DNA of 64,000 nucleotides from Allorhizobium sp. (GTDB lineage: Bacteria; Pseudomonadota; Alphaproteobacteria; Rhizobiales; Rhizobiaceae). The stretch is taken from the NCBI GenBank assembly GCA_045377275.1, contig JBJIOA010000031.1, forward strand, positions 26,202 to 90,201. The letters run 5' to 3'. The notes beneath the pieces are model-generated. The model was not told where the DNA came from and did not search any database. It worked only from the letters and a program-made list of their open reading frames with translations. The position numbers and the translations under genes were made by a program. Below are positions 1 to 64,000 of this stretch, in pieces (the stretch's first letter is position 1; every line of letters starts with the position of its first letter).

Positions 1-219
1 CTTGCCGTCACCGACCAGCCACTGGGTGACGTCGTGGCGCTCATCCAGCGCCAGCATTCCGGCTGGATCGTTACGCCCGAAAGCGACATTGCCGCCCTGA
101 GGGTGACCGGCCTCTATGATCTCAGCGACCCCGACAAGGCGTTGATGGCGCTCGTCGCACCCTTCGGGCTGCAGGTCCGCAAGGCCTCACCTTATCTGAG
201 AGTCATCTCTAGCCGATAA
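1..219 (+). CDS. FecR-family anti-sigma/transmembrane sensor, C-terminal fragment (5' end lies outside the window)
   Basis: Frame 1 is open from base 1 to TAA at 217-219. The tail ...ALRVTGLYDLSDPDKALMALVAPFGLQVRK... resembles the FecR C-terminal domain. It sits directly upstream of an STN-domain TonB-dependent transducer. Confidence 0.5.
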   Translation, partial: LAVTDQPLGDVVALIQRQHSGWIVTPESDIAALRVTGLYDLSDPDKALMALVAPFGLQVRKASPYLRVISSR

Positions 220-348
220 TTTTTTCATTCGATATCAACCTCTTAAGTGGAAACACTCACGCCTTGGCGCAAAAAATGCGGACGGCGCTGAAAAACTTGT
301 CTTAATTACTCGTATTTTCCTCTAAGCAGAGCCTAGAACGGTTTCTGC

Positions 349-2655
349 ATGGGAATGAGTATGCGTTCGACGAGACTGCCCGCGAAGCAGGACGCCTTGA
401 TCAGCGCGGCGTGGCACCGCCGGCTGACGGCGACGGCTTGCGCGCTTACGCTTCTGGCGGGGGCCTCTAGCCTGCCTGTGGCGGCGCAGACGACGACCGG
501 GATCGAGACGGTGCGGGATTATGACATTCCGGCACAGCCACTTGCGAACGCATTGCGCGCCTTAGGGCAGCAGTCCGGTCTGCAGGTATCGCTCGCGGCG
601 GAACTTGCCCGCGACACGCGCTCGGCCGCCGTCTCCGGCGCTCTGACGATGGAAACGGCGCTCGCGCAGCTGCTGGCCGGCACCGGACTTGCCCATCGCA
701 TTGAAGATGGCGTCGTCGTCATCGGCGATACGTCGACCGTTATGCGCGGCGGTGTCTCCGTAACCGATGGCTCGACTGTTATCGACGAGATCAAGGTCAC
801 GGACCGCCGGATGCAAAGGGGCGTCAGCACAGTCAACGTCGATGCTGACGCGCTTGCTGAGCGCAATCCGTCCGATCTCGCCGATGTCTTCCGCGACACG
901 GCGGGCGTCAGCGTCGGCAGCTCGATCGCGACCTCGCAGAAGGTGTTCGTCAACGGTCTCGAAGAGACGACGCTTGCCGTCACCATCGACGGCAGCCGGC
1001 AGAACAACCGCGTCTTCCACCACAATGCCACCAACCTGATCGACCCGGCGCTGTTGCGCAGCGTCACCATCGACGCCGGCATCGCCCCGGCCGATGCCGG
1101 TCCCGGCGCACTTACCGGCTCGATCGCCTATGAGACCCGGACCGTGAAGGACCTGCTGTCCGAGGATGGCGTCGGCGGACTGGTGTCGGAGACCTATGAC
1201 AGCAACGCCAAGGCTTTCACCACCGGGCTCGGTGGCTGGGCGATGCAGGACGGTTTCGAGTTCCTCGGTTTCCTGAACTATGGCAAGGGCGAGAACTACG
1301 AGGCCGGCGACGGCGAGGAGGTTCGTGGGACCGCGACCAACCTTTTGAGCGGGCTTGGCAAATTCGCCTACGAAGCCGAGAACGGCGAACGTTTCGAGAT
1401 CAGCCACGAGCGAATCCGCGACGATGCGGAGCGGCCATTCCGTGCCAATGCCAGCGTGGTCACAACCGGCCGAGCCTGGGAACCTCGTTTTCGCAACTAC
1501 AAGCTCGACCGGGACAATACCGTCTTCACCTATAGCGACACCACGCCCGACGGCTGGTGGGATCCACTCGTGCGTCTGGCCTATAGCCACAGCGCGGTCG
1601 AGACGCCTGTCTATTTCGATGACGGCAGCGGCAACCCGGCTTCCTATGCAGGCCGGGGCGCAAGCGGCAGCCTGAACGGGCGCGCGCAGAACAGGTTCGC
1701 GCTGGAGAATGGAGATATGGTTGCCGGTCTCGATTTCTACAGCGACCGTATCGAGCTCGACACGGCACGCAACGCGGAAGACGCGACGGAGACTGCCCGG
1801 AATATCGGGCTCTATGCCCAGGCCCGTCTCGAACCCTTCGAGGCCACGCGGCTGTCCTTCGGCGGGCGGGCCGACCGGCAATGGTTCGAAGGCACCACCG
1901 GTCAGACGTGGCGCCATGCCGGCCTCAGCGGCAATGCCGCGATCGAATACGACCTCACGCGCTTCCTCACGGCAAAAGCCGGCGCCTCGCATGTCTGGGC
2001 CGGCATTCCCTTGGCGGAAGCCTTCATCATGAACCCCGGCTGGTCCTATGGCGCGGCAGGGCCGGAGGTGACGACCGCAGACAACCTGATGACCGGTCTC
2101 GAATTCCATCACGATGGCTTCACGGCGGAAGCGAGCCTTTTCCGCAGCCGCATCCATAATGCGCGGGTTGCCAAATTCGCGGTGGCGCTCGCCAACCAGA
2201 ACTACGAGGTGGAGACCGAGGGCTTCGAGCTTGCGGTGGGCTACGACTGGATCGACGGTTTCATCAAGGTGAAGTATGCGCATGTCGACGCCGAAATCGA
2301 CGGCCGTCCGGCGGATTTCGATACCGGCAATTACCTGACCACGCCGGTCGGCGACATCATCGTGCTCTCGGCTGGCCATAGCTTTGCCGATTGGGGTCTG
2401 ACCATCGGCGGCGATGTCGAGATAGCGCCGGAATACACTTCCGGGGACGCGACCTATCGATCCTACGAGGTCGTGAACCTCTATGGCGAATGGAAACCCG
2501 AGCAACTGCCGCACATGACGTTTCGCGCGGAGGTGCAGAACCTGCTGAACGAGACCTATGCGAGCCGCGCAACCTACGGCCAGGAATTCGGCAATGTGAC
2601 GCCGCTGCACGAGAAGGGGCGAAGCTTTCTTCTCTCCGTCAAGGCGACCTTCTGA
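349..2655 (+). CDS. TonB-dependent siderophore receptor/transducer with N-terminal STN signalling domain (FecA-like)
   Basis: 768-aa ORF with a signal peptide (…LLAGASSLPVAAQ). STN-like segment DYDIPAQPLANALRALGQQSGLQVS…AQLLAGTGL, then plug and beta-barrel, ending in the typical terminal aromatic …LLSVKATF. Confidence 0.9.
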   Translation: MGMSMRSTRLPAKQDALISAAWHRRLTATACALTLLAGASSLPVAAQTTTGIETVRDYDIPAQPLANALRALGQQSGLQVSLAAELARDTRSAAVSGALTMETALAQLLAGTGLAHRIEDGVVVIGDTSTVMRGGVSVTDGSTVIDEIKVTDRRMQRGVSTVNVDADALAERNPSDLADVFRDTAGVSVGSSIATSQKVFVNGLEETTLAVTIDGSRQNNRVFHHNATNLIDPALLRSVTIDAGIAPADAGPGALTGSIAYETRTVKDLLSEDGVGGLVSETYDSNAKAFTTGLGGWAMQDGFEFLGFLNYGKGENYEAGDGEEVRGTATNLLSGLGKFAYEAENGERFEISHERIRDDAERPFRANASVVTTGRAWEPRFRNYKLDRDNTVFTYSDTTPDGWWDPLVRLAYSHSAVETPVYFDDGSGNPASYAGRGASGSLNGRAQNRFALENGDMVAGLDFYSDRIELDTARNAEDATETARNIGLYAQARLEPFEATRLSFGGRADRQWFEGTTGQTWRHAGLSGNAAIEYDLTRFLTAKAGASHVWAGIPLAEAFIMNPGWSYGAAGPEVTTADNLMTGLEFHHDGFTAEASLFRSRIHNARVAKFAVALANQNYEVETEGFELAVGYDWIDGFIKVKYAHVDAEIDGRPADFDTGNYLTTPVGDIIVLSAGHSFADWGLTIGGDVEIAPEYTSGDATYRSYEVVNLYGEWKPEQLPHMTFRAEVQNLLNETYASRATYGQEFGNVTPLHEKGRSFLLSVKATF

Positions 2656-2726
2656 CAACAAACTGCATCGCGCCTGAAGGCGCGGGGCTAACCACGACCA
2701 CCTGCTTACGTTTCGGAGAGACTGCA

Positions 2727-3638
2727 ATGAACATCCGCCCCTTTGCTCGCCGCGCGCTGATTACCGCCGGCCTCACCCTTGCCGCCCTGCCGGCGCTGGC
2801 ACTCGACGTCGAAACCTATGCCGGCAAGGTCACTGTCGAGGGCACGCCGTCCAAGGTTGCCGTCTTCGACATTGCCGCGCTCGATACGCTGCTGGCCATC
2901 GGCGTGATGCCATCAGGCATTCCGGAAAACCTGTATCTGCCGGAACTGTCTGATCTGAAGGGCAAGGCCGAGGTTGTCGGTGACATCTTCGAGCCGGATC
3001 TCGAAGCCTTGAGCGCACTTGAGCCAGAGCTGATCATCGTTGGCGGCCGCTCCTCCGGCAAGGAGGAGGAAACGGTGAAAGTCGCCCCCTCGCTCGACAT
3101 GACCATGGACGGCGTCGATGTGGTCGAGCAGGCGCGCGAGCGGGCCTTCACCTATGGCGCGATCTTCGGCAAACAGGCCGAGGCCGAGAAGGCGGTTGCT
3201 GATTTCGACGCAGCGCTTGCCCGCGCCAAGGCCGCCGTTCAGGGCAAGGGCAAGGGTCTGATCCTGATGACCAACGGGCCGAAGATCACCGCTTACGGGA
3301 TCGATTCCCGCTTCGGCTGGGTGCACAAGGCGCTCGACCTGCCGCCGGCTGTCGAAGATGTCGAGGCCGCCACCCATGGCGAGCCTGTTTCCTTCGAATT
3401 CATCGCCAAGGCCAATCCCGACTGGCTGCTGGTGCTCGACCGGGCCGCCGCCATCGGCGCCAATGACCAGAATGCCAAGGCGACGCTCGACAATGCGCTG
3501 GTCGCCGAGACCACGGCCTGGAAGAGCGGCCAGGTGATCTATCTGCCGTCGGCGGATTTCTACATTGCCGCAGGCGGCCTCAAGGCCACCGAACGAGTGC
3601 TGGCCACGATCGAGGCCACATTCTCCGCCAGCCAGTGA
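2727..3638 (+). CDS. iron-siderophore ABC transporter periplasmic substrate-binding protein
   Basis: Internal ATG at 2727 is preceded by GGAGAG. Signal peptide MNIRPFARRALITAGLTLAALPALA. The gene order SBP-permease-permease-ATPase matches VctPDGC-type importers. The longer ORF from 2391 overlaps the receptor gene. Confidence 0.85.
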   Translation: MNIRPFARRALITAGLTLAALPALALDVETYAGKVTVEGTPSKVAVFDIAALDTLLAIGVMPSGIPENLYLPELSDLKGKAEVVGDIFEPDLEALSALEPELIIVGGRSSGKEEETVKVAPSLDMTMDGVDVVEQARERAFTYGAIFGKQAEAEKAVADFDAALARAKAAVQGKGKGLILMTNGPKITAYGIDSRFGWVHKALDLPPAVEDVEAATHGEPVSFEFIAKANPDWLLVLDRAAAIGANDQNAKATLDNALVAETTAWKSGQVIYLPSADFYIAAGGLKATERVLATIEATFSASQ

Positions 3639-4615
3639 TGTCTGCCATCGCTGATAGACAACATCGCCACGTGATGATTGGCGCCGGGCTCTGCCTGGCG
3701 CTTCTCGTCGTGTTGAGCCTTGCCATCGGCGTGCAGGAGCTGTCGCTCTCCGGCGCTGACGGGGCGATGCCCTTTGCCGATCTCATGGCCGTCAGCCGGC
3801 TGCCACGCACGCTCGCCGCCTTGCTCTGCGGTGCGGGGCTGGCGGTCGCCGGCCAGATCATGCAGACGCTGACGCGCAACCGCTTCGTCGAGCCCTCGAC
3901 GGCTGGCACCGCCCAGAGCGCGGCGCTTGGCATCCTGATCGTGACGCTGTTCCTGCCGGCAGCGGGTCTTGGCGTGAAGGCCCTGGTCGCCAGCGGCTGT
4001 GCGCTTGCCGGCACGGCACTCTTTCTCGCCACCGCCCATCGCCTGCCGCCGGAACAGCCGCATCTTGCTCCCCTCTTCGGCCTTGTCTATGGCGGCGTGG
4101 TCGGGGCTGCCGTCACCTATGTCGCCTGGCAGACCGATCTCCTGCAATATCTCGACATCTGGACCAATGGCGAATTCTCAGGCGTGCTGAAGGGCCGCTA
4201 CGAGCTGCTCTTCGTTGCCGTCGTCATCGTCGGCGCCGCCATCGTGATCGCCGACCGGCTGACAATCATGGCGCTTGGCGAGCACCAGGCGACCAGCCTC
4301 GGCATCGACTATCGCCGGATGACCCAGATCGGGCTGGTGTTGGTCTCCGTCATGTCGGCGCTCTCGGTCGTCGTTGTCGGTTTGATCCCCTTTGTCGGCC
4401 TCGTCGTGCCCAATCTCGTCTCGCGCATCTCGGGCGACAATCTGCGCGGCACGCTGCCGCTCGTGGCGCTCGGCGGGGCGATCCTCGTTCTCGCCTCGGA
4501 TATCGCCGCTCGCATCATGCGCTTCCCTTACGAGATCCCCGTCGGCACCGTGATGGGCGTGATCGGACCGGCGGTCTTCCTCTGGTTCATCCTCAGGGAG
4601 CGGCGCGATGCGTGA
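3635..4615 (+). CDS. iron-chelate ABC transporter permease (FecCD family)
   Basis: 326-aa polytopic membrane ORF. Its start overlaps the SBP stop (GTGATG). FecCD-like sequence: …RNRFVEPSTAGTAQSAALG…, …GDNLRGTLPL…. Confidence 0.9.
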   Translation: MMSAIADRQHRHVMIGAGLCLALLVVLSLAIGVQELSLSGADGAMPFADLMAVSRLPRTLAALLCGAGLAVAGQIMQTLTRNRFVEPSTAGTAQSAALGILIVTLFLPAAGLGVKALVASGCALAGTALFLATAHRLPPEQPHLAPLFGLVYGGVVGAAVTYVAWQTDLLQYLDIWTNGEFSGVLKGRYELLFVAVVIVGAAIVIADRLTIMALGEHQATSLGIDYRRMTQIGLVLVSVMSALSVVVVGLIPFVGLVVPNLVSRISGDNLRGTLPLVALGGAILVLASDIAARIMRFPYEIPVGTVMGVIGPAVFLWFILRERRDA

Positions 4616-5552
4616 CCGGATCGTCATCGGCCTTCTCCTCTGTCTTGCGCTCTTGGCCATCATCGCCTTCATGACGGTCAACCTGCGTGGCAATATCGCC
4701 TTTGCGCTGGAGTTGCGCGGCATCCGGCTTGCGGCGCTGGTAACCGTTGCTGTTGCCATCGCGCTGTCGACCGTTACCTTCCAGACGATCACCGGCAACC
4801 GCATCCTCACCCCGTCGATCATGGGCCTCGATGCGCTCTACCAGTTTGGTCAGGCAGCCCTTGTCTTTGCGCTCGGCGGGCTGGGTTATGTTTCGCTCTC
4901 GCCGCATCTGAAATTCGGCATGGAGGCATCCGCCCTGATGCTGCTCGCCATGCTCATCCTCTGGCCGGCGCTGAAACGGCGGATGGACCTCACCTTGATG
5001 TTGCTCGCCGGCGTGGTCATCGGCGGGCTGTTCCGCAGCCTGACCAATCTCATTGCCCGACTGATCGATCCGCAGGAATTCGCGGTGGCGCAACGCGCGA
5101 TGTATGCGAATTTCTCCGCGCCGAATACGGATCTGCTTGCCATCGCAGCCCTCGTCACGATCCTCGCCGGTGGCTTCCTCGTCTCGCGCCGACACCAGCT
5201 CGATATCGCCGCACTCGGACGCGACACGGCGATCGGCCTCGGCATCACGTGGAATCGCGAGATCATGATCCACCTCCTGGTGGTGTCGCTGCTGGTTGCC
5301 GTTTCCACCGCGCTCGTCGGCCCCGTCACCTTTTTCGGCCTGTTGATCGCAGCGCTTGCCGAACGGCTCACATCCTCGCGCCGGCATGCCTCCGTCTTCG
5401 TGGTCGCCATGCTTCTCGGCGTCATCGTGCTCGTCGGCGGACAGACGCTGTTGCAGCACGGGCTTGGCCAGGCCGGCACGCTCTCTGTTGTCGTCGATTT
5501 CGTCGGCGGCCTTGTCTTCATTCTGCTTCTGTTTGCGAGGCGCACCCGATGA
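4608..5552 (+). CDS. iron-chelate ABC transporter permease (FecCD family), second subunit
   Basis: 314-aa polytopic membrane ORF. It overlaps the upstream permease by 8 bp and the downstream ATPase by ATGA. Confidence 0.9.
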   Translation: MRDRIVIGLLLCLALLAIIAFMTVNLRGNIAFALELRGIRLAALVTVAVAIALSTVTFQTITGNRILTPSIMGLDALYQFGQAALVFALGGLGYVSLSPHLKFGMEASALMLLAMLILWPALKRRMDLTLMLLAGVVIGGLFRSLTNLIARLIDPQEFAVAQRAMYANFSAPNTDLLAIAALVTILAGGFLVSRRHQLDIAALGRDTAIGLGITWNREIMIHLLVVSLLVAVSTALVGPVTFFGLLIAALAERLTSSRRHASVFVVAMLLGVIVLVGGQTLLQHGLGQAGTLSVVVDFVGGLVFILLLFARRTR

Positions 5553-6316
5553 TCGAAATCCAATCCGTCAGCCTCACTCGCGAGGGCCAGCGCGTGCTTG
5601 AGGGCATCGACCTCACCCTGCCCCGCGGTGGCCTCACTGCCCTGGTCGGCCCGAACGGAGCCGGCAAGTCGACGCTGCTCTCGCTCGCAGCCCGGCTTCT
5701 GCCGCTGCAACAGGGAAGCGTAACCATCGACGGGCTGCCGGTCGGATCGACACCCGGCAAGGTGCTGGCCAAACAGCTCGCGATCCTCCGACAGGATTCC
5801 GGCCCGCCGCCGCGCGTCACCGTGCGCGAAATGGTCGGCTTCGGCCGCTTTCCGCATAGCGGCGGGCGGATGACGGCCGAGGACAAGGCGATGGTCGAGG
5901 AGGCGCTTGCCCGCTTCGAACTCGAAGGCCTAGCCAACCGCTCCCTCGACCGCCTCTCCGGCGGCCAGCGCCAGCGGGTCATGGTGGCCATGACCTATGC
6001 ACAAGCCACGGATTACATCCTGCTCGACGAACCCTTGAACAATCTCGACATGTATCACGCCCGCCAGCTGATGCTGGAGCTGCGCCGGCTTGCCGACGAG
6101 ACCGGCCGCACCATCGTCATCGTGCTGCACGACATCAACCATGCCTCTGCGAGCGCCGACCGGATCATCGCCATGAAGTACGGCCGGATCGCCGCCGACG
6201 GGCCGCCCGATGCGATCATGCGGACCGAGGTACTGGAGGCGATCTACGGGTTTGAAGTGCCGGTGGTCGAAACCGGGGGCATGCGGCTTGCTCTGCAATA
6301 TGCCGGGATGCGCTAG
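5549..6316 (+). CDS. iron-siderophore ABC transporter ATP-binding protein
   Basis: ATG at 5549 overlaps the permease stop. Walker A GPNGAGKST, signature LSGGQRQRV, Walker B ILLDEP. The longer ORF from 5249 is an in-frame artefact inside the permease gene. Confidence 0.92.
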   Translation: MIEIQSVSLTREGQRVLEGIDLTLPRGGLTALVGPNGAGKSTLLSLAARLLPLQQGSVTIDGLPVGSTPGKVLAKQLAILRQDSGPPPRVTVREMVGFGRFPHSGGRMTAEDKAMVEEALARFELEGLANRSLDRLSGGQRQRVMVAMTYAQATDYILLDEPLNNLDMYHARQLMLELRRLADETGRTIVIVLHDINHASASADRIIAMKYGRIAADGPPDAIMRTEVLEAIYGFEVPVVETGGMRLALQYAGMR

Positions 6317-6428
6317 GCAGCTTCGCCGCCTTCCCGTCGTCTCCCTATGGCTATGATAGATCCGCCGGGGGAACTCCCGGCAGATCCTAGGGACGGTCGT
6401 CCGGCTGCTAAGGGTCCGGATTACGCCG

Positions 6429-8327
6429 TCACTGCGTCTCCACCCTGCGTTTCTTCTCGTCCTTCTTGTTCTTCTGCAGCAGCCAGGTCAGCAGGTCGGG
6501 TGTTTCCTTCGGCTTGGCCGGGGGCCGCTTTGCGACAACCTTCGGGCGATAGACCTTGACGTTGTCTAGGGCTGCGAACTTCTCGCCATACTGTTTCTTG
6601 ATGGACGCGACCCGACCCCAGTTCTTTGCGCGCGAGGCCAGAACCGCAAGGCCCACGACACCGCCTTCCGTCGGCTCCCATTCCACCGATTGCTGGAAAA
6701 GGCGCGTAGCGTCCTTGGTGGCCTTGTTGTCGAGACGGTGCCAGGCGAGTGCCTGGGCGCCCAGTGCGGATTTCTGTTCGAAGACATAGGTTTCGAAGGT
6801 CTTCAGCTCCTCCTCTGTGGGGACAAGAGGCGTGTTCTGATCGGTCAGGCCGGCCGATAGCAGCTCGATATAGATCTTCTTCAGTTCCGGGGTCTGGGTT
6901 GCATACTGGCGGGCCAGCTGGAGCGCTTCGTCGCGATGCTCCATGTTGCGCAGCGTGAGGATGACCCCTTCGATGCTCTTCAGGCTGGTTGACATGCGCG
7001 TAGCGCTGACGAACCAGTGATAGGAGGCCTCCCAGCTCTGCTGACCATAGTAGAACCAGCCGAACAGCTCCGCATCGGCGGCAGAGAACGAGCGCTGGGC
7101 ATAGTCGCTGAAGCGCTGCAACTCGTCGAGCGTCAGACCGGCCGCAGCATTCCCCTGGGCGATCTGGCCCATCTTGCGGCGCACGAGATCGAAGGAGACG
7201 TTGTCGAACTCACCCGTGCCGTCAGGCAGGACAGAGCCGAGGGAAACCAGCGAACGGGTTCCCGCTTCGGGCAGCAAAAGGCTTGCCTTCTGCACCGTCG
7301 ACAGCCGCTCGCTCGGATCCTCGCAGGTCGTGACGATGTATTTGTAGAGATCGAAGGCGCGGGCAAAGTCCCGGGACTGGGCGAGTGCTTCGGCCGTGAT
7401 CCACATGGTGTTCATCTCGGCGCAGACCATCAGCTGCGGCGAGCCCTCGGCCAGGCTGACCACCTGGGCCCAGTTGCGTTGGGCGTGCGAGCGCTCCATC
7501 AGCCTGCGGGTTTCGGCCTGAGCCAGCTTGTCGACGAGTTCCTGGCTGGGTTTCCAGTTCGGGTTTTCGCTCTGCAGTTTCGCCATTTCGGTGCGGACGC
7601 GCACATAGTCGCCACTGCCGAAGATATCCCAGAGCGGTTGTTCGGAGATATTGGTCGGAGCATCGAACAGGTCTTCCGGCGCATCCCAGCTGGGATAGAG
7701 CGCCTTCAGGCGGCGCAGTTCTGCGCCAAGGCGCTTCAGGTCGCGAGTCTGGGCGTAGTAGCGCAGCGCCGTGTCATCGACCTCGGGCCGGGTTGCAACC
7801 ACGGGCTCCTCGGCCTGCTGGCTGAGCCTGGCGATCTGGAGCTCGACAGTGTCGCGCGGCGTTGCCGCTGCGGGTGCCTGGGCGCTGACGGTCGCAGGTG
7901 CCGGCTGGACGGCCGGTCTTTTCGCTGCCGTCGCCTGGCTTGGCCCGAACGGGTTCTCACCCGGCGCCACATCGCGGATGACGGGTGCTGTGGCCTGGGG
8001 CGCCATGGCCATGGGGGTTGTCGGATCCGGCATCGGAGTGGGCAGGACGATCTGGGCGGTAGCCGGTGCGACGGGCATCACCGGCTGGGGTGTCGCCATG
8101 GTCGGCGAAACGACGGGCGGCAGGCTCGGTGCCGCGACCGGCGCGAAGCTCGGCATGGCCGGCTGAACGCCCGCTGGCACGGAGACGTTGGACAGCACCA
8201 CGCCGCCCGGAACGACGACGCCCATGGCCGGGAAGTTGTTGACCCCGTCTCCCGTGGCCTGGCTTATCGGGATGGTGATGCAGGCGCCGAGAAGAAGGGC
8301 AGTCTTCAGGGGAAATCGGTCAAACAT
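6429..8327 (-). CDS. cellulose-operon accessory protein: signal peptide/possible lipobox, about 170-aa Pro/Ala-rich region, helical-repeat C-terminal part (possibly BcsK/CelG-like)
   Basis: 632-aa ORF overlapping the celC stop by 22 bp, so likely co-transcribed. N-terminus MFDRFPLKTALLLGAC…. Long P/A/V-rich stretch, then TPR-like helical content, then a Lys-rich tail. The family assignment rests on position only. Confidence 0.6.
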   Translation of the reverse strand: MFDRFPLKTALLLGACITIPISQATGDGVNNFPAMGVVVPGGVVLSNVSVPAGVQPAMPSFAPVAAPSLPPVVSPTMATPQPVMPVAPATAQIVLPTPMPDPTTPMAMAPQATAPVIRDVAPGENPFGPSQATAAKRPAVQPAPATVSAQAPAAATPRDTVELQIARLSQQAEEPVVATRPEVDDTALRYYAQTRDLKRLGAELRRLKALYPSWDAPEDLFDAPTNISEQPLWDIFGSGDYVRVRTEMAKLQSENPNWKPSQELVDKLAQAETRRLMERSHAQRNWAQVVSLAEGSPQLMVCAEMNTMWITAEALAQSRDFARAFDLYKYIVTTCEDPSERLSTVQKASLLLPEAGTRSLVSLGSVLPDGTGEFDNVSFDLVRRKMGQIAQGNAAAGLTLDELQRFSDYAQRSFSAADAELFGWFYYGQQSWEASYHWFVSATRMSTSLKSIEGVILTLRNMEHRDEALQLARQYATQTPELKKIYIELLSAGLTDQNTPLVPTEEELKTFETYVFEQKSALGAQALAWHRLDNKATKDATRLFQQSVEWEPTEGGVVGLAVLASRAKNWGRVASIKKQYGEKFAALDNVKVYRPKVVAKRPPAKPKETPDLLTWLLQKNKKDEKKRRVETQ

Positions 8328-9397
8328 GTCGGATACCTTTCAGCGATCGCCATGAGACTGAGCACATGGAGCGTGGCGGGGTAGTAGTCTTGGGAGCTGA
8401 AGTCAGAGAGAAGGGCGAGATCGGGACGTCGGCCCAGGCTGCATTCGACGAGACCGGCGACGGCCTGGTAGCCAGGGCCGGGCATCGGGGCGAGACGGGT
8501 CGCGGTTGCGAGTTCGACCACGGACATGGAGGCTTCACCGAACTGCTTCCAGTGGGCGGCAAAGACCTCGAGAATGTCCGGATAGTCGCGCGAATACCAG
8601 GCCAGATAAAGCGGGATTCGGATTGCATCATAGCCGAACTGCGAGGGGTAGCCGTTTGCCGGACGTGGCGTCTCGCCCGAGAGCGACACCCAGTCCGCCG
8701 GCAATCTTGCCGGACCGAAGCGTGCCTCGCGCAGCAGACGCACACCGCTGTCCATCAGGGCTGCGGATGGGAAACGGTTCGACAAACGTCCGAGATCGAC
8801 GATCGCGGGAAAGATCCAGTAGGCCATGTTGACCACCGGGCCATCCGCCTGATCTTTCGCCCCGAAGCCTTGAACACCGGGTAGCATGACGAGCCCATGC
8901 GCCGTGTCGATCGCGGTCCGGGCGATGATGGCGTCCGAAATCCGCCGGGCATCGCGCTGCAGGTCGGCATCCCCCCAGCGCTTTCCGGCCCGCATCAGCG
9001 CCCATGCGATGAGCAGGTCGCCATCAGTCGCGTTGTTGCGATCCGTGATCGGCGGCATCTGCGTCGGATCCCAGCGCCAGGCGGCGAGACCGTCCTCGCG
9101 GACGAAGAGGTTTGCCTTCGTCCACCGCCAGATGCGATCGAAGCTGTCGCGATCGTCTGCCGCCTCGGCCATCAGCATGCCATAGCCCTGGCTTTCGCTG
9201 TGGCTGATGCCACCGGCCCGGTTGTCGACCACCCGCCCCTCTTCGGTCAGGAAGTTGTGGCGGTAGACCAGCCAGGCACCGGCCGCGAGATCGGCTGCAA
9301 CATTTTCCTCCGGCTGCGACCGCACCATCGTTGCGGCACCCGTAAACAGGGTGCAGCCCAACAGCAGAAAGGACAGGAGACGCGTGCGTGTCTTCAC
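8306..9397 (-). CDS. celC: glycoside hydrolase family 8 endoglucanase (CelC/BcsZ)
   Basis: 363-aa ORF with a signal peptide. GH8-type motifs SESQGYGMLMA and NATDGDLLIAWAL. GTGA start/stop overlap with celB. Confidence 0.9.
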   Translation of the reverse strand: MKTRTRLLSFLLLGCTLFTGAATMVRSQPEENVAADLAAGAWLVYRHNFLTEEGRVVDNRAGGISHSESQGYGMLMAEAADDRDSFDRIWRWTKANLFVREDGLAAWRWDPTQMPPITDRNNATDGDLLIAWALMRAGKRWGDADLQRDARRISDAIIARTAIDTAHGLVMLPGVQGFGAKDQADGPVVNMAYWIFPAIVDLGRLSNRFPSAALMDSGVRLLREARFGPARLPADWVSLSGETPRPANGYPSQFGYDAIRIPLYLAWYSRDYPDILEVFAAHWKQFGEASMSVVELATATRLAPMPGPGYQAVAGLVECSLGRRPDLALLSDFSSQDYYPATLHVLSLMAIAERYPTCLTDFP

Positions 9398-11712
9398 GAT
9401 TTTCGTCCCTGCCTGAGGACGACGAAGGTCGACGCGCCGAGCAGGATTGCGGCGAGGATCTGCGCGATGGTGAATTCCCGGGCGTTGTTGGAGAACCAGC
9501 CGGCGACGATCAGACGACCGTTCTGCAGGCTGAGCGGCTTCGTCTCATAAAGACGCTCATGGGCCGCGATCTTCCGCTCGACCAGGGCTCCGTCGCCCTT
9601 CAGGGCATTGACAGACCCACCGAGACGTCCCCAAACATCGGTTTGAACCAGGCTTCTCAAGCCTTCTGAAAGCAGGGCTGGGTCTCGAACTGCGACCACG
9701 GTCCAGGCATCCCTGTCGTTGACGAGGCGCTGGGCAACCAGCATGTCCGCCTCGCCGCTGACCTGATAGACGGCGTCGGCCGAGAGGACATTGCCGTCTT
9801 CGACGAGGCCGAGCTGGGCGGCCTGGATGCGGATACGGGTGCTGATCGCGTCGTAAAGCTTGTGGGTTCCGTCCCGTAGGCGAGCGACGATCGAGGCCGG
9901 ACCCGGTTCGTCCACCGTCACCGGCGTACCGTCGATAGAAAGTGCGGGGGCGGCCACTTCGACCGGCGCGCCGCTCGGATCTGCTGTGTTCTGATCGATG
10001 GACAGGTTGAGGTCGCTGCCGACCGTATTGACGTTAATCCCGAGATCGGACTGCAATTGGCCCGAAAAACCGGAGAAGGTTCCGAAGGCCAGCAGAGGCC
10101 CCTGGCGGTCCAGTGGCCAGCCAGAAGTGACCAAAACGGGACTGACTTCGCGCGAGACATAGGCCATCTTGGCGAGGAACGTCCCGGCTGCACCAAGGAC
10201 AGCGTTGTCCATGTTTTCGACGTAGAGCGGCATGGCTGCATCGCCGTCGAAGTCCGCCTTGCCGGCGGAGACGACGGCGAGATCCGGAGCGTGGCCGATC
10301 TGGGCAAACGCCGGGATGTTGAGGGTGCTGTCACCCTTGATGAAGAAGCGTGCCGTGGTGTTGCCGAGGGCCGAGGGATCGCAGACCGTATCGGATGCCG
10401 CGTGCAGTTCCGCCTCGAACTCGATGATATTATAGCCGGGTCTCAGCTTGTCGAGGGGGATCGGCAGGACCTGGCCGTCGATGCGGCCGGAGCGCGCCTC
10501 GCCGAGCCGGATGTTGGCGACGGTGTCACCGTTTGCGCGGATGACCATCTGGGCCGTCGGCGAAAGACCGGCGGCGTATTCGGCATTCAGTTTCAGGTTG
10601 GCGGCACCATAGTCACCCGGATAGAAATCCGCAGGAAGACTGAAGGCGATCGCCTGCTGAAAGTGGCGGCCGGCAAAAGGACGCGCAACGAAGCCGAGTT
10701 CGGCGAGCGTGTTCGCGCTGCCGGATTCGAGCAGGCGTCCCCGACGATTGCCGAGCGCGCGACGCCCTTGGGGCGAACCGTCGGTCACCTCCGTCTGGGC
10801 GCGCAGGGTAAAGTCCCGGATGGTGCTTGCGAGTTCATCGGCTGTCCGAGCCGCCACCACCATGCGGCTACGGCCGGTGGCCGGATCGATGTCGAACTCG
10901 ACGCCGGCCTGCTGCGGGACAACACCGGTCAGGTCGCGCACGGTACCAAAGGTGCCAACCACAAGATCGATGCCGGGACCGGAGCCGGCACTGTTGTCGA
11001 CGGTGACCACCGGACGATCGAAATGGCCGAGGATCGACAGCGCCTGCACAACGGCAAAGGTGCGGTCGATATCCTCACCAGCGGCGCCGCGCGGGATCAG
11101 GCCGTTGATGGCGGCATGACCGTTGACGTCGCGGCTATAGGCAAGAAGCGTCGAGACATCGCTCGGGTCGTCCTTGGCATTGCGGGTGAAGACGAAGCCG
11201 CTGCGCGCCGGATCGATCTGCGTCCACAATTCATAGGTCGCCTCGACGGAGCAATCGACGCGATGCGACTGATCCATCAGCACGGTCACGGCATTGTAGC
11301 CGGGCTGCAGAAGCCCCTTCGGCAGCTCAAGCTCGACCTGATGGGCGTCACCGGACTTCAGGTTGACAGAGCCGATGTCCCGGTCGTTGACGAAGATGCG
11401 CATCGCCGAGCGTTCCGGTGCGACCGAAATGGCCGTCTGCAAGGTGATGATCAGCTTGGCCGAGCCCGTCATTTCCGAGGGCAGCACGACAAAGGGATAT
11501 TCGCGATTGGCGGTCTCGCCGGTGAAGAACAGGTCCTGCTTGTCTGCAATCAGACGGCGGATCTGGCTTTCATCCTGGAAATATTCCTTGGCTTCAGTGT
11601 CCACCTTGACCTGCGGCGCCAGAACGAAGCCGGAGGAAGTGGATGCGCCGGCCGGCGAGGCTGCCAAGAGCAGACCGACGCTCGCCAGCAAAGTGAGATG
11701 TTGCCTGATCAT
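9394..11712 (-). CDS. celB: cellulose synthase regulatory subunit BcsB (CelB)
   Basis: Start chosen at MIRQHLTLLASVGLLLAASPAGAST (ATG 11712), which overlaps the celA stop as ATGA. Large periplasmic protein with a single C-terminal TM helix (…ILAAILLGASTFVVL), as in BcsB. Confidence 0.88.
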   Translation of the reverse strand: MIRQHLTLLASVGLLLAASPAGASTSSGFVLAPQVKVDTEAKEYFQDESQIRRLIADKQDLFFTGETANREYPFVVLPSEMTGSAKLIITLQTAISVAPERSAMRIFVNDRDIGSVNLKSGDAHQVELELPKGLLQPGYNAVTVLMDQSHRVDCSVEATYELWTQIDPARSGFVFTRNAKDDPSDVSTLLAYSRDVNGHAAINGLIPRGAAGEDIDRTFAVVQALSILGHFDRPVVTVDNSAGSGPGIDLVVGTFGTVRDLTGVVPQQAGVEFDIDPATGRSRMVVAARTADELASTIRDFTLRAQTEVTDGSPQGRRALGNRRGRLLESGSANTLAELGFVARPFAGRHFQQAIAFSLPADFYPGDYGAANLKLNAEYAAGLSPTAQMVIRANGDTVANIRLGEARSGRIDGQVLPIPLDKLRPGYNIIEFEAELHAASDTVCDPSALGNTTARFFIKGDSTLNIPAFAQIGHAPDLAVVSAGKADFDGDAAMPLYVENMDNAVLGAAGTFLAKMAYVSREVSPVLVTSGWPLDRQGPLLAFGTFSGFSGQLQSDLGINVNTVGSDLNLSIDQNTADPSGAPVEVAAPALSIDGTPVTVDEPGPASIVARLRDGTHKLYDAISTRIRIQAAQLGLVEDGNVLSADAVYQVSGEADMLVAQRLVNDRDAWTVVAVRDPALLSEGLRSLVQTDVWGRLGGSVNALKGDGALVERKIAAHERLYETKPLSLQNGRLIVAGWFSNNAREFTIAQILAAILLGASTFVVLRQGRKS

Positions 11713-13940
11713 TCTCCGGCCTCCTGGTGACGGACCGGGGCAGCGGCCAGGGCCGCACCGGCGAGAGGTTTCAGTCTCTGCGGCTCGGCCTTGTCGGCCG
11801 GCTTGCCACCGAGCGCGACGCCGAGTGCGGCGAGCGGGCACATGATCGCCCAGCGCAAGATGCGAATGCTGCCGGCAATCATGCTCTTGGGGCGCTGGCG
11901 CAGGGCACGCTGTTCGCGGACCACCGACATGTCGTGCATCAAAAGTTCCGCGATGATCGGGAAGTGATAAGGCTCGGCATCGAAGCGCAGGGCGATCGCG
12001 CCGTCTTCGTCGGGTGCGCCGCCGGCAATGCTGACGGGCAGCGAGGTGACGAGCATGGTCGAGGAGACGTTAAGCAGCTGAAGCCGGCCGTATTCGCCCT
12101 TGCGCAAGATGCGGGAGGCGCCCTGTGCCGGGATGAGCTTGGCACCCTTGGCGGAGGCCTCGGTGATTGCTCCGCGCAGGACAGTCTCGCCGAACTGCAG
12201 CTCGACATTGGTGCGCAGGGGCAACTCGACGCCGGCGAGATCCTGGCTGCGTTCGGTGACGACGCCCAGCGCACAGCCGGCGATCATCAGGTTCATCCAG
12301 TTCCAGGCACCGACGATCAGGAGCAGGCTCGAGATCTCAGGCTCGGTGTTGTAGCGATAGGCCGCGACAAACAGTGTGAAGCACAGGACGCCGAAAATGA
12401 TGAAGTAGGGCAGCGAGAGTTCCGAAAGCCGGTCCTGCTTCAGTGAAACGCCCTTGGCTGTCACCTTGAAAGTCGGGCTCTTCGGCTTCAGGAGCACGCT
12501 GATGATCGCCTGGAACAGATAGACCGACTGGACATATTCGTAGAGCTCGGAAATCCAGGGCCAGCGAACGCTGCCATAGAGGTAGCTGCGGACCATTTCC
12601 CCGACGATCAGGTACATGACCGTGTAGGCGAAGAAGTCTTCGAAGGACGCGACGAAGATCTTCATGTCGAAGAGGATGAAGAGCAGCGGGGCGACGAAGA
12701 AGACGGCGCGCACGAAGGGGAAGAACCAGAAGAGCGAGCTCGAGATGTAACTCAGGCGCTGCGGCAGGGAGAGGCCCCGCTTGAAAAGCGGGTTCTTGAG
12801 CATCAGGATCTGCACCATGCCCTGGCACCAGCGCGACCGCTGACCGACGAAGCTGGCAAAGGTTTCCGGCTGCAGGCCCGAAATCAGCGGCTTGTCGATA
12901 TAGAGGCTGTTCCAGCCACGGGCGTGGAGTTCGAGGGCGGTCTCGCAATCCTCGGTAATGGTAATGCCTGAAAAGCCACCGACCTCTTCCAGAGCCTCAC
13001 GGCGCAGGACAGCGGCCGATCCGCAGAAGAAGGAGGCATTCCAACGGTCAAGGCCCTTCTGGATCTTGCCGTAGAACATCTCGTTCTCGGAGGGCATGCG
13101 GCCAAAGGTGCCGAGATTACGCTCGATCGGATCCGGGTTGGAGAAGAAATGCGGGGTCTGGACGAGGAACAGGCGCTCATCCTCCAAGAAGTAGCCGACA
13201 GTCTCGCGCAGGAAGTTGCGTTCCGGAGCATGATCGGCATCGAAAACAACCACGAGGTCCGCATGGGTGCGCCAGAGCGCGGCGTTCAGATTGCCGGCCT
13301 TGGCATGCACGTTCTCCTGACGAGTCATGTAGACGGCGCCGAGGTCGCTGCAGAGATCCTTGAGGATCGCCGCGCGCTCCTTCGCCTGGGCTGCGGCGAC
13401 CGGATCGTCGGCATTGCGCTTCTGATCGGTGCCGCCGTCGTCGAGGAGATAGACGGTGAACTTGTCGGAGGGATAGTCCATCGCCTTGGCTGCCGCCACG
13501 GTGAGCGCCAGGATCTCGCGATCTTCGTTATAGGTCGGGATGAAGACATCGACGGTCGGGCTCTCGTCGTCGGCGAGTTGTGGCGCCCGCGGGCGATCAA
13601 TCGGATCGGCGACGACGAAGAGGCTGATGCCGAGCATCAGGATACAATACATCTCGGCGGCATAGAGAATGATGCCCGGGATAAAGGAATAGAGATCCTC
13701 CAGCGGCGGCAAGGTGCTCGTCGTGCGCCAATAGGCATATTGCAGGATCACGACGCTCGCCAGCGCCAGGAAGATGTGGCGCCAGAAGCCGTCGAGCTTC
13801 AGCAACATGATGGCGCCGAGAAGGGCGATCACGATGATGGAAAGGTTGAAGCGCGCGGCATGGCCGACGGGCTGGGCGATCAATACGAACATCGCCACGA
13901 CGATGGCCAACCAGGTTGCATAGCGAAGCAAATCTCGCAC
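11709..13940 (-). CDS. celA: cellulose synthase catalytic subunit BcsA (CelA), GT2 with C-terminal PilZ-like region
   Basis: 743 aa. GT2/BcsA motifs: DDGGTD, VFDADH, QTPHFF, FFCGSAAV, TEDCET, QRSRWCQG. Multiple TM helices. GTG start at 13940. Confidence 0.95.
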   Translation of the reverse strand: MRDLLRYATWLAIVVAMFVLIAQPVGHAARFNLSIIVIALLGAIMLLKLDGFWRHIFLALASVVILQYAYWRTTSTLPPLEDLYSFIPGIILYAAEMYCILMLGISLFVVADPIDRPRAPQLADDESPTVDVFIPTYNEDREILALTVAAAKAMDYPSDKFTVYLLDDGGTDQKRNADDPVAAAQAKERAAILKDLCSDLGAVYMTRQENVHAKAGNLNAALWRTHADLVVVFDADHAPERNFLRETVGYFLEDERLFLVQTPHFFSNPDPIERNLGTFGRMPSENEMFYGKIQKGLDRWNASFFCGSAAVLRREALEEVGGFSGITITEDCETALELHARGWNSLYIDKPLISGLQPETFASFVGQRSRWCQGMVQILMLKNPLFKRGLSLPQRLSYISSSLFWFFPFVRAVFFVAPLLFILFDMKIFVASFEDFFAYTVMYLIVGEMVRSYLYGSVRWPWISELYEYVQSVYLFQAIISVLLKPKSPTFKVTAKGVSLKQDRLSELSLPYFIIFGVLCFTLFVAAYRYNTEPEISSLLLIVGAWNWMNLMIAGCALGVVTERSQDLAGVELPLRTNVELQFGETVLRGAITEASAKGAKLIPAQGASRILRKGEYGRLQLLNVSSTMLVTSLPVSIAGGAPDEDGAIALRFDAEPYHFPIIAELLMHDMSVVREQRALRQRPKSMIAGSIRILRWAIMCPLAALGVALGGKPADKAEPQRLKPLAGAALAAAPVRHQEAGE

Positions 13941-14067
13941 GGGCTCGGACTCCTCATGAGTTCAATCGTCGATTGACCCGGGATGGCCCTGCCCGCTTCG
14001 CCGCGCTCGAATGCGTCCTCGAATTGAGACACGTCAAGCAAGATGGGGAAGCGGCAAGACCCGAAAG

Positions 14068-14083
14068 GTTAATCTTGACTTAA
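14068..14083 (+). promoter_or_regulatory. candidate CtrA box (TTAA-N7-TTAAC)
   Basis: Exact string TTAATCTTGACTTAAC, 128-143 bp upstream of the celA start, in the celA/AraC-type divergent intergenic region. Confidence 0.3.
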
Positions 14084-14389
14084 CGTTAGGAGCCGATCGC
14101 GGAGAATGGGAAGTGCAGTGTGTCACTGACTTGCGCAGTTGTCGGAATCTTGTCGCAAAATGTCCGAATAGTTGCGGTGCAGCATAGAATTCATGCGCTG
14201 ACACCATTTAATCAATAACCAAAAAAGGTCCGTAGCGCCATTCAAATTGTCATATATTATTTGTTATAACCGGACTCGAAGTCCTCTATGAAATCCAATA
14301 AAACAACACGTCAATACAATTTGGCTTATACTGATACCACAATCCGCGAACAATCATACTGATTAGTTTTTAGACATTTATCGGTCAAA

Positions 14390-14403
14390 ATTTGTTCACA
14401 AAT
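14390..14403. promoter_or_regulatory. 14-bp palindrome ATTTGT-TC-ACAAAT (candidate operator)
   Basis: Perfect 6+6 inverted repeat, about 60 bp upstream of the GlxA/AraC-type regulator start at 14464. Confidence 0.25.
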
Positions 14404-14463
14404 ACTCATTTTTCACCAGGATGAGCAGATGAATACCGTTGAGGCACTAAGGACCGAACAGCA

Positions 14464-15477
14464 ATGCGGACAGTGATGATTGTGCTGCGCAGCAATTGTG
14501 GAATGTTAGATCTGGCCTCCTTCGTGGAGGCCCTTCGATCAGCCCGCGACCCCGATGGTGCCGAGTCCTACCTGCTGACGACCTGCGCCTACCAACAGGA
14601 CAGCCTGCAAGCCGAGGAGCCATGGCTCCGGGTCAAGGCTGCCCATGACATTGTCAGCGCTCCCCAAGACATCGACACGCTGATCCTGCCGAATTGCTCG
14701 GCGAGCGACCTGCAGGAGCAGGATCTCGAATGCAGCGCATTTCTCGCCCGGCGCGGCAAGTCGATCCGCCGCATCGTGGCACTCGGAAACGGGGTCCTTT
14801 TGGCTGCGGCCGCCGGGATGACGCGCGGACAGGCCGTGGCGGCGGACAGTGCGGTCGAGGAACGTCTCGCGGCGCTCTGCAGCCAGACAATCGTCGATCC
14901 CAATTACGATCTGCACAAGAGCGGTAAGATCTGGAGTGCACGCGGGCCGGCCGTTGGACTGTCGCTTGCTTTGGCCCTCATCGAAGAAGATCTCGGCCAT
15001 GATGCGGCTTTGGACGTCAGCCAGCGCTTCACCGACCGGTTCCCGGACATGCGTCCCCGCTTTGCCAATGGCGGCGCACATCTGGTCAACGGCGACCGAC
15101 GCAGCCCGGTCGAACGGATCCAGGAATGGGTGATCGCAAACCCCTCGGCCGACCTCAGTGTCAGCCGGCTTGCAAGCATGGTCGCGATGAGCGAACGCAC
15201 ACTGTCACGCGCCTTCAAGCAGAGGACCGGCCAGACGGTGGGTGATTTCGTGCTGTCCGTTCGCCTTGCCTATGCCTGTGAAATGCTCCGATCGGGCGAG
15301 CGCAAGATCAAGGATGTCGCGCGTCTGGCCGGCCTTGGCAGCCAGACAAACATGCGCCAGCTGTTCGTCAGCCGCTATGGACGTCCGCCTTCGGAGTTTC
15401 GCAAGATCGAGGCGGAACCGGCGATCGACGACGATAGAGAAGCGCCCCTGCGCATAGCATTACCAGCCCGCATTTGA
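14464..15477 (+). CDS. GlxA-family transcriptional regulator (DJ-1/PfpI-like N-domain + AraC-type HTH)
   Basis: 337 aa. The C-terminal AraC HTH pair is …LSVSRLASMVAMSERTLSRAFKQRTGQTVGDFV…RLAGLGSQTNMRQLFVSRYGRPPSEFR. In the N-terminal amidotransferase-like fold, the nucleophile-elbow Cys appears replaced (…ALGNGVLLAAAAG…). Confidence 0.8.
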   Translation: MRTVMIVLRSNCGMLDLASFVEALRSARDPDGAESYLLTTCAYQQDSLQAEEPWLRVKAAHDIVSAPQDIDTLILPNCSASDLQEQDLECSAFLARRGKSIRRIVALGNGVLLAAAAGMTRGQAVAADSAVEERLAALCSQTIVDPNYDLHKSGKIWSARGPAVGLSLALALIEEDLGHDAALDVSQRFTDRFPDMRPRFANGGAHLVNGDRRSPVERIQEWVIANPSADLSVSRLASMVAMSERTLSRAFKQRTGQTVGDFVLSVRLAYACEMLRSGERKIKDVARLAGLGSQTNMRQLFVSRYGRPPSEFRKIEAEPAIDDDREAPLRIALPARI

Positions 15478-15554
15478 ACGCCTGATCGACGGCCACGCGC
15501 GCCGCAGCCTATCGGAGCTGATGTCCGGGGCGTCTGCGCCCTGCCCTTTATCCG

Positions 15555-17270
15555 TCAGGCCGCGAGCTTTGCGTAGGCGCCCTGCCGCTTCATCAGTTCG
15601 GCATGGTTGCCGACTTCGACGATGCGGCCCTGCTGCATGACGACGATCCGATCGGCATTGCGGATGGTGCCGAGCCTGTGGGCGACGACCAGCGTTGTGC
15701 GGCCCTTGGACAGCTCCTCCAGCGCAGACTGTATCTCGCGTTCCGTCGTACTGTCGAGGGCCGAGGTCGCCTCATCGAGCAGCAGGATCGGCGGGTCCTT
15801 GAGGAAGGCGCGGGCAATCGCCACACGCTGTTTCTGGCCGCCTGATAGCATGATGCCGCGCTCGCCGACGATGGTGTCCAGCCCTTCGGGCAGGTTTTCC
15901 AGCATGGTCGACAACTGGGCACGGCGGCAGGCCTCCAGCACCTCTTCGTCGCTGGCGCCGATGCGACCATAGACGATGTTTTCGCGCAGTGTTCCGCCGA
16001 ACAGGAAGACATCCTGCGAGACGAGGCCGATCTGGCGGCGCAGGCTCTCGACAGTCATTTCGGAGAGCTCCATGCCGTCTATGGTGATGCTGCCCGAAGT
16101 CGGCTCATAGAAACGCGGCAGAAGCGACAGAAGCGTCGATTTGCCGGCACCGGATTCACCGACGAAGGCGATGGTTTCGCCGGGCCTGACATGCAGCGAG
16201 ATATCGTGCAGCACGGGGCGACCGGGCATGAAGGCAAAGGTGAGGTTGGAGAAGGTGATTTCGCCTGAGAGCGTCGAGACCGGGCGGGCGTTCGGGCTGT
16301 CGGTGATCTCGGGTTCGGTGGCGAGCAGATCGAGGTAACGACGGAAGCCGGCGATGCCGCGCGGATAGGTTTCGATGACGGCGCTGATCTTGTCGAGCGG
16401 GCGAAAGAAGACGCCGACCAGAAGCAGGAAACCGACGAAGCTGCCGGTCGTCATGGCGCCCGAGAGCACATAGGCCGAGCCGATCACCATGATCACCACC
16501 TGGACGAAGCGCATGCCCATGTAATGCAGCGAGGACGATGCGGCCATGACCTTGTAGGCGTCGAGCTTGGTCTTGCGGTAGCTGGCGTTGTCTTTGGCAA
16601 AGAGTTTGCGCTCATGACCCTCGTTGGCATAGGCCTGAACGACGCGAATGCCGCCGATCGTTTCTTCCAGGCGGACGTTGAAAGCGCCTATGCGGCCATA
16701 GATCTCCTGCCAGGTGCGGGTCATGCGGCTGCCATAGATCGAGACGATGGCAACCGTGCCCGGCACGATGAGGGCCGTGACCAGCGCGAGCTCCACATGC
16801 ATGTTGAGCATCAGGATGAAAGCGCCGACAAAGGTCATGATGGCGATGAACAGATCTTCCGGGCCATGATGGGCGACCTCGCCGACTTCTTCGAGGTCAC
16901 GCGTGACGCGGGCAACCAGCTTGCCGGTGCGGGCCGTATCATACCAGCGCCAGGAGAGCGTCGTCAGATGCTCGAAGGCTTTGGCGCGCATGGCCGTCTC
17001 GATGTTAATGCCGAGCTTGTGACCCCAATAGATGACGATGGCCATGAGGGCAGCATTGACGACATAGATGGCGAGCAGGCCGGCGGCGGCAATGAGCGTC
17101 AGCGTCCAGTTGCCGGTCGGCAGCAGCCTGTCGATGAAAGCTGTGACGGCGAGCGGGAAGGCAAGCTCCAGGACGCCAGAGACGACGGCACAGGAGAAAT
17201 CCAGCCAGAACAGACCCTTCCACGGGCGGTAATAGGCAAAAAACTGTTTCAACATGCGATGATCCTGCAA
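15555..17270 (-). CDS. ABC exporter, fused transmembrane + ATP-binding protein (MsbA/multidrug type)
   Basis: 571 aa with six N-terminal TM helices. Walker A GESGAGKST, signature LSGGQKQRVAIARA, Walker B ILLLDEATSALD. The start could instead be the internal MLKQFF…. Confidence 0.9.
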   Translation of the reverse strand: MQDHRMLKQFFAYYRPWKGLFWLDFSCAVVSGVLELAFPLAVTAFIDRLLPTGNWTLTLIAAAGLLAIYVVNAALMAIVIYWGHKLGINIETAMRAKAFEHLTTLSWRWYDTARTGKLVARVTRDLEEVGEVAHHGPEDLFIAIMTFVGAFILMLNMHVELALVTALIVPGTVAIVSIYGSRMTRTWQEIYGRIGAFNVRLEETIGGIRVVQAYANEGHERKLFAKDNASYRKTKLDAYKVMAASSSLHYMGMRFVQVVIMVIGSAYVLSGAMTTGSFVGFLLLVGVFFRPLDKISAVIETYPRGIAGFRRYLDLLATEPEITDSPNARPVSTLSGEITFSNLTFAFMPGRPVLHDISLHVRPGETIAFVGESGAGKSTLLSLLPRFYEPTSGSITIDGMELSEMTVESLRRQIGLVSQDVFLFGGTLRENIVYGRIGASDEEVLEACRRAQLSTMLENLPEGLDTIVGERGIMLSGGQKQRVAIARAFLKDPPILLLDEATSALDSTTEREIQSALEELSKGRTTLVVAHRLGTIRNADRIVVMQQGRIVEVGNHAELMKRQGAYAKLAA

Positions 17271-17548
17271 TGGTCCATGGCACCCGCAAAGGGCACTGGC
17301 AAGCGGCCGGGACGTGTCATCCCATCCATGACAAGACCTGGGACGCGCGACAAGGCTTCCAGCAGCTTCAGCGCACCGGATGCGCCGTTGAGCACAACCT
17401 CTCCGTTTCAGTCAAGTTTTGGCGTCTCGTGCAATGATCCCGCGCAGGATGAAGGGTCACCACAAGTATAAAAAGGCTGCGTTGCATCACGGACGCTTAA
17501 GTCGCAACCGCAATACGCGTATCACTTTTAAAAGACCGCCTTTGGATA

Positions 17549-17623
17549 TGGCTGGGGCGCCAGGATTCGAACCTGGGAATGCCGGTACCAAAAACCGGTG
17601 CCTTACCGCTTGGCGACGCCCCA
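17549..17623 (-). tRNA. tRNA-Gln (anticodon UUG)
   Basis: The reverse complement folds as a cloverleaf: acceptor TGGGGCG/CGCCCCA, anticodon stem CCGGT/ACCGG with loop TT-TTG-GT, T-arm CCAGG-TTCGAAT-CCTGG, encoded CCA. Confidence 0.9.
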
Positions 17624-17793
17624 ACAGAGTTGCAGGCGAGAGTGAGCGCTGCAAATCGCGGCCTGATTAGCAAAGCGCAGGCCGGGCGGCAACACCCTCG
17701 CAAGGGTCTTTCATCGTTTTTCCCGGAACGATGCAGCGGCGGCGTCGTTTCCTTTTCATCTCCCATGACAAAAACCAACGAAAAGGACATCCC

Positions 17794-18354
17794 ATGCCCT
17801 CCATCACATCCGCCCGCATCCTTATCATCGCCACCCACGGCTATGAGCGCTCCGAGTTGCGCGTGCCGCTGGAACAGCTCTCCGCCAAGGGCGCCAAGGT
17901 CAAGATCGCCTCGCTCGAAAAAGCCCCGATCAAGAGCTGGGACGAGAAGAACTGGGGCGACACTGTCGATGTCGATCTCACCCTCGACGAAGTGAAAATC
18001 GAAGATTTCGATGCTCTGGTCATTCCGGGCGGCCAGATCAATCCCGACCTCCTGCGCAAGGAGCAGAAGGCCGTCGATGTGGTGAAGACTTTCGTGAATT
18101 CCGGCAAGGCCGTTGCCGCAATCTGTCACGGCCCGTGGCTTCTGATCGAGGCCGGTGCCGTCAAGGGCCGCAAGGCGACCTCCTTCCCCTCGATCAAGAC
18201 CGACATGATCAATGCCGGCGCCGACTGGCGCGATGAGGCCGTGGTTACGGATCAGGCGATCATCACCTCCCGCAATCCCGGCGATCTCGATGCCTTCGTG
18301 GCGAAGATCGTCGAGGAGATCGAGGAAGGCCGCCATCAGCGCAGCGCTGCCTGA
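17794..18354 (+). CDS. DJ-1/PfpI family type-1 glutamine amidotransferase-like protein
   Basis: ATG at 17794 gives MPSITSARILIIATHGYE…. The nucleophile elbow AAICHGPWLL is typical of PfpI/YhbO. Confidence 0.9.
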   Translation: MPSITSARILIIATHGYERSELRVPLEQLSAKGAKVKIASLEKAPIKSWDEKNWGDTVDVDLTLDEVKIEDFDALVIPGGQINPDLLRKEQKAVDVVKTFVNSGKAVAAICHGPWLLIEAGAVKGRKATSFPSIKTDMINAGADWRDEAVVTDQAIITSRNPGDLDAFVAKIVEEIEEGRHQRSAA

Positions 18355-18379
18355 TCGCGTCTGCCAGACAACACGATGG

Positions 18380-18406
18380 ACCCGGCGGGCAACCGCCGGG
18401 TTTTTT
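18380..18406 (+). terminator. rho-independent terminator of the PfpI-like gene
   Basis: Stem ACCCGGCGG / CCGCCGGGT with loop GCAA, followed by TTTTTT. Confidence 0.8.
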
Positions 18407-18432
18407 GTGGTCTACCAGTGATCACGGCATCT

Positions 18433-18759
18433 TCAGCCCGGGACAGAGGGGACCTCGCGCGTCAAATCCGGCTCGTCATGGATGAAGGTGAGCTGCAGCG
18501 TTGCCATCCGCTCAACAGCGGGATCGCTGACATTACCGAGCCCCTCTGGTGGCCTAACGGAAATGCCCCCTTCTTCCAATGCCTCGATCAAAGCTGCGAA
18601 GGCGCCGGCCGGGAGCGTCATCCGGATCGTGTTCATCAGGTTCGAATACATGCGCGTATCGTCGATCCAGCCGCCGAGGCGGTTGACGGTGTCGAAGACG
18701 AAACTCGTTGCAGCCTTGCGCTCGACGCGCGTGACGGCCGTCAACATGACGATGGCCAT
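18433..18759 (-). CDS. hypothetical protein (small, soluble, possibly ACT-like fold)
   Basis: ORF with start taken at MAIVMLTAVTRVERK…. I recognise no motif. Coding-like composition only. Confidence 0.45.
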   Translation of the reverse strand: MAIVMLTAVTRVERKAATSFVFDTVNRLGGWIDDTRMYSNLMNTIRMTLPAGAFAALIEALEEGGISVRPPEGLGNVSDPAVERMATLQLTFIHDEPDLTREVPSVPG

Positions 18760-18871
18760 GGCCAGCCCCTCCCCTGTCACGAGAGAGTGCAGCGGTAAGC
18801 GGTGACAAATCAAGCCTCTTGTGAAATAGGCTCAAGTGCTGCGGCTTGCCGCGCAAAATCGGACCTCGGGC

Positions 18872-19861
18872 ATGAAGAAGCAGAAGCAGCCACACAGGAA
18901 ATCGGGGCGGGTTGTCGCGAAGGACGCGCCTTCAGGGGCCGTCCGCAGTATGGGTCATGGCAAGGGTGGCGACGCCTTTGTCGGCGAAACTGCTGTGGGC
19001 AAGGCCACCGAGGGCAAGGCGAGCGCTGCTGCCGAACGCTTCCGCGCCGGAGTTCGCAAACCCGCCTTCCGGATCGCCTTCTTGGTATTTCTCGCCGGTA
19101 TTCTCACGGTTGCAGGTTCGCTTGCCATTCCGCATGAATTTGCCTTCTTTGAGTTCGGCTATCTCTTCACGCTTTCGATCTATGATCTGGTTCTGGCCAT
19201 GCTCGGCCTGTCAGTCGCCATCGGCATGGCCGAGCGGCGAGGCGAGGTCGTCTCGATTGTCGTCGCCTTTCTCGTCGTGATCACGCCGATGCTCCTCTTC
19301 TTCGACCCGATCTTCAGCGCCATCCTGCAGAGCCCGCTCGGGCACGAACTCTTCCTGATTGCACCCATTGCGGTGATGCTGTCCGGCGTGGTCCTGTGGC
19401 TGCCCGCGTGGATGCGCCGGTTCGCAGCGCCGCTTGCGGCCGCTGTGGTCGGCTTCTCCTTCGCGCTGTTCATCGGGCTCGATGATTTCGGCATCGGCAT
19501 TCAGGAATTTACGCTGGCCGCCGTGCTTGGCGCGCTGTGGATCCTCGTCGTTCCCGGCCTGATGCTGCGCCCGTTCCGCGGCGTCTGGCTCACCATTCCA
19601 GCGCGGATCATCGGCTCCTGGCTGATGGTGATCGCAGTCATCGTGACGGTCTCACTCTACGTGCCGTTTTCACCCGATGCACCGCCGCTACCCGAGCTCC
19701 TTGATGACCAGACGCTTCCGCCGCTCGACCCGGCGGTCGAGGACGGGATGATGGAGGCGCCGCCGGAAAGCTTCGATAGTACCGCCGACGAAAACGCGCT
19801 TCCGCCACCGGAGCTTGGGGACAATCCGCTTCTCGGCGGCGGGCGCAACCGCCAGCCGTGA
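18872..19861 (+). CDS. hypothetical polytopic membrane protein with Pro-rich C-terminal tail
   Basis: ATG at 18872 (MKKQKQPHRK…). At least 6 hydrophobic helices. The tail is …PPLPELLDDQTLPPLDP…. Confidence 0.6.
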   Translation: MKKQKQPHRKSGRVVAKDAPSGAVRSMGHGKGGDAFVGETAVGKATEGKASAAAERFRAGVRKPAFRIAFLVFLAGILTVAGSLAIPHEFAFFEFGYLFTLSIYDLVLAMLGLSVAIGMAERRGEVVSIVVAFLVVITPMLLFFDPIFSAILQSPLGHELFLIAPIAVMLSGVVLWLPAWMRRFAAPLAAAVVGFSFALFIGLDDFGIGIQEFTLAAVLGALWILVVPGLMLRPFRGVWLTIPARIIGSWLMVIAVIVTVSLYVPFSPDAPPLPELLDDQTLPPLDPAVEDGMMEAPPESFDSTADENALPPPELGDNPLLGGGRNRQP

Positions 19862-19947
19862 AGCGAAACAGACCCCATTGCCAGTCGACGCCTTCAGCGT
19901 CAGCCGTTACAAGCGGTCCATGTCGCCTCTGATTCCGGTAGTTCCTG

Positions 19948-20883
19948 ATGCATATCCGCTATGACCGTCCGGTGTCCCGTTCCGCCTTTCTGGCACGACG
20001 GCTGGCGCTGTTTTCGCTCGGCTTGCTGCTGATCGTCGTGCTGGCGCATCGCTTCGGGCCACTCTCGACGCCGGATTTCGTGCTTCTGGTGCTGGCATCG
20101 GCGGTACCGGCGGCGCTTGCCGTGCCGCTGGCACTTCTCGGCCTTGCCCGGCTCTGGCAGATCGGGGCGCTCGGGGGCGTGGCTTCCGCCTGGGCGCTGA
20201 TCTATGCGGCCCTGCCGCTCGCTTTGCCCGGCTATGGCTACTACCTCTACGTCACCAAGCCGAAGCTGACCGAAGTTTCGACAGATCTTGCCGACCGGCC
20301 GGCCTTCGTATCCCTGCCAAACGTGCCGCAGCATCTCTTGCCGCGCCCTGCCCTGCCGGCCAATGCCGGAGAGGCGCAGCTTTCCGCCTATCCGGGCTTG
20401 AACGGCCGACGCTACGAGGGGGCGATCGACCGCGTTTATGAGGCGGTGCGCAAGGTGGCGACGGAAAACCGGCTGGTGGTGACGGCAAGCCGCGGCGAGG
20501 AATACGGCCTGCCGGCCCTGGAACTACGGCCGACGACGGAAAGCCCGATCGAGTCGGAACCCGAGGGCGCGGTACCCGCGGCCCAGGACGCACTGCCGGA
20601 AAGCGGCCCGCTGCCCACGGCGCGCCCCGAGCCAAGCCTGCTCTTGCCACTCGATGACGGCGAACCGGAGGGGACGGCCAGGCTGCAGTTTGCCACCCGC
20701 ACGCTGGTGCTGGGGCTGCCCTTCGATGCGGTGGTGCGGCTTCGCGAGGAGGTAGAGATGACGCTCGTCGACATTCGCGTCGCCTCCCGCTATGGGCCGC
20801 ATGATCTTGGGATCAGCGACCGGATTGCCGAGGATTTCCTGCATGCGCTGGATGCGGAACTTTTGGGAATTGCCGGGAACTGA
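19948..20883 (+). CDS. DUF1499-like membrane-anchored protein
   Basis: 311 aa with N-terminal TM helices. The C-terminal part …VDIRVASRYGPHDLGISDRIAEDFLHALD… resembles DUF1499 proteins of Rhizobiales (from memory). Confidence 0.6.
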   Translation: MHIRYDRPVSRSAFLARRLALFSLGLLLIVVLAHRFGPLSTPDFVLLVLASAVPAALAVPLALLGLARLWQIGALGGVASAWALIYAALPLALPGYGYYLYVTKPKLTEVSTDLADRPAFVSLPNVPQHLLPRPALPANAGEAQLSAYPGLNGRRYEGAIDRVYEAVRKVATENRLVVTASRGEEYGLPALELRPTTESPIESEPEGAVPAAQDALPESGPLPTARPEPSLLLPLDDGEPEGTARLQFATRTLVLGLPFDAVVRLREEVEMTLVDIRVASRYGPHDLGISDRIAEDFLHALDAELLGIAGN

Positions 20884-22102
20884 GATTGGCCTTCTGCCGC
20901 TTGGTATCCTTCTCTGTCACTGCGTGGCATCTCCCCCTATAGGCAGGGCTATCGCCCATGAGATACCTCCCTCTGCCCTCCTGAGCTTGTCGAAGGGCGG
21001 GCATCTCCCCCACACGGGGGAGAGCGGATGAACGCAGGCGCCGGCGACAATCTCCACTCTCCCCACCTGTGGGGGAGATGTCGGCGAAGCCGACAGAGGG
21101 GGGTGATCCAGGTGGTGCGGCGAAAGGGACAGCGGTGGGCGGGGCCAGGAGCAAGCCAGAACGCTCAACCCGGCCGATATTCCCCGACAGCTTCGGCGGG
21201 CCATCCGTGGCGATCAGGCCCTTCTCCACGAGGTCCTCGAGATGGGCGAGCACGGAGAGGGCTGCCGCCCCGTGCAGGCGCGGATCGGTCGAGGCGTAGA
21301 TGACCTTGACCATGTCGGAGATGAAGCAATCGCCTTGTCGAATGCGCTCCAGCACCGCGCGCTCGCGCATCAGACGGTGGGTGCGCAGCGCTCGGACGAA
21401 AGCGCGGGGCTCGCTGACCGGACCGCCATGGCCCGGCAGATAGAGCCGGTCATCTCGGGTCAGCAAGCGGTCGAGCGAGGCCATGTAATCGCTCATCGCA
21501 CCATCCGGAGGGGCGACAATCGAAGTGGCCCAGGCCATGACATGATCGGCGGAAAAGAGGATGCCGGTGCCTTCGAGCGCGAAGGCGGAATGGTTGGCCG
21601 TGTGGCCCGGCGTGTGGACAGCGGTCAACCGCCAGCCCTCGCCGTCCACGGTCGCGCCATCGGCAAGGGCGATGTCGGGTGTGAAATCGACATCCGAGCT
21701 TTCGGCGAAGGGGTTCACCTCGCCTTCGAAGAGCGGACGGGCCGGGCGATGCGGGCCTTCGGCGACGATCACAGCACCTGTCTTTTCTTTCAGCCGGCGG
21801 GCGAGCGGGGAATGGTCGCGATGGGTATGGCTCACGGCGATATGGCTCACCTCCCTGCCCTGCAACGCCACCATAAGCGCTTCGAAATGCGCATCATTCT
21901 CGGGGCCGGGATCGATGACGCAAACGGATTTTTCGCCGACGATATAGGTGTTGGTGCCGTGGAATGTGAAGGGGCTGGGATTGGGCGCAGTCAGACGCTC
22001 GATCCCGTCTGCCACCGGCACCGCCACGCCATGCTGCGGCTCGAAGGCGGTTACGAAGTGCGGCACCGTCTGGTCGCCTGTCGGCTCTTCCGTCTTGCTC
22101 AT
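20813..22102 (-). CDS. MBL-fold metallo-hydrolase; the 3' end is probably frameshifted (the native stop is likely at 21165-21167)
   Basis: HTHRDH metal motif plus the later HTPGH, D and H ligands. Homology-like sequence ends near …DGPPKLSG (G307). After that the ORF runs about 120 aa through the hairpin repeats and overlaps the convergent gene by 71 bp. Confidence 0.8.
   Translation of the reverse strand: MSKTEEPTGDQTVPHFVTAFEPQHGVAVPVADGIERLTAPNPSPFTFHGTNTYIVGEKSVCVIDPGPENDAHFEALMVALQGREVSHIAVSHTHRDHSPLARRLKEKTGAVIVAEGPHRPARPLFEGEVNPFAESSDVDFTPDIALADGATVDGEGWRLTAVHTPGHTANHSAFALEGTGILFSADHVMAWATSIVAPPDGAMSDYMASLDRLLTRDDRLYLPGHGGPVSEPRAFVRALRTHRLMRERAVLERIRQGDCFISDMVKVIYASTDPRLHGAAALSVLAHLEDLVEKGLIATDGPPKLSGNIGRVERSGLLLAPPTAVPFAAPPGSPPSVGFADISPTGGESGDCRRRLRSSALPRVGEMPALRQAQEGRGRYLMGDSPAYRGRCHAVTEKDTKRQKANLSSRQFPKVPHPAHAGNPRQSGR
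20928..21100. repeat. mosaic of C-rich/G-rich hairpin repeats (REP/RIME-like)
   Basis: CATCTCCCCC occurs at 20928 and 21002, and its complement at 21071. Hairpins: TCTCCCCC-ACAC-GGGGGAGA (21004-21023), TCTCCCC…GGGGAGA (21058-21078), TGTCGGC-GAA-GCCGACA (21079-21095). Confidence 0.75.
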
Positions 22103-22395
22103 TTATACTCGATCTCGACAAAACTCATCGGCTGGTCGCCGCCATCGATCACATTGTGCTCGACGCCGGCATCCCGCCTGTAGGCCTCGCCAGCCTTGCT
22201 CGTCACACGACGCGCGCCTTCGGCATCCTCGATCAGGAAATGGCAATCGGTGAGCGGCACGACGACATAGCCGAGGCCATGGGTATGATGCCCGGTCGCT
22301 GCACCCGGCTCGAAATCCCAGCGGGTGATGCGGGTGACGGCATCGTCGAGGACCACGGTCGGGATGGCAGGCGGGCGAGCGGAATAGCCGGGCAT
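22099..22395 (-). CDS. cupin domain protein
   Basis: Start chosen at MPGYSARPP… with GGAGA 7 nt upstream. Cupin motif …GHHTHGLGYVVVPL…. The stop overlaps the MBL start (ATGA). Confidence 0.8.
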   Translation of the reverse strand: MPGYSARPPAIPTVVLDDAVTRITRWDFEPGAATGHHTHGLGYVVVPLTDCHFLIEDAEGARRVTSKAGEAYRRDAGVEHNVIDGGDQPMSFVEIEYK

Positions 22396-22478
22396 GGGTG
22401 TCTCCGGAAGGGGCATGAGGGGGCAACCTAGCCTGCGGGGGTGGCGGGGGCAATTGGGGGGATGTGGCGTTAGTTAGA

Positions 22479-22766
22479 CTAGTTAGCCACATCCGCCGTC
22501 AGCGAAATACCCAGCGCCTTCATGACTGCAAGCGTGGTCTTGAGCGTCGGATTGCCCTCGCTGGAGAGCGTGCGATACAGCTGCTCCCGCGAAAGCCCCG
22601 CTTCCCGAGCAATACCGGCCATGCCTTTCGCGCGGGCGACCACGCCCAGCGCATGGGCGATATAGGCGGCGTCGTCGGTTTTCAGGGCCTCATTTACGAA
22701 AACCGAAATCGCCTCGGGGGTATCGAGATCTTCGGCGGGATCGTAGCCGGTCAGGATTTCAGTCAT
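22479..22766 (-). CDS. addiction-module antidote protein (HigA-family antitoxin)
   Basis: 95 aa: MTEILTGYDPAEDLDTPEAI…ALGVVARAKGMAGIAREAGLSREQLYRTLSSEGNPTLKTTLAVMKALG. This matches the 'putative addiction module antidote' pattern. It overlaps the toxin stop by 8 bp. Confidence 0.85.
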   Translation of the reverse strand: MTEILTGYDPAEDLDTPEAISVFVNEALKTDDAAYIAHALGVVARAKGMAGIAREAGLSREQLYRTLSSEGNPTLKTTLAVMKALGISLTADVAN

Positions 22767-23063
22767 CTGTCTCTCTCCAGATCCGTGCCAGGCGTTTCGC
22801 GGTCTCGATATCTCTGACCTGACTGCCTTTGTCGCCTCCACAGAGTAGAATAATGATCGTGCTACCGCGCTGCATGAAGTAGATGCGGTAGCCAGGGCCG
22901 TAGTGCAGGCGCAGTTCCTGCACGCCCTCGCCCACAAAGGCCGCATCTCCGACATGGCCAAAGCCGAGGCGGTCAAGACGCGCCGCAATCAAGCTGCGGC
23001 TCGCCGGTCTTTCAGACCGAGGCGCCACTTTCGGAAAGTCTCAGTCTGCTTCAACCCGAACAT
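22759..23063 (-). pseudogene. RelE/HigB-type addiction-module killer protein, interrupted by a 1-nt frameshift
   Basis: N-terminal piece MFGLKQTETFRKWRLGLKDRRAAA* (23063-22989). It continues in another frame as …LIAARLDRLGFGHVGDAAFVGEGVQELRLHYGPGYRIYFMQRGSTIIILLCGGDKGSQ…. Joined together, the two pieces reproduce the full family pattern. Confidence 0.8.
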
Positions 23064-23103
23064 ATTGTCGTCCAAAAACTACAAATGCACAAGCCCTGTG
23101 GAA

Positions 23104-25770
23104 CTACCCCCTAGCTTTGATCGCCGCCTGGGCCGCCGACAGCCTTGCAATCGGCACGCGGAACGGCGAGCAGGAGACGTAATCCAGCCCGACATCCTCA
23201 CAGAAGTGGATGGACGTCGGGTCGCCGCCGTGTTCGCCGCAGATGCCGAGTTTCATGTCGGGGCGCGTCTTGCGGCCGCGTTCGGCGGCGATGCGGATGA
23301 GTTCGCCGACGCCGTCGAAATCGAGCGACACGAAGGGATCCTGCACGATGATGCCCTTCTTCTGGTAGGTCGGGATGAAGCGGGCGGCGTCGTCGCGGGA
23401 CATGCCGAAGGTGGTCTGGGTCAGGTCGTTGGTGCCGAAGGAGAAGAATTCGGCGGCTTCGGCGATGATATGGGCGCGGATGGCGGCGCGGGGCAGTTCG
23501 ATCATGGTGCCGACGAGATAGGAGATCTCGAGCTTCGCCTCGCCCATGACATCGGCTGCCACGCGGTCGATCACGCCCTTGACGTAATCGAGCTCGGAGC
23601 GCAGGCCGACCAGCGGCACCATGATCTCAGGCACGACGGCCGCGCCCGTTTCGCGGGCGGCGGCAACGGCGGCCTCAAAAATCGCACGGGCCTGCATTTC
23701 GGCGATCTCGGGATAGGAGATGGCAAGCCGGCAGCCGCGATGGCCGAGCATGGGGTTGAACTCGTGCAGGGCATCGATGCGCCGGCGCATGAAGCCGGGT
23801 TCGAGGCCCATGGCATTGGCCACTTCCTCGATTTCCTCGTCGGACTTCGGCAGGAATTCATGCAGCGGCGGGTCGAGCATGCGGATCGTCACCGGCAGGC
23901 CATGCATGATGGTGAAAAGCTCGGTGAAGTCGGAGCGCTGCATGGGAAGCAGCTTGTCGAGTGCCGCGCGGCGGCCGGCCTCGTCTTCGGCGAGGATCAT
24001 CTCGCGCATGACGTGGATGCGGTCGCCCTCGAAGAACATGTGTTCGGTACGGCAAAGGCCTATGCCCTCGGCGCCGAAGGAGCGCGCGGCGCGGGCATCG
24101 GCCGGCGTATCGGCATTGGTGCGCACCGTCATGCGGCGGGTGGCGTCTGCCCATTCCATCAGTTGCGCGAAATCGCCCGAAAGTTCCGGCTGGAGCATCG
24201 GCACCTCGCCCTTCAGCACCTGGCCGGAGGAGCCGTCGATGGTGACGATATCGCCCTTGGTGAGCGTTACACCCATGCCGATGAGCTTTTCGTTGCGCAG
24301 GTCAACGCGCATGGTGCCGGCACCGGCCACACAGGGGATGCCCATGCCGCGGGCGACGACGGCAGCATGGCTGGTCATGCCGCCGCGGGTCGTCAGGATG
24401 CCTTCGGCGGCATGCATGCCGTGAATGTCTTCCGGGCTCGTTTCGACGCGGACGAGGATGACCTTGCGGCCTTCGGCTTCTGCCTCGACCGCTTCTTCCG
24501 CTGTAAAGACGATGGCGCCGGTCGCCGCCCCCGGCGAGGCGGGAAGGCCCGAGCCGATGACATGGCGGGTGACACGCGGATCGATCGTCGGGTGCAGCAA
24601 CTGGTCCAGCGAGGAGGGTTCGATGCGCAGCACCGCCTCTTCCTCGGTGATCAGGCCTTCGGCCACCATGTCGACGGCGATCTTCATCGCGGCCTTGGTG
24701 GTGCGTTTGCCGGAACGGGCCTGCAGCATCCAGAGCTTGCCGCGCTCGATGGTGAATTCGAGGTCCTGCATGTCGCGATAATGCAATTCGAGCCGGTCGC
24801 AGATCGCCTCGAATTCAGCGAAGGCCTCGGGCATCAGCTTTTCGAGCGAGGGCTTGTCGGAACCGGAATCGATGCGGGCGGCCTCGGTGATCGATTGCGG
24901 CGTGCGGATACCGGCCACCACGTCTTCGCCCTGCGCATTGACCAGGAATTCGCCGTAAAGCTCCTTGGCGCCGGTGGAAGGGTTGCGGGTGAAGGCAACG
25001 CCCGTTGCCGAGGTCGAGCCGAGGTTGCCAAAGACCATGGCCTGAACGGTGACAGCCGTGCCCCATTCGCCGGGGATCTTGTGCAGTAGGCGGTAGGTCT
25101 GGGCGCGCGGGTTCATCCAGCTGGAAAAGACCGCGCCGATCGCGCCCCAGAGCTGGACATGCGGATCCTGCGGGAATGGCTGGCCCAGGTCGTGTTCGAG
25201 GAGCTCCTTATAGAGCTTCACCACATGCTGCCATTCCATGGCCGACAGTTCGGTGTCGAGCTCGTGGCCGAGCCTGGCCTTTTCGTCTTCGAGAATTTCC
25301 TCGAAGACCTCGTGATCGAGGCCCATCACGACATCGCCATACATCTGGATGAAGCGGCGATAGCTGTCCCAGGCAAAACGGGCATCTCCGGAGTGATGGG
25401 CAAGCGCTTCCACCGTGTGGTCGTTGAGGCCGAGGTTGAGCACCGTGTCCATCATGCCGGGCATGGAGGTGCGCGCGCCGGAGCGGACGGAGAGGAGAAG
25501 CGGATGGCTGATGTCACCGAAGGCGCGGCCGGTGGCCGTTTCAATGCCGGTAATCCCGGAGAGAACCTGGGCCTTCAACTCCTCGCAAAGCGTCTTGCCG
25601 TTCTTGTAATAAAGGCCGCAGGCATCTGACACGATCGTGAGGCCGGGCGGCACGGGCAGGCCAAGCGACGCCATTTCGGCGAGATTGGCACCCTTGCCTC
25701 CCAGCTGCTCGATCTCGGCCCTACTCCCCTCGGCCGCTCCTCCGCCGAAGGTGTAAACCCACTTGCGCAT
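23104..25770 (-). CDS. ppdK: pyruvate, phosphate dikinase
   Basis: Start at MRKWVYTFGGG…GGKGANLAEM. Phosphohistidine region GGMTSHAAVVARGMG. C-terminal PEP-utiliser domain …GICGEHGGDP…. Confidence 0.95.
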   Translation of the reverse strand: MRKWVYTFGGGAAEGSRAEIEQLGGKGANLAEMASLGLPVPPGLTIVSDACGLYYKNGKTLCEELKAQVLSGITGIETATGRAFGDISHPLLLSVRSGARTSMPGMMDTVLNLGLNDHTVEALAHHSGDARFAWDSYRRFIQMYGDVVMGLDHEVFEEILEDEKARLGHELDTELSAMEWQHVVKLYKELLEHDLGQPFPQDPHVQLWGAIGAVFSSWMNPRAQTYRLLHKIPGEWGTAVTVQAMVFGNLGSTSATGVAFTRNPSTGAKELYGEFLVNAQGEDVVAGIRTPQSITEAARIDSGSDKPSLEKLMPEAFAEFEAICDRLELHYRDMQDLEFTIERGKLWMLQARSGKRTTKAAMKIAVDMVAEGLITEEEAVLRIEPSSLDQLLHPTIDPRVTRHVIGSGLPASPGAATGAIVFTAEEAVEAEAEGRKVILVRVETSPEDIHGMHAAEGILTTRGGMTSHAAVVARGMGIPCVAGAGTMRVDLRNEKLIGMGVTLTKGDIVTIDGSSGQVLKGEVPMLQPELSGDFAQLMEWADATRRMTVRTNADTPADARAARSFGAEGIGLCRTEHMFFEGDRIHVMREMILAEDEAGRRAALDKLLPMQRSDFTELFTIMHGLPVTIRMLDPPLHEFLPKSDEEIEEVANAMGLEPGFMRRRIDALHEFNPMLGHRGCRLAISYPEIAEMQARAIFEAAVAAARETGAAVVPEIMVPLVGLRSELDYVKGVIDRVAADVMGEAKLEISYLVGTMIELPRAAIRAHIIAEAAEFFSFGTNDLTQTTFGMSRDDAARFIPTYQKKGIIVQDPFVSLDFDGVGELIRIAAERGRKTRPDMKLGICGEHGGDPTSIHFCEDVGLDYVSCSPFRVPIARLSAAQAAIKARG

Positions 25771-26123
25771 TGCCCTCTCCACCCGAACAGGCTTGTTTTT
25801 CCACCGTTTACAGCAATTGCGACGGATTGGAAACGCCACTCCGTCAAGTTTATGTTGCAATGCATCATAATTGCGGCAGTGGAGCCGGAATAGGCTCACG
25901 GCGATGTGAGATGTCGTTCAGAGACGTGATGCCGAGATCGGGCGGCCGTGAGGCGGCCTTTCGCCAGGCCAACGGGTCGACGGACGGCCCCCGATTCTTA
26001 CAGCTCATCACGCAATGCAATAAACGGTCACGCAAAATGACCAGACAAATCAATTGAGGGTGATGCGTTCAGGGCCAGCGTTTGCTAGGTGGCATTCTAG
26101 TAAATTGTAATCCGGAATCAAAA

Positions 26124-27443
26124 ATGACCCTGACCAGCCCGGTTTCCCTGACTGAGATCCCGCAAAACAACCTTTACCAGAAGGGCGACGTTTTCGTTCT
26201 TTTCGGCGAATTGTTTGGTCGCGGCTACGTCACGGGCCTGCTCGACCAGGCCAAGAAGGCCGGCATGGAGATCATCGGAATCACCGTTGGTCGCCGCGAC
26301 GAGAACAACAAGCTGCGTCCGCTGACCGAAGAAGAGCTCGCTCAGGCGGAGGCCAATCTCGGTGGCCGGATCATCAACATCCCTGCCATGGCCGGCTTCG
26401 ATCTCGACGCGCCGGAAGGCGAGAAGACGCCGACGGATCTGCTCGCCTCGCTGACGCTGGAGAACTGGGAAACCGAAAAGCTCGACTGGGAGCATATCGA
26501 GAAGTGCCGCCAGGTCGGCGTCAAGCGGTTCCAGGATGCCGTGGCCAAGATCATGGGCGAGCTGGAAGGCATGATTGCCGACGGCAAGAACGTGCATTTC
26601 GCCCACACCATGGCCGGCGGCATACCCAAGGCCAAGGTCTTCCTCGTGCTGGCCAACCGCATCTACAAGGGCCGTGGCGCACGCCACATGTCGTCACAGG
26701 TGCTGCTCGACAGCGATCTCGGCAAGCTCATCCTGCAGAACTTCGACGAAGTCTCGGCCAATACCTTCCGTCACCTGATCGAGGGCAGCACGGCCATTCG
26801 CAACCGCATCGAAAAGAGCGGCGGCCAGGTGCGTTACTCGGCCTACGGCTATCACGGCACGGGCATTCTGATCGGCGACGAATATCGCTGGCAGACCTAC
26901 ACCAACTACACCCAGGGCTATGCCAAGATGAAGCTCGAGGCGATCGCCGAAGAGGCTTACGCTTCCGGCATCAAGGCGACCGTCTTCAACTGCCCCGAGA
27001 TCCGCACCAATTCGTCTGATGTCTTTGCCGGTATCGAGCTGCCGCTTCTGCCGCTCCTGAAGGCGCTGAAGAAGGAAAAACCCGGCGCGCGCGCCGAGAA
27101 GATCTGGGCTGACTGCCAGGCGCTGCTGGTCGAGGGTGTCACCGTCGAGGACGTGCTCAAGAAGATCGCCGACTTCCAGGCGAGCGACGTGATGATCCCG
27201 TTCTACGACTTCAACAACTGGCCGATGCCCAACAGCCAGGGCCAGTCCGACATCACCATCGGCACCTCTCAGGAGATCGCCCAGATGCACAAGGACGGCA
27301 AGGCGCTGATTTCGGACTATCTGAGCGTACTTGTGGTTGAAGCAACCGGCGCGCTGATATTTGGCGAAATGGCCAATCCGTCTGCGCCGGTCCTCTGGCT
27401 GAACCACGATATGGTGGCCCGGCAGATCAACAAGGCCGGCTGA
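26124..27443 (+). CDS. conserved protein, distantly FabV/trans-2-enoyl-CoA-reductase-like (putative)
   Basis: 439 aa. N-terminal VFVLFGELFGRGYV is reminiscent of the FabV dinucleotide loop. YTNYTQGYAK fits the FabV-type Y-X8-K spacing. Similarity was judged by eye only. Confidence 0.4.
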   Translation: MTLTSPVSLTEIPQNNLYQKGDVFVLFGELFGRGYVTGLLDQAKKAGMEIIGITVGRRDENNKLRPLTEEELAQAEANLGGRIINIPAMAGFDLDAPEGEKTPTDLLASLTLENWETEKLDWEHIEKCRQVGVKRFQDAVAKIMGELEGMIADGKNVHFAHTMAGGIPKAKVFLVLANRIYKGRGARHMSSQVLLDSDLGKLILQNFDEVSANTFRHLIEGSTAIRNRIEKSGGQVRYSAYGYHGTGILIGDEYRWQTYTNYTQGYAKMKLEAIAEEAYASGIKATVFNCPEIRTNSSDVFAGIELPLLPLLKALKKEKPGARAEKIWADCQALLVEGVTVEDVLKKIADFQASDVMIPFYDFNNWPMPNSQGQSDITIGTSQEIAQMHKDGKALISDYLSVLVVEATGALIFGEMANPSAPVLWLNHDMVARQINKAG

Positions 27444-27452
27444 GCGGGCGAG

Positions 27453-27501
27453 GCGAATAGCGAATAGCGAATAGCGAATAGCGAATAGGCAGTAGCCAAT
27501 A
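27453..27501. repeat. heptanucleotide tandem repeat (GCGAATA)x5 plus two degenerate units
   Basis: GCGAATA at 27453, 27460, 27467, 27474 and 27481, then GGCAGTA and GCCAATA. It starts 9 bp after the stop codon at 27441-27443. Confidence 0.95.
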
Positions 27502-27506
27502 GAAGG

Positions 27507-27539
27507 ATGCCGGGAGCTTGCTTTCGGCATTTTTCGTTT
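27507..27539 (+). terminator. rho-independent terminator
   Basis: Stem ATGCCG / CGGCAT with a 12-nt loop, followed by TTTTCGTTT. Confidence 0.6.
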
Positions 27540-27547
27540 GCATGGAT

Positions 27548-27673
27548 CGTCATCCTCGGGCTTGTCCCGAGGATCTACTGCCGCTGCCTTGTGCTCGACG
27601 TTTATAGACTCTCCTTACGGCTCCCAGCCGTGGCCACCCTTGGTAGATCCTCGGGACAAGCCCGAGGATGACG
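27548..27673. repeat. 126-bp palindromic element: 31-bp perfect terminal inverted repeats flanking a 64-bp core (MITE/RIME-like)
   Basis: 27548-27578 (CGTCATCCTCGGGCTTGTCCCGAGGATCTAC) is the exact reverse complement of 27643-27673. Each arm also contains its own hairpin, CCTCGGG-CTTGT-CCCGAGG. Confidence 0.9.
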
Positions 27674-27843
27674 GCGCGTATGGGCCCGGCAGCGCAAGCC
27701 GCCTTCTCCAAAGACCATGGCTGCTTTGCCCCATACATAAGCCCTTTTCCGGAGGCGAACCGATCAGCGGTTCGAACGGCTGGACTTCCGCGTCCAGTGC
27801 TGGCACGCCGTTGACTGGTCATCAGACAAATCGAGTCTTCCCG

Positions 27844-29010
27844 ATGCATTTCCAGCCGCAGTATCGCGTCTATATCGCCTTCTTTCTGTTTGCCATGTGC
27901 ACGGGATCGCTGTTTTCCCGACTGCCGGATCTGCAGGTGCAACTCGGGGTGAACAAGGCCGAGCTCGGAATGACCCTGATCGGCATGGCGATCGGCTCAC
28001 TGATTTCGCTCACCCTCTCCTCGCCGCTGATCGTCCGGCTTGGGTCGCGCACGACACTGGCCATCTGCCTGCTCGGCGTCATGGCGCTCTTGTCGCTCAT
28101 CCCGTTACTGCCTTCCGCACCCTTCGTCTTTGCGACCCTTTTTCTTACGGGATTGCTCGCAGGCGCGCTGGAGATCTGTCTCAATGTCGAGATCGGCCGT
28201 ATCGAGGCGCAGGCGGGTTTCGGCATCATGAACCGCGCGCATGGCTGCTGGAGCCTCGGATTCTTCGTTACCGCAATCACGGCCTCATTGGTGCGCCAGG
28301 CTGGGATCAGCATGCAGATGCACATGCATGTACTGCTCGGACTGATGTTCGTCATCGGTGCCGTTACGATCGCCGGCATGAAGAACGCGCCTGTTCTCAC
28401 CACCGCAGGTGCCGAGGACAAGGCGCCGCATTTTGCGTTGCCGACATTGGCGCTGCTGCCGCTCTGCATCATCGGAACCTCGGCCTTCCTGATTGAAGGT
28501 GCCGGCATCGACTGGTCGACGATCTACATGGAAGAGGTCTTCGACGTCTCACCCTTCATTTCCGGTTCGGGGCTGACGCTGTTTGCCTTCTTCATGGCGC
28601 TTGCACGCCTCACCGTCGACCCGGTGGTCGATCGCCACGGGGCGCGGCTCGTGGGCCGTGTGCTGCTGTCGGTGGCGGCACTGGGTATCGCCATGGCCTG
28701 GCTTGCGCCCTCCCCGGCCCTTGCCCTTCTGGGTTTTGCACTGATGGGCGCCGGCTGCAGCGCGGTCTATCCGATGGCCGTGTCGGCAGCGGCCCAGCGC
28801 ACAGACCGGCCCGCCGTCATCAATGTCGCTGCAATCGCGCAGATGGCCTTCGTCGTCTTTTTCCTCGGTCCACCGCTGCTCGGCTTCGTTGCCGAGGCCT
28901 TCGGGATCCGCAACGCCTATCTCGCCTGCCTCCCGCTGGTGCTCGGCTCGATCCTCGCCAGTCGCTCACTGCCGGTCGGACCGGCCAGGCGCAAGAAGCT
29001 GGCTGCTTGA
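27844..29010 (+). CDS. MFS transporter
   Basis: ATG at 27844 (MHFQPQYRVYIAFFLFAMCTGSLFSRLPD…). About 12 TM helices. The ORF extension back to 27538 only translates the repeat element. Confidence 0.85.
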   Translation: MHFQPQYRVYIAFFLFAMCTGSLFSRLPDLQVQLGVNKAELGMTLIGMAIGSLISLTLSSPLIVRLGSRTTLAICLLGVMALLSLIPLLPSAPFVFATLFLTGLLAGALEICLNVEIGRIEAQAGFGIMNRAHGCWSLGFFVTAITASLVRQAGISMQMHMHVLLGLMFVIGAVTIAGMKNAPVLTTAGAEDKAPHFALPTLALLPLCIIGTSAFLIEGAGIDWSTIYMEEVFDVSPFISGSGLTLFAFFMALARLTVDPVVDRHGARLVGRVLLSVAALGIAMAWLAPSPALALLGFALMGAGCSAVYPMAVSAAAQRTDRPAVINVAAIAQMAFVVFFLGPPLLGFVAEAFGIRNAYLACLPLVLGSILASRSLPVGPARRKKLAA

Positions 29011-29011
29011 T

Positions 29012-29446
29012 TCAGGGGCGCGTGAGGAAGGTCAGCTCTTCCGGCGTCGGATCGCCGAAGATCTTGATGCCGAGCTTGGCGTCAGAGACATAAAGCAAGG
29101 CCCGCTTGCCATCCTCGGAGTAAAGCACGCGGATCCAGCTCGATTCGCAGGTCCTCGGCTCGCAGGCGCGGAACAGCTGCATTCGCTTGTCCTTGACCTT
29201 CACCTCCTCGGAGGCAAGCGCCACATAACGCGGCTGGCGCACCAGGGCGCGCACCCAGAAAGGCAGCCCCGGCTGGCCCTTGATCATCTCCATCAGGCTG
29301 TCGCGATGCGCCGGCGAGGCCGCCAGCACGCTCGGCAGGTAATTGCCGGCAAGCGAGGTAGAACCGGTTTGGGCATTGAGGGGGCCGGCGCTCAGGCTGA
29401 GGGCGGCGAGAAGAGCAAGCTGATTGCAGACACGGCCTAACTTCAC
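29012..29446 (-). CDS. Ivy-family (inhibitor of vertebrate lysozyme-like) periplasmic protein with a non-canonical loop
   Basis: Signal peptide. …MIKGQPGLPFWV… and …ACEPRTCESSWIRVLYSEDG… align by eye with E. coli Ivy …MVQGHKLPAWV… and …ACKPHDCGSQRIAVMWSE…. Confidence 0.55.
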   Translation of the reverse strand: MKLGRVCNQLALLAALSLSAGPLNAQTGSTSLAGNYLPSVLAASPAHRDSLMEMIKGQPGLPFWVRALVRQPRYVALASEEVKVKDKRMQLFRACEPRTCESSWIRVLYSEDGKRALLYVSDAKLGIKIFGDPTPEELTFLTRP

Positions 29447-29628
29447 GCCGCGTTCTCCGTCACCGGAAAATAAAGAGCCTCGTAGTGTTCGATGAGCGCA
29501 ACCAGGCGGTCGAATTCCAGCGCTTCTGCGGTACCCTCTTCAGGCTCACGGTCGAAAAACGGGGGAACAGCTGAAAGCGCGGCTCGATAGTCGCTGTCGT
29601 TGGATTTCTCTTTCATGGCTCGCGGCAC
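29443..29628 (-). CDS. small protein resembling only the N-terminal part of HigA/COG5499-type antitoxins (no HTH domain)
   Basis: …DYRAALSAVPPFFDREPEEGTAEALEFDRLVALIEHYEALYFPV… matches the DY-AAL…GT-E…L--LIE-YE--FP pattern. It ends at a GTGA overlap with the Ivy-like gene. It may be a gene remnant. Confidence 0.35.
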   Translation of the reverse strand: MPRAMKEKSNDSDYRAALSAVPPFFDREPEEGTAEALEFDRLVALIEHYEALYFPVTENAA

Positions 29629-29709
29629 CTCTGCAGATAAGTCTTCACCGTCTAACCAGCACTTCCATCAATTGTACTTGCATCGACCGCCAGTCGGCAA
29701 CCTGCGCCC

Positions 29710-32700
29710 TCAAACCAGGTCCCTCTCGCGCAGCGCCTCGGCCGTCTGCAGGTCCACCGACACCAGTTGGCTAACCCCCTGCTCTGCCATCGTCACCCCG
29801 AAGAGGCGGTTCATGCGGGCCATGGTGATGGGGTTGTGGGTGATGATGACGAAACGGGTTTCCGTGGAAGCCGCCATTTCGTCCATCAAGTTGCAGTAGC
29901 GCTCGACATTGTGGTCGTCGAGCGGCGCGTCCACCTCGTCCAGCACGCAGATTGGCGCGGGGTTGGTGAGAAACACCGCGAAAATCAGGGCCATGGCGGT
30001 CAGGGCCTGTTCGCCGCCTGACAGCAGCGTCATGGTCTGCGGCTTCTTGCCCGGCGGGCGGGCGAGAATTTCGAGGCCGGCCTCCAGCGGATCGTCGCTT
30101 TCGATCAGCTGCAGTTCGGCCGTGCCGCCATTGAAGAGGTGGGTGAAGAGGCGCTGGAACTGAGCATTGACGACATCAAAGGCGGCGATTAGGCGTTCGC
30201 GGCCTTCGCGGTTCAGGCTCTGGATGGCGCCACGCAGCTTGCGGATCGCGTCGATGATGTCGTCGCGCTCCTTGATGAGGGTGCTAAGCTTTTCCGACAG
30301 TTCCTTCTGCTCTTCATCGGCGCGCAGGTTGACGGCGCCCAAGCGCTCGCGCTCCATCTTCAGCCGATCGAGATTGCGCTCGACCTCGCGCAGGTCGCCG
30401 ATCTCGCTTGGATCTTTCAGGCCGGTCAGGCGGAAGGCCTCATGCGGGCCGACATTCAGCGTGTCCTGGATGCGGGTCTCGGCTTCGATGCGCCATTCGC
30501 GGGCAGAGACCAGACGCTCCTCGGCGCGGCCGCGCTTTTCGCGTGCTTCAGCGAGTTCAGCCAGAGCGGCTGCCGCTTTCTGGTCGGCCTCGCGCTGGCG
30601 GGTCTCGGCTTCCACCAAGCGGTCGGCGGCGTCGCGGCGGTCCTTCTCGGCCTTGTCGAGCGCTGACATCAGATTGCGGCGCTTGTCCTCGAATTCGTCG
30701 GGTGCCATTTCGAGATCAGTGATCTCGTCGCGGGCCTCGGCCTCACGCTCGCGCAGGGTGGCGATGTGCTCTTCTGCAGACATGGCGCGGTTTTGCCAGT
30801 TCTGCTTTTCCTGGCGGATCGAGAGAATGCGGCGGCGGCGCATCTCGTCTTCGCGGGCCAGCCCCTCAAAACGGGCACGCGCTTCGGCAAGAAGGCCACG
30901 GTCGCGGGCGACAATAGCCTCGGCATCGCGCAGGCTGATATCGAGGGCAGAGAGATCGGGCGTCTCCTCCATCTCGATGCGAGCGGTTTCCTCCTGCTCG
31001 ACAATCTCTTCGATCTGGGCCTTCAAGCCATTCACCGCCTCCTCGATCACCTCGCGGCGGCGGATGAGATCGCCCGAGGCGCGTTCGGCCTGGGCAAGCG
31101 CATCGCGGGCTTCGGCGAGGCTTCGGACCGTCAGGCGGCTGCGGTCACGGGCGTCGGCAAGGCTAGCCTCCTCGGCGCGGATGGCGTCGGCGGCTTCGCT
31201 GAGGCGATCCTCGGCATCGACCATCTGGTCGCGGGCTTCCTCGGTCTCGCGCTCGATTTCGGCCAGGCGGTTCTTCTGGGCTAGGCGCAAGGCGGCGGCA
31301 CTCGGGGCGTCGGCGCCGGTGACATGGCCGTCCCAGCGATAGACCGCGCCATCGCGGGTGACGAGGCGCTGGCCGGGGGCAAGGCTTGCCATCAGGCGCA
31401 GCGCATCGGCTTCTTCGACGACGCCGATCTGGCGCAGCGCGCGGGTGAGTGCTGCGGGTGCCCGGACATGGGCGAGGAGCGGCTTTGCGCCGGATGGCAG
31501 AGACGGATCCCCTGCCCCGTCGCCATTGCCATGCCAATGGGCGGGTGCTGCCGGATCAAGCGCGCTGTCGAGATCGTCGCCGAGGGCAGCGCCCAGAGCG
31601 GTCTCATAGCCACGATCGACGGAGAGGTCGTCGGCCACCGGCGGAAAGTCGCCTGTGGTGGTGGAGGCCAGAATGCGGGCGATGGTGCGCGCTTCTGTTT
31701 CCAGACCGTTGACCCGGGCGCGGGCGGCTTCGAGTGGCTGACGCAGATGGCTTTCTGTGCGGCGGGCCTCATTGAGCGCCGCCTCGGCTTCCATGGCCGC
31801 ACTCTCGGCATCGGCCACGGACTGTTCGGCGATCTCGACCATTTCGCGCTTCTCGTCCGGATCGGGGAGAGCCGCGATGCGGTCGGAGATATCTGAGAGT
31901 TCGCGGGAGGCCTCGGAGACCTGCCGCTCAAGGCGGGCGCGGCGCTCGGCGAGATCGCGGATGGCGCGTTCCAGCTGGTTGCGGCCGGCAGCGGCTTCGG
32001 CGCGTTCGGCGGTCAGCCGGGTGAAGTCGCGTTCGCTGTCGGCAAGCGTTGCGGCAGCAGCTTCGAAGGTTTCCTTTGCCTCTTCACCGAAGCGTCCAGC
32101 ATCGGCGAGGATTTCCTCGAGTTCTGCCTCCTCTTCCGCCAGCCGCTGGATGACCTCGGCATTTTCCGACACGAGGCGCTCCTCGCGGCGAATGTCCTCG
32201 TCCAACTGAGCGAGGCGGCGGGTGAGTTCGTCGCGGCGGCGGAGGATACGGTTGGCTTCCTCGTCGAGCTGGCTGCGCGCGATCTGCAGGCGTTGCAGCG
32301 CAGCGGCGGCTTTCGCCTCCTCCTCGCGCAATTCCGGCATCTTAAGGCTTGCCACGGCCTGAAGCTTTGCCGCCTCCATCTGATGGTTCGCCTTTTCGGC
32401 GACCGTCGACATGGCCTGGTTCAGGGCGCTTTCCGCCTCGCCCTCCGCCTGCTTCGCCTGCGACCAGCGGATATGCAGGAGCATCGCGTCATGGGCGCGG
32501 ATATCGGCGGATAATTGCTTGAAGCGGTTGGCTTGGCGGGCCTGGCGCTTCAGGCTCTCGATCTGGCTTTCGAGCTGCGCGGTGATGTCTTCCAGCCGCT
32601 CCAGATTGGTTTCGGCTGCGCGCAGGCGCAGTTCCGCTTCGTGGCGCCGCGAATGCAGGCCGGAAATGCCGGCGGCTTCTTCCAGCAATTGTCGCCGCGC

Positions 32701-33174
32701 CTGCGGTTTGGCCGAAATCAGTTCGCCGATGCGCCCCTGGCCGACCATCGACGGCGAACGAGCACCGGTCGAGGCATCGGCAAACAGCAGCTGCACATCT
32801 TTAGCGCGGGCTTCCTTGCCGTTGATGCGATAGACCGAGCCATTGCCGCGCTCGATGCGGCGGGTCACCTGGATCTCGTCGGCATCGTTGAAGGCGGCTG
32901 GGGCCGTGCGGTCGGAATTGTCGAGGTGGAGCCCGACTTCGGCGGAGTTGCGGGCCGGACGGTTGCCGGAACCGGAGAAGATGACGTCGTCCATGCCGGA
33001 CGCGCGCATGTTCTTGTAGGAGTTCTCGCCCATCACCCAGCGCAGGGCCTCGACGAGGTTCGACTTGCCGCAACCATTCGGCCCGACAATGCCGGTGAGG
33101 CCGCGCTCGATGACGAATTCGGAGGGTTCCACAAAGGACTTAAAGCCGACGAGACGGAGACGGTTGAATTTCAT
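29710..33174 (-). CDS. smc: chromosome segregation protein SMC
   Basis: 1154 aa. N-terminal Walker A GPNGCGKSN, long coiled coils, hinge, C-terminal LSGGEQALTAMALIFA and Walker B VLDEVDAPLD. Confidence 0.97.
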   Translation of the reverse strand: MKFNRLRLVGFKSFVEPSEFVIERGLTGIVGPNGCGKSNLVEALRWVMGENSYKNMRASGMDDVIFSGSGNRPARNSAEVGLHLDNSDRTAPAAFNDADEIQVTRRIERGNGSVYRINGKEARAKDVQLLFADASTGARSPSMVGQGRIGELISAKPQARRQLLEEAAGISGLHSRRHEAELRLRAAETNLERLEDITAQLESQIESLKRQARQANRFKQLSADIRAHDAMLLHIRWSQAKQAEGEAESALNQAMSTVAEKANHQMEAAKLQAVASLKMPELREEEAKAAAALQRLQIARSQLDEEANRILRRRDELTRRLAQLDEDIRREERLVSENAEVIQRLAEEEAELEEILADAGRFGEEAKETFEAAAATLADSERDFTRLTAERAEAAAGRNQLERAIRDLAERRARLERQVSEASRELSDISDRIAALPDPDEKREMVEIAEQSVADAESAAMEAEAALNEARRTESHLRQPLEAARARVNGLETEARTIARILASTTTGDFPPVADDLSVDRGYETALGAALGDDLDSALDPAAPAHWHGNGDGAGDPSLPSGAKPLLAHVRAPAALTRALRQIGVVEEADALRLMASLAPGQRLVTRDGAVYRWDGHVTGADAPSAAALRLAQKNRLAEIERETEEARDQMVDAEDRLSEAADAIRAEEASLADARDRSRLTVRSLAEARDALAQAERASGDLIRRREVIEEAVNGLKAQIEEIVEQEETARIEMEETPDLSALDISLRDAEAIVARDRGLLAEARARFEGLAREDEMRRRRILSIRQEKQNWQNRAMSAEEHIATLREREAEARDEITDLEMAPDEFEDKRRNLMSALDKAEKDRRDAADRLVEAETRQREADQKAAAALAELAEAREKRGRAEERLVSAREWRIEAETRIQDTLNVGPHEAFRLTGLKDPSEIGDLREVERNLDRLKMERERLGAVNLRADEEQKELSEKLSTLIKERDDIIDAIRKLRGAIQSLNREGRERLIAAFDVVNAQFQRLFTHLFNGGTAELQLIESDDPLEAGLEILARPPGKKPQTMTLLSGGEQALTAMALIFAVFLTNPAPICVLDEVDAPLDDHNVERYCNLMDEMAASTETRFVIITHNPITMARMNRLFGVTMAEQGVSQLVSVDLQTAEALRERDLV

Positions 33175-33252
33175 GTCGCCGCCCCCCGAAGCAACGCACG
33201 AAAAACGGGCCCACGGGTTTCCCCGGCGCCCGTCGTCAGAACGGAACGTCGA

Positions 33253-33993
33253 TCAGAGCATGCTGTCGATGAGGGCCGACATGGTGTCAACCGACATGTC
33301 CCCCGAATAGGCCTTGCCATTGATCAGGAAGGTCGGCGTCGACTGGACACCGAATTCCTGGGCGCCGCGGTCGCGGACTGCCGACACATCACCGGCAAGC
33401 TGGGCGTTCGTCAAGCAGGCGTCGAAGCTCTCCTGTGTAAAACCGGCAAGCTTGGACATTTGCAGCATGGCATTGCGAACGTCGCCGTCAGCTGGCGCGG
33501 CCCAGGCGCCCTGCTGCTTGAGAAGCGTCGAGACGAAGGGAAAGTAGCGTTCTTCGGTCGTGCAGCGAGCCAGCATGAAGGCCGCCAGCGATGCGGTGTC
33601 CTGCGGGAACGGGAATTCGCGCACGATAAAATAGACCTTGCCGGTGTCGACATAGCGCTTCTTGATCTCGTCGAAGGTGCGGACGTGGAAATTTGCACAA
33701 TGCGAGCAGGTCATCGACATGTATTCGATGATCTTGACCGGCGCGTTCGGGTCGCCGAGCGCCATTTCCTTCAGCGGGCCGGGCTTCAATGCCTCTTCCA
33801 TATCGACGTCGCGATCAGCCGTCGGGAGCTCGACAGAGGTCGTCGAAGCGGTCGTCTCGTTGCTGACGGCGGGCTCGGCACTGGCGGCCTTGTCTTCGGC
33901 GTCGCTGCAGGAGGTGAGTGCCAGACCGACGGCGGCAATGGCGATACCGCCGAGGAGGCGGCGCTTGGTGATCGAGAGTTCGGATGTCGACAT
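33253..33993 (-). CDS. DsbA-family thiol:disulfide oxidoreductase (probable lipoprotein)
   Basis: Thioredoxin-fold CxxC motif MTCSHCANFH. N-terminus …GLALTSCS fits a lipobox. Confidence 0.85.
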   Translation of the reverse strand: MSTSELSITKRRLLGGIAIAAVGLALTSCSDAEDKAASAEPAVSNETTASTTSVELPTADRDVDMEEALKPGPLKEMALGDPNAPVKIIEYMSMTCSHCANFHVRTFDEIKKRYVDTGKVYFIVREFPFPQDTASLAAFMLARCTTEERYFPFVSTLLKQQGAWAAPADGDVRNAMLQMSKLAGFTQESFDACLTNAQLAGDVSAVRDRGAQEFGVQSTPTFLINGKAYSGDMSVDTMSALIDSML

Positions 33994-34179
33994 GGGTCAG
34001 TTACCTGCGTTGCAAGGATCTTGGATGGCTTCACCGTTATAACGGCAAAAGGCGCCAAACAAGGCAGGCTCCCCCCTGAAAAATCAAAGATCCGTGACCT
34101 TTTAGCCTTCGCCACGGCAAAATTGCCGAGACCGGCAAGCCATCTGCCTGCCGGTCCGGTGTTGCTTCAACGTGTGTTT

Positions 34180-34533
34180 TCAGCGAGCCACGGGACGGCT
34201 CACCAGCGACTGCAGCGTATAGACCAGGATCGCGATGCCGATGGCGCCCATGGCGGCGACGCCGAGCAGCACGACGACATCAACGGGGCCGCCAATGTCG
34301 CGGAATCCTGAGCGGGTCACGGTCTGAACGAACCAGACAGCGCCAATCGCGCCGATTGGCATGGCAAGCTGGGCCAGCAGGAACTTCTTCCAGGAAACCT
34401 GGCGATCGCGGATCAGCACGTAGAGATAAGCGAGCGTGATCACGGCTGCGAGTACGACCATGACCCAGAACAGGGTATGGCCGAAGATCTCTTCGAGAAC
34501 CGCGACGATCATTCCGACAGTCATGTCCTTCAT
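34180..34533 (-). CDS. small integral membrane protein co-transcribed with the sulfide-dehydrogenase-like flavoprotein
   Basis: 117 aa with 3-4 TM helices, 10 bp downstream of the flavoprotein gene. Confidence 0.6.
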   Translation of the reverse strand: MKDMTVGMIVAVLEEIFGHTLFWVMVVLAAVITLAYLYVLIRDRQVSWKKFLLAQLAMPIGAIGAVWFVQTVTRSGFRDIGGPVDVVVLLGVAAMGAIGIAILVYTLQSLVSRPVAR

Positions 34534-34543
34534 GGCATCCTCC

Positions 34544-35845
34544 TCAGGCGCGACCGCGCAGCATGGCGTTGTAGGTGGGTTTCAGGGCGATCTCCTTCAT
34601 CAGCCAGGAAATCCAGAGCTCTTCGAGCGGGGCGATCAGTCCGGGGAAGGACGGGACGAGATTGTCCTTGTAGTCGAACTCGACCAGCATAGCCGAGCCG
34701 ATGCGGGTGATCAGCGGGCAGGACGTATAGCCGTTATAGCTTTCCTTGCTCTCGCGCCCTTCGATCTGGGCGACGAGTTGATCGACCGCGACGGGCACCT
34801 GCCATTTGACGCTGGCTGCCGTCTTGCCCTTCGGTACGCCGGCGATATCGCCGACCGCGAAGACATCGGGGTAGCGGACATGGCGCATGGTATGCTTGTC
34901 GACCTCGACCCAGCCCTGGCCCACCCATTTGTCAGCCCAGGGCAGCGGGCTGTTGAGGATCACATCGGGCGCCCGCATCGGCGGGATGACATTGGTGAAG
35001 TCGTAGCCGAGCTCCTTGTCGCCTTCCGGCGTGGTGAAGGTGGCGATCTTGCGGACGGGATCGATCTTCTTCATCACGTGTTCGTAGACCGTGTCGATGC
35101 CACGCTCCTCATAGAGCATGCGCACCTTTTCGGAGACGATCGGCACGCCGAACAGCGCCTTGTTGTGGGCCGCATAGACGATCTTGGAGTTGCTGCGGGT
35201 GCCCTTGCGGGTGAGGTAATCTTCGGTGAGGAAGGTGTATTTCAAAGGAGCGCCGGCGCATTTCATCTCGGTAGCAGGGCGCGAGAAGAGTGCGAGGCCG
35301 CCCTTGTCGGTGAAGCGGTTCATCTCCTCCCAGGTCTTCTCTGCGTAATCTGGGCCGGCATAGACCGAACCGATGCCGTCTTTGCCGATCAGGTCAAGCG
35401 ACATGCCTTCGATGGCTGCGTAGTCAAGCTTGAGACCGGTTGCGACGAAGAGGAAATCGTATTCGATCGCCTTGCCGCTCTCCGTCACCACCTTCTTGCC
35501 GTCGGGATCGATTTCGGCCGCACCTTCTTCGATCCATTCGACACCTGAAGGCAGCCAGTCGGCCGTGCCGGACACGGAATAGGAGGCCGGCTTGAGGCCC
35601 GCGGCGATCAGCGTGAATCCCGGCTGATACCAGTGCTGCTTGCGGGGGTCGAGGATGGTGATCTTGGCGCCATCGAGTCGGCTGGACAACTGATTGGCGA
35701 GTGCCGTTCCGGCCGCGCCTGCCCCCAGGATCAGTATGCGGGCACTGGTCTGGACGGGCTGTGCCGTCGCGCGCTGCAACGGTGCTGCGGCCAGTGCCGC
35801 ACCGCCGGCTGCCAAACCGAAGAATTGTCGTCTGCTGGTTTTCAT
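34544..35845 (-). CDS. Tat-exported FAD-dependent sulfide dehydrogenase/sulfide:quinone oxidoreductase-like flavoprotein (FccB/SQR family)
   Basis: Twin-arginine signal MKTSRRQFFGLAAGGAALAA. FAD-binding motif ILILGAGAAGTA. A second dinucleotide-fold motif …VFAVGDIAG…. Confidence 0.8.
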   Translation of the reverse strand: MKTSRRQFFGLAAGGAALAAAPLQRATAQPVQTSARILILGAGAAGTALANQLSSRLDGAKITILDPRKQHWYQPGFTLIAAGLKPASYSVSGTADWLPSGVEWIEEGAAEIDPDGKKVVTESGKAIEYDFLFVATGLKLDYAAIEGMSLDLIGKDGIGSVYAGPDYAEKTWEEMNRFTDKGGLALFSRPATEMKCAGAPLKYTFLTEDYLTRKGTRSNSKIVYAAHNKALFGVPIVSEKVRMLYEERGIDTVYEHVMKKIDPVRKIATFTTPEGDKELGYDFTNVIPPMRAPDVILNSPLPWADKWVGQGWVEVDKHTMRHVRYPDVFAVGDIAGVPKGKTAASVKWQVPVAVDQLVAQIEGRESKESYNGYTSCPLITRIGSAMLVEFDYKDNLVPSFPGLIAPLEELWISWLMKEIALKPTYNAMLRGRA

Positions 35846-36196
35846 TGCGTCCTCCCCCGGGCGACACGGGCGCCCCTTGCGTATTCTGGATCCCGCCTCG
35901 CCTGGCCACCTCTGGCTGTGGCAAAAGCCCTCATCGTGTGTTGCAGATCTTTATATATACTATTTCGTATCTTCAATGCAACGTAGTTATTGAGGTCACG
36001 TGTTGAACCGTCGTCGGGGATATCCTTGCACCCGCATTGCCGCAGGATCACCGGGCTTGTAACAGTTTATCGCGCAAGGCCGATGAAGCTGGCAAAGACC
36101 CAAACTTGGCCGGTCAGGTCGCATTTAAGTTATTCTAACAAGACCTTAACGTGCCCTAGAGATTTCAGCTCGATCACAGTCAGAGTTCCTTTCATC

Positions 36197-37594
36197 ATGA
36201 CGTTGCCGAAGAGCCGGGAGACCCTCTCTCTCGCCACACATATTGCAAGCCTCACACTTGCCGCCGCCTGCCTGGCATTGTCCGTGAGTGGCACCCTCGC
36301 GCAGCAAGCCCAGAATGTGGCGCCGCGGACGGGCAGCGCATCGATCAACGAGATTGAGGCTAAGCGAGAGGCCTTGTTCGGCCGTATGATGGCAGCACCC
36401 GACGATCTAGACACCGCTTTCGAATATGCAGCGCTGTCCTCCGAGGCCGGCGATCTGGAAGGGGCGATCTCGACGCTCGAACGCATGCTGATCTACGCGC
36501 CCGGCCTGCCCCGGCTGCAGCTTGAACTCGGCGTGCTCTATTATCGTCTCGGCGCCTACGAGACCGCTCGGCAGTATTTCGACGGGGCGAAGTCCGCAGG
36601 CGACATGCCGCCGGAGGTCTCCGCCAAGGTCGATCAGTATCTTTCGGCCATCGACCAGCGCGGCGCCCCCTCGCAGTTCTCCGGCATGATCAGGACCGGT
36701 ATCCGATATCAGAGCAATGCCAATGCGGGCCCGGGCAATTCGACGGTGACGCTCAATGGTCTCTCCTACACGCTGGACGGCTTGAGCGTCGCGGGCGAGG
36801 ACTTCAACGGCTTCGTCAATGGCGGGCTGCGCTATCGCCATGATACCGATATCCAGGGACTATCGCTGGAGGCAGGCCTTTCCGGCTATGCCGCCGGCTA
36901 CCGCGACCGCAACACGCTGAACACGGCAGCGGTCGAGGCCTATGCCGGCCCGGTCTTCGATCTTGGACGTTTCGGGCTCGACGACCGGACGCTCTCCGTC
37001 CTCCTGACCACCAGCGGCGTTCTGATCGAGGGCGACCGGTATATGGCATCCGCCGGGGTCTCGACGACGATCGACTGGCAGGTGACACCGGTCGACAGTC
37101 TGTCTGGCAGCCTGCAATACCGCTTTGAGGATTTTTCCAACACCAAGTCGCGGCGAACCGCTGAATTGCAGAGCGGCCATCGGTTCGACGGCCAGTTCTC
37201 CTGGTCGCATAATCTCACACAAGACCTAAGCCTGACGGGGCGCCTTCTTGCGACCCGGCGCGACGCGGAGGTGGGCTACCTGTCCTCCAGCGAACTGGGC
37301 GGGGCGATCTCCGGCACCTATCGCTATGCCGCCCTTATCGGCGAAGGGCCGGCCTGGATCACCGGGGTGGAAGCGGCCGTCGCCGGACGCGGCTATGACG
37401 ATCCTGACCGTATGATCAATTCTGCGGAGCGCCAGCGCGACACCGACTTCAGCCTCAACCTACGCCAGATCGTGCCCTTCAGCGAGCGCATGGCGCTGGT
37501 GGCGGAGGCCGGTTACCGCAAGGTCTGGTCGAACTACGACATCAAGAGCTTCGACAACATCTCGCTGTCGATCGGCATCCAGGCCGCGTTCTAG
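36197..37594 (+). CDS. outer-membrane protein with N-terminal TPR region and C-terminal beta-barrel (Slam/DUF560-like surface-protein translocon)
   Basis: ATG at 36197 with a signal peptide …ACLALSVSGTLAQQ. TPR-like helices AFEYAALSSEAGDLEGAISTLERMLIYAPGLPRLQLELGVLYYRLGAYETARQYF. Alternating-strand region ending …SNYDIKSFDNISLSIGIQAAF. Confidence 0.65.
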   Translation: MTLPKSRETLSLATHIASLTLAAACLALSVSGTLAQQAQNVAPRTGSASINEIEAKREALFGRMMAAPDDLDTAFEYAALSSEAGDLEGAISTLERMLIYAPGLPRLQLELGVLYYRLGAYETARQYFDGAKSAGDMPPEVSAKVDQYLSAIDQRGAPSQFSGMIRTGIRYQSNANAGPGNSTVTLNGLSYTLDGLSVAGEDFNGFVNGGLRYRHDTDIQGLSLEAGLSGYAAGYRDRNTLNTAAVEAYAGPVFDLGRFGLDDRTLSVLLTTSGVLIEGDRYMASAGVSTTIDWQVTPVDSLSGSLQYRFEDFSNTKSRRTAELQSGHRFDGQFSWSHNLTQDLSLTGRLLATRRDAEVGYLSSSELGGAISGTYRYAALIGEGPAWITGVEAAVAGRGYDDPDRMINSAERQRDTDFSLNLRQIVPFSERMALVAEAGYRKVWSNYDIKSFDNISLSIGIQAAF

Positions 37595-37604
37595 GAGCAT
37601 CACG

Positions 37605-40172
37605 ATGAAATCGAACACCCGTCATGCCCTGCTCGCCGCATCCGCGGCACTTTTCGTCATCGCAGCGCATCCCGTCAGCGCAGAGACCGATGTCGCTGGT
37701 GTCACCGCGGCGGTCAATCCCGATGCAAGCACCATCGACCGCGCCGGCAAGGCGCGGCTGATCTCGCTCGGCGACCCCGTGATCCGCAATCACCGCATCG
37801 AAACCAGCGGTGCCGGCCTCGTGCAGATCCTGCTTGCCGACGGAACGTCGTTTACCGTTGGCCCCAATTCGTCAGTGGTGATCGACAGCTTTGTCTATGA
37901 TCCCGAAAAGAATACGGCGTCGCTGGCGGCAACCATGAGCAAGGGCGCGCTGCGCTTCATCGGTGGCAAGGCATCGAAGGCGAGCGGCAATGTGACGATC
38001 AAGACGCCGATCGGCACGGCCGGCATTCGCGGCGCGGTGGTCGATATCAACCTCAGCGGCCAGACGCCCGACGGCCAGCCCCTGCCACCACACATGACGC
38101 TGGTCTATGGCAAGGAAGTGCAGCTCACCGGCAATGGCGCGCCGCAGCGGTTGTTCAAACAGGGCTTCTCCATCGTTGCCGGCGAGGGCCAGCCGCGCGT
38201 CCAGCGCACCCCGCCGCAATGGGTGAGCGGGCTGCAGCAGGTGCTCGCCGGCCGTCCCGGCCAGAGCGGTGGCGCGAGCAGCGTGCCGACGGAGCAGACT
38301 GTCGCCAGCAGCCCGGTTGCTGAAAGCAATTCAGCCCAGTTGCCGTCGGAGAATGCCATCCCCGTGCCGACACCGCGCCCGGTCGTGACGACACCGGTCG
38401 AGGAGGTGGCGAGCGCTTCGCAGCGTGATGTGGGGACAAGGCCGCAGGTGCCGGGCGGCGATGGAAACAATAGCGGCGGCGGTGGTGACGGCGGCAATGA
38501 CGAAACAGAGATCGCCGTTTCCGTGCTTTCGCCCAAGGAGGCTTCCGGAGGGAGTGGGCCTCTGGTGCCGCCCAGTGGCAGCTTCAATGGTCCGAGGCTC
38601 GGCGAATCTCGGGGTACACTCACCCGAAACGCCGATGGGACCCTAAGCGGCGCCGATGGCGACGGTAACAGCTTCACCCTGCCGGCGTTGAGCTCAACCA
38701 GCGCTCTGACGGAGCGGAGCGTATCCGGCTCAGTCAACGGGACAGCCGTGACCGGGACGGCCTACACCGGAAGCGGTGGCTTTTTCACCTATATGCTGAC
38801 GGCCGGCAGCAGCGATCCAGAGGCGTTTTATGTCATCGGCGGCACGCCGGCAAATGCGACCACAACGCTGTCTACGGGGCAGATCCTGGCTTACGTGTTG
38901 GAACCGGATCTGCTTGCTGCGTTGACAAATGCTGAAGACACGACCATCCCGTTCACCGGCAGCTTCATCGGTGGCAATGAAGCCGTGGTGAGCGACCTTC
39001 TCGTTGGTGGGACCAGTGGTGGAAGCGGCACGACGATCGGACGTGCGCTGCAGGCCTCGCTAAGCATCAACGGCACAGGTGCCGGCCAGACGAGTGCGAT
39101 TAATGTGTTCAGCGGGAGTTTTGATGCGCTGAATGGTGGAGGCTATGGCCTCGTCGCCTCGACGGCGGGATCAAGCCGGTCCAATGCTATCAATTCGGCG
39201 GTGAACAGCCAGGGCAAGGCCGGGAGTATCGGCTCCACCGCCGGGAAGGATCATTTCCTCGGTACAAACGGCGAGTATCTGGTGATCGGCTCGGGATCGA
39301 TCGGTGCAACACAATTCGGCTCTCCCGCTCCCGTTTATCAAGGATATGAGCAGGTACATGTTGCGAGCCGCGATGATGAGGCGACCGCTTCAGGCAGCCG
39401 CACCTTCAGCGGACAAGTTGGCGGCTTCTCCTCCGCAGTAATCCGGCAATGGGGCAGCAACAATCTGACGCGCGGCAGCTTCAGCCTCAACTTCGACAAT
39501 GCTGCGGGCACGTTCACCGGGGGCATCAGCACCGGCGGCGGCAGCTACTTCGCCGAATTTTACGGAGAAGCCGACCGATCCTATCTGTCCGACCAAGTGA
39601 TTGCCGGAACCAATTCAAAGGACGGCGCCTATATGGTGTCGTCTGCCGTGGTGCCGGCAAAGATCTTCAACAACAACACCAGCGCCGCCATTTGTAACGC
39701 CTGTGAATTCATGACATGGGGCTGGTGGGGTCGCAATGTCTATGGCGAAGTCAACTACACGGTCCATCTCGGCAACTGGATCATCGGCAAGCAGCCGGAA
39801 AACAGCGCTCTGCCCACCTCGGGTACCGCGACCTATAACGGCAATGCCGTGGGCACGGTGGTCAATGGCAGCGAACAATACATCGCCACAGGCACGATGA
39901 CCTCGACAATGGATTTCAACGCGCGCTCTGGGACCGTTTCTGTCTCCAACTACGACAGCAAGAGTTTCAGCGCAGAGGTGAACTTCGGCAGCGGCGCGGC
40001 GACTTTCGGCGGCAACGTGACGAGCGGCGTCGCGTCCGGCAGCGTCACCGGCGCCTTCGCCGCCAATGGCACCGATCCCGTCAAGGGCATCATGGGCAAT
40101 TTCTCGGCGACTGATGGCAGCTGGTCGTCGACCGGGATCTTTGCCGGCAGCACGACAGGCGTCGTTCCGTGA
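37605..40172 (+). CDS. secreted FecR-domain protein with C-terminal TbpB/fHbp-type 8-stranded beta-barrel domain
   Basis: Sec signal …VIAAHPVSA/ETD with no lipobox Cys. FecR-type domain …IETSGAGLVQILLADGTSFTVGPNSSVVI…LRFIGGK…VTIKTPIGTAGIRGAVVDI. C-terminus ATYNGNAVGTV…TMDFNARSGTVSVSN…VTGAFAANGTDPVKGIMGNF…TGIFAGS. Confidence 0.75.
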   Translation: MKSNTRHALLAASAALFVIAAHPVSAETDVAGVTAAVNPDASTIDRAGKARLISLGDPVIRNHRIETSGAGLVQILLADGTSFTVGPNSSVVIDSFVYDPEKNTASLAATMSKGALRFIGGKASKASGNVTIKTPIGTAGIRGAVVDINLSGQTPDGQPLPPHMTLVYGKEVQLTGNGAPQRLFKQGFSIVAGEGQPRVQRTPPQWVSGLQQVLAGRPGQSGGASSVPTEQTVASSPVAESNSAQLPSENAIPVPTPRPVVTTPVEEVASASQRDVGTRPQVPGGDGNNSGGGGDGGNDETEIAVSVLSPKEASGGSGPLVPPSGSFNGPRLGESRGTLTRNADGTLSGADGDGNSFTLPALSSTSALTERSVSGSVNGTAVTGTAYTGSGGFFTYMLTAGSSDPEAFYVIGGTPANATTTLSTGQILAYVLEPDLLAALTNAEDTTIPFTGSFIGGNEAVVSDLLVGGTSGGSGTTIGRALQASLSINGTGAGQTSAINVFSGSFDALNGGGYGLVASTAGSSRSNAINSAVNSQGKAGSIGSTAGKDHFLGTNGEYLVIGSGSIGATQFGSPAPVYQGYEQVHVASRDDEATASGSRTFSGQVGGFSSAVIRQWGSNNLTRGSFSLNFDNAAGTFTGGISTGGGSYFAEFYGEADRSYLSDQVIAGTNSKDGAYMVSSAVVPAKIFNNNTSAAICNACEFMTWGWWGRNVYGEVNYTVHLGNWIIGKQPENSALPTSGTATYNGNAVGTVVNGSEQYIATGTMTSTMDFNARSGTVSVSNYDSKSFSAEVNFGSGAATFGGNVTSGVASGSVTGAFAANGTDPVKGIMGNFSATDGSWSSTGIFAGSTTGVVP

Positions 40173-42403
40173 CCAAAGCAGCTGGTGGCCTGCGCCCCGA
40201 ACAAAGAGAAGAGCGGCCTGTATCGCGCCGCCTGTCCTCCTCGCAGCGCCGCAAGCTCGGCGTTGTGCTTGTCGGCCTGGCAGCGCTCTTGGCCGTTATT
40301 CTCGGCCATGCCGCTTTCTCCTCCCAGGCCTTTCGGCTCACGGCGCTGGTCTTCGACACCTATCAGGTGATGAAGCCGCGGGACGCGACTGATCCGCCGG
40401 TTGCGGTCATCGACATCGACGAAGTGTCGATCGGCAAGCTCGGACAATGGCCCTGGTCGCGTGACACGGTGGCCGAGATGGTGACCAGGGCAAGCAGTCT
40501 TGGCGCGGCAGCAATCGGCTTTGACATCGTGTTTTCCGAACCGGACCGGACGGCACCGGCGCGCCTCATCGAAGCGATGCGGCGCCGGGGGATCGACATC
40601 GACATCGGCGCCGATCTGCCGGACCCGGATGAACAACTGGCCGAGGTGGTGGCCTCGAACGCCGTGGCGCTCGGGATCGCGCTCAGCAATGAAACCACCG
40701 CGCCGGCACCTGAGCCGAAGGCGGGATTTTCGTTTCTGGGACCCGACCCGCGGGCGCGCCTCTCGCCCTATTCAGGCGCCTTGTCCAACCTTTCAGCGTT
40801 GACCGAACGCGCGACCGCAATGGGCTATTTCTCCTTCCCGCCAACGCCTGACAACATCATCCGCACCTTCCCGCTCGTCTCCCTGAGCGGTGACCGGCTC
40901 TATCCGGCGCTTTCGATCGAGACGCTCCGGATCGCACAACAGGAGGGCTCCTTCGTGCTGCGCTCTGCGGGCACAGAGGAAGGCTCGGCCTTCACGGACT
41001 TAAGGGTCGGGGCGCTCGACGTGCCGCTCTCGGCCGACGGCGAGATCTGGATCTACTATTCCGGCCTTCCGAACATGCCAGTCATATCGGCCGCCGATCT
41101 CTTCGACCCGACGAAAGCCGACACATTGGCAGGTCTGACCCAGGGGCGCATCCTGCTGGTCGGCACCAGCGCGGTCGGCCTTCGCGATATCGTGGCGACC
41201 CCGGTCGATCCGGCGATGCCCGGCGTCAAGGTACATGCCGAAATCATCGACCAGATCGCCAGCGGGGTATTCTTGCAGCGGCCCGACTGGATCCTCGGGG
41301 CAGAACGGGCGGCGGCTGTTATCGTCGGCTTGATCCTGCTGACGGTCCTTGCGACAGCCGCCCCGGCTGTTTCGGTGGTGACGGGCCTGCTGCTGGCCGG
41401 GCTTGTCGCCGGCGGATCCTGGTTTGCCTATTACCGGGCGTTGACGCTTTTCGATCCGCTGCTGCCCATGACTGCCCTCGGCGCGGTGTTGCTGACAGCA
41501 CTGCCGCTCCTTCTGATGCTTACCCATCGGGAGAAACGCTTCGTGCGTGAGAGCTTCGGCCGCTATCTCTCGCCGACCCTGGTCGAACGCCTCTCCGAAA
41601 ACCCGGAAGGTCTTACGCTGGGCGGCGAGGACCGCGAACTCACGATTCTCTTTTCCGACATCAGAGGCTTTACCGGCCTCTCCGAAAAATTGACGCCGAC
41701 CGAGCTCACGGGGCTCCTCAACAACTTCCTGACGCCGATGACCGACGTGCTTTTGCAGCGCGAGGCGACGATCGACAAATATATCGGCGATGCGATCATG
41801 GCCTTCTGGAATGCGCCGCTCGACATTGCCGAACATCCGCAGAAGGCGTGCCTCGCGGCGCTCGACATGGTCGCGGCCCTGGACCGTCTGAACCGCGAAA
41901 GCGGCATGACGCTCAAGATCGGCATCGGGCTGAACACAGGCATGGCCTGTGTCGGCAATCTCGGCTCCGACCAGCGCTTCAGCTATTCCTGCCTCGGCGA
42001 CAGCGTCAATTTGGCCTCCCGCGTCGAAGGCATGACCAAGCTTTACGACGTCTCGATCCTGGTCACCGAGGAGGTACGGGGTGGCACGACGGGTCTCGTT
42101 TTTGCTGAGGTGGACCGGGTGCGCGTCGTCGGCCGGCAGGCGCCCGTGACGCTCTATGCGCTGATCGGTCGTGCGGATGAAGCGGCGTCGGAGCAGAAGG
42201 ACCTGCTGACCGCGCATGGTGCCTTCATCCGTGCCTGGCAAACGGGCGACTTGTTGGCTGCACGCAACCTGTTGAAAGTCCTCCTGGTACTGCCGCAGAA
42301 CCCGCTCACCGGCACGCATGCACTCTACCGGGAAAGGCTCTCAGAACTCCCCGACACCGCTCCGGAAAACTGGGGCGGCGTTACTATCGCAAGCAGCAAA
42401 TGA
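40169..42403 (+). CDS. CHASE2-sensor class III adenylate/guanylate cyclase
   Basis: GTG start overlaps the upstream stop (GTGA). Periplasmic CHASE2-like region …VAVIDIDEVSIGKLGQWPWSRD…FDIVFSEPDR, TM helices, then the cyclase core LTILFSDIRGFTGLSE…KYIGDAIMAFWNAP…GIGLNTG…VGNLGS…YSCLGDSVNLASRVEG. Confidence 0.9.
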   Translation: MTKAAGGLRPEQREERPVSRRLSSSQRRKLGVVLVGLAALLAVILGHAAFSSQAFRLTALVFDTYQVMKPRDATDPPVAVIDIDEVSIGKLGQWPWSRDTVAEMVTRASSLGAAAIGFDIVFSEPDRTAPARLIEAMRRRGIDIDIGADLPDPDEQLAEVVASNAVALGIALSNETTAPAPEPKAGFSFLGPDPRARLSPYSGALSNLSALTERATAMGYFSFPPTPDNIIRTFPLVSLSGDRLYPALSIETLRIAQQEGSFVLRSAGTEEGSAFTDLRVGALDVPLSADGEIWIYYSGLPNMPVISAADLFDPTKADTLAGLTQGRILLVGTSAVGLRDIVATPVDPAMPGVKVHAEIIDQIASGVFLQRPDWILGAERAAAVIVGLILLTVLATAAPAVSVVTGLLLAGLVAGGSWFAYYRALTLFDPLLPMTALGAVLLTALPLLLMLTHREKRFVRESFGRYLSPTLVERLSENPEGLTLGGEDRELTILFSDIRGFTGLSEKLTPTELTGLLNNFLTPMTDVLLQREATIDKYIGDAIMAFWNAPLDIAEHPQKACLAALDMVAALDRLNRESGMTLKIGIGLNTGMACVGNLGSDQRFSYSCLGDSVNLASRVEGMTKLYDVSILVTEEVRGGTTGLVFAEVDRVRVVGRQAPVTLYALIGRADEAASEQKDLLTAHGAFIRAWQTGDLLAARNLLKVLLVLPQNPLTGTHALYRERLSELPDTAPENWGGVTIASSK

Positions 42404-42409
42404 CGGTTC

Positions 42410-44680
42410 TCACTCGTGCAGCGACTGCACCACGCGGTTGGCAATCGTCAGCCGTTCGGCGAGCGTGGTTGCGCAGAGGCGGTGGACGAGGAGTGCCAGC
42501 TCAGGGTCTGCCTGTTCGAGATAGCGCAGCTGGCGCCGGGCCAGGCGATAGACGGTCGAGGGGACCTCCGCCACGACATCGGCCGTGCGGGGGCCACCGC
42601 GATAGATGGCGATTTCGCCGAGCACAACGCCCGGCTTGACGGTTCGGAGACGCAGGCGCTTGCCGTTGCCGAGCACGGCCTCGACCTTGGCGCGGCCGGT
42701 CCAAAGCAGGAAGAGATCCTCTCCCGGTTCCCCCGCCCGGATGAAACGATCACCCGGCTGCAGGCGGATTTCCTCCATCGAGGCGACGAGGTCCTTCAGC
42801 CGTGCGCTCGGACCAATGGTCTGGGCGAAATAGTCCTCGATATCCTGCCAGGTCTCTTCGCGACTGATGGCGGCGATCAGCCGTTCCTCGCAGCGCTCCA
42901 GGGCATGGTCGAGGTCACGTTCCCGGCCGACGGAAGGGTCGGAGACGAAATCGATGCCGTTTCTGGCCAGGGCTTGCTCGATCTCGGGCGAAAGGCTGCT
43001 GAAGACCAGCTCGACCTCGCTGCCGGCCAGCAGGTTGCGGATCTTGACGAAGGTGGCGGCAGCGGCCGCATCCATGCCGCTGACACGGCGGAAATCGATG
43101 ACGACGAAGCGCAGCGACAGGCGGCTGCGATCCTGCTGGCGGCGGCGGATCGCCTCGATGATCTGTTCTGCCGTGCCGAAAAACAGGAATTCCTGCAGTT
43201 CCAGCACCTGGACCTGCTCACCTTCCAGCTCGATCAGGCTGTTTTCTGCCGGCGGGCGGTCGATGCTGCTCTTGCGTTCACGCAGCGAGGCGTTGACGCG
43301 GATGACCGAGAGACGGGCATAGTTGTAGACGAAGCTGGCGATGGACAGCGCAAGGCCGAGCGCCATGCCGCCCATGAAGCCGAAGGCCGCCATGCCGAGG
43401 GGGATGGCGAGGACAGCAAGCCATTCCATGCGCGGCAGTTGCGTGCGTGTGCGCCACAGCCAGTCCTGGATCAGTTCGATGCCGAGCGCGATCATCAGAC
43501 CGGCGGCCACGAAAGTCGGCATGGCGCCGGCCAGTTCGCCGGCAAAGGGCAGCATCAGCGCCAGCATCAGGGCAGTCGCGATACCGACGGAACGGGCCTT
43601 GGCCCCCATCCGGTTTGCGAGCAGCGTCATGGACAGGCCGGTAAAGCCGGGCGCACCACCGAAGCCGCCAGCCACGATATTGGCGATGCCGGTCGTGCGC
43701 AGTTCGGCATCGGCATCGATTTCCTGGCGGGTTGCAACCTCGAGGCCACTGGTGTTGAGCAGCAGCCCGACCATGCCGAGCAGCGCCACCGAGATGATCG
43801 CCGGCAGGGCATGGAGGACCACCGACCAATCGGCAGAGGCGACGACTTCGACGGGGTTCGGGAGGGCAAAACCCTGATCCGCAGACATGGCCGGCAACCA
43901 CTGCATTGCCCTTGCCTGCTCGCTTTCGACACCGATCACCGCCAGCATGGCATAAAAGAGGATCCCACCGCCGAGCAGAACCAGCGGCATGGTTAGAGGG
44001 CTCGTCGAGCGCCTGATGGCAAAGACCATGACGATCGAAAAGACGACCGCGACATAGAGATTGGCAACCGCCTGTTGCCCCTCGGGGCGGACCAGGAGAT
44101 CGACGAGGTTGCGATCCCCGATGATCATCATCACGGCGCCCTGGATGAGCAGCCAGCCGGAGCCGGCGAGGAAACCGGCAACGACCGGATAGGGCATGAA
44201 GCGCACGAGCCGACCGAAGCGGCCAAGGCCGAAAAGCCAGAAGACCGCACCGGTGACCACGGCGCTGGACCCCAGAATGGCAAAGGCGGTGGCGACCTTG
44301 ACCTCCTCGGAGGCGAATTCCAGCTGCAGGGTGGCGGCGGCAATCGCGGTCGCAAGGATGGCGATGCTCGCCTCCTGCACCTGGCCGATGCTCGAGGGAT
44401 AGCGGCTGCGCAGCCCAATCCACAGCGCCATGACAATGCTGGACATGAGAATGACGCCGACGCCCATGGAAAAGCCCGCCGCCAGTGGCCCGGCAAAGAT
44501 CAGCGCGGCAAAGGCAATGCTTGTGCCCAAACCATCGATGCCGGCGATGATCGCAAAGAGCACGGGTGCGAGGGTGCGGCTGGCGGCGCTCGGAACCGTA
44601 TAGCGCCATGCCCGCTGTCGCGAGACGACATCGACCGCGGCCTTGCGATCGGGGGCGGGCGCTGGATTGTGGATGTTCAC
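42410..44680 (-). CDS. SulP-family anion transporter with C-terminal STAS and cyclic-nucleotide-binding (CAP-type) domains
   Basis: 756 aa with a polytopic SulP core, then a STAS-like segment (…RFVVIDFRRVSGMDAAAAATFVKI…). The cNMP-binding domain is …FIRAGEPGEDLFLLWTGRAKVEAVLGNGKRLRLRTVKPGVVLGEIAIYRGGPRTADVVA…. Confidence 0.85.
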   Translation of the reverse strand: MNIHNPAPAPDRKAAVDVVSRQRAWRYTVPSAASRTLAPVLFAIIAGIDGLGTSIAFAALIFAGPLAAGFSMGVGVILMSSIVMALWIGLRSRYPSSIGQVQEASIAILATAIAAATLQLEFASEEVKVATAFAILGSSAVVTGAVFWLFGLGRFGRLVRFMPYPVVAGFLAGSGWLLIQGAVMMIIGDRNLVDLLVRPEGQQAVANLYVAVVFSIVMVFAIRRSTSPLTMPLVLLGGGILFYAMLAVIGVESEQARAMQWLPAMSADQGFALPNPVEVVASADWSVVLHALPAIISVALLGMVGLLLNTSGLEVATRQEIDADAELRTTGIANIVAGGFGGAPGFTGLSMTLLANRMGAKARSVGIATALMLALMLPFAGELAGAMPTFVAAGLMIALGIELIQDWLWRTRTQLPRMEWLAVLAIPLGMAAFGFMGGMALGLALSIASFVYNYARLSVIRVNASLRERKSSIDRPPAENSLIELEGEQVQVLELQEFLFFGTAEQIIEAIRRRQQDRSRLSLRFVVIDFRRVSGMDAAAAATFVKIRNLLAGSEVELVFSSLSPEIEQALARNGIDFVSDPSVGRERDLDHALERCEERLIAAISREETWQDIEDYFAQTIGPSARLKDLVASMEEIRLQPGDRFIRAGEPGEDLFLLWTGRAKVEAVLGNGKRLRLRTVKPGVVLGEIAIYRGGPRTADVVAEVPSTVYRLARRQLRYLEQADPELALLVHRLCATTLAERLTIANRVVQSLHE

Positions 44681-44880
44681 GGCTTTTCCTGCTCTTGAAA
44701 AGGCATTCGCCGCCGGGCACGTCTTGCCGGCTTACCGACTGGTAGACGGCGCTGGCGTGGCGGGCAACGCGACCATCCGGATCGGCCCAAACTTGGCCGG
44801 ATCGGGTGCAGAAAAGGCTTCAGTCGAAGGGGAAAACCCGGCGGTTTCAACGGGTCAAAGCCAGAGGGGAGCGCCGGTGG

Positions 44881-45372
44881 CTATTTGCGCTTCGCCTGCA
44901 ACACGGCAGTGCCGAGGCGCTCGACGGCGCGGCGGAGGTTCTCGTTCTCGATACCATCCATCATCGCTTCCAGCCGGCGGGCCTTCTCACCTTCCAGCTT
45001 GCGGATACGGGGTCTCGTGATCGCCACCGAAACAGGCTTCTGGACGATGCGAACCTGGCCGATCGCGGGATAACCGAAGAAGCCGTTGATGCGGGCGATC
45101 AGTTCGCCCTGGGCATGGGAGAGAAAGAGCGCACGCGCGCCTTCGCAGGCAACCGTCAGCACACCGGGGCGATGGCCGCCATCTTCAGGAAGATCCGAGC
45201 GGCGCGGCCAGGCGATTTTTTCCGGCCGGGTGCAATCGGCAAAACCTTCGCCGACAATGTCTTCCCAGGAGCCGAGCAGCGCCGTGTTGATGCCCGCACG
45301 CCTGGCCAGCACCGGGTCGACTATGCCGTTGGCGATCTCGGAAATCTGGTTTGCGCCCTTGAACGTGGCCAT
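44881..45372 (-). CDS. DUF721 (DciA-like) protein
   Basis: 163 aa, divergent from mutY as is usual in alpha-proteobacteria. …VDPVLARRAGINTALLGSWEDIVG…LTVACEGARALFLSHAQGELIARINGFFG… fits the DUF721 pattern. Confidence 0.7.
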   Translation of the reverse strand: MATFKGANQISEIANGIVDPVLARRAGINTALLGSWEDIVGEGFADCTRPEKIAWPRRSDLPEDGGHRPGVLTVACEGARALFLSHAQGELIARINGFFGYPAIGQVRIVQKPVSVAITRPRIRKLEGEKARRLEAMMDGIENENLRRAVERLGTAVLQAKRK

Positions 45373-45454
45373 GGCCTCTGGGGATCCTTAAAATCCGCCC
45401 TTGAACGGGCGACTGCTTTGGCCAGATATAGGCCATCCTCCCCTCTCTTCGCAA

Positions 45455-46561
45455 ATGACCGGCGTGACACTCCCCAGCAAAGCACCGACAAGACCGACGG
45501 CCCCCATGCTTCTTGCCTGGTATGACCGGCATCACCGCGAGCTTCCCTGGCGGATTTCGCCCGCAGCCGCAAAGCGCGGGGCGAGGCCAGATCCGTACTA
45601 CATCTGGATGTCGGAGGTAATGCTGCAGCAAACGACGGTTGCGGCGGTGAAGGCCTACTTTGCCAAGTTCATCCGTCGCTGGCCGACGGTCAAGGATCTC
45701 GCGGAGGCGCCGAACGAGGATGTCATGGCGGCCTGGGCAGGGCTTGGCTATTACGCCCGCGCCCGCAATCTGAAGAAATGCGCGGAGGCCGTGGCATCAG
45801 AGCATGGCGGTGTGTTTCCCGATACCGAAGAGGGTTTGCGCGCACTTCCGGGCATCGGCGACTATACCTCGGCGGCAGTTGCGGCGATCGCCTTCAACCG
45901 GCCGTCGGCTGTGATGGACGGCAATGTCGAGCGGGTGATCTCGCGGCTTTTTGCCATCGAGGCGCCGCTTCCGGGATCGAAGCCGCAGATGAAGGCGAAG
46001 GTCGGGGAACTCACGCCGACCGATCGGCCCGGGGACTTCGCCCAGGCGATGATGGATCTCGGCGCTACGATCTGCACGCCGAAGCGGCCGGCCTGCGCGC
46101 TCTGTCCGTTCAACGATGCCTGTCTAGCACTGGCAACCGACGAGCCGGAGCGTTTTCCGGTGAAGGCGGCGAAGAAGGCGAAACCGCTGCGGCTCGGGGC
46201 CGCCTTCGTCGCAGTCGATCGCGACGGGCAGCTTCTCTTGCGCAAGCGGGTGGAGAGCGGCCTGCTGGGCGGCATGACGGAGGTGCCGACGACGGACTGG
46301 ACCTCGCGACAGGACGGCGAGACGGGGATCGAGGCTGCACCCTTCCCGGCCGACTGGCAGGCGGCGGGCGCGATCTCCCATGTCTTCACCCATTTCGAGC
46401 TTAGACTTTCGATCTTTCGCGTCGGGCCGGTCGACCGTCCTGCCGGCGATCACGGGTTTTGGGTGCCCGTCACCGAACTTGATGGTCAAGCGCTGCCGAC
46501 TGTCATGAAGAAGGCAATTGCAGCGGCTATTCCAATCGCCTTTCAACATTCCAAAGGGTAA
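45455..46561 (+). CDS. mutY: A/G-specific adenine DNA glycosylase MutY
   Basis: …LLAWYDRHHRELPWR…DPYYIWMSEVMLQQT…. HhH-GPD segment LPGIGDYTSAAVAAIAF. 4Fe-4S Cys cluster C-x6-C-x2-C-x5-C (CTPKRPACALCPFNDAC). C-terminal NUDIX-like domain. The start is uncertain; the ORF is open from 45401. Confidence 0.92.
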   Translation: MTGVTLPSKAPTRPTAPMLLAWYDRHHRELPWRISPAAAKRGARPDPYYIWMSEVMLQQTTVAAVKAYFAKFIRRWPTVKDLAEAPNEDVMAAWAGLGYYARARNLKKCAEAVASEHGGVFPDTEEGLRALPGIGDYTSAAVAAIAFNRPSAVMDGNVERVISRLFAIEAPLPGSKPQMKAKVGELTPTDRPGDFAQAMMDLGATICTPKRPACALCPFNDACLALATDEPERFPVKAAKKAKPLRLGAAFVAVDRDGQLLLRKRVESGLLGGMTEVPTTDWTSRQDGETGIEAAPFPADWQAAGAISHVFTHFELRLSIFRVGPVDRPAGDHGFWVPVTELDGQALPTVMKKAIAAAIPIAFQHSKG

Positions 46562-46564
46562 GAC

Positions 46565-47176
46565 ATGACCGAAATCCGCCATATCGTCTTCGACATCGGC
46601 AAGGTGCTCATCCACTACGATCCGAACCTGCCATTTTCTAGGATCATTCCCGACGCCGACGAAAGAGCGGAGTTCTTCGCGAAGGTCTGCACCCATGACT
46701 GGAACCTGGAGCAGGACCGCGGCCGCAGCTGGCATGACGCCGAAGCGCTGCTGATCGAGCAGTTCCCGGAAAAGGAAGCGCATATCCGCGCCTTCCGGAA
46801 GCACTGGGCCGAGATGGTGCCGCATGCCTATGAGGACAGCGTTTCGATCATGACCGGGCTGATCGATTCGGGACGCGATGTGACCATGCTCACCAACTTC
46901 GCCGCCGACACATTCTCCGAGGCGCGCAAGATGTATCCCTTCCTCAACCTGCCGCGCGGCGTGACCGTGTCGGGCGAGGTGGGCCTGATCAAGCCTGATG
47001 TGGCGATCTACGAGCGGCATGCGAAGGATTTCAGCCTGTCTCCGGCGCACTCCGTCTTCATCGACGACAGCTTGGCGAATGTCGAAGGCGCGCGCGCTGC
47101 CGGCTGGCAGGCGGTGCATTTTACGGGTGCGGACAAGCTGAAGGCGGATCTCGGCGCGCTGGGCGTCACTGCCTGA
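46565..47176 (+). CDS. HAD-superfamily hydrolase (subfamily IA)
   Basis: Motif I in IVFDIGKVL (hhhDxG-type). Motif III/IV …SGEVGLIKPD…FIDDSLANV…. Confidence 0.8.
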   Translation: MTEIRHIVFDIGKVLIHYDPNLPFSRIIPDADERAEFFAKVCTHDWNLEQDRGRSWHDAEALLIEQFPEKEAHIRAFRKHWAEMVPHAYEDSVSIMTGLIDSGRDVTMLTNFAADTFSEARKMYPFLNLPRGVTVSGEVGLIKPDVAIYERHAKDFSLSPAHSVFIDDSLANVEGARAAGWQAVHFTGADKLKADLGALGVTA

Positions 47177-47356
47177 AGATGGATGCTGGCGCGGGTGGAG
47201 TTGGCGGACCCCTGCCCGCGCCAGATCGATCCCTTGAGATCGAATGCAGCCCGATTAAAGGCTTCGACTTGCTCGAAGCTGATCACAAGAATGTGAAGTT
47301 ATTCTAATTGAACTGAAAATCGGCACCGGCGCGATCCAGGCGCCGCTCCGTTGTGT

Positions 47357-48490
<1,134 letters not shown>

Positions 48491-48601
48491 TTACTCACTC
48501 TTACGCTGACGCAGCACGGGATGTGAGGCTTATGGTTACCGAAGTTGGTTACTGAAGGGTGAAGACGGGATGAAATTTTGTGCGGGGGCGGGATGCTCCC
48601 T

Positions 48602-48622
48602 CTTCTCCCCGCCGGGGAGAAG
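48602..48622. repeat. C-rich/G-rich hairpin unit (same family as at 21.0 kb and 51.7-52.2 kb)
   Basis: CTTCTCCCC-GCC-GGGGAGAAG, a 9-bp perfect stem, between the yjbR-like gene and ccrM. Confidence 0.6.
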
Positions 48623-48629
48623 CGGTCCA

Positions 48630-48971
48630 TTAGCGCTCCGCATCCCAGGCCTTCACCACCGCCTTCTTCGCCTGCGCCCGCCAGACGCGGGTGAGGTTTT
48701 CGCGCGCCCATTCAATATCGAGGCGACCGGGGCGGGCGAGCACCATCGGATAGGGCCGATGATGGTCGGTGGTGAAAAAGGTATCGGGGTCCATCTCGAT
48801 CAGGTGGTCGCGCTCTTCAAAGGGGACCTTGAAGACCGGGCAGTCGTGGGGCGGGTTCCAGAACAGCATGGCCTTGCCATTGACCTTGAAGGACACGGCA
48901 CCCCAGGAGGTGGTCTCCTCCGTGGTCGGCAAAGCGAGGATGATCTGGCGCAACATATCAAGGGTGATCAT
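48630..48971 (-). CDS. MmcQ/YjbR-family protein
   Basis: Start at MITLDMLRQIILALP…. …EETTSWGAVSFKVNGKAMLF… is typical of the family. Confidence 0.7.
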   Translation of the reverse strand: MITLDMLRQIILALPTTEETTSWGAVSFKVNGKAMLFWNPPHDCPVFKVPFEERDHLIEMDPDTFFTTDHHRPYPMVLARPGRLDIEWARENLTRVWRAQAKKAVVKAWDAER

Positions 48972-49250
48972 CGAACGGCCTCCGTCAGGCAAAATTCCCA
49001 TGGATGGAGCAAGCTGTCACGACGTATGTTCCTGAGGTCGAGCGTCAGCAACGCCGGACTGCCTAGGCTCAACGCCCCATGGCCTCACCGGAAACCAGTA
49101 CAGGCGAGTAAATCACTGTACCGCAATAACTTTTTTCTTCCTGTCCCGCGGTGGGATAGATCCAGTTTTGGCCGCTCGCGCTGGTTGACGGGAATGCTCC
49201 TCTCCTGTGATCTCCCTGCACTACCGGGCTTGGATGACGAAGGGGTTCGA

Positions 49251-50474
49251 ATGCGCATGGTCCAGATTTCTATCCGTCGACTTGTTGGCTCTGCCGCGCT
49301 CTCTTTGCTGCTGTTCTCCTCGGCGCAGGCCGAAACACAATCGGTTCTCGACTGCGACCGCTATGCCGCCAGCAACAACGACACGGGAACCACTGCCGGC
49401 CGGGCGGGCGTGAGGTTCCAGGATCTGGACCCCGGAAAGGCGAAACCCGCCTGCGAGGCCGCCTATCGTGAGAACCCCGACATGGCGCGGCTTGCGTTTC
49501 AGCTCGCCCGCACCGAGGTGAAACTGCAGAACTATGAGCGCGCGAAAACGCTTCTGGAGGAAGCAGTCAGCAAGGGCTACATGCTCGCCGCCGTCGAACT
49601 CGGCTTGATCTACGATGTCGGCATGGGGGTACCCGCCGACCTGAACAAGGCGGCCGAGCTTTACAAGCAGGCGGCCGATGACGGCTGGGCCGTGGGCATG
49701 TCCAATCTGGGCGATCTCTACCGCCTCGGCTTGGGCGTCGAGCAGGATCTGCAGAAGGCACTGGAGCTTTATGAGCAGGCGATTGCGCGTGACCATACAT
49801 CGGCCCTTGGCCGAAAGGCCATGGCGCTGGCGGAGCTCTACAAGGATGGAGACGATCCAAAGCCCTTGGTCACCGCCTTGCTTCAGGCTGCGTCACTCAG
49901 TGATGGACTTGGCAGCGCGAACCTCGGCTATGCCTATCTGAACGGTCAGTACGGACTGCCGGTGGACCCGATTGCCGCTTCCGTGCACCTGAAGAGAGGC
50001 TATGATCTCGGCCAAGGCTGGGCCGGGATCTATCTGGCGCTGATCGAGATCGCCCGCTGGGACGGGGATCTGCAGGCGGCGGACAGGCTTCGCCAGATGC
50101 TGGACACAATGGCTGCGGGGACGGACAACGAGTTGCGCGCGCAGGCGCTGGCGCTCAAGGGGCAGCTGGGGCTACTCGTTGGTGCGCCGAAAGCGGACGT
50201 GGCCGATCTCATCGACCGCGCCTCTGCTCTCTTGCCGGACGATGCCATCGTACTCGACAGCCGGGCCACTCTGATGGCCGCAGAAGGCAAGTTTTCCGAG
50301 GCTGACGCCCTGCTGGAGAAGGCAACGGAGACTGCCGAAGACTGGGCTCCCTATCTCGCGAAGCGCAGTGTCATCCAGCAGAAGCTCGGCAATGCGACAC
50401 GGTCCGAGGAACTAAAGACCCTGGCTGGAAATGCCGTGGAAGGACAGTATTTCCTTCAGTTCATCGAGCCGTGA
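49251..50474 (+). CDS. secreted Sel1-repeat (TPR-like) protein
   Basis: ATG at 49251 with signal peptide …LLLFSSAQAE. Repeated units GxGVxxDxxKAxELYxQAA: GMGVPADLNKAAELYKQAADDG, GLGVEQDLQKALELYEQA. Confidence 0.8.
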   Translation: MRMVQISIRRLVGSAALSLLLFSSAQAETQSVLDCDRYAASNNDTGTTAGRAGVRFQDLDPGKAKPACEAAYRENPDMARLAFQLARTEVKLQNYERAKTLLEEAVSKGYMLAAVELGLIYDVGMGVPADLNKAAELYKQAADDGWAVGMSNLGDLYRLGLGVEQDLQKALELYEQAIARDHTSALGRKAMALAELYKDGDDPKPLVTALLQAASLSDGLGSANLGYAYLNGQYGLPVDPIAASVHLKRGYDLGQGWAGIYLALIEIARWDGDLQAADRLRQMLDTMAAGTDNELRAQALALKGQLGLLVGAPKADVADLIDRASALLPDDAIVLDSRATLMAAEGKFSEADALLEKATETAEDWAPYLAKRSVIQQKLGNATRSEELKTLAGNAVEGQYFLQFIEP

Positions 50475-50934
50475 TCTTGAACCCTCTCGGCCGCTTGCGA
50501 GCATCCTGATCCACGGGATCGAAGCGGGTAGCGAGATAGCCGCCCTCGGCCACGCTGTCGCAAAGGGCGGACCATTCGCAGCCGGAACAGGCGGTACGGA
50601 TCTCACCCGTGGCAAAGTTGGCTCGGAGCTGCTTGATCAGGGCCGATGTCGGGGTGATGCGGGTGCCTGGTGGAAGCGGGCTGCCCATCAGCCGGGCGAC
50701 GGCATCTGCCGCTTCGCGGTCCCGTTTGATGACGCTTGCACCATGGCAATGGGCCTCGGGGTCCGCAGTGAGCGGACCGCAGATATCGTCCGGCCCCGCC
50801 ACCAGCTCGATCTCCTCACCGGCCGAGAGCCTTGCGGCAATGACCTCGTAGTTCTCGACGAAGGCGGGAGAATAGCCCTTGCCGACATAGGTCAGCATGC
50901 AGAGCAGATGGTGGGCGCGGAGCCGGACGGTCAT
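50461..50934 (-). CDS. DUF1284-like Cys-rich protein
   Basis: 157 aa: MTVRLRAHHLLCMLTYVGKGYSP…HCH…CSGCEWSALC. It lies 27 bp downstream of bioY on the same strand. Confidence 0.6.
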   Translation of the reverse strand: MTVRLRAHHLLCMLTYVGKGYSPAFVENYEVIAARLSAGEEIELVAGPDDICGPLTADPEAHCHGASVIKRDREAADAVARLMGSPLPPGTRITPTSALIKQLRANFATGEIRTACSGCEWSALCDSVAEGGYLATRFDPVDQDARKRPRGFKITAR

Positions 50935-50960
50935 GCGTGTTTCAGTCGGTAGTCGATAGC

Positions 50961-51551
50961 TCAGAGGTCGAGCGGCTGCGTGTTGCGGCGGGCAAGTGCC
51001 ATGAGCAGCGCAGCGGCGAGCGCAGATTTCAAGACGGCACCCAGAATGAAGGGTGTGACGCCGAGAGCCAAGCCCTTTTCGGCACCGATCAGAGTGGCAA
51101 GCCAGGCACCGCCGATCGCAAGGCAGAGGATGTTGGCGGAGAGATGGGCGAGGAAGCTCTTGACCACATGGCTGCCCGTCCAGCCCTTGTTCGCGAGGTA
51201 ACCGGCCAGTGCTGCGATGATCGGGAAGGAGACGAGGTAGCCGGCCGTCGGACCGACAAAGGGGGCCAACCCGCCGCTGCCACCCGCCAACACCGGCAGA
51301 CCGATCATCGCCTCGCCGAGCCAAGCAAGCACAGTCAGCGCGCCCAGGCGCCAGCCGTAGAGCACGCCGATCATGGTAATGGCAAAGGTCTGCATGGTGA
51401 TCGGCACCGGCACCATGGGCACTGAAATCTGCGAGGCAAGGGCCAGCACAGCCGTTCCAAAGAGAAGAAGAGCAGCCTGCACGGGAAGCGATCGGCCTGA
51501 AATGCCGAGCGGATCGAAACCGCGAGCGGCGGGTGCCAGAATGGACGTCAT
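50961..51551 (-). CDS. bioY: biotin transporter BioY
   Basis: ATG at 51551 with GGAGA 7 nt upstream. …PVPITMQTFAITMIGVLYG…GPTAGYLVSFP… is typical of BioY. Confidence 0.9.
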   Translation of the reverse strand: MTSILAPAARGFDPLGISGRSLPVQAALLLFGTAVLALASQISVPMVPVPITMQTFAITMIGVLYGWRLGALTVLAWLGEAMIGLPVLAGGSGGLAPFVGPTAGYLVSFPIIAALAGYLANKGWTGSHVVKSFLAHLSANILCLAIGGAWLATLIGAEKGLALGVTPFILGAVLKSALAAALLMALARRNTQPLDL

Positions 51552-51565
51552 GGTCAATCTCCATT

Positions 51566-51575
51566 TTATAGATAG
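51566..51575. promoter_or_regulatory. BioR-type box (TTATAGATAG, 1 mismatch to TTATMKATAA)
   Basis: Immediately upstream of the bioY ribosome-binding site. Confidence 0.5.
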
Positions 51576-51596
51576 TTTTAATGGGCGACGAGTCTT

Positions 51597-51606
51597 TTAT
51601 CTATGG
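51597..51606. promoter_or_regulatory. BioR-type box, weaker (TTATCTATGG)
   Basis: 46-55 bp upstream of the bioY ATG; 2 mismatches at the 3' end. Confidence 0.35.
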
Positions 51607-51702
51607 AATCTACGGATGCCAAGGTGCGCAAATCAGGAATCTTGAGCGGATTAGCGCGAACGAGGCGGGAGCTGTCGACATGGCCGAAGTGCGCCACCAA
51701 TT

Positions 51703-51712
51703 TTATCTATAA
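51703..51712. promoter_or_regulatory. BioR-type box, perfect consensus (TTATCTATAA)
   Basis: About 150-160 bp upstream of the bioY ATG. Confidence 0.5.
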
Positions 51713-51749
51713 TTCTATGTTGGGAGTTCCACTCCAGCCCCTCACCCTA

Positions 51750-52188
51750 CCCTCTCCCCGCCAGCGGGGAGAGGGAGGCACGCGCGGTTGGCTTTCAGGC
51801 CTTCCCCGCGGGATAGTTCGGCTTTCCCCGCGGGCGGAGCAAGGGTCCTCTCCCAGCAGCAGGCGCAAGTGACGTTCAACGGGCGGAGCACTCGAACCCT
51901 CACCCTGAAGGGCCAGGCCACCGACATCACATCCGCCCCCGTCCTTCGAGGGGAGCATTCGCTCCCACCTCAGGATGAGGGCTGGCGTATGCCAGGCGCC
52001 GCCAACACCCTCCCCTCGATGGGGAGGGTCGGACTGCAGGTCCGGGGTGGGGTGACAGCGACGTTCGCCAGGATCAATGGCGAGGTGATTTCTCGGCTCC
52101 CAAAAGCGGCCCGTGGCGGAAGTCGGACAGGTCGGCGAGCGCCTCCACCCGCCGGTTTGCGGCGACCTCCCCCCCTCAAGGGGGAGGT
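51750..52188. repeat. cluster of C-rich/G-rich hairpin repeats in a 665-bp gene-free interval
   Basis: Hairpins: CCCTCTCCCCG-CCAG-CGGGGAGAGGG (51750-51775), GGGAGC-ATTC-GCTCCC (51951-51966), CCCTCCCC-TCGAT-GGGGAGGG (52008-52028), ACCTCCCCC-CCTCAA-GGGGGAGGT (52165-52188). Also a duplicated TTCCCCGCGGG. Confidence 0.8.
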
Positions 52189-52216
52189 GGAGTGCGGCGG
52201 AGCCGGTCGGCGACGC

Positions 52217-52909
52217 TCACCCGACGATCGCAAAGCCTTCGGTTTCGGCACGGCCCGGAGCCGGCATGGGCGCGCGGCCGATCCATTGGACGTGGCGCTC
52301 GAGAATGCGGGCGGCCTCGGCGGCATCGCCAGACTTCAGCGCTTCGAGAATGGCGCGGTGATCGTGGTCGGTGCGGGCTTCCCAGGTGGCGCGCCAGGCG
52401 ACGAAGAGGAAGCGGGCGGAGACGGCGTGGAGGTCGTCGATGACGGACAGCAGGCGCGGCATGCCGCAGGTCGAGACGATCAAACGGTGGAAGCGGCGGT
52501 TGGCTTCCTCCCAGGTGCGCACATCCTTGGCATTGTCGGCATCGGCTGCGGCCTGCTCGGCCGCAGTCAGGACGTCCGGGGTCAGATTGGGCGCGGCGTG
52601 GCGGAGTGCGAGCACTTCAAGTGCTGCGCGCATTTCGGCAACTTCGCGCACCTGTTTCAGGTCGAAGCTTGCGACCCGCACGCCACGACGGGGCAGCGAG
52701 ACGACGAGGCCTTGCGCCTCCAGCCGGCGAAAGGCCTCGCGCACCGGCACATGGCTTGCGCCGAATTCCTCGGCGATATGATCCTGGGCAAGGCGCGATC
52801 CGGGCACCAGTTCGCCATGAATGATACGCTCCGCCAGCGCGCGGCTGATGCGGCTCGCAATCGTATCCTCGGGAGAATCTTGGGGCTTTTTCGGCATGGG
52901 TATCTGCAT
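52217..52909 (-). CDS. GntR-family transcriptional regulator (FadR/FCD subfamily)
   Basis: HTH …LAQDHIAEEFGASHVPVREAFRRLEAQGLV… plus an FCD-like C-terminal domain. The start is ambiguous (ATG at 52909 or 52897). Confidence 0.85.
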   Translation of the reverse strand: MQIPMPKKPQDSPEDTIASRISRALAERIIHGELVPGSRLAQDHIAEEFGASHVPVREAFRRLEAQGLVVSLPRRGVRVASFDLKQVREVAEMRAALEVLALRHAAPNLTPDVLTAAEQAAADADNAKDVRTWEEANRRFHRLIVSTCGMPRLLSVIDDLHAVSARFLFVAWRATWEARTDHDHRAILEALKSGDAAEAARILERHVQWIGRAPMPAPGRAETEGFAIVG

Positions 52910-52968
52910 AGTCAGCGGCTGCCGGCTTGTCGAGGGAGAGGGATTGTGGCGCTCTCCCAACCCCCACC

Positions 52969-53313
52969 TCACCCATGCCGGGCGCGGCTGTCCTCCGGGG
53001 CCTCGGAACGATCCTCAAGGCCGTAGTCGCGGAGCACTTCGGCGACGCGGAGGCGGTAGGCGGCAAAAACGCCGCCGCGGCCGGCAATTTGTGCTGCGCG
53101 GTGTTCTTCCGTCTCGCGCCCGCGGCGGACGGCCTCTTCGTCGCGCCAGAAGGAGAGCGACAAGAGCTTGCCACGGATTGACAGGCTCTCGAAGCGCTCG
53201 ACGGAGAGGAACCCGTCGGTCGCCTCCAGGTGGGCGCGTAGGTCTCCCGCGAGATCGAAATAACGGTGGCGTTCACCGACAAATGGCACCACCTCGAAGA
53301 TGACGGCGATCAT
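52969..53313 (-). CDS. antibiotic-biosynthesis-monooxygenase (ABM) family protein
   Basis: MIAVIFEVVP…GFLSVERFESL…LLSLSFWRDEEAV… is the typical ABM pattern. ATGA overlap with the upstream gene. Confidence 0.75.
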   Translation of the reverse strand: MIAVIFEVVPFVGERHRYFDLAGDLRAHLEATDGFLSVERFESLSIRGKLLSLSFWRDEEAVRRGRETEEHRAAQIAGRGGVFAAYRLRVAEVLRDYGLEDRSEAPEDSRARHG

Positions 53314-53639
53314 GACTGGGCTTTTGAAGATGCGGGGTTGGAGACGTTCTTCAGGAAGAGGCGATCCTCCTCCAGGATGAAGCGGGCGTTTCTGGCGAAT
53401 TCATAGTTCGCCTTGCCGAGCGGATCGGCCGCAAGCCTTGCGCGATAGGCCTCGTAGGCCGCCAGATTCTCGATGTGGTAGATGCCGTAGGCGGTCGTTG
53501 CCGAGCCCTCATGCGGGGCGAAATGGCCGACGAGATCGGCGCCGCAGCGTGGGATCGCTTCGCCCCAGTTGCGGGCGTAAGTCGCGAAATCATCGCGGCC
53601 GAAAGGATCGATGCGGTAGCGGATGATGCAGGTGATCAT
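53310..53639 (-). CDS. NIPSNAP-family protein
   Basis: 109 aa: …FATYARNWGEAIP…AYGIYHIENLAAYEAYRARL…. Confidence 0.7.
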   Translation of the reverse strand: MITCIIRYRIDPFGRDDFATYARNWGEAIPRCGADLVGHFAPHEGSATTAYGIYHIENLAAYEAYRARLAADPLGKANYEFARNARFILEEDRLFLKNVSNPASSKAQS

Positions 53640-53807
53640 GGGTGGCTCCTCGTTTGTTGCGAGGCGGGTTTGCTATGAACGAAGGGTGGGATGCTTCGAT
53701 CGGGATCGAAGTTTTACCCGATACCTCACCTTCAACAGTTCGACCGGGATCGAAGCATTGGCTACACTGGCGAGGCAGACTGCACTTCGGAACCGGGAGA
53801 CAATCAC

Positions 53808-54494
53808 ATGGCGGAAGGTCCTGATATCGCGCGCATCGCCTCGCTGATCGGCGATCCCGCGCGTTCGAACATGCTCTTGGCGCTGCTCGGCGGCAAGGCG
53901 CTGACGGCGACGGAATTGGCGGGCGCTGCGGGTGTTACGCTGCAGACGGCGAGTTCGCATTTGTCCAAGCTCGAAGAGGGCGGGCTGCTTGCCCAGCGCA
54001 AGCAGGGGCGGCACCGCTATTTCGCGCTCGCCGATGGTCAAGTCGGCGAAATGATCGAAGGCCTGATGAGTTTTTCGGCGACGCGCGGACATCTGCGTCA
54101 TCGCACCGGGCCGAAGGAGCCGGAGCTGCGCAAGGCGCGCATCTGCTATGATCATCTGGCCGGCGATTATGGCGTGCGGATGCTCGACAGTCTCATTGCA
54201 CAAGGCGTGATCCGGGCGGAGGACGAGGCGCTGACGCTCACGACAGAGGGCGAGGCGCTGCTCGAAACTCGGGGCCTCGACATCGGCAGCCTGCGCGCCA
54301 GGCGCCGACCGCTTTGTCGCGCCTGCCTCGACTGGAGCGAACGGCGGACGCATCTCGCGGGAGGCCTCGGGGCTGCCCTGCTCACGTATTTTCTCAATCG
54401 CGGCCTTGCGCGACGGGCCGAAGACAGCAGGATCGTCAGGTTCTCGCCTGAGGGGGAGCGGCAGTTTTTGAACTGGTTTCCGCTGCTCGACTGA
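53808..54494 (+). CDS. ArsR/SmtB-family winged-helix transcriptional regulator with C-terminal extension
   Basis: ATG at 53808. …LIGDPARSNMLLALLGGKALTATELAGAAGVTLQTASSHLSKLEEGGLL…. Confidence 0.85.
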   Translation: MAEGPDIARIASLIGDPARSNMLLALLGGKALTATELAGAAGVTLQTASSHLSKLEEGGLLAQRKQGRHRYFALADGQVGEMIEGLMSFSATRGHLRHRTGPKEPELRKARICYDHLAGDYGVRMLDSLIAQGVIRAEDEALTLTTEGEALLETRGLDIGSLRARRRPLCRACLDWSERRTHLAGGLGAALLTYFLNRGLARRAEDSRIVRFSPEGERQFLNWFPLLD

Positions 54495-54579
54495 GACCTT
54501 CAGCAGCAGATATCGAATGCCTTGAAAAGAAACCAACCGTACGGTATGTTTTGCGCACATCTGTTTCGGAGCTGCGCCC

Positions 54580-54924
54580 ATGAACCCCACACTCACCGCC
54601 TATGGCGCGCTGGCTGCCGCCATCGTGCTCGAAGTCATCGGCACGACGTTGCTGCAGAAATCGGCGCAGTTCACCAAGCTTCTACCGACGGCGGGCATGG
54701 TGATGTTCTATGTCGCCTCCTTCTATCTTCTGTCCCAGGCGCTGAAGGGCATGCCGCTTGGTATCGCCTATGCGATGTGGGGTGGGCTCGGCATCGTGCT
54801 GACCGCTCTGATCAGCGTGTTCTACCTCAAGCAGAGCCTGGATCTTCCGGCGCTTGTAGGTATCGCCCTGATCGTTGCCGGCGTCATCGTGATGAACACG
54901 TTGTCGAGCACGGTGTCGCACTGA
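54580..54924 (+). CDS. SMR-family multidrug efflux transporter (EmrE/QacE-like)
   Basis: 114 aa with 4 TM helices and the conserved Glu in TM1 (…AIVLEVIGTT…). …GIAYAMWGGLGIVL…. Confidence 0.9.
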   Translation: MNPTLTAYGALAAAIVLEVIGTTLLQKSAQFTKLLPTAGMVMFYVASFYLLSQALKGMPLGIAYAMWGGLGIVLTALISVFYLKQSLDLPALVGIALIVAGVIVMNTLSSTVSH

Positions 54925-55508
54925 TGGCGGCCTCGCACTCGCGCGGAGACAAAACGCTTTCCGCCCATCACCGGAAAAAACAGCCGGAGCAGGTGCGCCG
55001 GGCTTTGTTGGACTGCGCGGCCCAAATTGCCGCCGAGCAGGGATCGTCGGCGATCACCATCCAGGCGGTAGCCGAACGGGCCGGCGTGACCAAAGGTGGG
55101 CTACTGCATCATTTCGACAGCAAGCAGGCGCTGCTGGCCGCCGTCTTTAAGGATCTTCTCGACAAGATGGATCAGGAAATCGACCGGACGCTGGCGGATG
55201 ACCCAGCGTCGCGAGGGCGCTTCACGCGGGCCTATGTGCGCGCCTGCTTTTCCGACCGCATGCTCGGCGAGCGCAGCCTCTGGGCGGCACTCTCGGTTGC
55301 GATCGTCTCGGAACCGGCGCTGCGCTCGCTCTGGTCAACATGGCTCGACGGGCGCATGGCGCGGCACTCCGAGACCGATGGCGATCCGCGGCTTGTAGCC
55401 GTCCGGCTTGCAGCCGACGGAGTTCTGGCTTGCGGACATGATGGAGAAGGCGGGCGGGCTCAGGCGCTACCCCCAGGATTTCGAGGTCGTGCTGCTCGCG
55501 ATGGCTGA
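54924..55508 (+). CDS. TetR-family transcriptional regulator (the C-terminal about 30 aa may be frameshifted)
   Basis: ATG overlaps the SMR stop (TGATG). HTH …SSAITIQAVAERAGVTKGGLLHHFDSKQALL…. Confidence 0.85.
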   Translation: MAASHSRGDKTLSAHHRKKQPEQVRRALLDCAAQIAAEQGSSAITIQAVAERAGVTKGGLLHHFDSKQALLAAVFKDLLDKMDQEIDRTLADDPASRGRFTRAYVRACFSDRMLGERSLWAALSVAIVSEPALRSLWSTWLDGRMARHSETDGDPRLVAVRLAADGVLACGHDGEGGRAQALPPGFRGRAARDG

Positions 55509-55629
55509 GGCTGGAAACTAGACGGCCCTGCGATCTTCAGCACGGCAGCCCTGCATGACGCGTGATTGTCCTTGCCTCACCGATCGTGTAGGAAGCCGCC
55601 TTCTTCACGACCACAGGACGGATGTTTCC

Positions 55630-56319
55630 ATGAGCGGCTTCGACCTCACCCTTTTCGATTGCGACGGCGTGCTCGTCGATTCCGAGATCATCGCGGCCAA
55701 GGTCGAATTGAAGCTTCTGACGGAGGCTGGTTATCCGATCTCGGTCGAGGAAATGGGCGAGCGTTTCGCCGGCATGACTTGGAAGAACATCCTGCTGTCG
55801 ATCGAGAAGGAGATCGACATTCCGCTGTCGGCGAGCCTGATCGACAAATCGGAACAGCTGCTCGACCAGAGGCTCGCCCGCGAGGTGAAGGCGATCGAAG
55901 GCGTGCAGTATGCCCTGGCGCGTCTCGCGGGGCCCCGCTGCATCTGCTCCAATTCCTCCTCGCATCGTCTCGACATGATGCTGACCAAGGTCGGCCTCAA
56001 GGAGTTCTTCGCGCCGCATATCTATTCGGCCAAGGATCTCGGTGCTGACAGGGTCAAGCCGAAGCCGGATATCTTCCTGCATGGTGCCAAGCAGTTCAAT
56101 GTCAGCCCTTCGAAGTGCATCGTCATCGAGGATTCCGTGCATGGCGTGCATGCGGCGCGCGAAGCCGGCATGCGCGTCATCGGCTTTACCGGTGCATCCC
56201 ATACCTATCCTTCGCATGCAGACCGGTTGACGGATGCCGGTGCGGAGACCGTGATTGCCCGCATGCAGGATCTGCCGGGGGTGATCGCCGCCATGGCCGA
56301 GTGGGAAGGCGCGTTCTAG
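55630..56319 (+). CDS. HAD-superfamily hydrolase (beta-phosphoglucomutase-like phosphatase)
   Basis: Motif I LFDCDGVLVDSE, motif II …CSNSS…, motif III KPKPD, motif IV IEDSVHG. Confidence 0.85.
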   Translation: MSGFDLTLFDCDGVLVDSEIIAAKVELKLLTEAGYPISVEEMGERFAGMTWKNILLSIEKEIDIPLSASLIDKSEQLLDQRLAREVKAIEGVQYALARLAGPRCICSNSSSHRLDMMLTKVGLKEFFAPHIYSAKDLGADRVKPKPDIFLHGAKQFNVSPSKCIVIEDSVHGVHAAREAGMRVIGFTGASHTYPSHADRLTDAGAETVIARMQDLPGVIAAMAEWEGAF

Positions 56320-56339
56320 TTTTATGACGATCGCCTGGC

Positions 56340-57263
56340 TCAGGTCCTGATGGTCAGGGCGCCTGGCAAAATTTCCGCGACGAAACCGCCTCGGATCGGC
56401 ATTTCGCCGTCGATTTCCACCGGGAAACGCTGGGGATCGCGTGGCCGCACTTCGACACAGCGCCCTTTATGAAAACTCAAGAGCGGATGGCCGACATGGC
56501 CGGCGGAATGCAGGCGTCCCAGTAAATTCAGAAGGCCGAGGATCTTTTCCTCGCGCATGACGGCGATATCGAACAGGCCATCGGCGACATCGGCATCCGG
56601 CGTGATGTGCATGCCGCCGCCGAACCAGCCGCCATTGGCAATCGCTGCGATCGCCAACTGCCCCTGATGCACCTGCATGCCATCGATCAGCACTTCGAAA
56701 TCATAGGGACGGTAGCGCAGGATCGCGAGTGCCGCATGCACGGTGAAGCGGAGGGGGCCGTTCAAGATGCGTCTGCGTCCAGGCGCGTTCACAGCATCGA
56801 CGATTTCGCCGGAAATGCCGACACTGGCGATATTGGCAAAGTGGCGACGCTGTTCGTTTCCGGATGCATCGCGGCTGACCAGCAGCCCGGCATCGATCTT
56901 TCGGATGGAGGCGTTTGCGATGTGCTCTGCGAGAGCAGCCGGATCGCTCGGGAGTTTGAAGTTCCGGATGAAATCGCAGCCCGTGCCGATCGGCAGGAAG
57001 GCAAGTGGCATCTCGGGGCGTGTGGAGGTCAGCACTCCGTCGACGACATCGCTGATCGTGCCGTCACCGCCGGCCACCACAATGACGTCGTAAGGCCCCG
57101 CGGCAAGCTCGCGGGCGAGCCTGCGGGCATCCCCGCTGGAGCGGCTTTCATGGATTTCCAGATCCGGGAAACGATGGCGGAAGGCTGCAAGCAAGGGAGC
57201 CCATTGCTTCTGGCCTGCTCGGCCACCCGCAATGGGGTTTCTCAAAACGGCAATTTTCAACAA
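56340..57263 (-). CDS. diacylglycerol/lipid kinase family protein (YegS/BmrU-like)
   Basis: …VIVVAGGDGTISDV…, …LPIGTGCDF…. Non-ATG (TTG) start, so the exact start is uncertain. Confidence 0.85.
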   Translation of the reverse strand: MLKIAVLRNPIAGGRAGQKQWAPLLAAFRHRFPDLEIHESRSSGDARRLARELAAGPYDVIVVAGGDGTISDVVDGVLTSTRPEMPLAFLPIGTGCDFIRNFKLPSDPAALAEHIANASIRKIDAGLLVSRDASGNEQRRHFANIASVGISGEIVDAVNAPGRRRILNGPLRFTVHAALAILRYRPYDFEVLIDGMQVHQGQLAIAAIANGGWFGGGMHITPDADVADGLFDIAVMREEKILGLLNLLGRLHSAGHVGHPLLSFHKGRCVEVRPRDPQRFPVEIDGEMPIRGGFVAEILPGALTIRT

Positions 57264-57441
57264 GGCCTCCCACAGCAGGCGCCCGATCGGGCGCCCCGCT
57301 CCCCTCGATTGTCGGCGTCAGATTGGCGAGAGGCCATCTGCACCGTTTTAGTCAAGTTTCGAAACTAGCATTGCGGGAACGCCGTCGGCAAGTTGCGCGA
57401 ACCCCTGCCTAGGCATAATCTGCAACCTTTGGACAACTGCC

Positions 57442-58803
57442 TCAAGCCTTGCTTCGATGGGTCGAAGCCACGTGGCGGTCGCTCAGGCGCGGTGCGCCGA
57501 AGAGCTTTTCCCGCAGCGGCCCTTCGCGGTATTCGGTCTTGTAGAGACCTTTCTCCTGAAGACGGGGGACGACAAGTTCGATGATGTCGTCGAAGCATTC
57601 CGGCACGACCGTGCGCGACAGATTGAAGCCGTCGACGCCTGTGTCTTCCACCCAGTCCACCAGCCAGTCGACAACCTGATCGGCGGAGGCGACGAGTGGT
57701 GGCTGGCGGCTGCCGAGCACCATCTGCTCGATCAGTTTGCGCTTCGTCCATTGAGGCCCTGCGGCACGATCCATCGCCTTGATGTTGGAGGTGATCGCCT
57801 GGCTCTTGCCGGTCTCGACCGGTTCGTCCATGTCGAACTTGTCGAAATCGATGCCCATGGAAGCGGCCGCATGGGTGAGCGCGGCCTCCGAACTGACATA
57901 TTGGCGATAGTCCTCGAACTTGTCACGAGCCTCCTTCTCGGTGCGGCCGGTGACGATGGTGGCACCAAGGAAAACCTTGATGTCATCGCCATGCCGTCCC
58001 AAGCCCTCAGCACGCGCCCGGATGTCGGAGACGATCTCGCGGACGCCCTCCTTCTTCTGGCCGTTGACGAAAACACACTCGGCGTGGGTCGCGGCAAATT
58101 GGCGCCCACGCGGCGACGATCCGGCCTGATAGAGAACCGGCGTGCGTTGCGGCGAGGGTTCTGAGAGGTGATAGGCATCGACCTTGTATTGGCGTCCATG
58201 ATGATGGACGGGATGCACACGCTGCGGATCGGCATAGACTTTCGCCGCCTTGTCGGCCACCACAGCGCCGTCCTCCCAGCTTCCTTCGAGAAGCTTGTAG
58301 ATCACCTCCATGTATTCGTCGGCGAGATCGTAGCGATCGTCATGGGCCATCTGGCCATCGAGGCCAATGGCGCGTGCGGCGCTGTCGAGATAACCGGTCA
58401 CGATGTTCCAACCGATGCGGCCACCGGTCAGATGATCGAGTGTTGCCATGCGGCGGGCAAAGAGGAAGGGCTGTTCGTATGTGAGATTAGCCGTCACGCC
58501 GAAGCCGAGATGGCGGGTGGCCGCGGCCATGGCCGGGACCAGCATCATGGGGTCGTTGACCGGCACCTGCACGGCACCGCGGAGCGCCGGCGCCGGTGTG
58601 CCGCTCAGAACGTCGTAGATGCCAACGACGTCGGCGAGGAAAATGCCGTCGAAGAGGCCCGCCTCCAGACGTTTTGCATAATCCGTCCAATAGGCGAGGC
58701 TTGTGTATTCCATCGAGCGATCGCGCGGGTGGCTCCAAAGCCCCTGCTGGATATGACCGACGCAATTCATGTCGAAGGCGTTGAAACGGATTTCGCGTAC
58801 CAT
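57442..58803 (-). CDS. LLM-class FMN-dependent monooxygenase (NtaA/SnaA/DszA family)
   Basis: Start at MVREIRFNAFDMNCVGHIQQGLWSHPRD…, the typical N-terminus of this family. Confidence 0.88.
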   Translation of the reverse strand: MVREIRFNAFDMNCVGHIQQGLWSHPRDRSMEYTSLAYWTDYAKRLEAGLFDGIFLADVVGIYDVLSGTPAPALRGAVQVPVNDPMMLVPAMAAATRHLGFGVTANLTYEQPFLFARRMATLDHLTGGRIGWNIVTGYLDSAARAIGLDGQMAHDDRYDLADEYMEVIYKLLEGSWEDGAVVADKAAKVYADPQRVHPVHHHGRQYKVDAYHLSEPSPQRTPVLYQAGSSPRGRQFAATHAECVFVNGQKKEGVREIVSDIRARAEGLGRHGDDIKVFLGATIVTGRTEKEARDKFEDYRQYVSSEAALTHAAASMGIDFDKFDMDEPVETGKSQAITSNIKAMDRAAGPQWTKRKLIEQMVLGSRQPPLVASADQVVDWLVDWVEDTGVDGFNLSRTVVPECFDDIIELVVPRLQEKGLYKTEYREGPLREKLFGAPRLSDRHVASTHRSKA

Positions 58804-58919
58804 GCTCGTATTCGTCCCTCTCTTTTGTTGACAGGCGGCGACTTGTGGATGCGCCGTCATCTATCGTATGCTCCCGTCCACTATAGAAGACGCAGCCGAG
58901 GAATTTGGCAAGGGCCGAG

Positions 58920-59513
58920 ATGAAGAACACGGTGCAGAGAAACGAAGTTCAAGACGAGGATCGCCAAGCGCGGGAGATAGCCGAGCGCGTCCGGCTAGAG
59001 CGGGAAACGCGTGGCTGGTCGCTTGCAGAACTCGCGGCGCGATCGGGTGTATCGAAGGCGATGATCAGCAAGGTGGAGCGCTGCGAGGCGAGCCCGACGG
59101 CGACTGTGCTCGGACGTCTCTCCGGCGCCTTCGGCCTGCCGCTCTCGGTTCTTCTCGCACTTGCCGAACGCGAAGGGGATCGGCTGGCGCGCTGTGACGA
59201 GCAGCCGCTCTGGACCGATCCGGATACTGGCTATACGAGGCGCACGCTTTCCCCCGCGAATGGCGGCCAACTCGAACTTCTGGAGGTGGTTTTGCCGCCC
59301 GGTGTCCGGGTGCCCTACCCGGCTTCCGCCTTCAGCTTCCAGCACCAGCAGATCTACGTACTCGAAGGTCGCCTCGACTTCATCGAGGGCACACGCAGCC
59401 ATCAGCTTTCGACGGGTGACTGCCTGCAACTCGGCGCGCCCAGCGACTGCGTGTTCGTCAATGCCAGTGAGCAAGCAATCCGCTATCTGGTGGCCCTGAC
59501 GCGGCGGGGATAG
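58920..59513 (+). CDS. XRE-family transcriptional regulator with C-terminal cupin domain
   Basis: HTH …RGWSLAELAARSGVSKAMISKVERCEASPT…. Cupin …LELLEVVLPPG…IYVLEGRLDF…. An alternative TTG start at 58905 is possible. Confidence 0.85.
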   Translation: MKNTVQRNEVQDEDRQAREIAERVRLERETRGWSLAELAARSGVSKAMISKVERCEASPTATVLGRLSGAFGLPLSVLLALAEREGDRLARCDEQPLWTDPDTGYTRRTLSPANGGQLELLEVVLPPGVRVPYPASAFSFQHQQIYVLEGRLDFIEGTRSHQLSTGDCLQLGAPSDCVFVNASEQAIRYLVALTRRG

Positions 59514-59536
59514 GCGCCGATCTTCAGATCCGGCGC
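59514..59536. terminator. hairpin between convergent genes (possible bidirectional terminator, no U-tract)
   Basis: GCGCCGATCT-TC-AGATCCGGCGC: a 10-bp stem with one bulged base. Confidence 0.3.
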
Positions 59537-59549
59537 GTTCCTCGGAAAC

Positions 59550-60104
59550 TTACTTCTTCTTCGGCTGTTCGAAGCCGATGAAGACACGGGCCGTGCCGGA
59601 GATGTTGCCGGGAACGGTTGCTACCTTGCTGTAGATGAACTGTGTCGGCTGGTTCACGTCGGCAAGTGTAACGGCATACTGCTCGACTTCGTTGAACACT
59701 TCCTGACCGCCATCGATAACGGTGACGCGCACCGGCAAATTGATCGTGCCGGCCTTGCCCTGCGGGCCTGCGACGAGGCGACCCTGAACGAGAGCATTGA
59801 TCGTCAACGACGTGTCCGTACGGGCGCAGGACCGCGTGGTATCGGCGAGCGAGGCCTGGAAGATGACCTGTTCGGCATCGCCGTCCTTGCCGCGTGCATA
59901 GGTGCGATAGGCGGCAGTGCCGTCACGCAACGAGATCTGTGGGCAGAAGCCCTGTACGACCGCCTGCTGCGTTGCGGCTGCGGCCGCGTTTCCTGGCTCC
60001 GCTGGCGAAAGGCCAAGGCTACTGCCGATACCGCCGGCATTGCAGCCCGAAAGAACCATCATCAGCGAAACGGCGACAACACCGCGCGACACGTTTACAG
60101 ACAC
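59550..60104 (-). CDS. hypothetical lipoprotein
   Basis: Lipobox …MMVLSGC/NAGG. 184 aa. No recognisable domain. Confidence 0.65.
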   Translation of the reverse strand: MSVNVSRGVVAVSLMMVLSGCNAGGIGSSLGLSPAEPGNAAAAATQQAVVQGFCPQISLRDGTAAYRTYARGKDGDAEQVIFQASLADTTRSCARTDTSLTINALVQGRLVAGPQGKAGTINLPVRVTVIDGGQEVFNEVEQYAVTLADVNQPTQFIYSKVATVPGNISGTARVFIGFEQPKKK

Positions 60105-60407
60105 GAGACTTCACCTTCCGCATGCTCGGCCCAAGGCCGAAAAACAGTCAAACTTGAGGCTTTTCAGCGCCCTCGCGGATGGTCTATACCAGCGGCCACG
60201 ACAAAAATCGATTGGGTAGCCGGCAATTTGCTTCAATTTTCGATGGACCTTCGAGAGCCGGCAGGAGTCTCCACATCAGCGCGCGCATGCATGACTGCCG
60301 GGCTTGCGAAATCCTCGCCGTTGCGCTGGCGCAAATTGGCAAACCTCTTTATCCGAAACGCCATAGGTTTGACGGCGGCTTCGGCTCCGAATTCTTGAAC
60401 TTTAGGG

Positions 60408-61815
60408 ATGAGCGACGTGGAATATGTTTCGACCCGCGGCGAGGCCCCGAGCCTCGGCTTTTGTGACGCATTGCTGGCGGGCCTCGCCCGTGACGGCGGT
60501 CTGTACGTGCCTCGCGAGTGGCCGCAGATGTCGAAAAAGGCAATCCGGTCCTTGCGTGGCAAGCCCTATGAAGAGGTCGCCTTCGAGGTGCTTCTGCCTT
60601 TCACCAATGGCGAGATCGAACCCGACACCTTCCGCACAATGATCGACGAGGCTTATTCGACCTTCAAGCATCCGGCCGTGGCGCCGCTCGTGCAGACCGG
60701 GCCGAATTCCTTCGTGCTCGAGCTCTTCCATGGCACGACGCTCGCCTTCAAGGACGTGGCGATGCAGTTGCTCGCCCGGTTGATGGACCATGTTCTCGAA
60801 AAGCGTGGTGAACGGGCGACGATCGTCGGCGCGACCTCGGGCGACACGGGTGGCGCTGCGATCGACGCCTTTGCAGGCCGCGCGCGCACCGACATCTTCA
60901 TCCTCTTCCCGCATGGCAAGGTATCGCCGGTACAGCAACGCCAGATGACTTCATCGAAGGACGAAAACGTGCATGCGATTGCCGTCGAAGGGAACTTCGA
61001 CGACTGCCAGAATCTCGGTGAAGGCCATGTTCAACGACGTACCGTTCCGGGATCGCGTCGGTCTTTCCGGCGTCAACTCGATCAACTGGGCCCGCATCAT
61101 GGCACAGGTGGTTTACTACTTCACCTCTGCCGTTGCGCTCGGCGCTCCCGACCGCAAGGTGTCTTTCACGGTGCCTACAGGCAATTTCGGTGACATCTTT
61201 GCCGGTTACGTCGCCAAGAAGATGGGCCTGCCGATCGACAAGCTTGTCATCGCGACCAATGACAACGACATTCTGGCGCGCACGATGAAAACCGGTCGCT
61301 ACGAGATGAAGGGCGTCTCGGCGACCACGTCGCCGTCGATGGATATCCAGATCTCGTCGAATTTCGAACGCCTGCTGTTCGAGGCCTATGGCCGCGATGC
61401 CTCGGCAATCCGCTCGTCGATGGAGGGATTGAAGCAATCCGGCGCCTTCGAGATCCAACCGGAAGCGCTGAAGTTCATTCGCAAGGATTTCCGAGCCGGT
61501 CGTGCGACGCAGAAGGAAGTGGCGAAGACGATCCGCGCCGTTCTCGATGAGACCGGCTATCTTCTCGATCCGCATACGGCCGTCGGCGTCCATGTCGCGA
61601 AAAAATTCGAAAAGCCGCAAAGCCCCATGGTGGTTCTGGCGACCGCCCACCCGGCCAAGTTTCCCGCCGCAGTAAAATCGGCCTCCGGTATTGACCCCGC
61701 GCTTCCGGCGTGGCTTGCTGATCTGATGGACAGGGAGGAGCGCTTCGAAGTCCTGCCCGCGGAACTGAAAGCCATCGAAGGCTTTATCAGTAAACAGGCG
61801 CGAGCAGTCAGGTAG
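60408..61815 (+). pseudogene. thrC: threonine synthase, reading frame broken by a 1-nt insertion near 61017
   Basis: ORF 60408-61193 carries the N-terminal half (…HGTTLAFKDVAMQ… with the PLP-Lys, …GATSGDTGGAA…, …AIAVEGNFDDCQNL). ORF 60973-61815 continues in the +1 frame exactly at VKAMFNDVPFRD…SINWARIMAQ…. Removing one G from CTC-G-GTG restores a single 468-aa frame. Confidence 0.9.
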
Positions 61816-61835
61816 GAAGCGCGGAAAGACGGACC

Positions 61836-63134
61836 ATGAATGTTGAGTGCACCCGGCTTCCATCGGGTTTGACTGTCGTAACCGAGAACATGCCCCATCT
61901 GGAAAGCGTGGCTCTCGGCACCTGGATCAAGTCCGGCTCGCGTAACGAGACCGAAGCCGAGCATGGCATTGCGCATCTGCTCGAGCACATGGCCTTCAAG
62001 GGTACGAATACGCGCACCGCCCGGCAGATCGCCGAGCAGATCGAGAATGTCGGCGGCGAAGTGAACGCCGCCACCTCGACGGAGACCACCTCCTATTATG
62101 CCCGCGTTCTGAAGGACAATGTTCCGCTCGCGGTCGATATCCTCGCCGACATCCTGACCGACAGCGTCTTCGACGAAGAGGAACTGGAGCGCGAAAAACA
62201 CGTCATCCTGCAGGAAATCGGCGCAGCCGACGATACGCCAGACGACGTTGTCTTCGACCGTTTCTCCGAACAGGCCTATCGCGGCCAGACGATCGGCCGC
62301 AGCATTCTCGGCACGCCGGAGACGGTCAAATCCTTCTCCAGCGACCAGATCCGCGCCTATCTCTCGCGCAACTACACGACCGACCGGATGTTTGTCGTGG
62401 CCGCCGGCAAGGTTGACCACGATGCCTTCGTCAAGCAGGTGGAGCAGCGCTTTGCCTCGCTGCCGACGACGCCCTCTGCGGCCCCGGTGATGGATGCCGC
62501 CCACTATACCGGTGGCGAGTCGCGCGAAGAGCGTGATCTCATGGATACCCAGGTGCTGCTCGGTTTCGAGGGCAAGGCGTATCACATGCGCGATTTCTAT
62601 TGCTCGCAGATCCTTGCCAACATTCTCGGCGGCGGCATGTCGTCGCGTCTGTTCCAGGAAGTGCGCGAGATCCGTGGCCTGTGCTATTCGGTCTACGCCT
62701 TCCACTGGGGCTTTTCCGATACCGGCATCTTCGGCATTCATGCAGCGACTGGCGGCGAGAACCTGCCGGAACTGGTGCCCGTCATCATTGACGAGCTGCG
62801 CAAGGCATCCGACCACATCGACCAGCAGGAGATCGAGCGCTCGCGGGCACAGATCCGCGCCCAGCTTCTGATGGGCCAGGAGAGCCCGGCCGCTCGTGCC
62901 GGCCAGATCGCCCGGCAGATGATGCTCTATGGACGCACCATTCCGAACCAGGAGATGATGGAACGGCTTGCCGGCATCACCACAGAACGCCTGACCGACC
63001 TTGCAGGCCGCCTGTTCTTCGACACGGTTCCGACGCTTTCGGCCATCGGCCCGATGGACCATCTTGTTCCGCTCGACGATATCAAGGGCGCGCTGACCAC
63101 GCAGCCTGCCGGTATCCGCAAGGCCGTCGGCTAA
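61836..63134 (+). CDS. M16-family zinc peptidase (mitochondrial-processing-peptidase-like)
   Basis: Inverted zinc motif HGIAHLLEHMAFKGT (HxxEH). 432 aa. Confidence 0.92.
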   Translation: MNVECTRLPSGLTVVTENMPHLESVALGTWIKSGSRNETEAEHGIAHLLEHMAFKGTNTRTARQIAEQIENVGGEVNAATSTETTSYYARVLKDNVPLAVDILADILTDSVFDEEELEREKHVILQEIGAADDTPDDVVFDRFSEQAYRGQTIGRSILGTPETVKSFSSDQIRAYLSRNYTTDRMFVVAAGKVDHDAFVKQVEQRFASLPTTPSAAPVMDAAHYTGGESREERDLMDTQVLLGFEGKAYHMRDFYCSQILANILGGGMSSRLFQEVREIRGLCYSVYAFHWGFSDTGIFGIHAATGGENLPELVPVIIDELRKASDHIDQQEIERSRAQIRAQLLMGQESPAARAGQIARQMMLYGRTIPNQEMMERLAGITTERLTDLAGRLFFDTVPTLSAIGPMDHLVPLDDIKGALTTQPAGIRKAVG

Positions 63135-63195
63135 AGGCCGCTGGCACAGACTGCGACCGGCGGGGACCCCGCCGGACATCGCTTGGGGATTGACG

Positions 63196-63807
63196 ATGAC
63201 GCGCTCGGTGTTTCGGTTTCTGTCCCGGCAGCCGGATATGCCGGAGATCGCCAGCGAACGACATCTGCTTCGCCTGCCCCGCTTCCGTGATTTCGAGCAA
63301 TGGCACCAGCTGCGCAGGGAAAGCCGCGCCTTTCTGCAGCCATGGGAGCCGAGCTGGCGCTCCGACGAGCTGACCGAGCGCGCGTTTCGGCAGCGCGTGC
63401 TGCGTAATGAACAGGAATTTCACTCCGGCATGGCCGTGCCATTCTTCCTCTTCGATCGGGCCGAGAACACCTTGCTGGGCGGGCTTACCATCGGTCTCAT
63501 ACGCCGCGGAGCGGCACAAAGCTGCATGATCGGCTACTGGATGGGCCAACGTCATGCTGGCCAAGGCCACATGTTTGCCGCACTTCAGCTGGCTATTCCC
63601 TACATCTTCGGGCCGCTCGAGTTGCACCGTATCGAAGCAGCCTGTATTCCGGACAACGTCAACAGCCTGAGGCTACTCGAAAAAGCGGGATTTGAGCGGG
63701 AAGGTCTTTTGCGCGACTATCTGAAAATCAACGGGGAATGGCGCGACCATCTGCTGTATTCCCGGATCGGCGGCCATAAGGCGCGGAACGGCAAGACGCC
63801 CTCATGA
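63196..63807 (+). CDS. GNAT-family N-acetyltransferase (RimJ/RimL-like)
   Basis: …IGYWMGQRHAGQGHMFAALQLAIPYIF…HRIEAACIPDNVNSLRLLEKAGFEREG…. A TTG start at 63190 is also possible. Confidence 0.85.
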   Translation: MTRSVFRFLSRQPDMPEIASERHLLRLPRFRDFEQWHQLRRESRAFLQPWEPSWRSDELTERAFRQRVLRNEQEFHSGMAVPFFLFDRAENTLLGGLTIGLIRRGAAQSCMIGYWMGQRHAGQGHMFAALQLAIPYIFGPLELHRIEAACIPDNVNSLRLLEKAGFEREGLLRDYLKINGEWRDHLLYSRIGGHKARNGKTPS

Positions 63808-64000
63808 CGAATATCCGACCCCTTTCGCGCGCCGTGCCTCGCCTCGCCGCCCTTTGGATTGCTGCGCTCACGACAGCCTATCTGTGCCTTGCCGCATCGG
63901 CGGCTTTCGCTGTCGAGCCGGTGAAGATTGCGCGCGACGACAACGCACTCGACCTCACAGCCACGACCGAGATCTATACGAACCAGGGCGAGGCCTTTCA
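63804..64000 (+). CDS. hypothetical exported/membrane protein, N-terminal fragment (continues beyond the window)
   Basis: ATG overlaps the GNAT stop (ATGA). Signal-like MTNIRPLSRAVPRLAALWIAALTTAYLCLAASAAFA. The frame is open to the window end. Confidence 0.5.
   Translation, partial: MTNIRPLSRAVPRLAALWIAALTTAYLCLAASAAFAVEPVKIARDDNALDLTATTEIYTNQGEAF

Follow-up and report, generated by a model that had tools for sequence, protein, structure and literature searches.

Proteins carried by T11SS (Slam/DUF560) translocons are either lipid-anchored on the cell surface or released, and we know of no T11SS cargo that stays threaded through the membrane. Such cargo is exported whole, and neither FecR-fused cargo nor CHASE2 or cyclase proteins appear in the corresponding T11SS accounts (PMC8406197, PMC12282271). 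In Sinorhizobium meliloti, NsrA, the barrel of which has been placed at residues 600-1200, is genetically required for signalling by CyaK (PMC7529298). Adjacent FecR and CHASE2 genes have already been described in print, at cyaD1/smc02177 (PMC5498481) and with the CHASE2 kinases of Burkholderia, as in the operon of a LysM-FecR protein and a CHASE2 histidine kinase (PMC5192318). A cluster encoding a CHASE2 cyclase, a FecR "outer membrane protein" as well as a TPR protein (plus a phosphodiesterase) has been proposed to form a single pathway in Campylobacterota (PMC9239204).

The window analysed here is a stretch of 64,000 nucleotides from Allorhizobium sp. (contig JBJIOA010000031.1). Three co-directional genes, referred to as g1, g2 and g3, lie at 36197-42403 on the + strand (Table 1). 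A sequence-only reading of this DNA had reported that 10 bp separate the first two and that the last two overlap at GTGA, and both junctions were found where it had placed them: the g1-g2 spacer spans 37595-37604, and the GTG codon of g3 (40169-40171) overlaps the TGA stop codon of g2 (40170-40172). Every peptide stretch quoted in that reading also occurs in the ORF translations. The mechanical ORF of g1 begins earlier, with a TTG at 35990, and the length of 465 residues is counted from the ATG. An AGGAG motif is located about 9 nt 5' of the g2 start. Upstream of g1, the intergenic region is bounded by a divergent SQR-like gene on the - strand, which ends at 35845; no consensus sigma-70 site was found within 35846-36196, and Clr and CRP boxes are matched there only with two mismatches. 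Inside g1-g3, no promoter- or terminator-like signals exceed shuffle expectation, which is compatible with, although not proof of, a single transcription unit.

Table 1. Features of the g1-g2-g3 unit and its borders. Positions are those of the window; residues refer to the protein named.
Feature	Residues	Position	Strand	Basis
Upstream intergenic region, 351 bp, presumed to hold the promoter/regulatory elements of the three genes		35846-36196	+	between the divergent SQR-like gene and the g1 ATG
g1, T11SS/Slam-type outer-membrane protein	465 aa from ATG	36197-37594	+	TPR matches, AF2 model, SlipAM scores of relatives, orthologue in SSN cluster 8
g1 Sec signal	about 1-35			
g1 three TPRs	50-156	36344-36664	+	
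g1 14-strand beta-barrel	159-465	36671-37591	+	
g2	855 aa	37605-40172	+	ORF
g2 predicted Sec (SPI-type) signal peptide (…AHPVSA/ETD), without lipobox	1-26	37605-37682	+	hydrophobic stretch aa 8-26
g2 N-terminal FecR-type domain	27-200	37683-38204	+	Pfam FecR aa 64-152
g2 conserved post-FecR segment (RTPP…LAGRPG…NS…IPVPxPRP), then disordered Gly/Pro/Ser-rich linker	201-260, linker to ~300	38205-38504	+	
g2 predicted beta-rich TbpB-like body: N-lobe-like part and C-lobe handle	~301-645 and ~646-735	38505-39809	+	AF2, Foldseek
g2 predicted C-terminal 8-strand barrel (TbpB/fHbp/NHBA, T11SS cargo type) and stop codon	~736-855	39810-40172	+	
g3, CHASE2 class III cyclase, GTG start	744 aa	40169-42403	+	Pfam
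g3 TM1	27-53			
g3 periplasmic CHASE2	47-391	40307-41341	+	Pfam 9e-53
g3 TM cluster	373-454			
g3 cytoplasmic cyclase	490-665	41636-42163	+	Pfam Guanylate_cyc 2.5e-24
SulP transporter-STAS-cNMP-binding protein, convergent neighbour	756 aa	42410-44680	-	Pfam Sulfate_transp 2.7e-26, STAS 2.3e-12, cNMP_binding 2.3e-17

The assignment of g1 to the Slam/DUF560 proteins, made earlier from the sequence, stood only in part. The AF2 model (pLDDT 77.6), which features 6 TPR helices followed by 14 strands, has the expected TPR-plus-barrel shape, but the direct profile test failed: no SlipAM/DUF560 match was obtained at E <= 1, Pfam returned TPRs only, and Foldseek retrieved only generic barrels. The assignment is instead supported by transitive evidence. 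Full-length relatives sharing 38-44% identity with g1 exceed the SlipAM gathering score (P0092, P0109, P0093 and P0116 score 25-30 bits with PF04575, the cut-off being 22 bits), and the R. wuzhouense orthologue (PYB77136.1/DMY87_01820, 66% identical) is listed as a node of the uncharacterised cluster 8 in the published DUF560 network of T11SS proteins. On these grounds, g1 is a divergent member of the Slam/T11SS (DUF560) outer-membrane family. As Cys25 of g1, found in the sequence LAAC, is not conserved, g1 is not a lipoprotein.

The Sec signal and FecR domain previously noticed in g2 were both confirmed, the latter by a Pfam match of 35 bits (cut-off 24). No lipobox cysteine is present in any of 21 g2 family members, and g2 is predicted to be Sec-exported and non-lipidated. 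The N-terminal domain also resembles the "retention module" that LapA/MpIBP adhesins keep in the periplasm. Its profile has a single match in the PDB, the MpIBP N-terminal domain 5IX9 (E 2.7e-6), which is the template for the LapA module; NCBIfam retention_LapA matches 7 of 8 members, all below the cut-off, and the best NCBIfam matches are the Leptospira surface adhesins Lsa33 (8/8 members) and LipL45 (7/8). The FecR portion of the AF2 model is of low confidence. Downstream of it, T202, P203, L214, G222, G223, P228, N242, S243, P253, P255, R258 and P259 are invariant or nearly so, and pLDDT values fall below 50 across residues 215-300. The linker, which contains 14 Gly, 11 Pro and 11 Ser in 86 residues, varies in length among relatives and is collagen-like in Paracoccus.

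The rest of g2 is modelled as an all-beta body, with pLDDT values mostly between 80 and 93. Foldseek aligned full-length TbpB over about 540 columns (E 6.7e-10), and LbpB was also aligned, which supports the view that residues ~300-855, taken together, look like a bilobed TbpB. The C-lobe handle carries a CxxC (C697 and C700) and a WGWWG motif, with invariant Cys and Trp columns. The 8 strands predicted at residues 741-849 (pLDDT 89-95) bear out the TbpB-type barrel inferred earlier at this end: the C-terminal profile matches only NHBA (1.7e-5) and fHbp in the PDB, and target-normalised TM-scores of 0.75-0.82 were obtained for the NHBA barrel, 0.73 for the fHbp barrel and 0.60 for HpuA. All 38 Foldseek matches of g2 at E <= 0.001 are Slam/T11SS cargo (TbpB, LbpB, NHBA, fHbp and HphA). 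Scores of the C-terminus remain below threshold for Pfam FHBP_C (1.4e-3) and TbpB_B_D (0.71) and for NCBIfam slam_lipo (3.2e-7, 30.8 bits vs a cut-off of 80). A TbpB/fHbp/NHBA-type 8-strand barrel is supported.

The domain scores in Table 1 agree with the proposal that g3 joins a CHASE2 sensor to a class III cyclase. The catalytic motifs are FSD497IRGFT, K537YIGD541 and GDSVN615LASR619. Across its full length, g3 shares 32% identity with S. meliloti CyaK (E 6e-71), and its identity with the cyclase of the cyaD2 locus is about 40%; members of the cluster are labelled "adenylate cyclase" by JGI. It is an inner-membrane cyclase, and probably an adenylate cyclase. The cyclic nucleotide may be received by the SulP-STAS-cNMP protein. 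The gene of this protein accompanies the three-gene unit across genera in two distinct orders, and other cNMP-binding proteins flank the triad in several arrangements at other loci.

Gene order was surveyed at 80 loci of other species, found through g1 relatives; the counts cover loci with enough downstream sequence. That the three genes are conserved neighbours holds for the first two, since a FecR gene directly follows g1 at 76/76 loci and the TbpB-type barrel is present at 62/63, but only in part for the third: the CHASE2 cyclase comes next at 45/62 loci, and the 17 others carry g1 and g2 with no CHASE2 cyclase within 10 kb. Therefore, g1-g2 is an autonomous core with a cyclase-independent function. 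At two loci (L078 and L034), a short FecR protein lacking the barrel is encoded between g1 and the cyclase, and g1 therefore pairs with the FecR part even without a Slam-type cargo. The triad was also recovered from searches begun with short g2 forms. The hypothesis that three unrelated envelope genes are packed together by chance is highly improbable and already contradicted, as the order is kept across many Hyphomicrobiales genera and on a Paracoccus plasmid, the junctions are a 10-bp spacer and an overlap, and the unit persists although flanking genes change completely.

The regions of g2 diverge at different rates. The N-terminal domain is the most conserved part (84-96% identity vs 36-78% in the middle region; for instance, 95% vs 39% at locus L002), and the body is hypervariable among close relatives, with 36-40% identity where g1 shares 80-94%. 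Such a pattern would be expected if a contact surface in the periplasm were combined with an exposed lobe. Distance matrices of g1, FecR and CHASE2 correlate with r values of 0.94-0.96, compared with 0.78-0.92 when the cyclase domain or the barrel is involved; such co-variation is only suggestive.

A FecR gene lies beside each CHASE2 cyclase locus inspected (cyaK, a cyaD2-type locus, Ruegeria, Methylosinus and Paracoccus). The pairing is general and not new. The coupling of Slam, FecR and CHASE2 had been put forward as undescribed: its FecR-CHASE2 part and the CHASE2/FecR/TPR cluster are already in print, while a Slam/TbpB-like reading of such units was not found in the literature searched. 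The earlier account of NsrA and the S. meliloti cyclases CyaD1, CyaD2 and CyaK is correct (PMC7529298, PMC13001267). The gene upstream of S. meliloti cyaK, which overlaps it, encodes a 1197-aa protein with FecR at residues 66-160 and TPRs at 417-531. By length and position, this protein is almost certainly NsrA, and it combines FecR, TPRs and a barrel in one chain. hhalign relates the TPRs of g1 to those of NsrA weakly (probability 70%, E 4e-5), g2 and NsrA are marginally similar in FecR only (E 0.018), and the NsrA barrel has no similarity to g1 or DUF560.

The domain identities, folds, gene order and conservation observed here are the grounds for the most likely explanation, a trans-envelope sensor that would pass a surface signal on to cAMP; it is well motivated, and we give it an even chance. 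g1 would be a divergent T11SS pore with its TPRs in the periplasm and a 14-strand barrel. Its cargo would be g2, brought into the periplasm by Sec and targeted to g1 by its C-terminal 8-strand barrel, and the TbpB-like body would be displayed on the cell surface, binding a ligand there. We infer that the FecR-type domain may be kept in the periplasm, much as the LapA retention module is held below its pore, with the flexible Gly/Pro-rich linker as a tether that passes through the g1 pore or beside it. There it would touch the CHASE2 domain of g3 and set cyclase activity, and the cyclic nucleotide might be read by neighbouring cNMP-binding proteins, here the SulP-STAS-cNMP transporter. Such a unit would be functionally equivalent to NsrA-CyaK, except that two proteins take the place of the single NsrA chain and that a hypervariable antenna is present at the surface. 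Several findings count against this relay. g1 lacks a SlipAM match and retrieves only generic barrels; the FecR part of the model has low confidence, and similarity to the retention module is below the NCBIfam cut-off. Moreover, if g2 were exported whole, as known cargo is, the FecR domain would be out of reach of CHASE2. The loci lacking the cyclase also weigh against it, and at the two barrel-less loci g1 cannot act as a translocon for barrel cargo.

Part of this evidence fits an explanation that we consider somewhat doubtful, in which g1-g2 is an ordinary, self-contained T11SS pair. g2 would be exported whole, including its FecR-type domain, and, once outside, would function in adhesion, as a receptor for a nutrient or metal, or in the manner of a hemophore. 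The cyclase would be a frequent neighbour for regulatory reasons; for instance, cAMP might control g1-g2, or the cyclase might sense something else. Besides the cyclase-free loci and the full export of known cargo (PMC8406197, PMC12282271), the Leptospira adhesin matches of the N-terminal domain and the resemblance of the hypervariable middle to antigenically variable TbpB point in this direction, as do two FecR-barrel proteins in tandem (L079) or a single giant one of 3078 aa (L050), typical of surface-protein arsenals. In contrast, the other inspected CHASE2 loci each have their own FecR partner, and here g2, overlapping the start of g3, is the only FecR protein. The genetics of NsrA connect a CHASE2 cyclase with a protein of the FecR-TPR-barrel type (PMC7529298), conservation within g2 is highest in the N-terminal domain, which also co-varies with CHASE2, and barrel-less FecR proteins still lie between g1 and the cyclase.

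The invariance of the g1-FecR pair, even where the barrel is missing, would also suit an unlikely third explanation, according to which g1 is not a translocon but an outer-membrane sensor or anchor comparable to NsrA's barrel half. The FecR protein would be held in the periplasm by the TPRs of g1, the TbpB-like part of g2 would likewise be a periplasmic ligand-binding or scaffolding module, and FecR would relay to CHASE2. The fusion of FecR, TPRs and barrel in NsrA argues for a complex of this kind, the TPRs of g1 and NsrA are weakly related, and the conserved, extended post-FecR segment resembles the peptides bound by TPRs. However, the C-terminal barrel, a hallmark of T11SS cargo, is retained almost everywhere, relatives of g1 belong to SlipAM, the NsrA barrel resembles neither g1 nor DUF560, and a periplasmic module would hardly be expected to diverge as extremely as the g2 middle does among near-identical operons.

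Among known systems, the LapA/MpIBP RTX adhesins, the N-terminal retention module of which lies in a TolC-like pore, share with g2 the succession of a folded N-terminal domain, a flexible linker and a large beta-rich part that is extracellular (by prediction in g2). They are type 1 secretion substrates with C-terminal RTX repeats and without a Sec signal, whereas g2 depends on Sec and has a DUF560 barrel as its partner, and no LapG, LapD or T1SS gene is present in the three-gene unit. In FecA-FecR-FecI and the Burkholderia LysM-FecR/CHASE2 kinase (PMC5192318), a FecR-type periplasmic domain likewise couples what happens in the envelope to a signalling protein of the inner membrane. g2 differs in having a cleavable signal peptide rather than a cytoplasmic anti-sigma domain and a membrane anchor, the unit has neither an ECF sigma factor nor a TonB-dependent transducer in its vicinity, and the output is a cyclase instead of a sigma factor or a kinase. 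The Campylobacterota cluster (PMC9239204) brings together the same CHASE2, FecR and TPR labels, the comparison being one of domain names only, and was described without a link to Slam/T11SS or TbpB-like cargo.

The plant-signal pathway NsrA-CyaK (and CyaD1/CyaD2) of S. meliloti likewise combines an outer-membrane component with a CHASE2 adenylate cyclase in overlapping genes, and the protein upstream of the cyclase features FecR and TPRs. In contrast, NsrA is one 1197-aa chain with a large C-terminal barrel that is not DUF560-like and lacks a TbpB-like module, whereas g1-g2 has FecR and the TPR-barrel on two different chains, along with an additional surface antenna. In the T11SS/Slam systems of Neisseria, Moraxella, Acinetobacter and Xenorhabdus, which handle TbpB, LbpB, fHbp, HpuA and hemophilin, the gene for an outer-membrane protein that joins N-terminal TPRs to a 14-strand DUF560 barrel lies beside that of a Sec-exported cargo, as in g1-g2 (PMC5449769, PMC8406197). 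The C-terminal 8-strand barrel of these cargos is the targeting domain, and the body of g2 resembles bilobed TbpB. However, g1 falls in the uncharacterised cluster 8 and below the Pfam threshold, while the studied systems belong to cluster 1; g2 is not lipidated and has an N-terminal FecR-type domain, which is outside the described cargo architectures. Finally, g1-g2 is coupled to a cyclase, and the known systems to TonB-dependent uptake; a signalling relay, if true, would be a use of Slam/T11SS not yet described.

All three co-directional ORFs of the sequence-only reading, with their 10-bp gap and GTGA overlap, were found exactly where that reading had placed them. The gene encoding the TPR and barrel protein (g1) is separated by 10 bp from the gene encoding the FecR-headed, TbpB-like protein (g2), which is preceded by a good Shine-Dalgarno sequence and shares a GTGA stop/start overlap with the CHASE2 cyclase gene (g3). 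Within the unit, promoter-like and terminator-like matches occur at shuffle level only, and a search for Clr/CRP boxes upstream of g1 returned 2-mismatch matches only. Neighbouring genes in the window encode SQR-like, DUF5368, DsbA-like, SMC, SulP-cNMP and MutY proteins. Among public sequences, g1 is closest to those of Rhizobium sp. RU33A and of Agrobacterium albertimagni AOL15 (93-94% identity), which puts the window in the Rhizobium/Allorhizobium group. The SQR-like flavoprotein and DUF5368 genes, which lie between the DsbA-like gene and g1, are found in only 4 of 19 close relatives (loci L001, L002, L006 and L009); in the rest of them g1 directly adjoins the DsbA-like gene, a presence/absence polymorphism directly upstream of the operon.

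Coordinates of the three-gene unit, its neighbours and features of related loci (L numbers)
Feature	Location	Strand	Remark
g1	window 36197-37594	+	465 aa
g2	window 37605-40172	+	855 aa
g3	window 40169-42403	+	744 aa, GTG start
SQR-like and DUF5368 genes	window 34180-35845	-	
SulP-STAS-cNMP-binding protein gene	window 42410-44680	-	
Cys25 of g1	window 36269-36271		lipobox-like LAAC
g2 middle	window 38505-39540		aa ~300-645
g2 CxxC and W705-W708	window 39693-39704 and following		C697, C700
Barrel-less FecR protein	L078:11291-12148		285 aa, ends …CYYCCDGPCG
Barrel-less FecR protein	L034:11302-12180		292 aa, ends …CLPYCD
Giant FecR-headed protein	L050:12021-21257		3078 aa
Tandem FecR-barrel genes	L079:11341-15306		
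g2 homologue, Paracoccus pAMI5	L082:5901-7868		
Flanking effectors	L086:10922-15437		
Flanking effectors	L089:2808-5351 and 10989-11636		
Flanking effectors	L082:2212-4038		
C39-peptidase ABC exporter and second ABC protein	L042:5958-9765; L033:5758-9845 (-)		

An alignment of 21 g2 relatives revealed two conserved blocks, N-terminal (~260 residues) and C-terminal (~165 residues), joined by a variable middle, most of which is missing from short relatives (~545-580 aa) that keep both blocks. The C-terminal block opens with an invariant CxxC…WGWWG motif. In g2 this CxxC and the tryptophan-rich stretch directly precede the C-terminal barrel; its cysteines, the sole conserved ones in the family, might pair in a disulfide or bind a metal. 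The signal peptide is of the SPI type and a lipobox is absent in 21/21 relatives, which assigns g2 to a non-lipidated, hemophilin-like cargo subclass rather than to the surface lipoproteins. The FecR domain (aa 64-152) scores 35 bits against a Pfam cut-off of 24. The Sec signal and the FecR domain read from the sequence are both supported.

In the AF2 model of g2, the FecR part is of low confidence and the Gly/Pro/Ser-rich segment at aa 215-300 is disordered, while a confident all-beta body begins at aa ~300 and includes exactly eight strands at aa 741-849 (pLDDT 89-95). All 38 Foldseek matches in the PDB with E <= 0.001 are Slam/T11SS cargo, where T11SS denotes the type 11 secretion system. 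These matches include full-length TbpB (E 6.7e-10, ~540 aligned columns), LbpB, fHbp and HphA hemophilin; TM-scores normalised to the target reach 0.58 for the TbpB C-lobe and 0.71-0.75 for the NHBA barrel. Just beyond E 0.001 follow the fHbp C-terminal barrel (0.73), more NHBA chains (0.81-0.82) and the HpuA barrel (0.60). Among PDB sequences, a profile of the C-terminal block matched NHBA (1.7e-5) and fHbp only. The TbpB-type barrel proposed from the sequence is thus supported by structure prediction, Foldseek and the PDB profile, although Pfam and NCBIfam thresholds are missed: g2 remains below the curated cut-offs of FHBP_C (19.9 vs 28.1 bits), TbpB_B_D (10.8 vs 26) and slam_lipo (30.8 vs 80). 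Matches to FHBP_C and TbpB_B_D at E <= 1 occur in 8/15 and 7/15 family members, with best E-values of 1.5e-5 and 2.9e-5, respectively. On the basis of the alignment, the AF2 model and the Foldseek and PDB profile matches, g2 is composed of a FecR-type head and a flexible linker leading into a bilobed, TbpB-like body that carries a targeting barrel of the T11SS type. Linkers vary widely in length and composition while both ends of the protein are conserved; for instance, in the homologue from Paracoccus pAMI5 a collagen-like PTG-repeat linker replaces the Gly/Pro/Ser linker.

The sequence-only reading had assigned g1 to the Slam/DUF560 family and had counted a missing family score against this assignment. 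The g1 protein of the window yields no match to SlipAM/DUF560 at E <= 1, and Pfam and NCBIfam detect TPRs alone (TPR_19, 29.9 bits, cut-off 25). The membership of g1 consequently rests on relatives and on a published network. Four full-length relatives (38-44% identity) score 30.0, 27.0, 25.6 and 25.3 bits, above the SlipAM gathering threshold of 22 bits, and three of these four (P0092, P0109 and P0116) span approximately positions 61-288 of the 288-position profile. Overall, 11 of 21 family members match SlipAM at E <= 1. The orthologue from R. wuzhouense (locus L017, 66% identity) corresponds by exact sequence to PYB77136.1 (DMY87_01820), which is annotated as PF04575/IPR007655 and listed as a member of DUF560 sequence-similarity network cluster 8 (Grossman et al. 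2021). Cluster 8 comprises 30 nodes, and the characterised proteins of the network are confined to cluster 1 (Grossman et al. 2021).

The AF2 model of g1, built from a 21-sequence alignment of full-length relatives (mean pLDDT 77.6; barrel ~81-92), places six helices at aa 50-156, behind a signal peptide, and precisely 14 strands at aa 159-464. TPR helices followed by a 14-strand barrel are the published architecture of Slam (PMC5449769). In the PDB, Foldseek matched the model to the exporters BcsC, PelB and PgaA, which combine TPRs with a barrel, and to generic porins, the top 14-strand match being OmpG (TM-score 0.65, normalised to target). No Slam structure is among these matches, and Foldseek therefore cannot discriminate the family of g1. 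A g1 profile matched the TPRs of O-GlcNAc transferase and nothing else among PDB sequences. A cargo-type partner, g2 with its 8-strand barrel, lies 10 bp downstream. Given the relatives, the network and the modelled architecture, g1 is filed as a divergent T11SS outer-membrane protein. We rejected the notion that g1 is a lipoprotein, as the cysteine of the lipobox-like LAAC in its signal peptide is absent from most orthologues; this residue is probably incidental.

The prediction that g3 joins a CHASE2 sensor to a class III cyclase was fully borne out by Pfam (CHASE2 9e-53, Guanylate_cyc 2.5e-24) and by the presence of all canonical catalytic motifs (D497, K537, D541, N615 and R619). The catalytic lysine and the homologues suggest specificity for ATP. 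One hydrophobic segment precedes CHASE2 (aa 27-53) and a cluster follows it (aa 373-454); because of these flanking segments, CHASE2 would be periplasmic and the catalytic domain cytoplasmic. The protein is 32% identical over its full length to S. meliloti CyaK (E 6e-71) and ~40% identical to the CHASE2 cyclase encoded beside cob genes at the cyaD2-type locus.

When the g1 alignment was used to scan genomes, one for each species, 80 loci emerged, in which downstream parts were mapped by tblastn. The loci come from many genera, mostly Hyphomicrobiales, including Rhizobium/Allorhizobium, Peteryoungia, Jiella, Aureimonas, Mesorhizobium, Devosia, Pleomorphomonas, Breoghania, Stappia, Hoeflea, Pannonibacter and Methyloligella. 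Among loci with enough sequence downstream of g1, a FecR gene lies immediately 3' of g1 in 76/76, a TbpB-type barrel is encoded downstream in 62/63, and CHASE2 plus cyclase in 45/62; the other 17/62 keep the barrel and have no CHASE2 cyclase within 10 kb. The claim that the three genes are conserved neighbours thus holds for the first two and in part for the cyclase. In the cyclase-less loci, the genes downstream are unrelated. In L078 and L034, g1 is followed by a short barrel-less FecR protein and then by the cyclase. From these counts and the two barrel-less loci, the core that never varies consists of g1 and the FecR-type head; the barrel body is rarely missing, and the cyclase occurs in approximately three quarters of loci. 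A search begun from short g2 relatives recovered the same triad, which is also found on a Paracoccus aminophilus plasmid. The barrel-less FecR proteins have Cys-rich ends in place of TbpB-like cargo. Some cyclase-less loci encode a giant FecR-headed protein after the g1 homologue (L050), or two or three tandem FecR-barrel genes (L079, L064), which suggests an expanded cargo repertoire.

A gene for a SulP transporter-STAS-cNMP-binding protein is convergent with g3, 6 bp apart. In Pseudaminobacter, Pleomorphomonas, A. vitis, Mesorhizobium and Breoghania, its orthologues (47-50% identity) also accompany the g1-g2 unit, but there they lie upstream and on the opposite strand. Elsewhere the triad is flanked by genes for a cNMP-binding patatin, a glutaminase-STAS-cNMP protein and small cNMP-binding proteins, as well as by an MBL-fold gene that might encode a phosphodiesterase. 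Because cNMP-binding genes flank the unit in varied arrangements, these data support its being a cyclic-nucleotide signalling island. The effector set differs by lineage; the patatin is a phospholipase and the small proteins are Crp/POPDC-like. Between the SulP-cNMP gene and the g1 homologue, the Mesorhizobium/Pleomorphomonas group has genes for a C39-peptidase ABC exporter and another ABC protein, and g1 is preceded in Stappia and Pannonibacter by a gene for a 5'-nucleotidase/metallophosphoesterase.

FecR genes beside CHASE2 genes are general, and in part already published. On S. meliloti pSymB, the first base of cyaK is also the last of a gene for a 1197-aa 'FecR domain-containing protein'. 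In this protein FecR occupies aa 66-160 and the TPRs aa 417-531, and a published figure legend places the barrel of NsrA at aa 600-1200 (PMC7529298); by length and position, the gene is almost certainly nsrA. A 295-aa FecR protein neighbours the CHASE2 cyclase of the cyaD2-type locus, and cyaD1 adjoins the FecR protein SMc02177 (PMC5498481). FecR neighbours of CHASE2 cyclases also occur on Ruegeria and Methylosinus plasmids and in Paracoccus. In Burkholderia, a LysM-FecR protein is paired with a CHASE2 histidine kinase (PMC5192318), and a CHASE2/FecR/TPR cluster of Campylobacterota has been proposed to act as one pathway (PMC9239204). Papers on these loci make no mention of Slam, T11SS or TbpB-like folds. 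The g2 gene conforms to the pattern, with a FecR score above threshold (35 vs 24 bits) and a start/stop overlap (GTGA) with g3. CHASE2 is a widespread sensor domain whose input, according to a 2016 paper, had yet to be identified (PMC5192318); FecR genes lying uniformly beside CHASE2 genes, together with NsrA genetics, point to protein partners as that input.

Among close relatives, g1, the FecR head, CHASE2 and the cyclase domain are 80-95% identical. In contrast, the middle of g2 is hypervariable across L001-L019 and falls into discrete identity classes of ~77%, ~58-67% and ~36-40%. For instance, L002 is 94% identical in g1, 95% in the head, 39% in the middle, 84% in the barrel and 87% in CHASE2. 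The middle looks like the product of allelic replacement of a surface-exposed lobe, as is typical of the exposed lobes of TbpB and other surface receptors; a head so strictly conserved would fit a periplasmic partner that does not change. For g1, head and CHASE2, distance matrices correlate with one another at r 0.94-0.96, and their correlations with the cyclase domain or barrel are lower (0.78-0.92). This ranking agrees with a relay from g1 through g2 to g3 and is suggestive only, as all values are high and shared descent accounts for most of the signal.

A relay across the envelope is the most likely mechanism, and we would give it about an even chance. According to this model, g1 would insert into the outer membrane and g2 would leave the cytoplasm by Sec; its C-terminal barrel would engage g1 and the TbpB-like body would be displayed outside. 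The FecR-type head would fold and stay in the periplasm, tethered by the linker, and touch CHASE2 on g3. A ligand bound outside would thereby alter cAMP synthesis, to which the cNMP-binding neighbours would respond. The data show the folds, the families and the conserved gene order; export through g1, retention of the head, its contact with CHASE2 and the output are inferred. Against the relay, known T11SS cargo is exported whole, about one quarter of the loci have no cyclase, g1 is still paired with FecR proteins that have no barrel, and SMc02177 is dispensable for signal perception in S. meliloti (PMC5498481).

It is rather unlikely that g1 and g2 form an autonomous T11SS-cargo pair with a merely regulatory link to the cyclase, an explanation that would suit the loci with g1 and g2 and no cyclase. 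We consider it improbable that g1 is no translocon and serves as an outer-membrane partner in the manner of NsrA, g2 being periplasmic; the scores of the g1 relatives and the T11SS-type barrel of g2 speak against it. Chance adjacency of the three genes is barely credible given the recurrence of FecR beside g1 at every locus scored.

T11SS, TbpB-like cargo, FecR-CHASE2 pairing, NsrA-dependent cyclases and the CHASE2/FecR/TPR cluster are already known. The sequence-only reading knew of no described Slam-FecR-CHASE2 coupling, and none occurs in the literature searched, although the FecR-CHASE2 pairing and the CHASE2/FecR/TPR cluster are in print. In that literature, the TPR protein is nowhere recognised as a T11SS pore, the FecR protein is nowhere recognised as TbpB-like T11SS cargo with a retention-module-like head, and a secretion-system pair feeding a cyclase is not proposed. 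The T11SS papers do not mention CHASE2, cyclases or FecR-fused cargo; no FecR or CHASE2 fusions occur in the part of the T11SS network table that was covered, and in the supplement of the T11SS cargo paper FecR appears only as a FecI/FecR-type neighbour of cluster 1. Whether a T11SS pore and its cargo serve as a signalling device, in which a TbpB-like receptor is threaded through or docked on a Slam-type barrel while the periplasmic FecR head relays mechanically to CHASE2, is a possibility that we hold tentatively. If true, this would be trans-envelope signalling of a new kind, needing neither TonB nor a sigma factor; CHASE2 domains would generally be driven by FecR-domain partners, not small ligands, and T11SS would extend from nutrient capture and adhesion to signal transduction. 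The three-gene unit offers a compact system for testing CHASE2 input, gives DUF560 cluster 8 a concrete, unexpected cargo and role, and suggests how the outer-membrane step of the rhizobial NsrA/CyaK pathway could work. The strongly diversified surface lobes of g2 may reflect ligands that differ by strain and come from hosts, phages or competitors.

An anti-sigma role for g2 was rejected, as its FecR domain directly follows a cleavable signal peptide and no sigma factor or TonB-dependent receptor gene is present among the window neighbours; in FecIRA, by contrast, the anti-sigma FecR has a cytoplasmic N-domain and one membrane span before the periplasmic FecR, and partner genes encode an ECF sigma factor and a TonB-dependent transducer. 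When the first ~310 residues from eight g2 family members were made into a profile, its single match in the PDB was 5IX9 (E 2.7e-6), the N-terminal domain of a Marinomonas RTX adhesin. This structure served as the template for the LapA 'retention module', which in the published model lies folded on the periplasmic side, with a flexible linker threaded through the pore (bioRxiv 10.1101/198937). Like LapA-type adhesins, g2 combines a folded head, a flexible linker and a large beta-rich body, whereas LapA-like RTX adhesins carry a C-terminal RTX/T1SS signal and work with LapB/C/E and LapG/D partners, and g2 combines a Sec signal with a C-terminus of the TbpB type. Moreover, 7/8 family members match retention_LapA (NCBIfam) below its cut-off (24-26 vs 50 bits). 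Membership in the LapA-like family was rejected on these grounds; the likeness is a topology lead, a possible model for retention of the head.

NsrA may likewise be compared by parts. It is not a fusion of g2 and g1, and the resemblance is analogy rather than orthology: hhalign of the g1 profile with the cyaK-upstream protein matched the TPRs and nothing further, the barrel half of that protein shows no DUF560 signal, and BLASTP with g2 is marginal (E 0.018, FecR part only). NsrA unites FecR, TPRs and a large barrel in a single polypeptide, whereas in the window these parts are split between g2 (FecR) and g1 (TPR and barrel).
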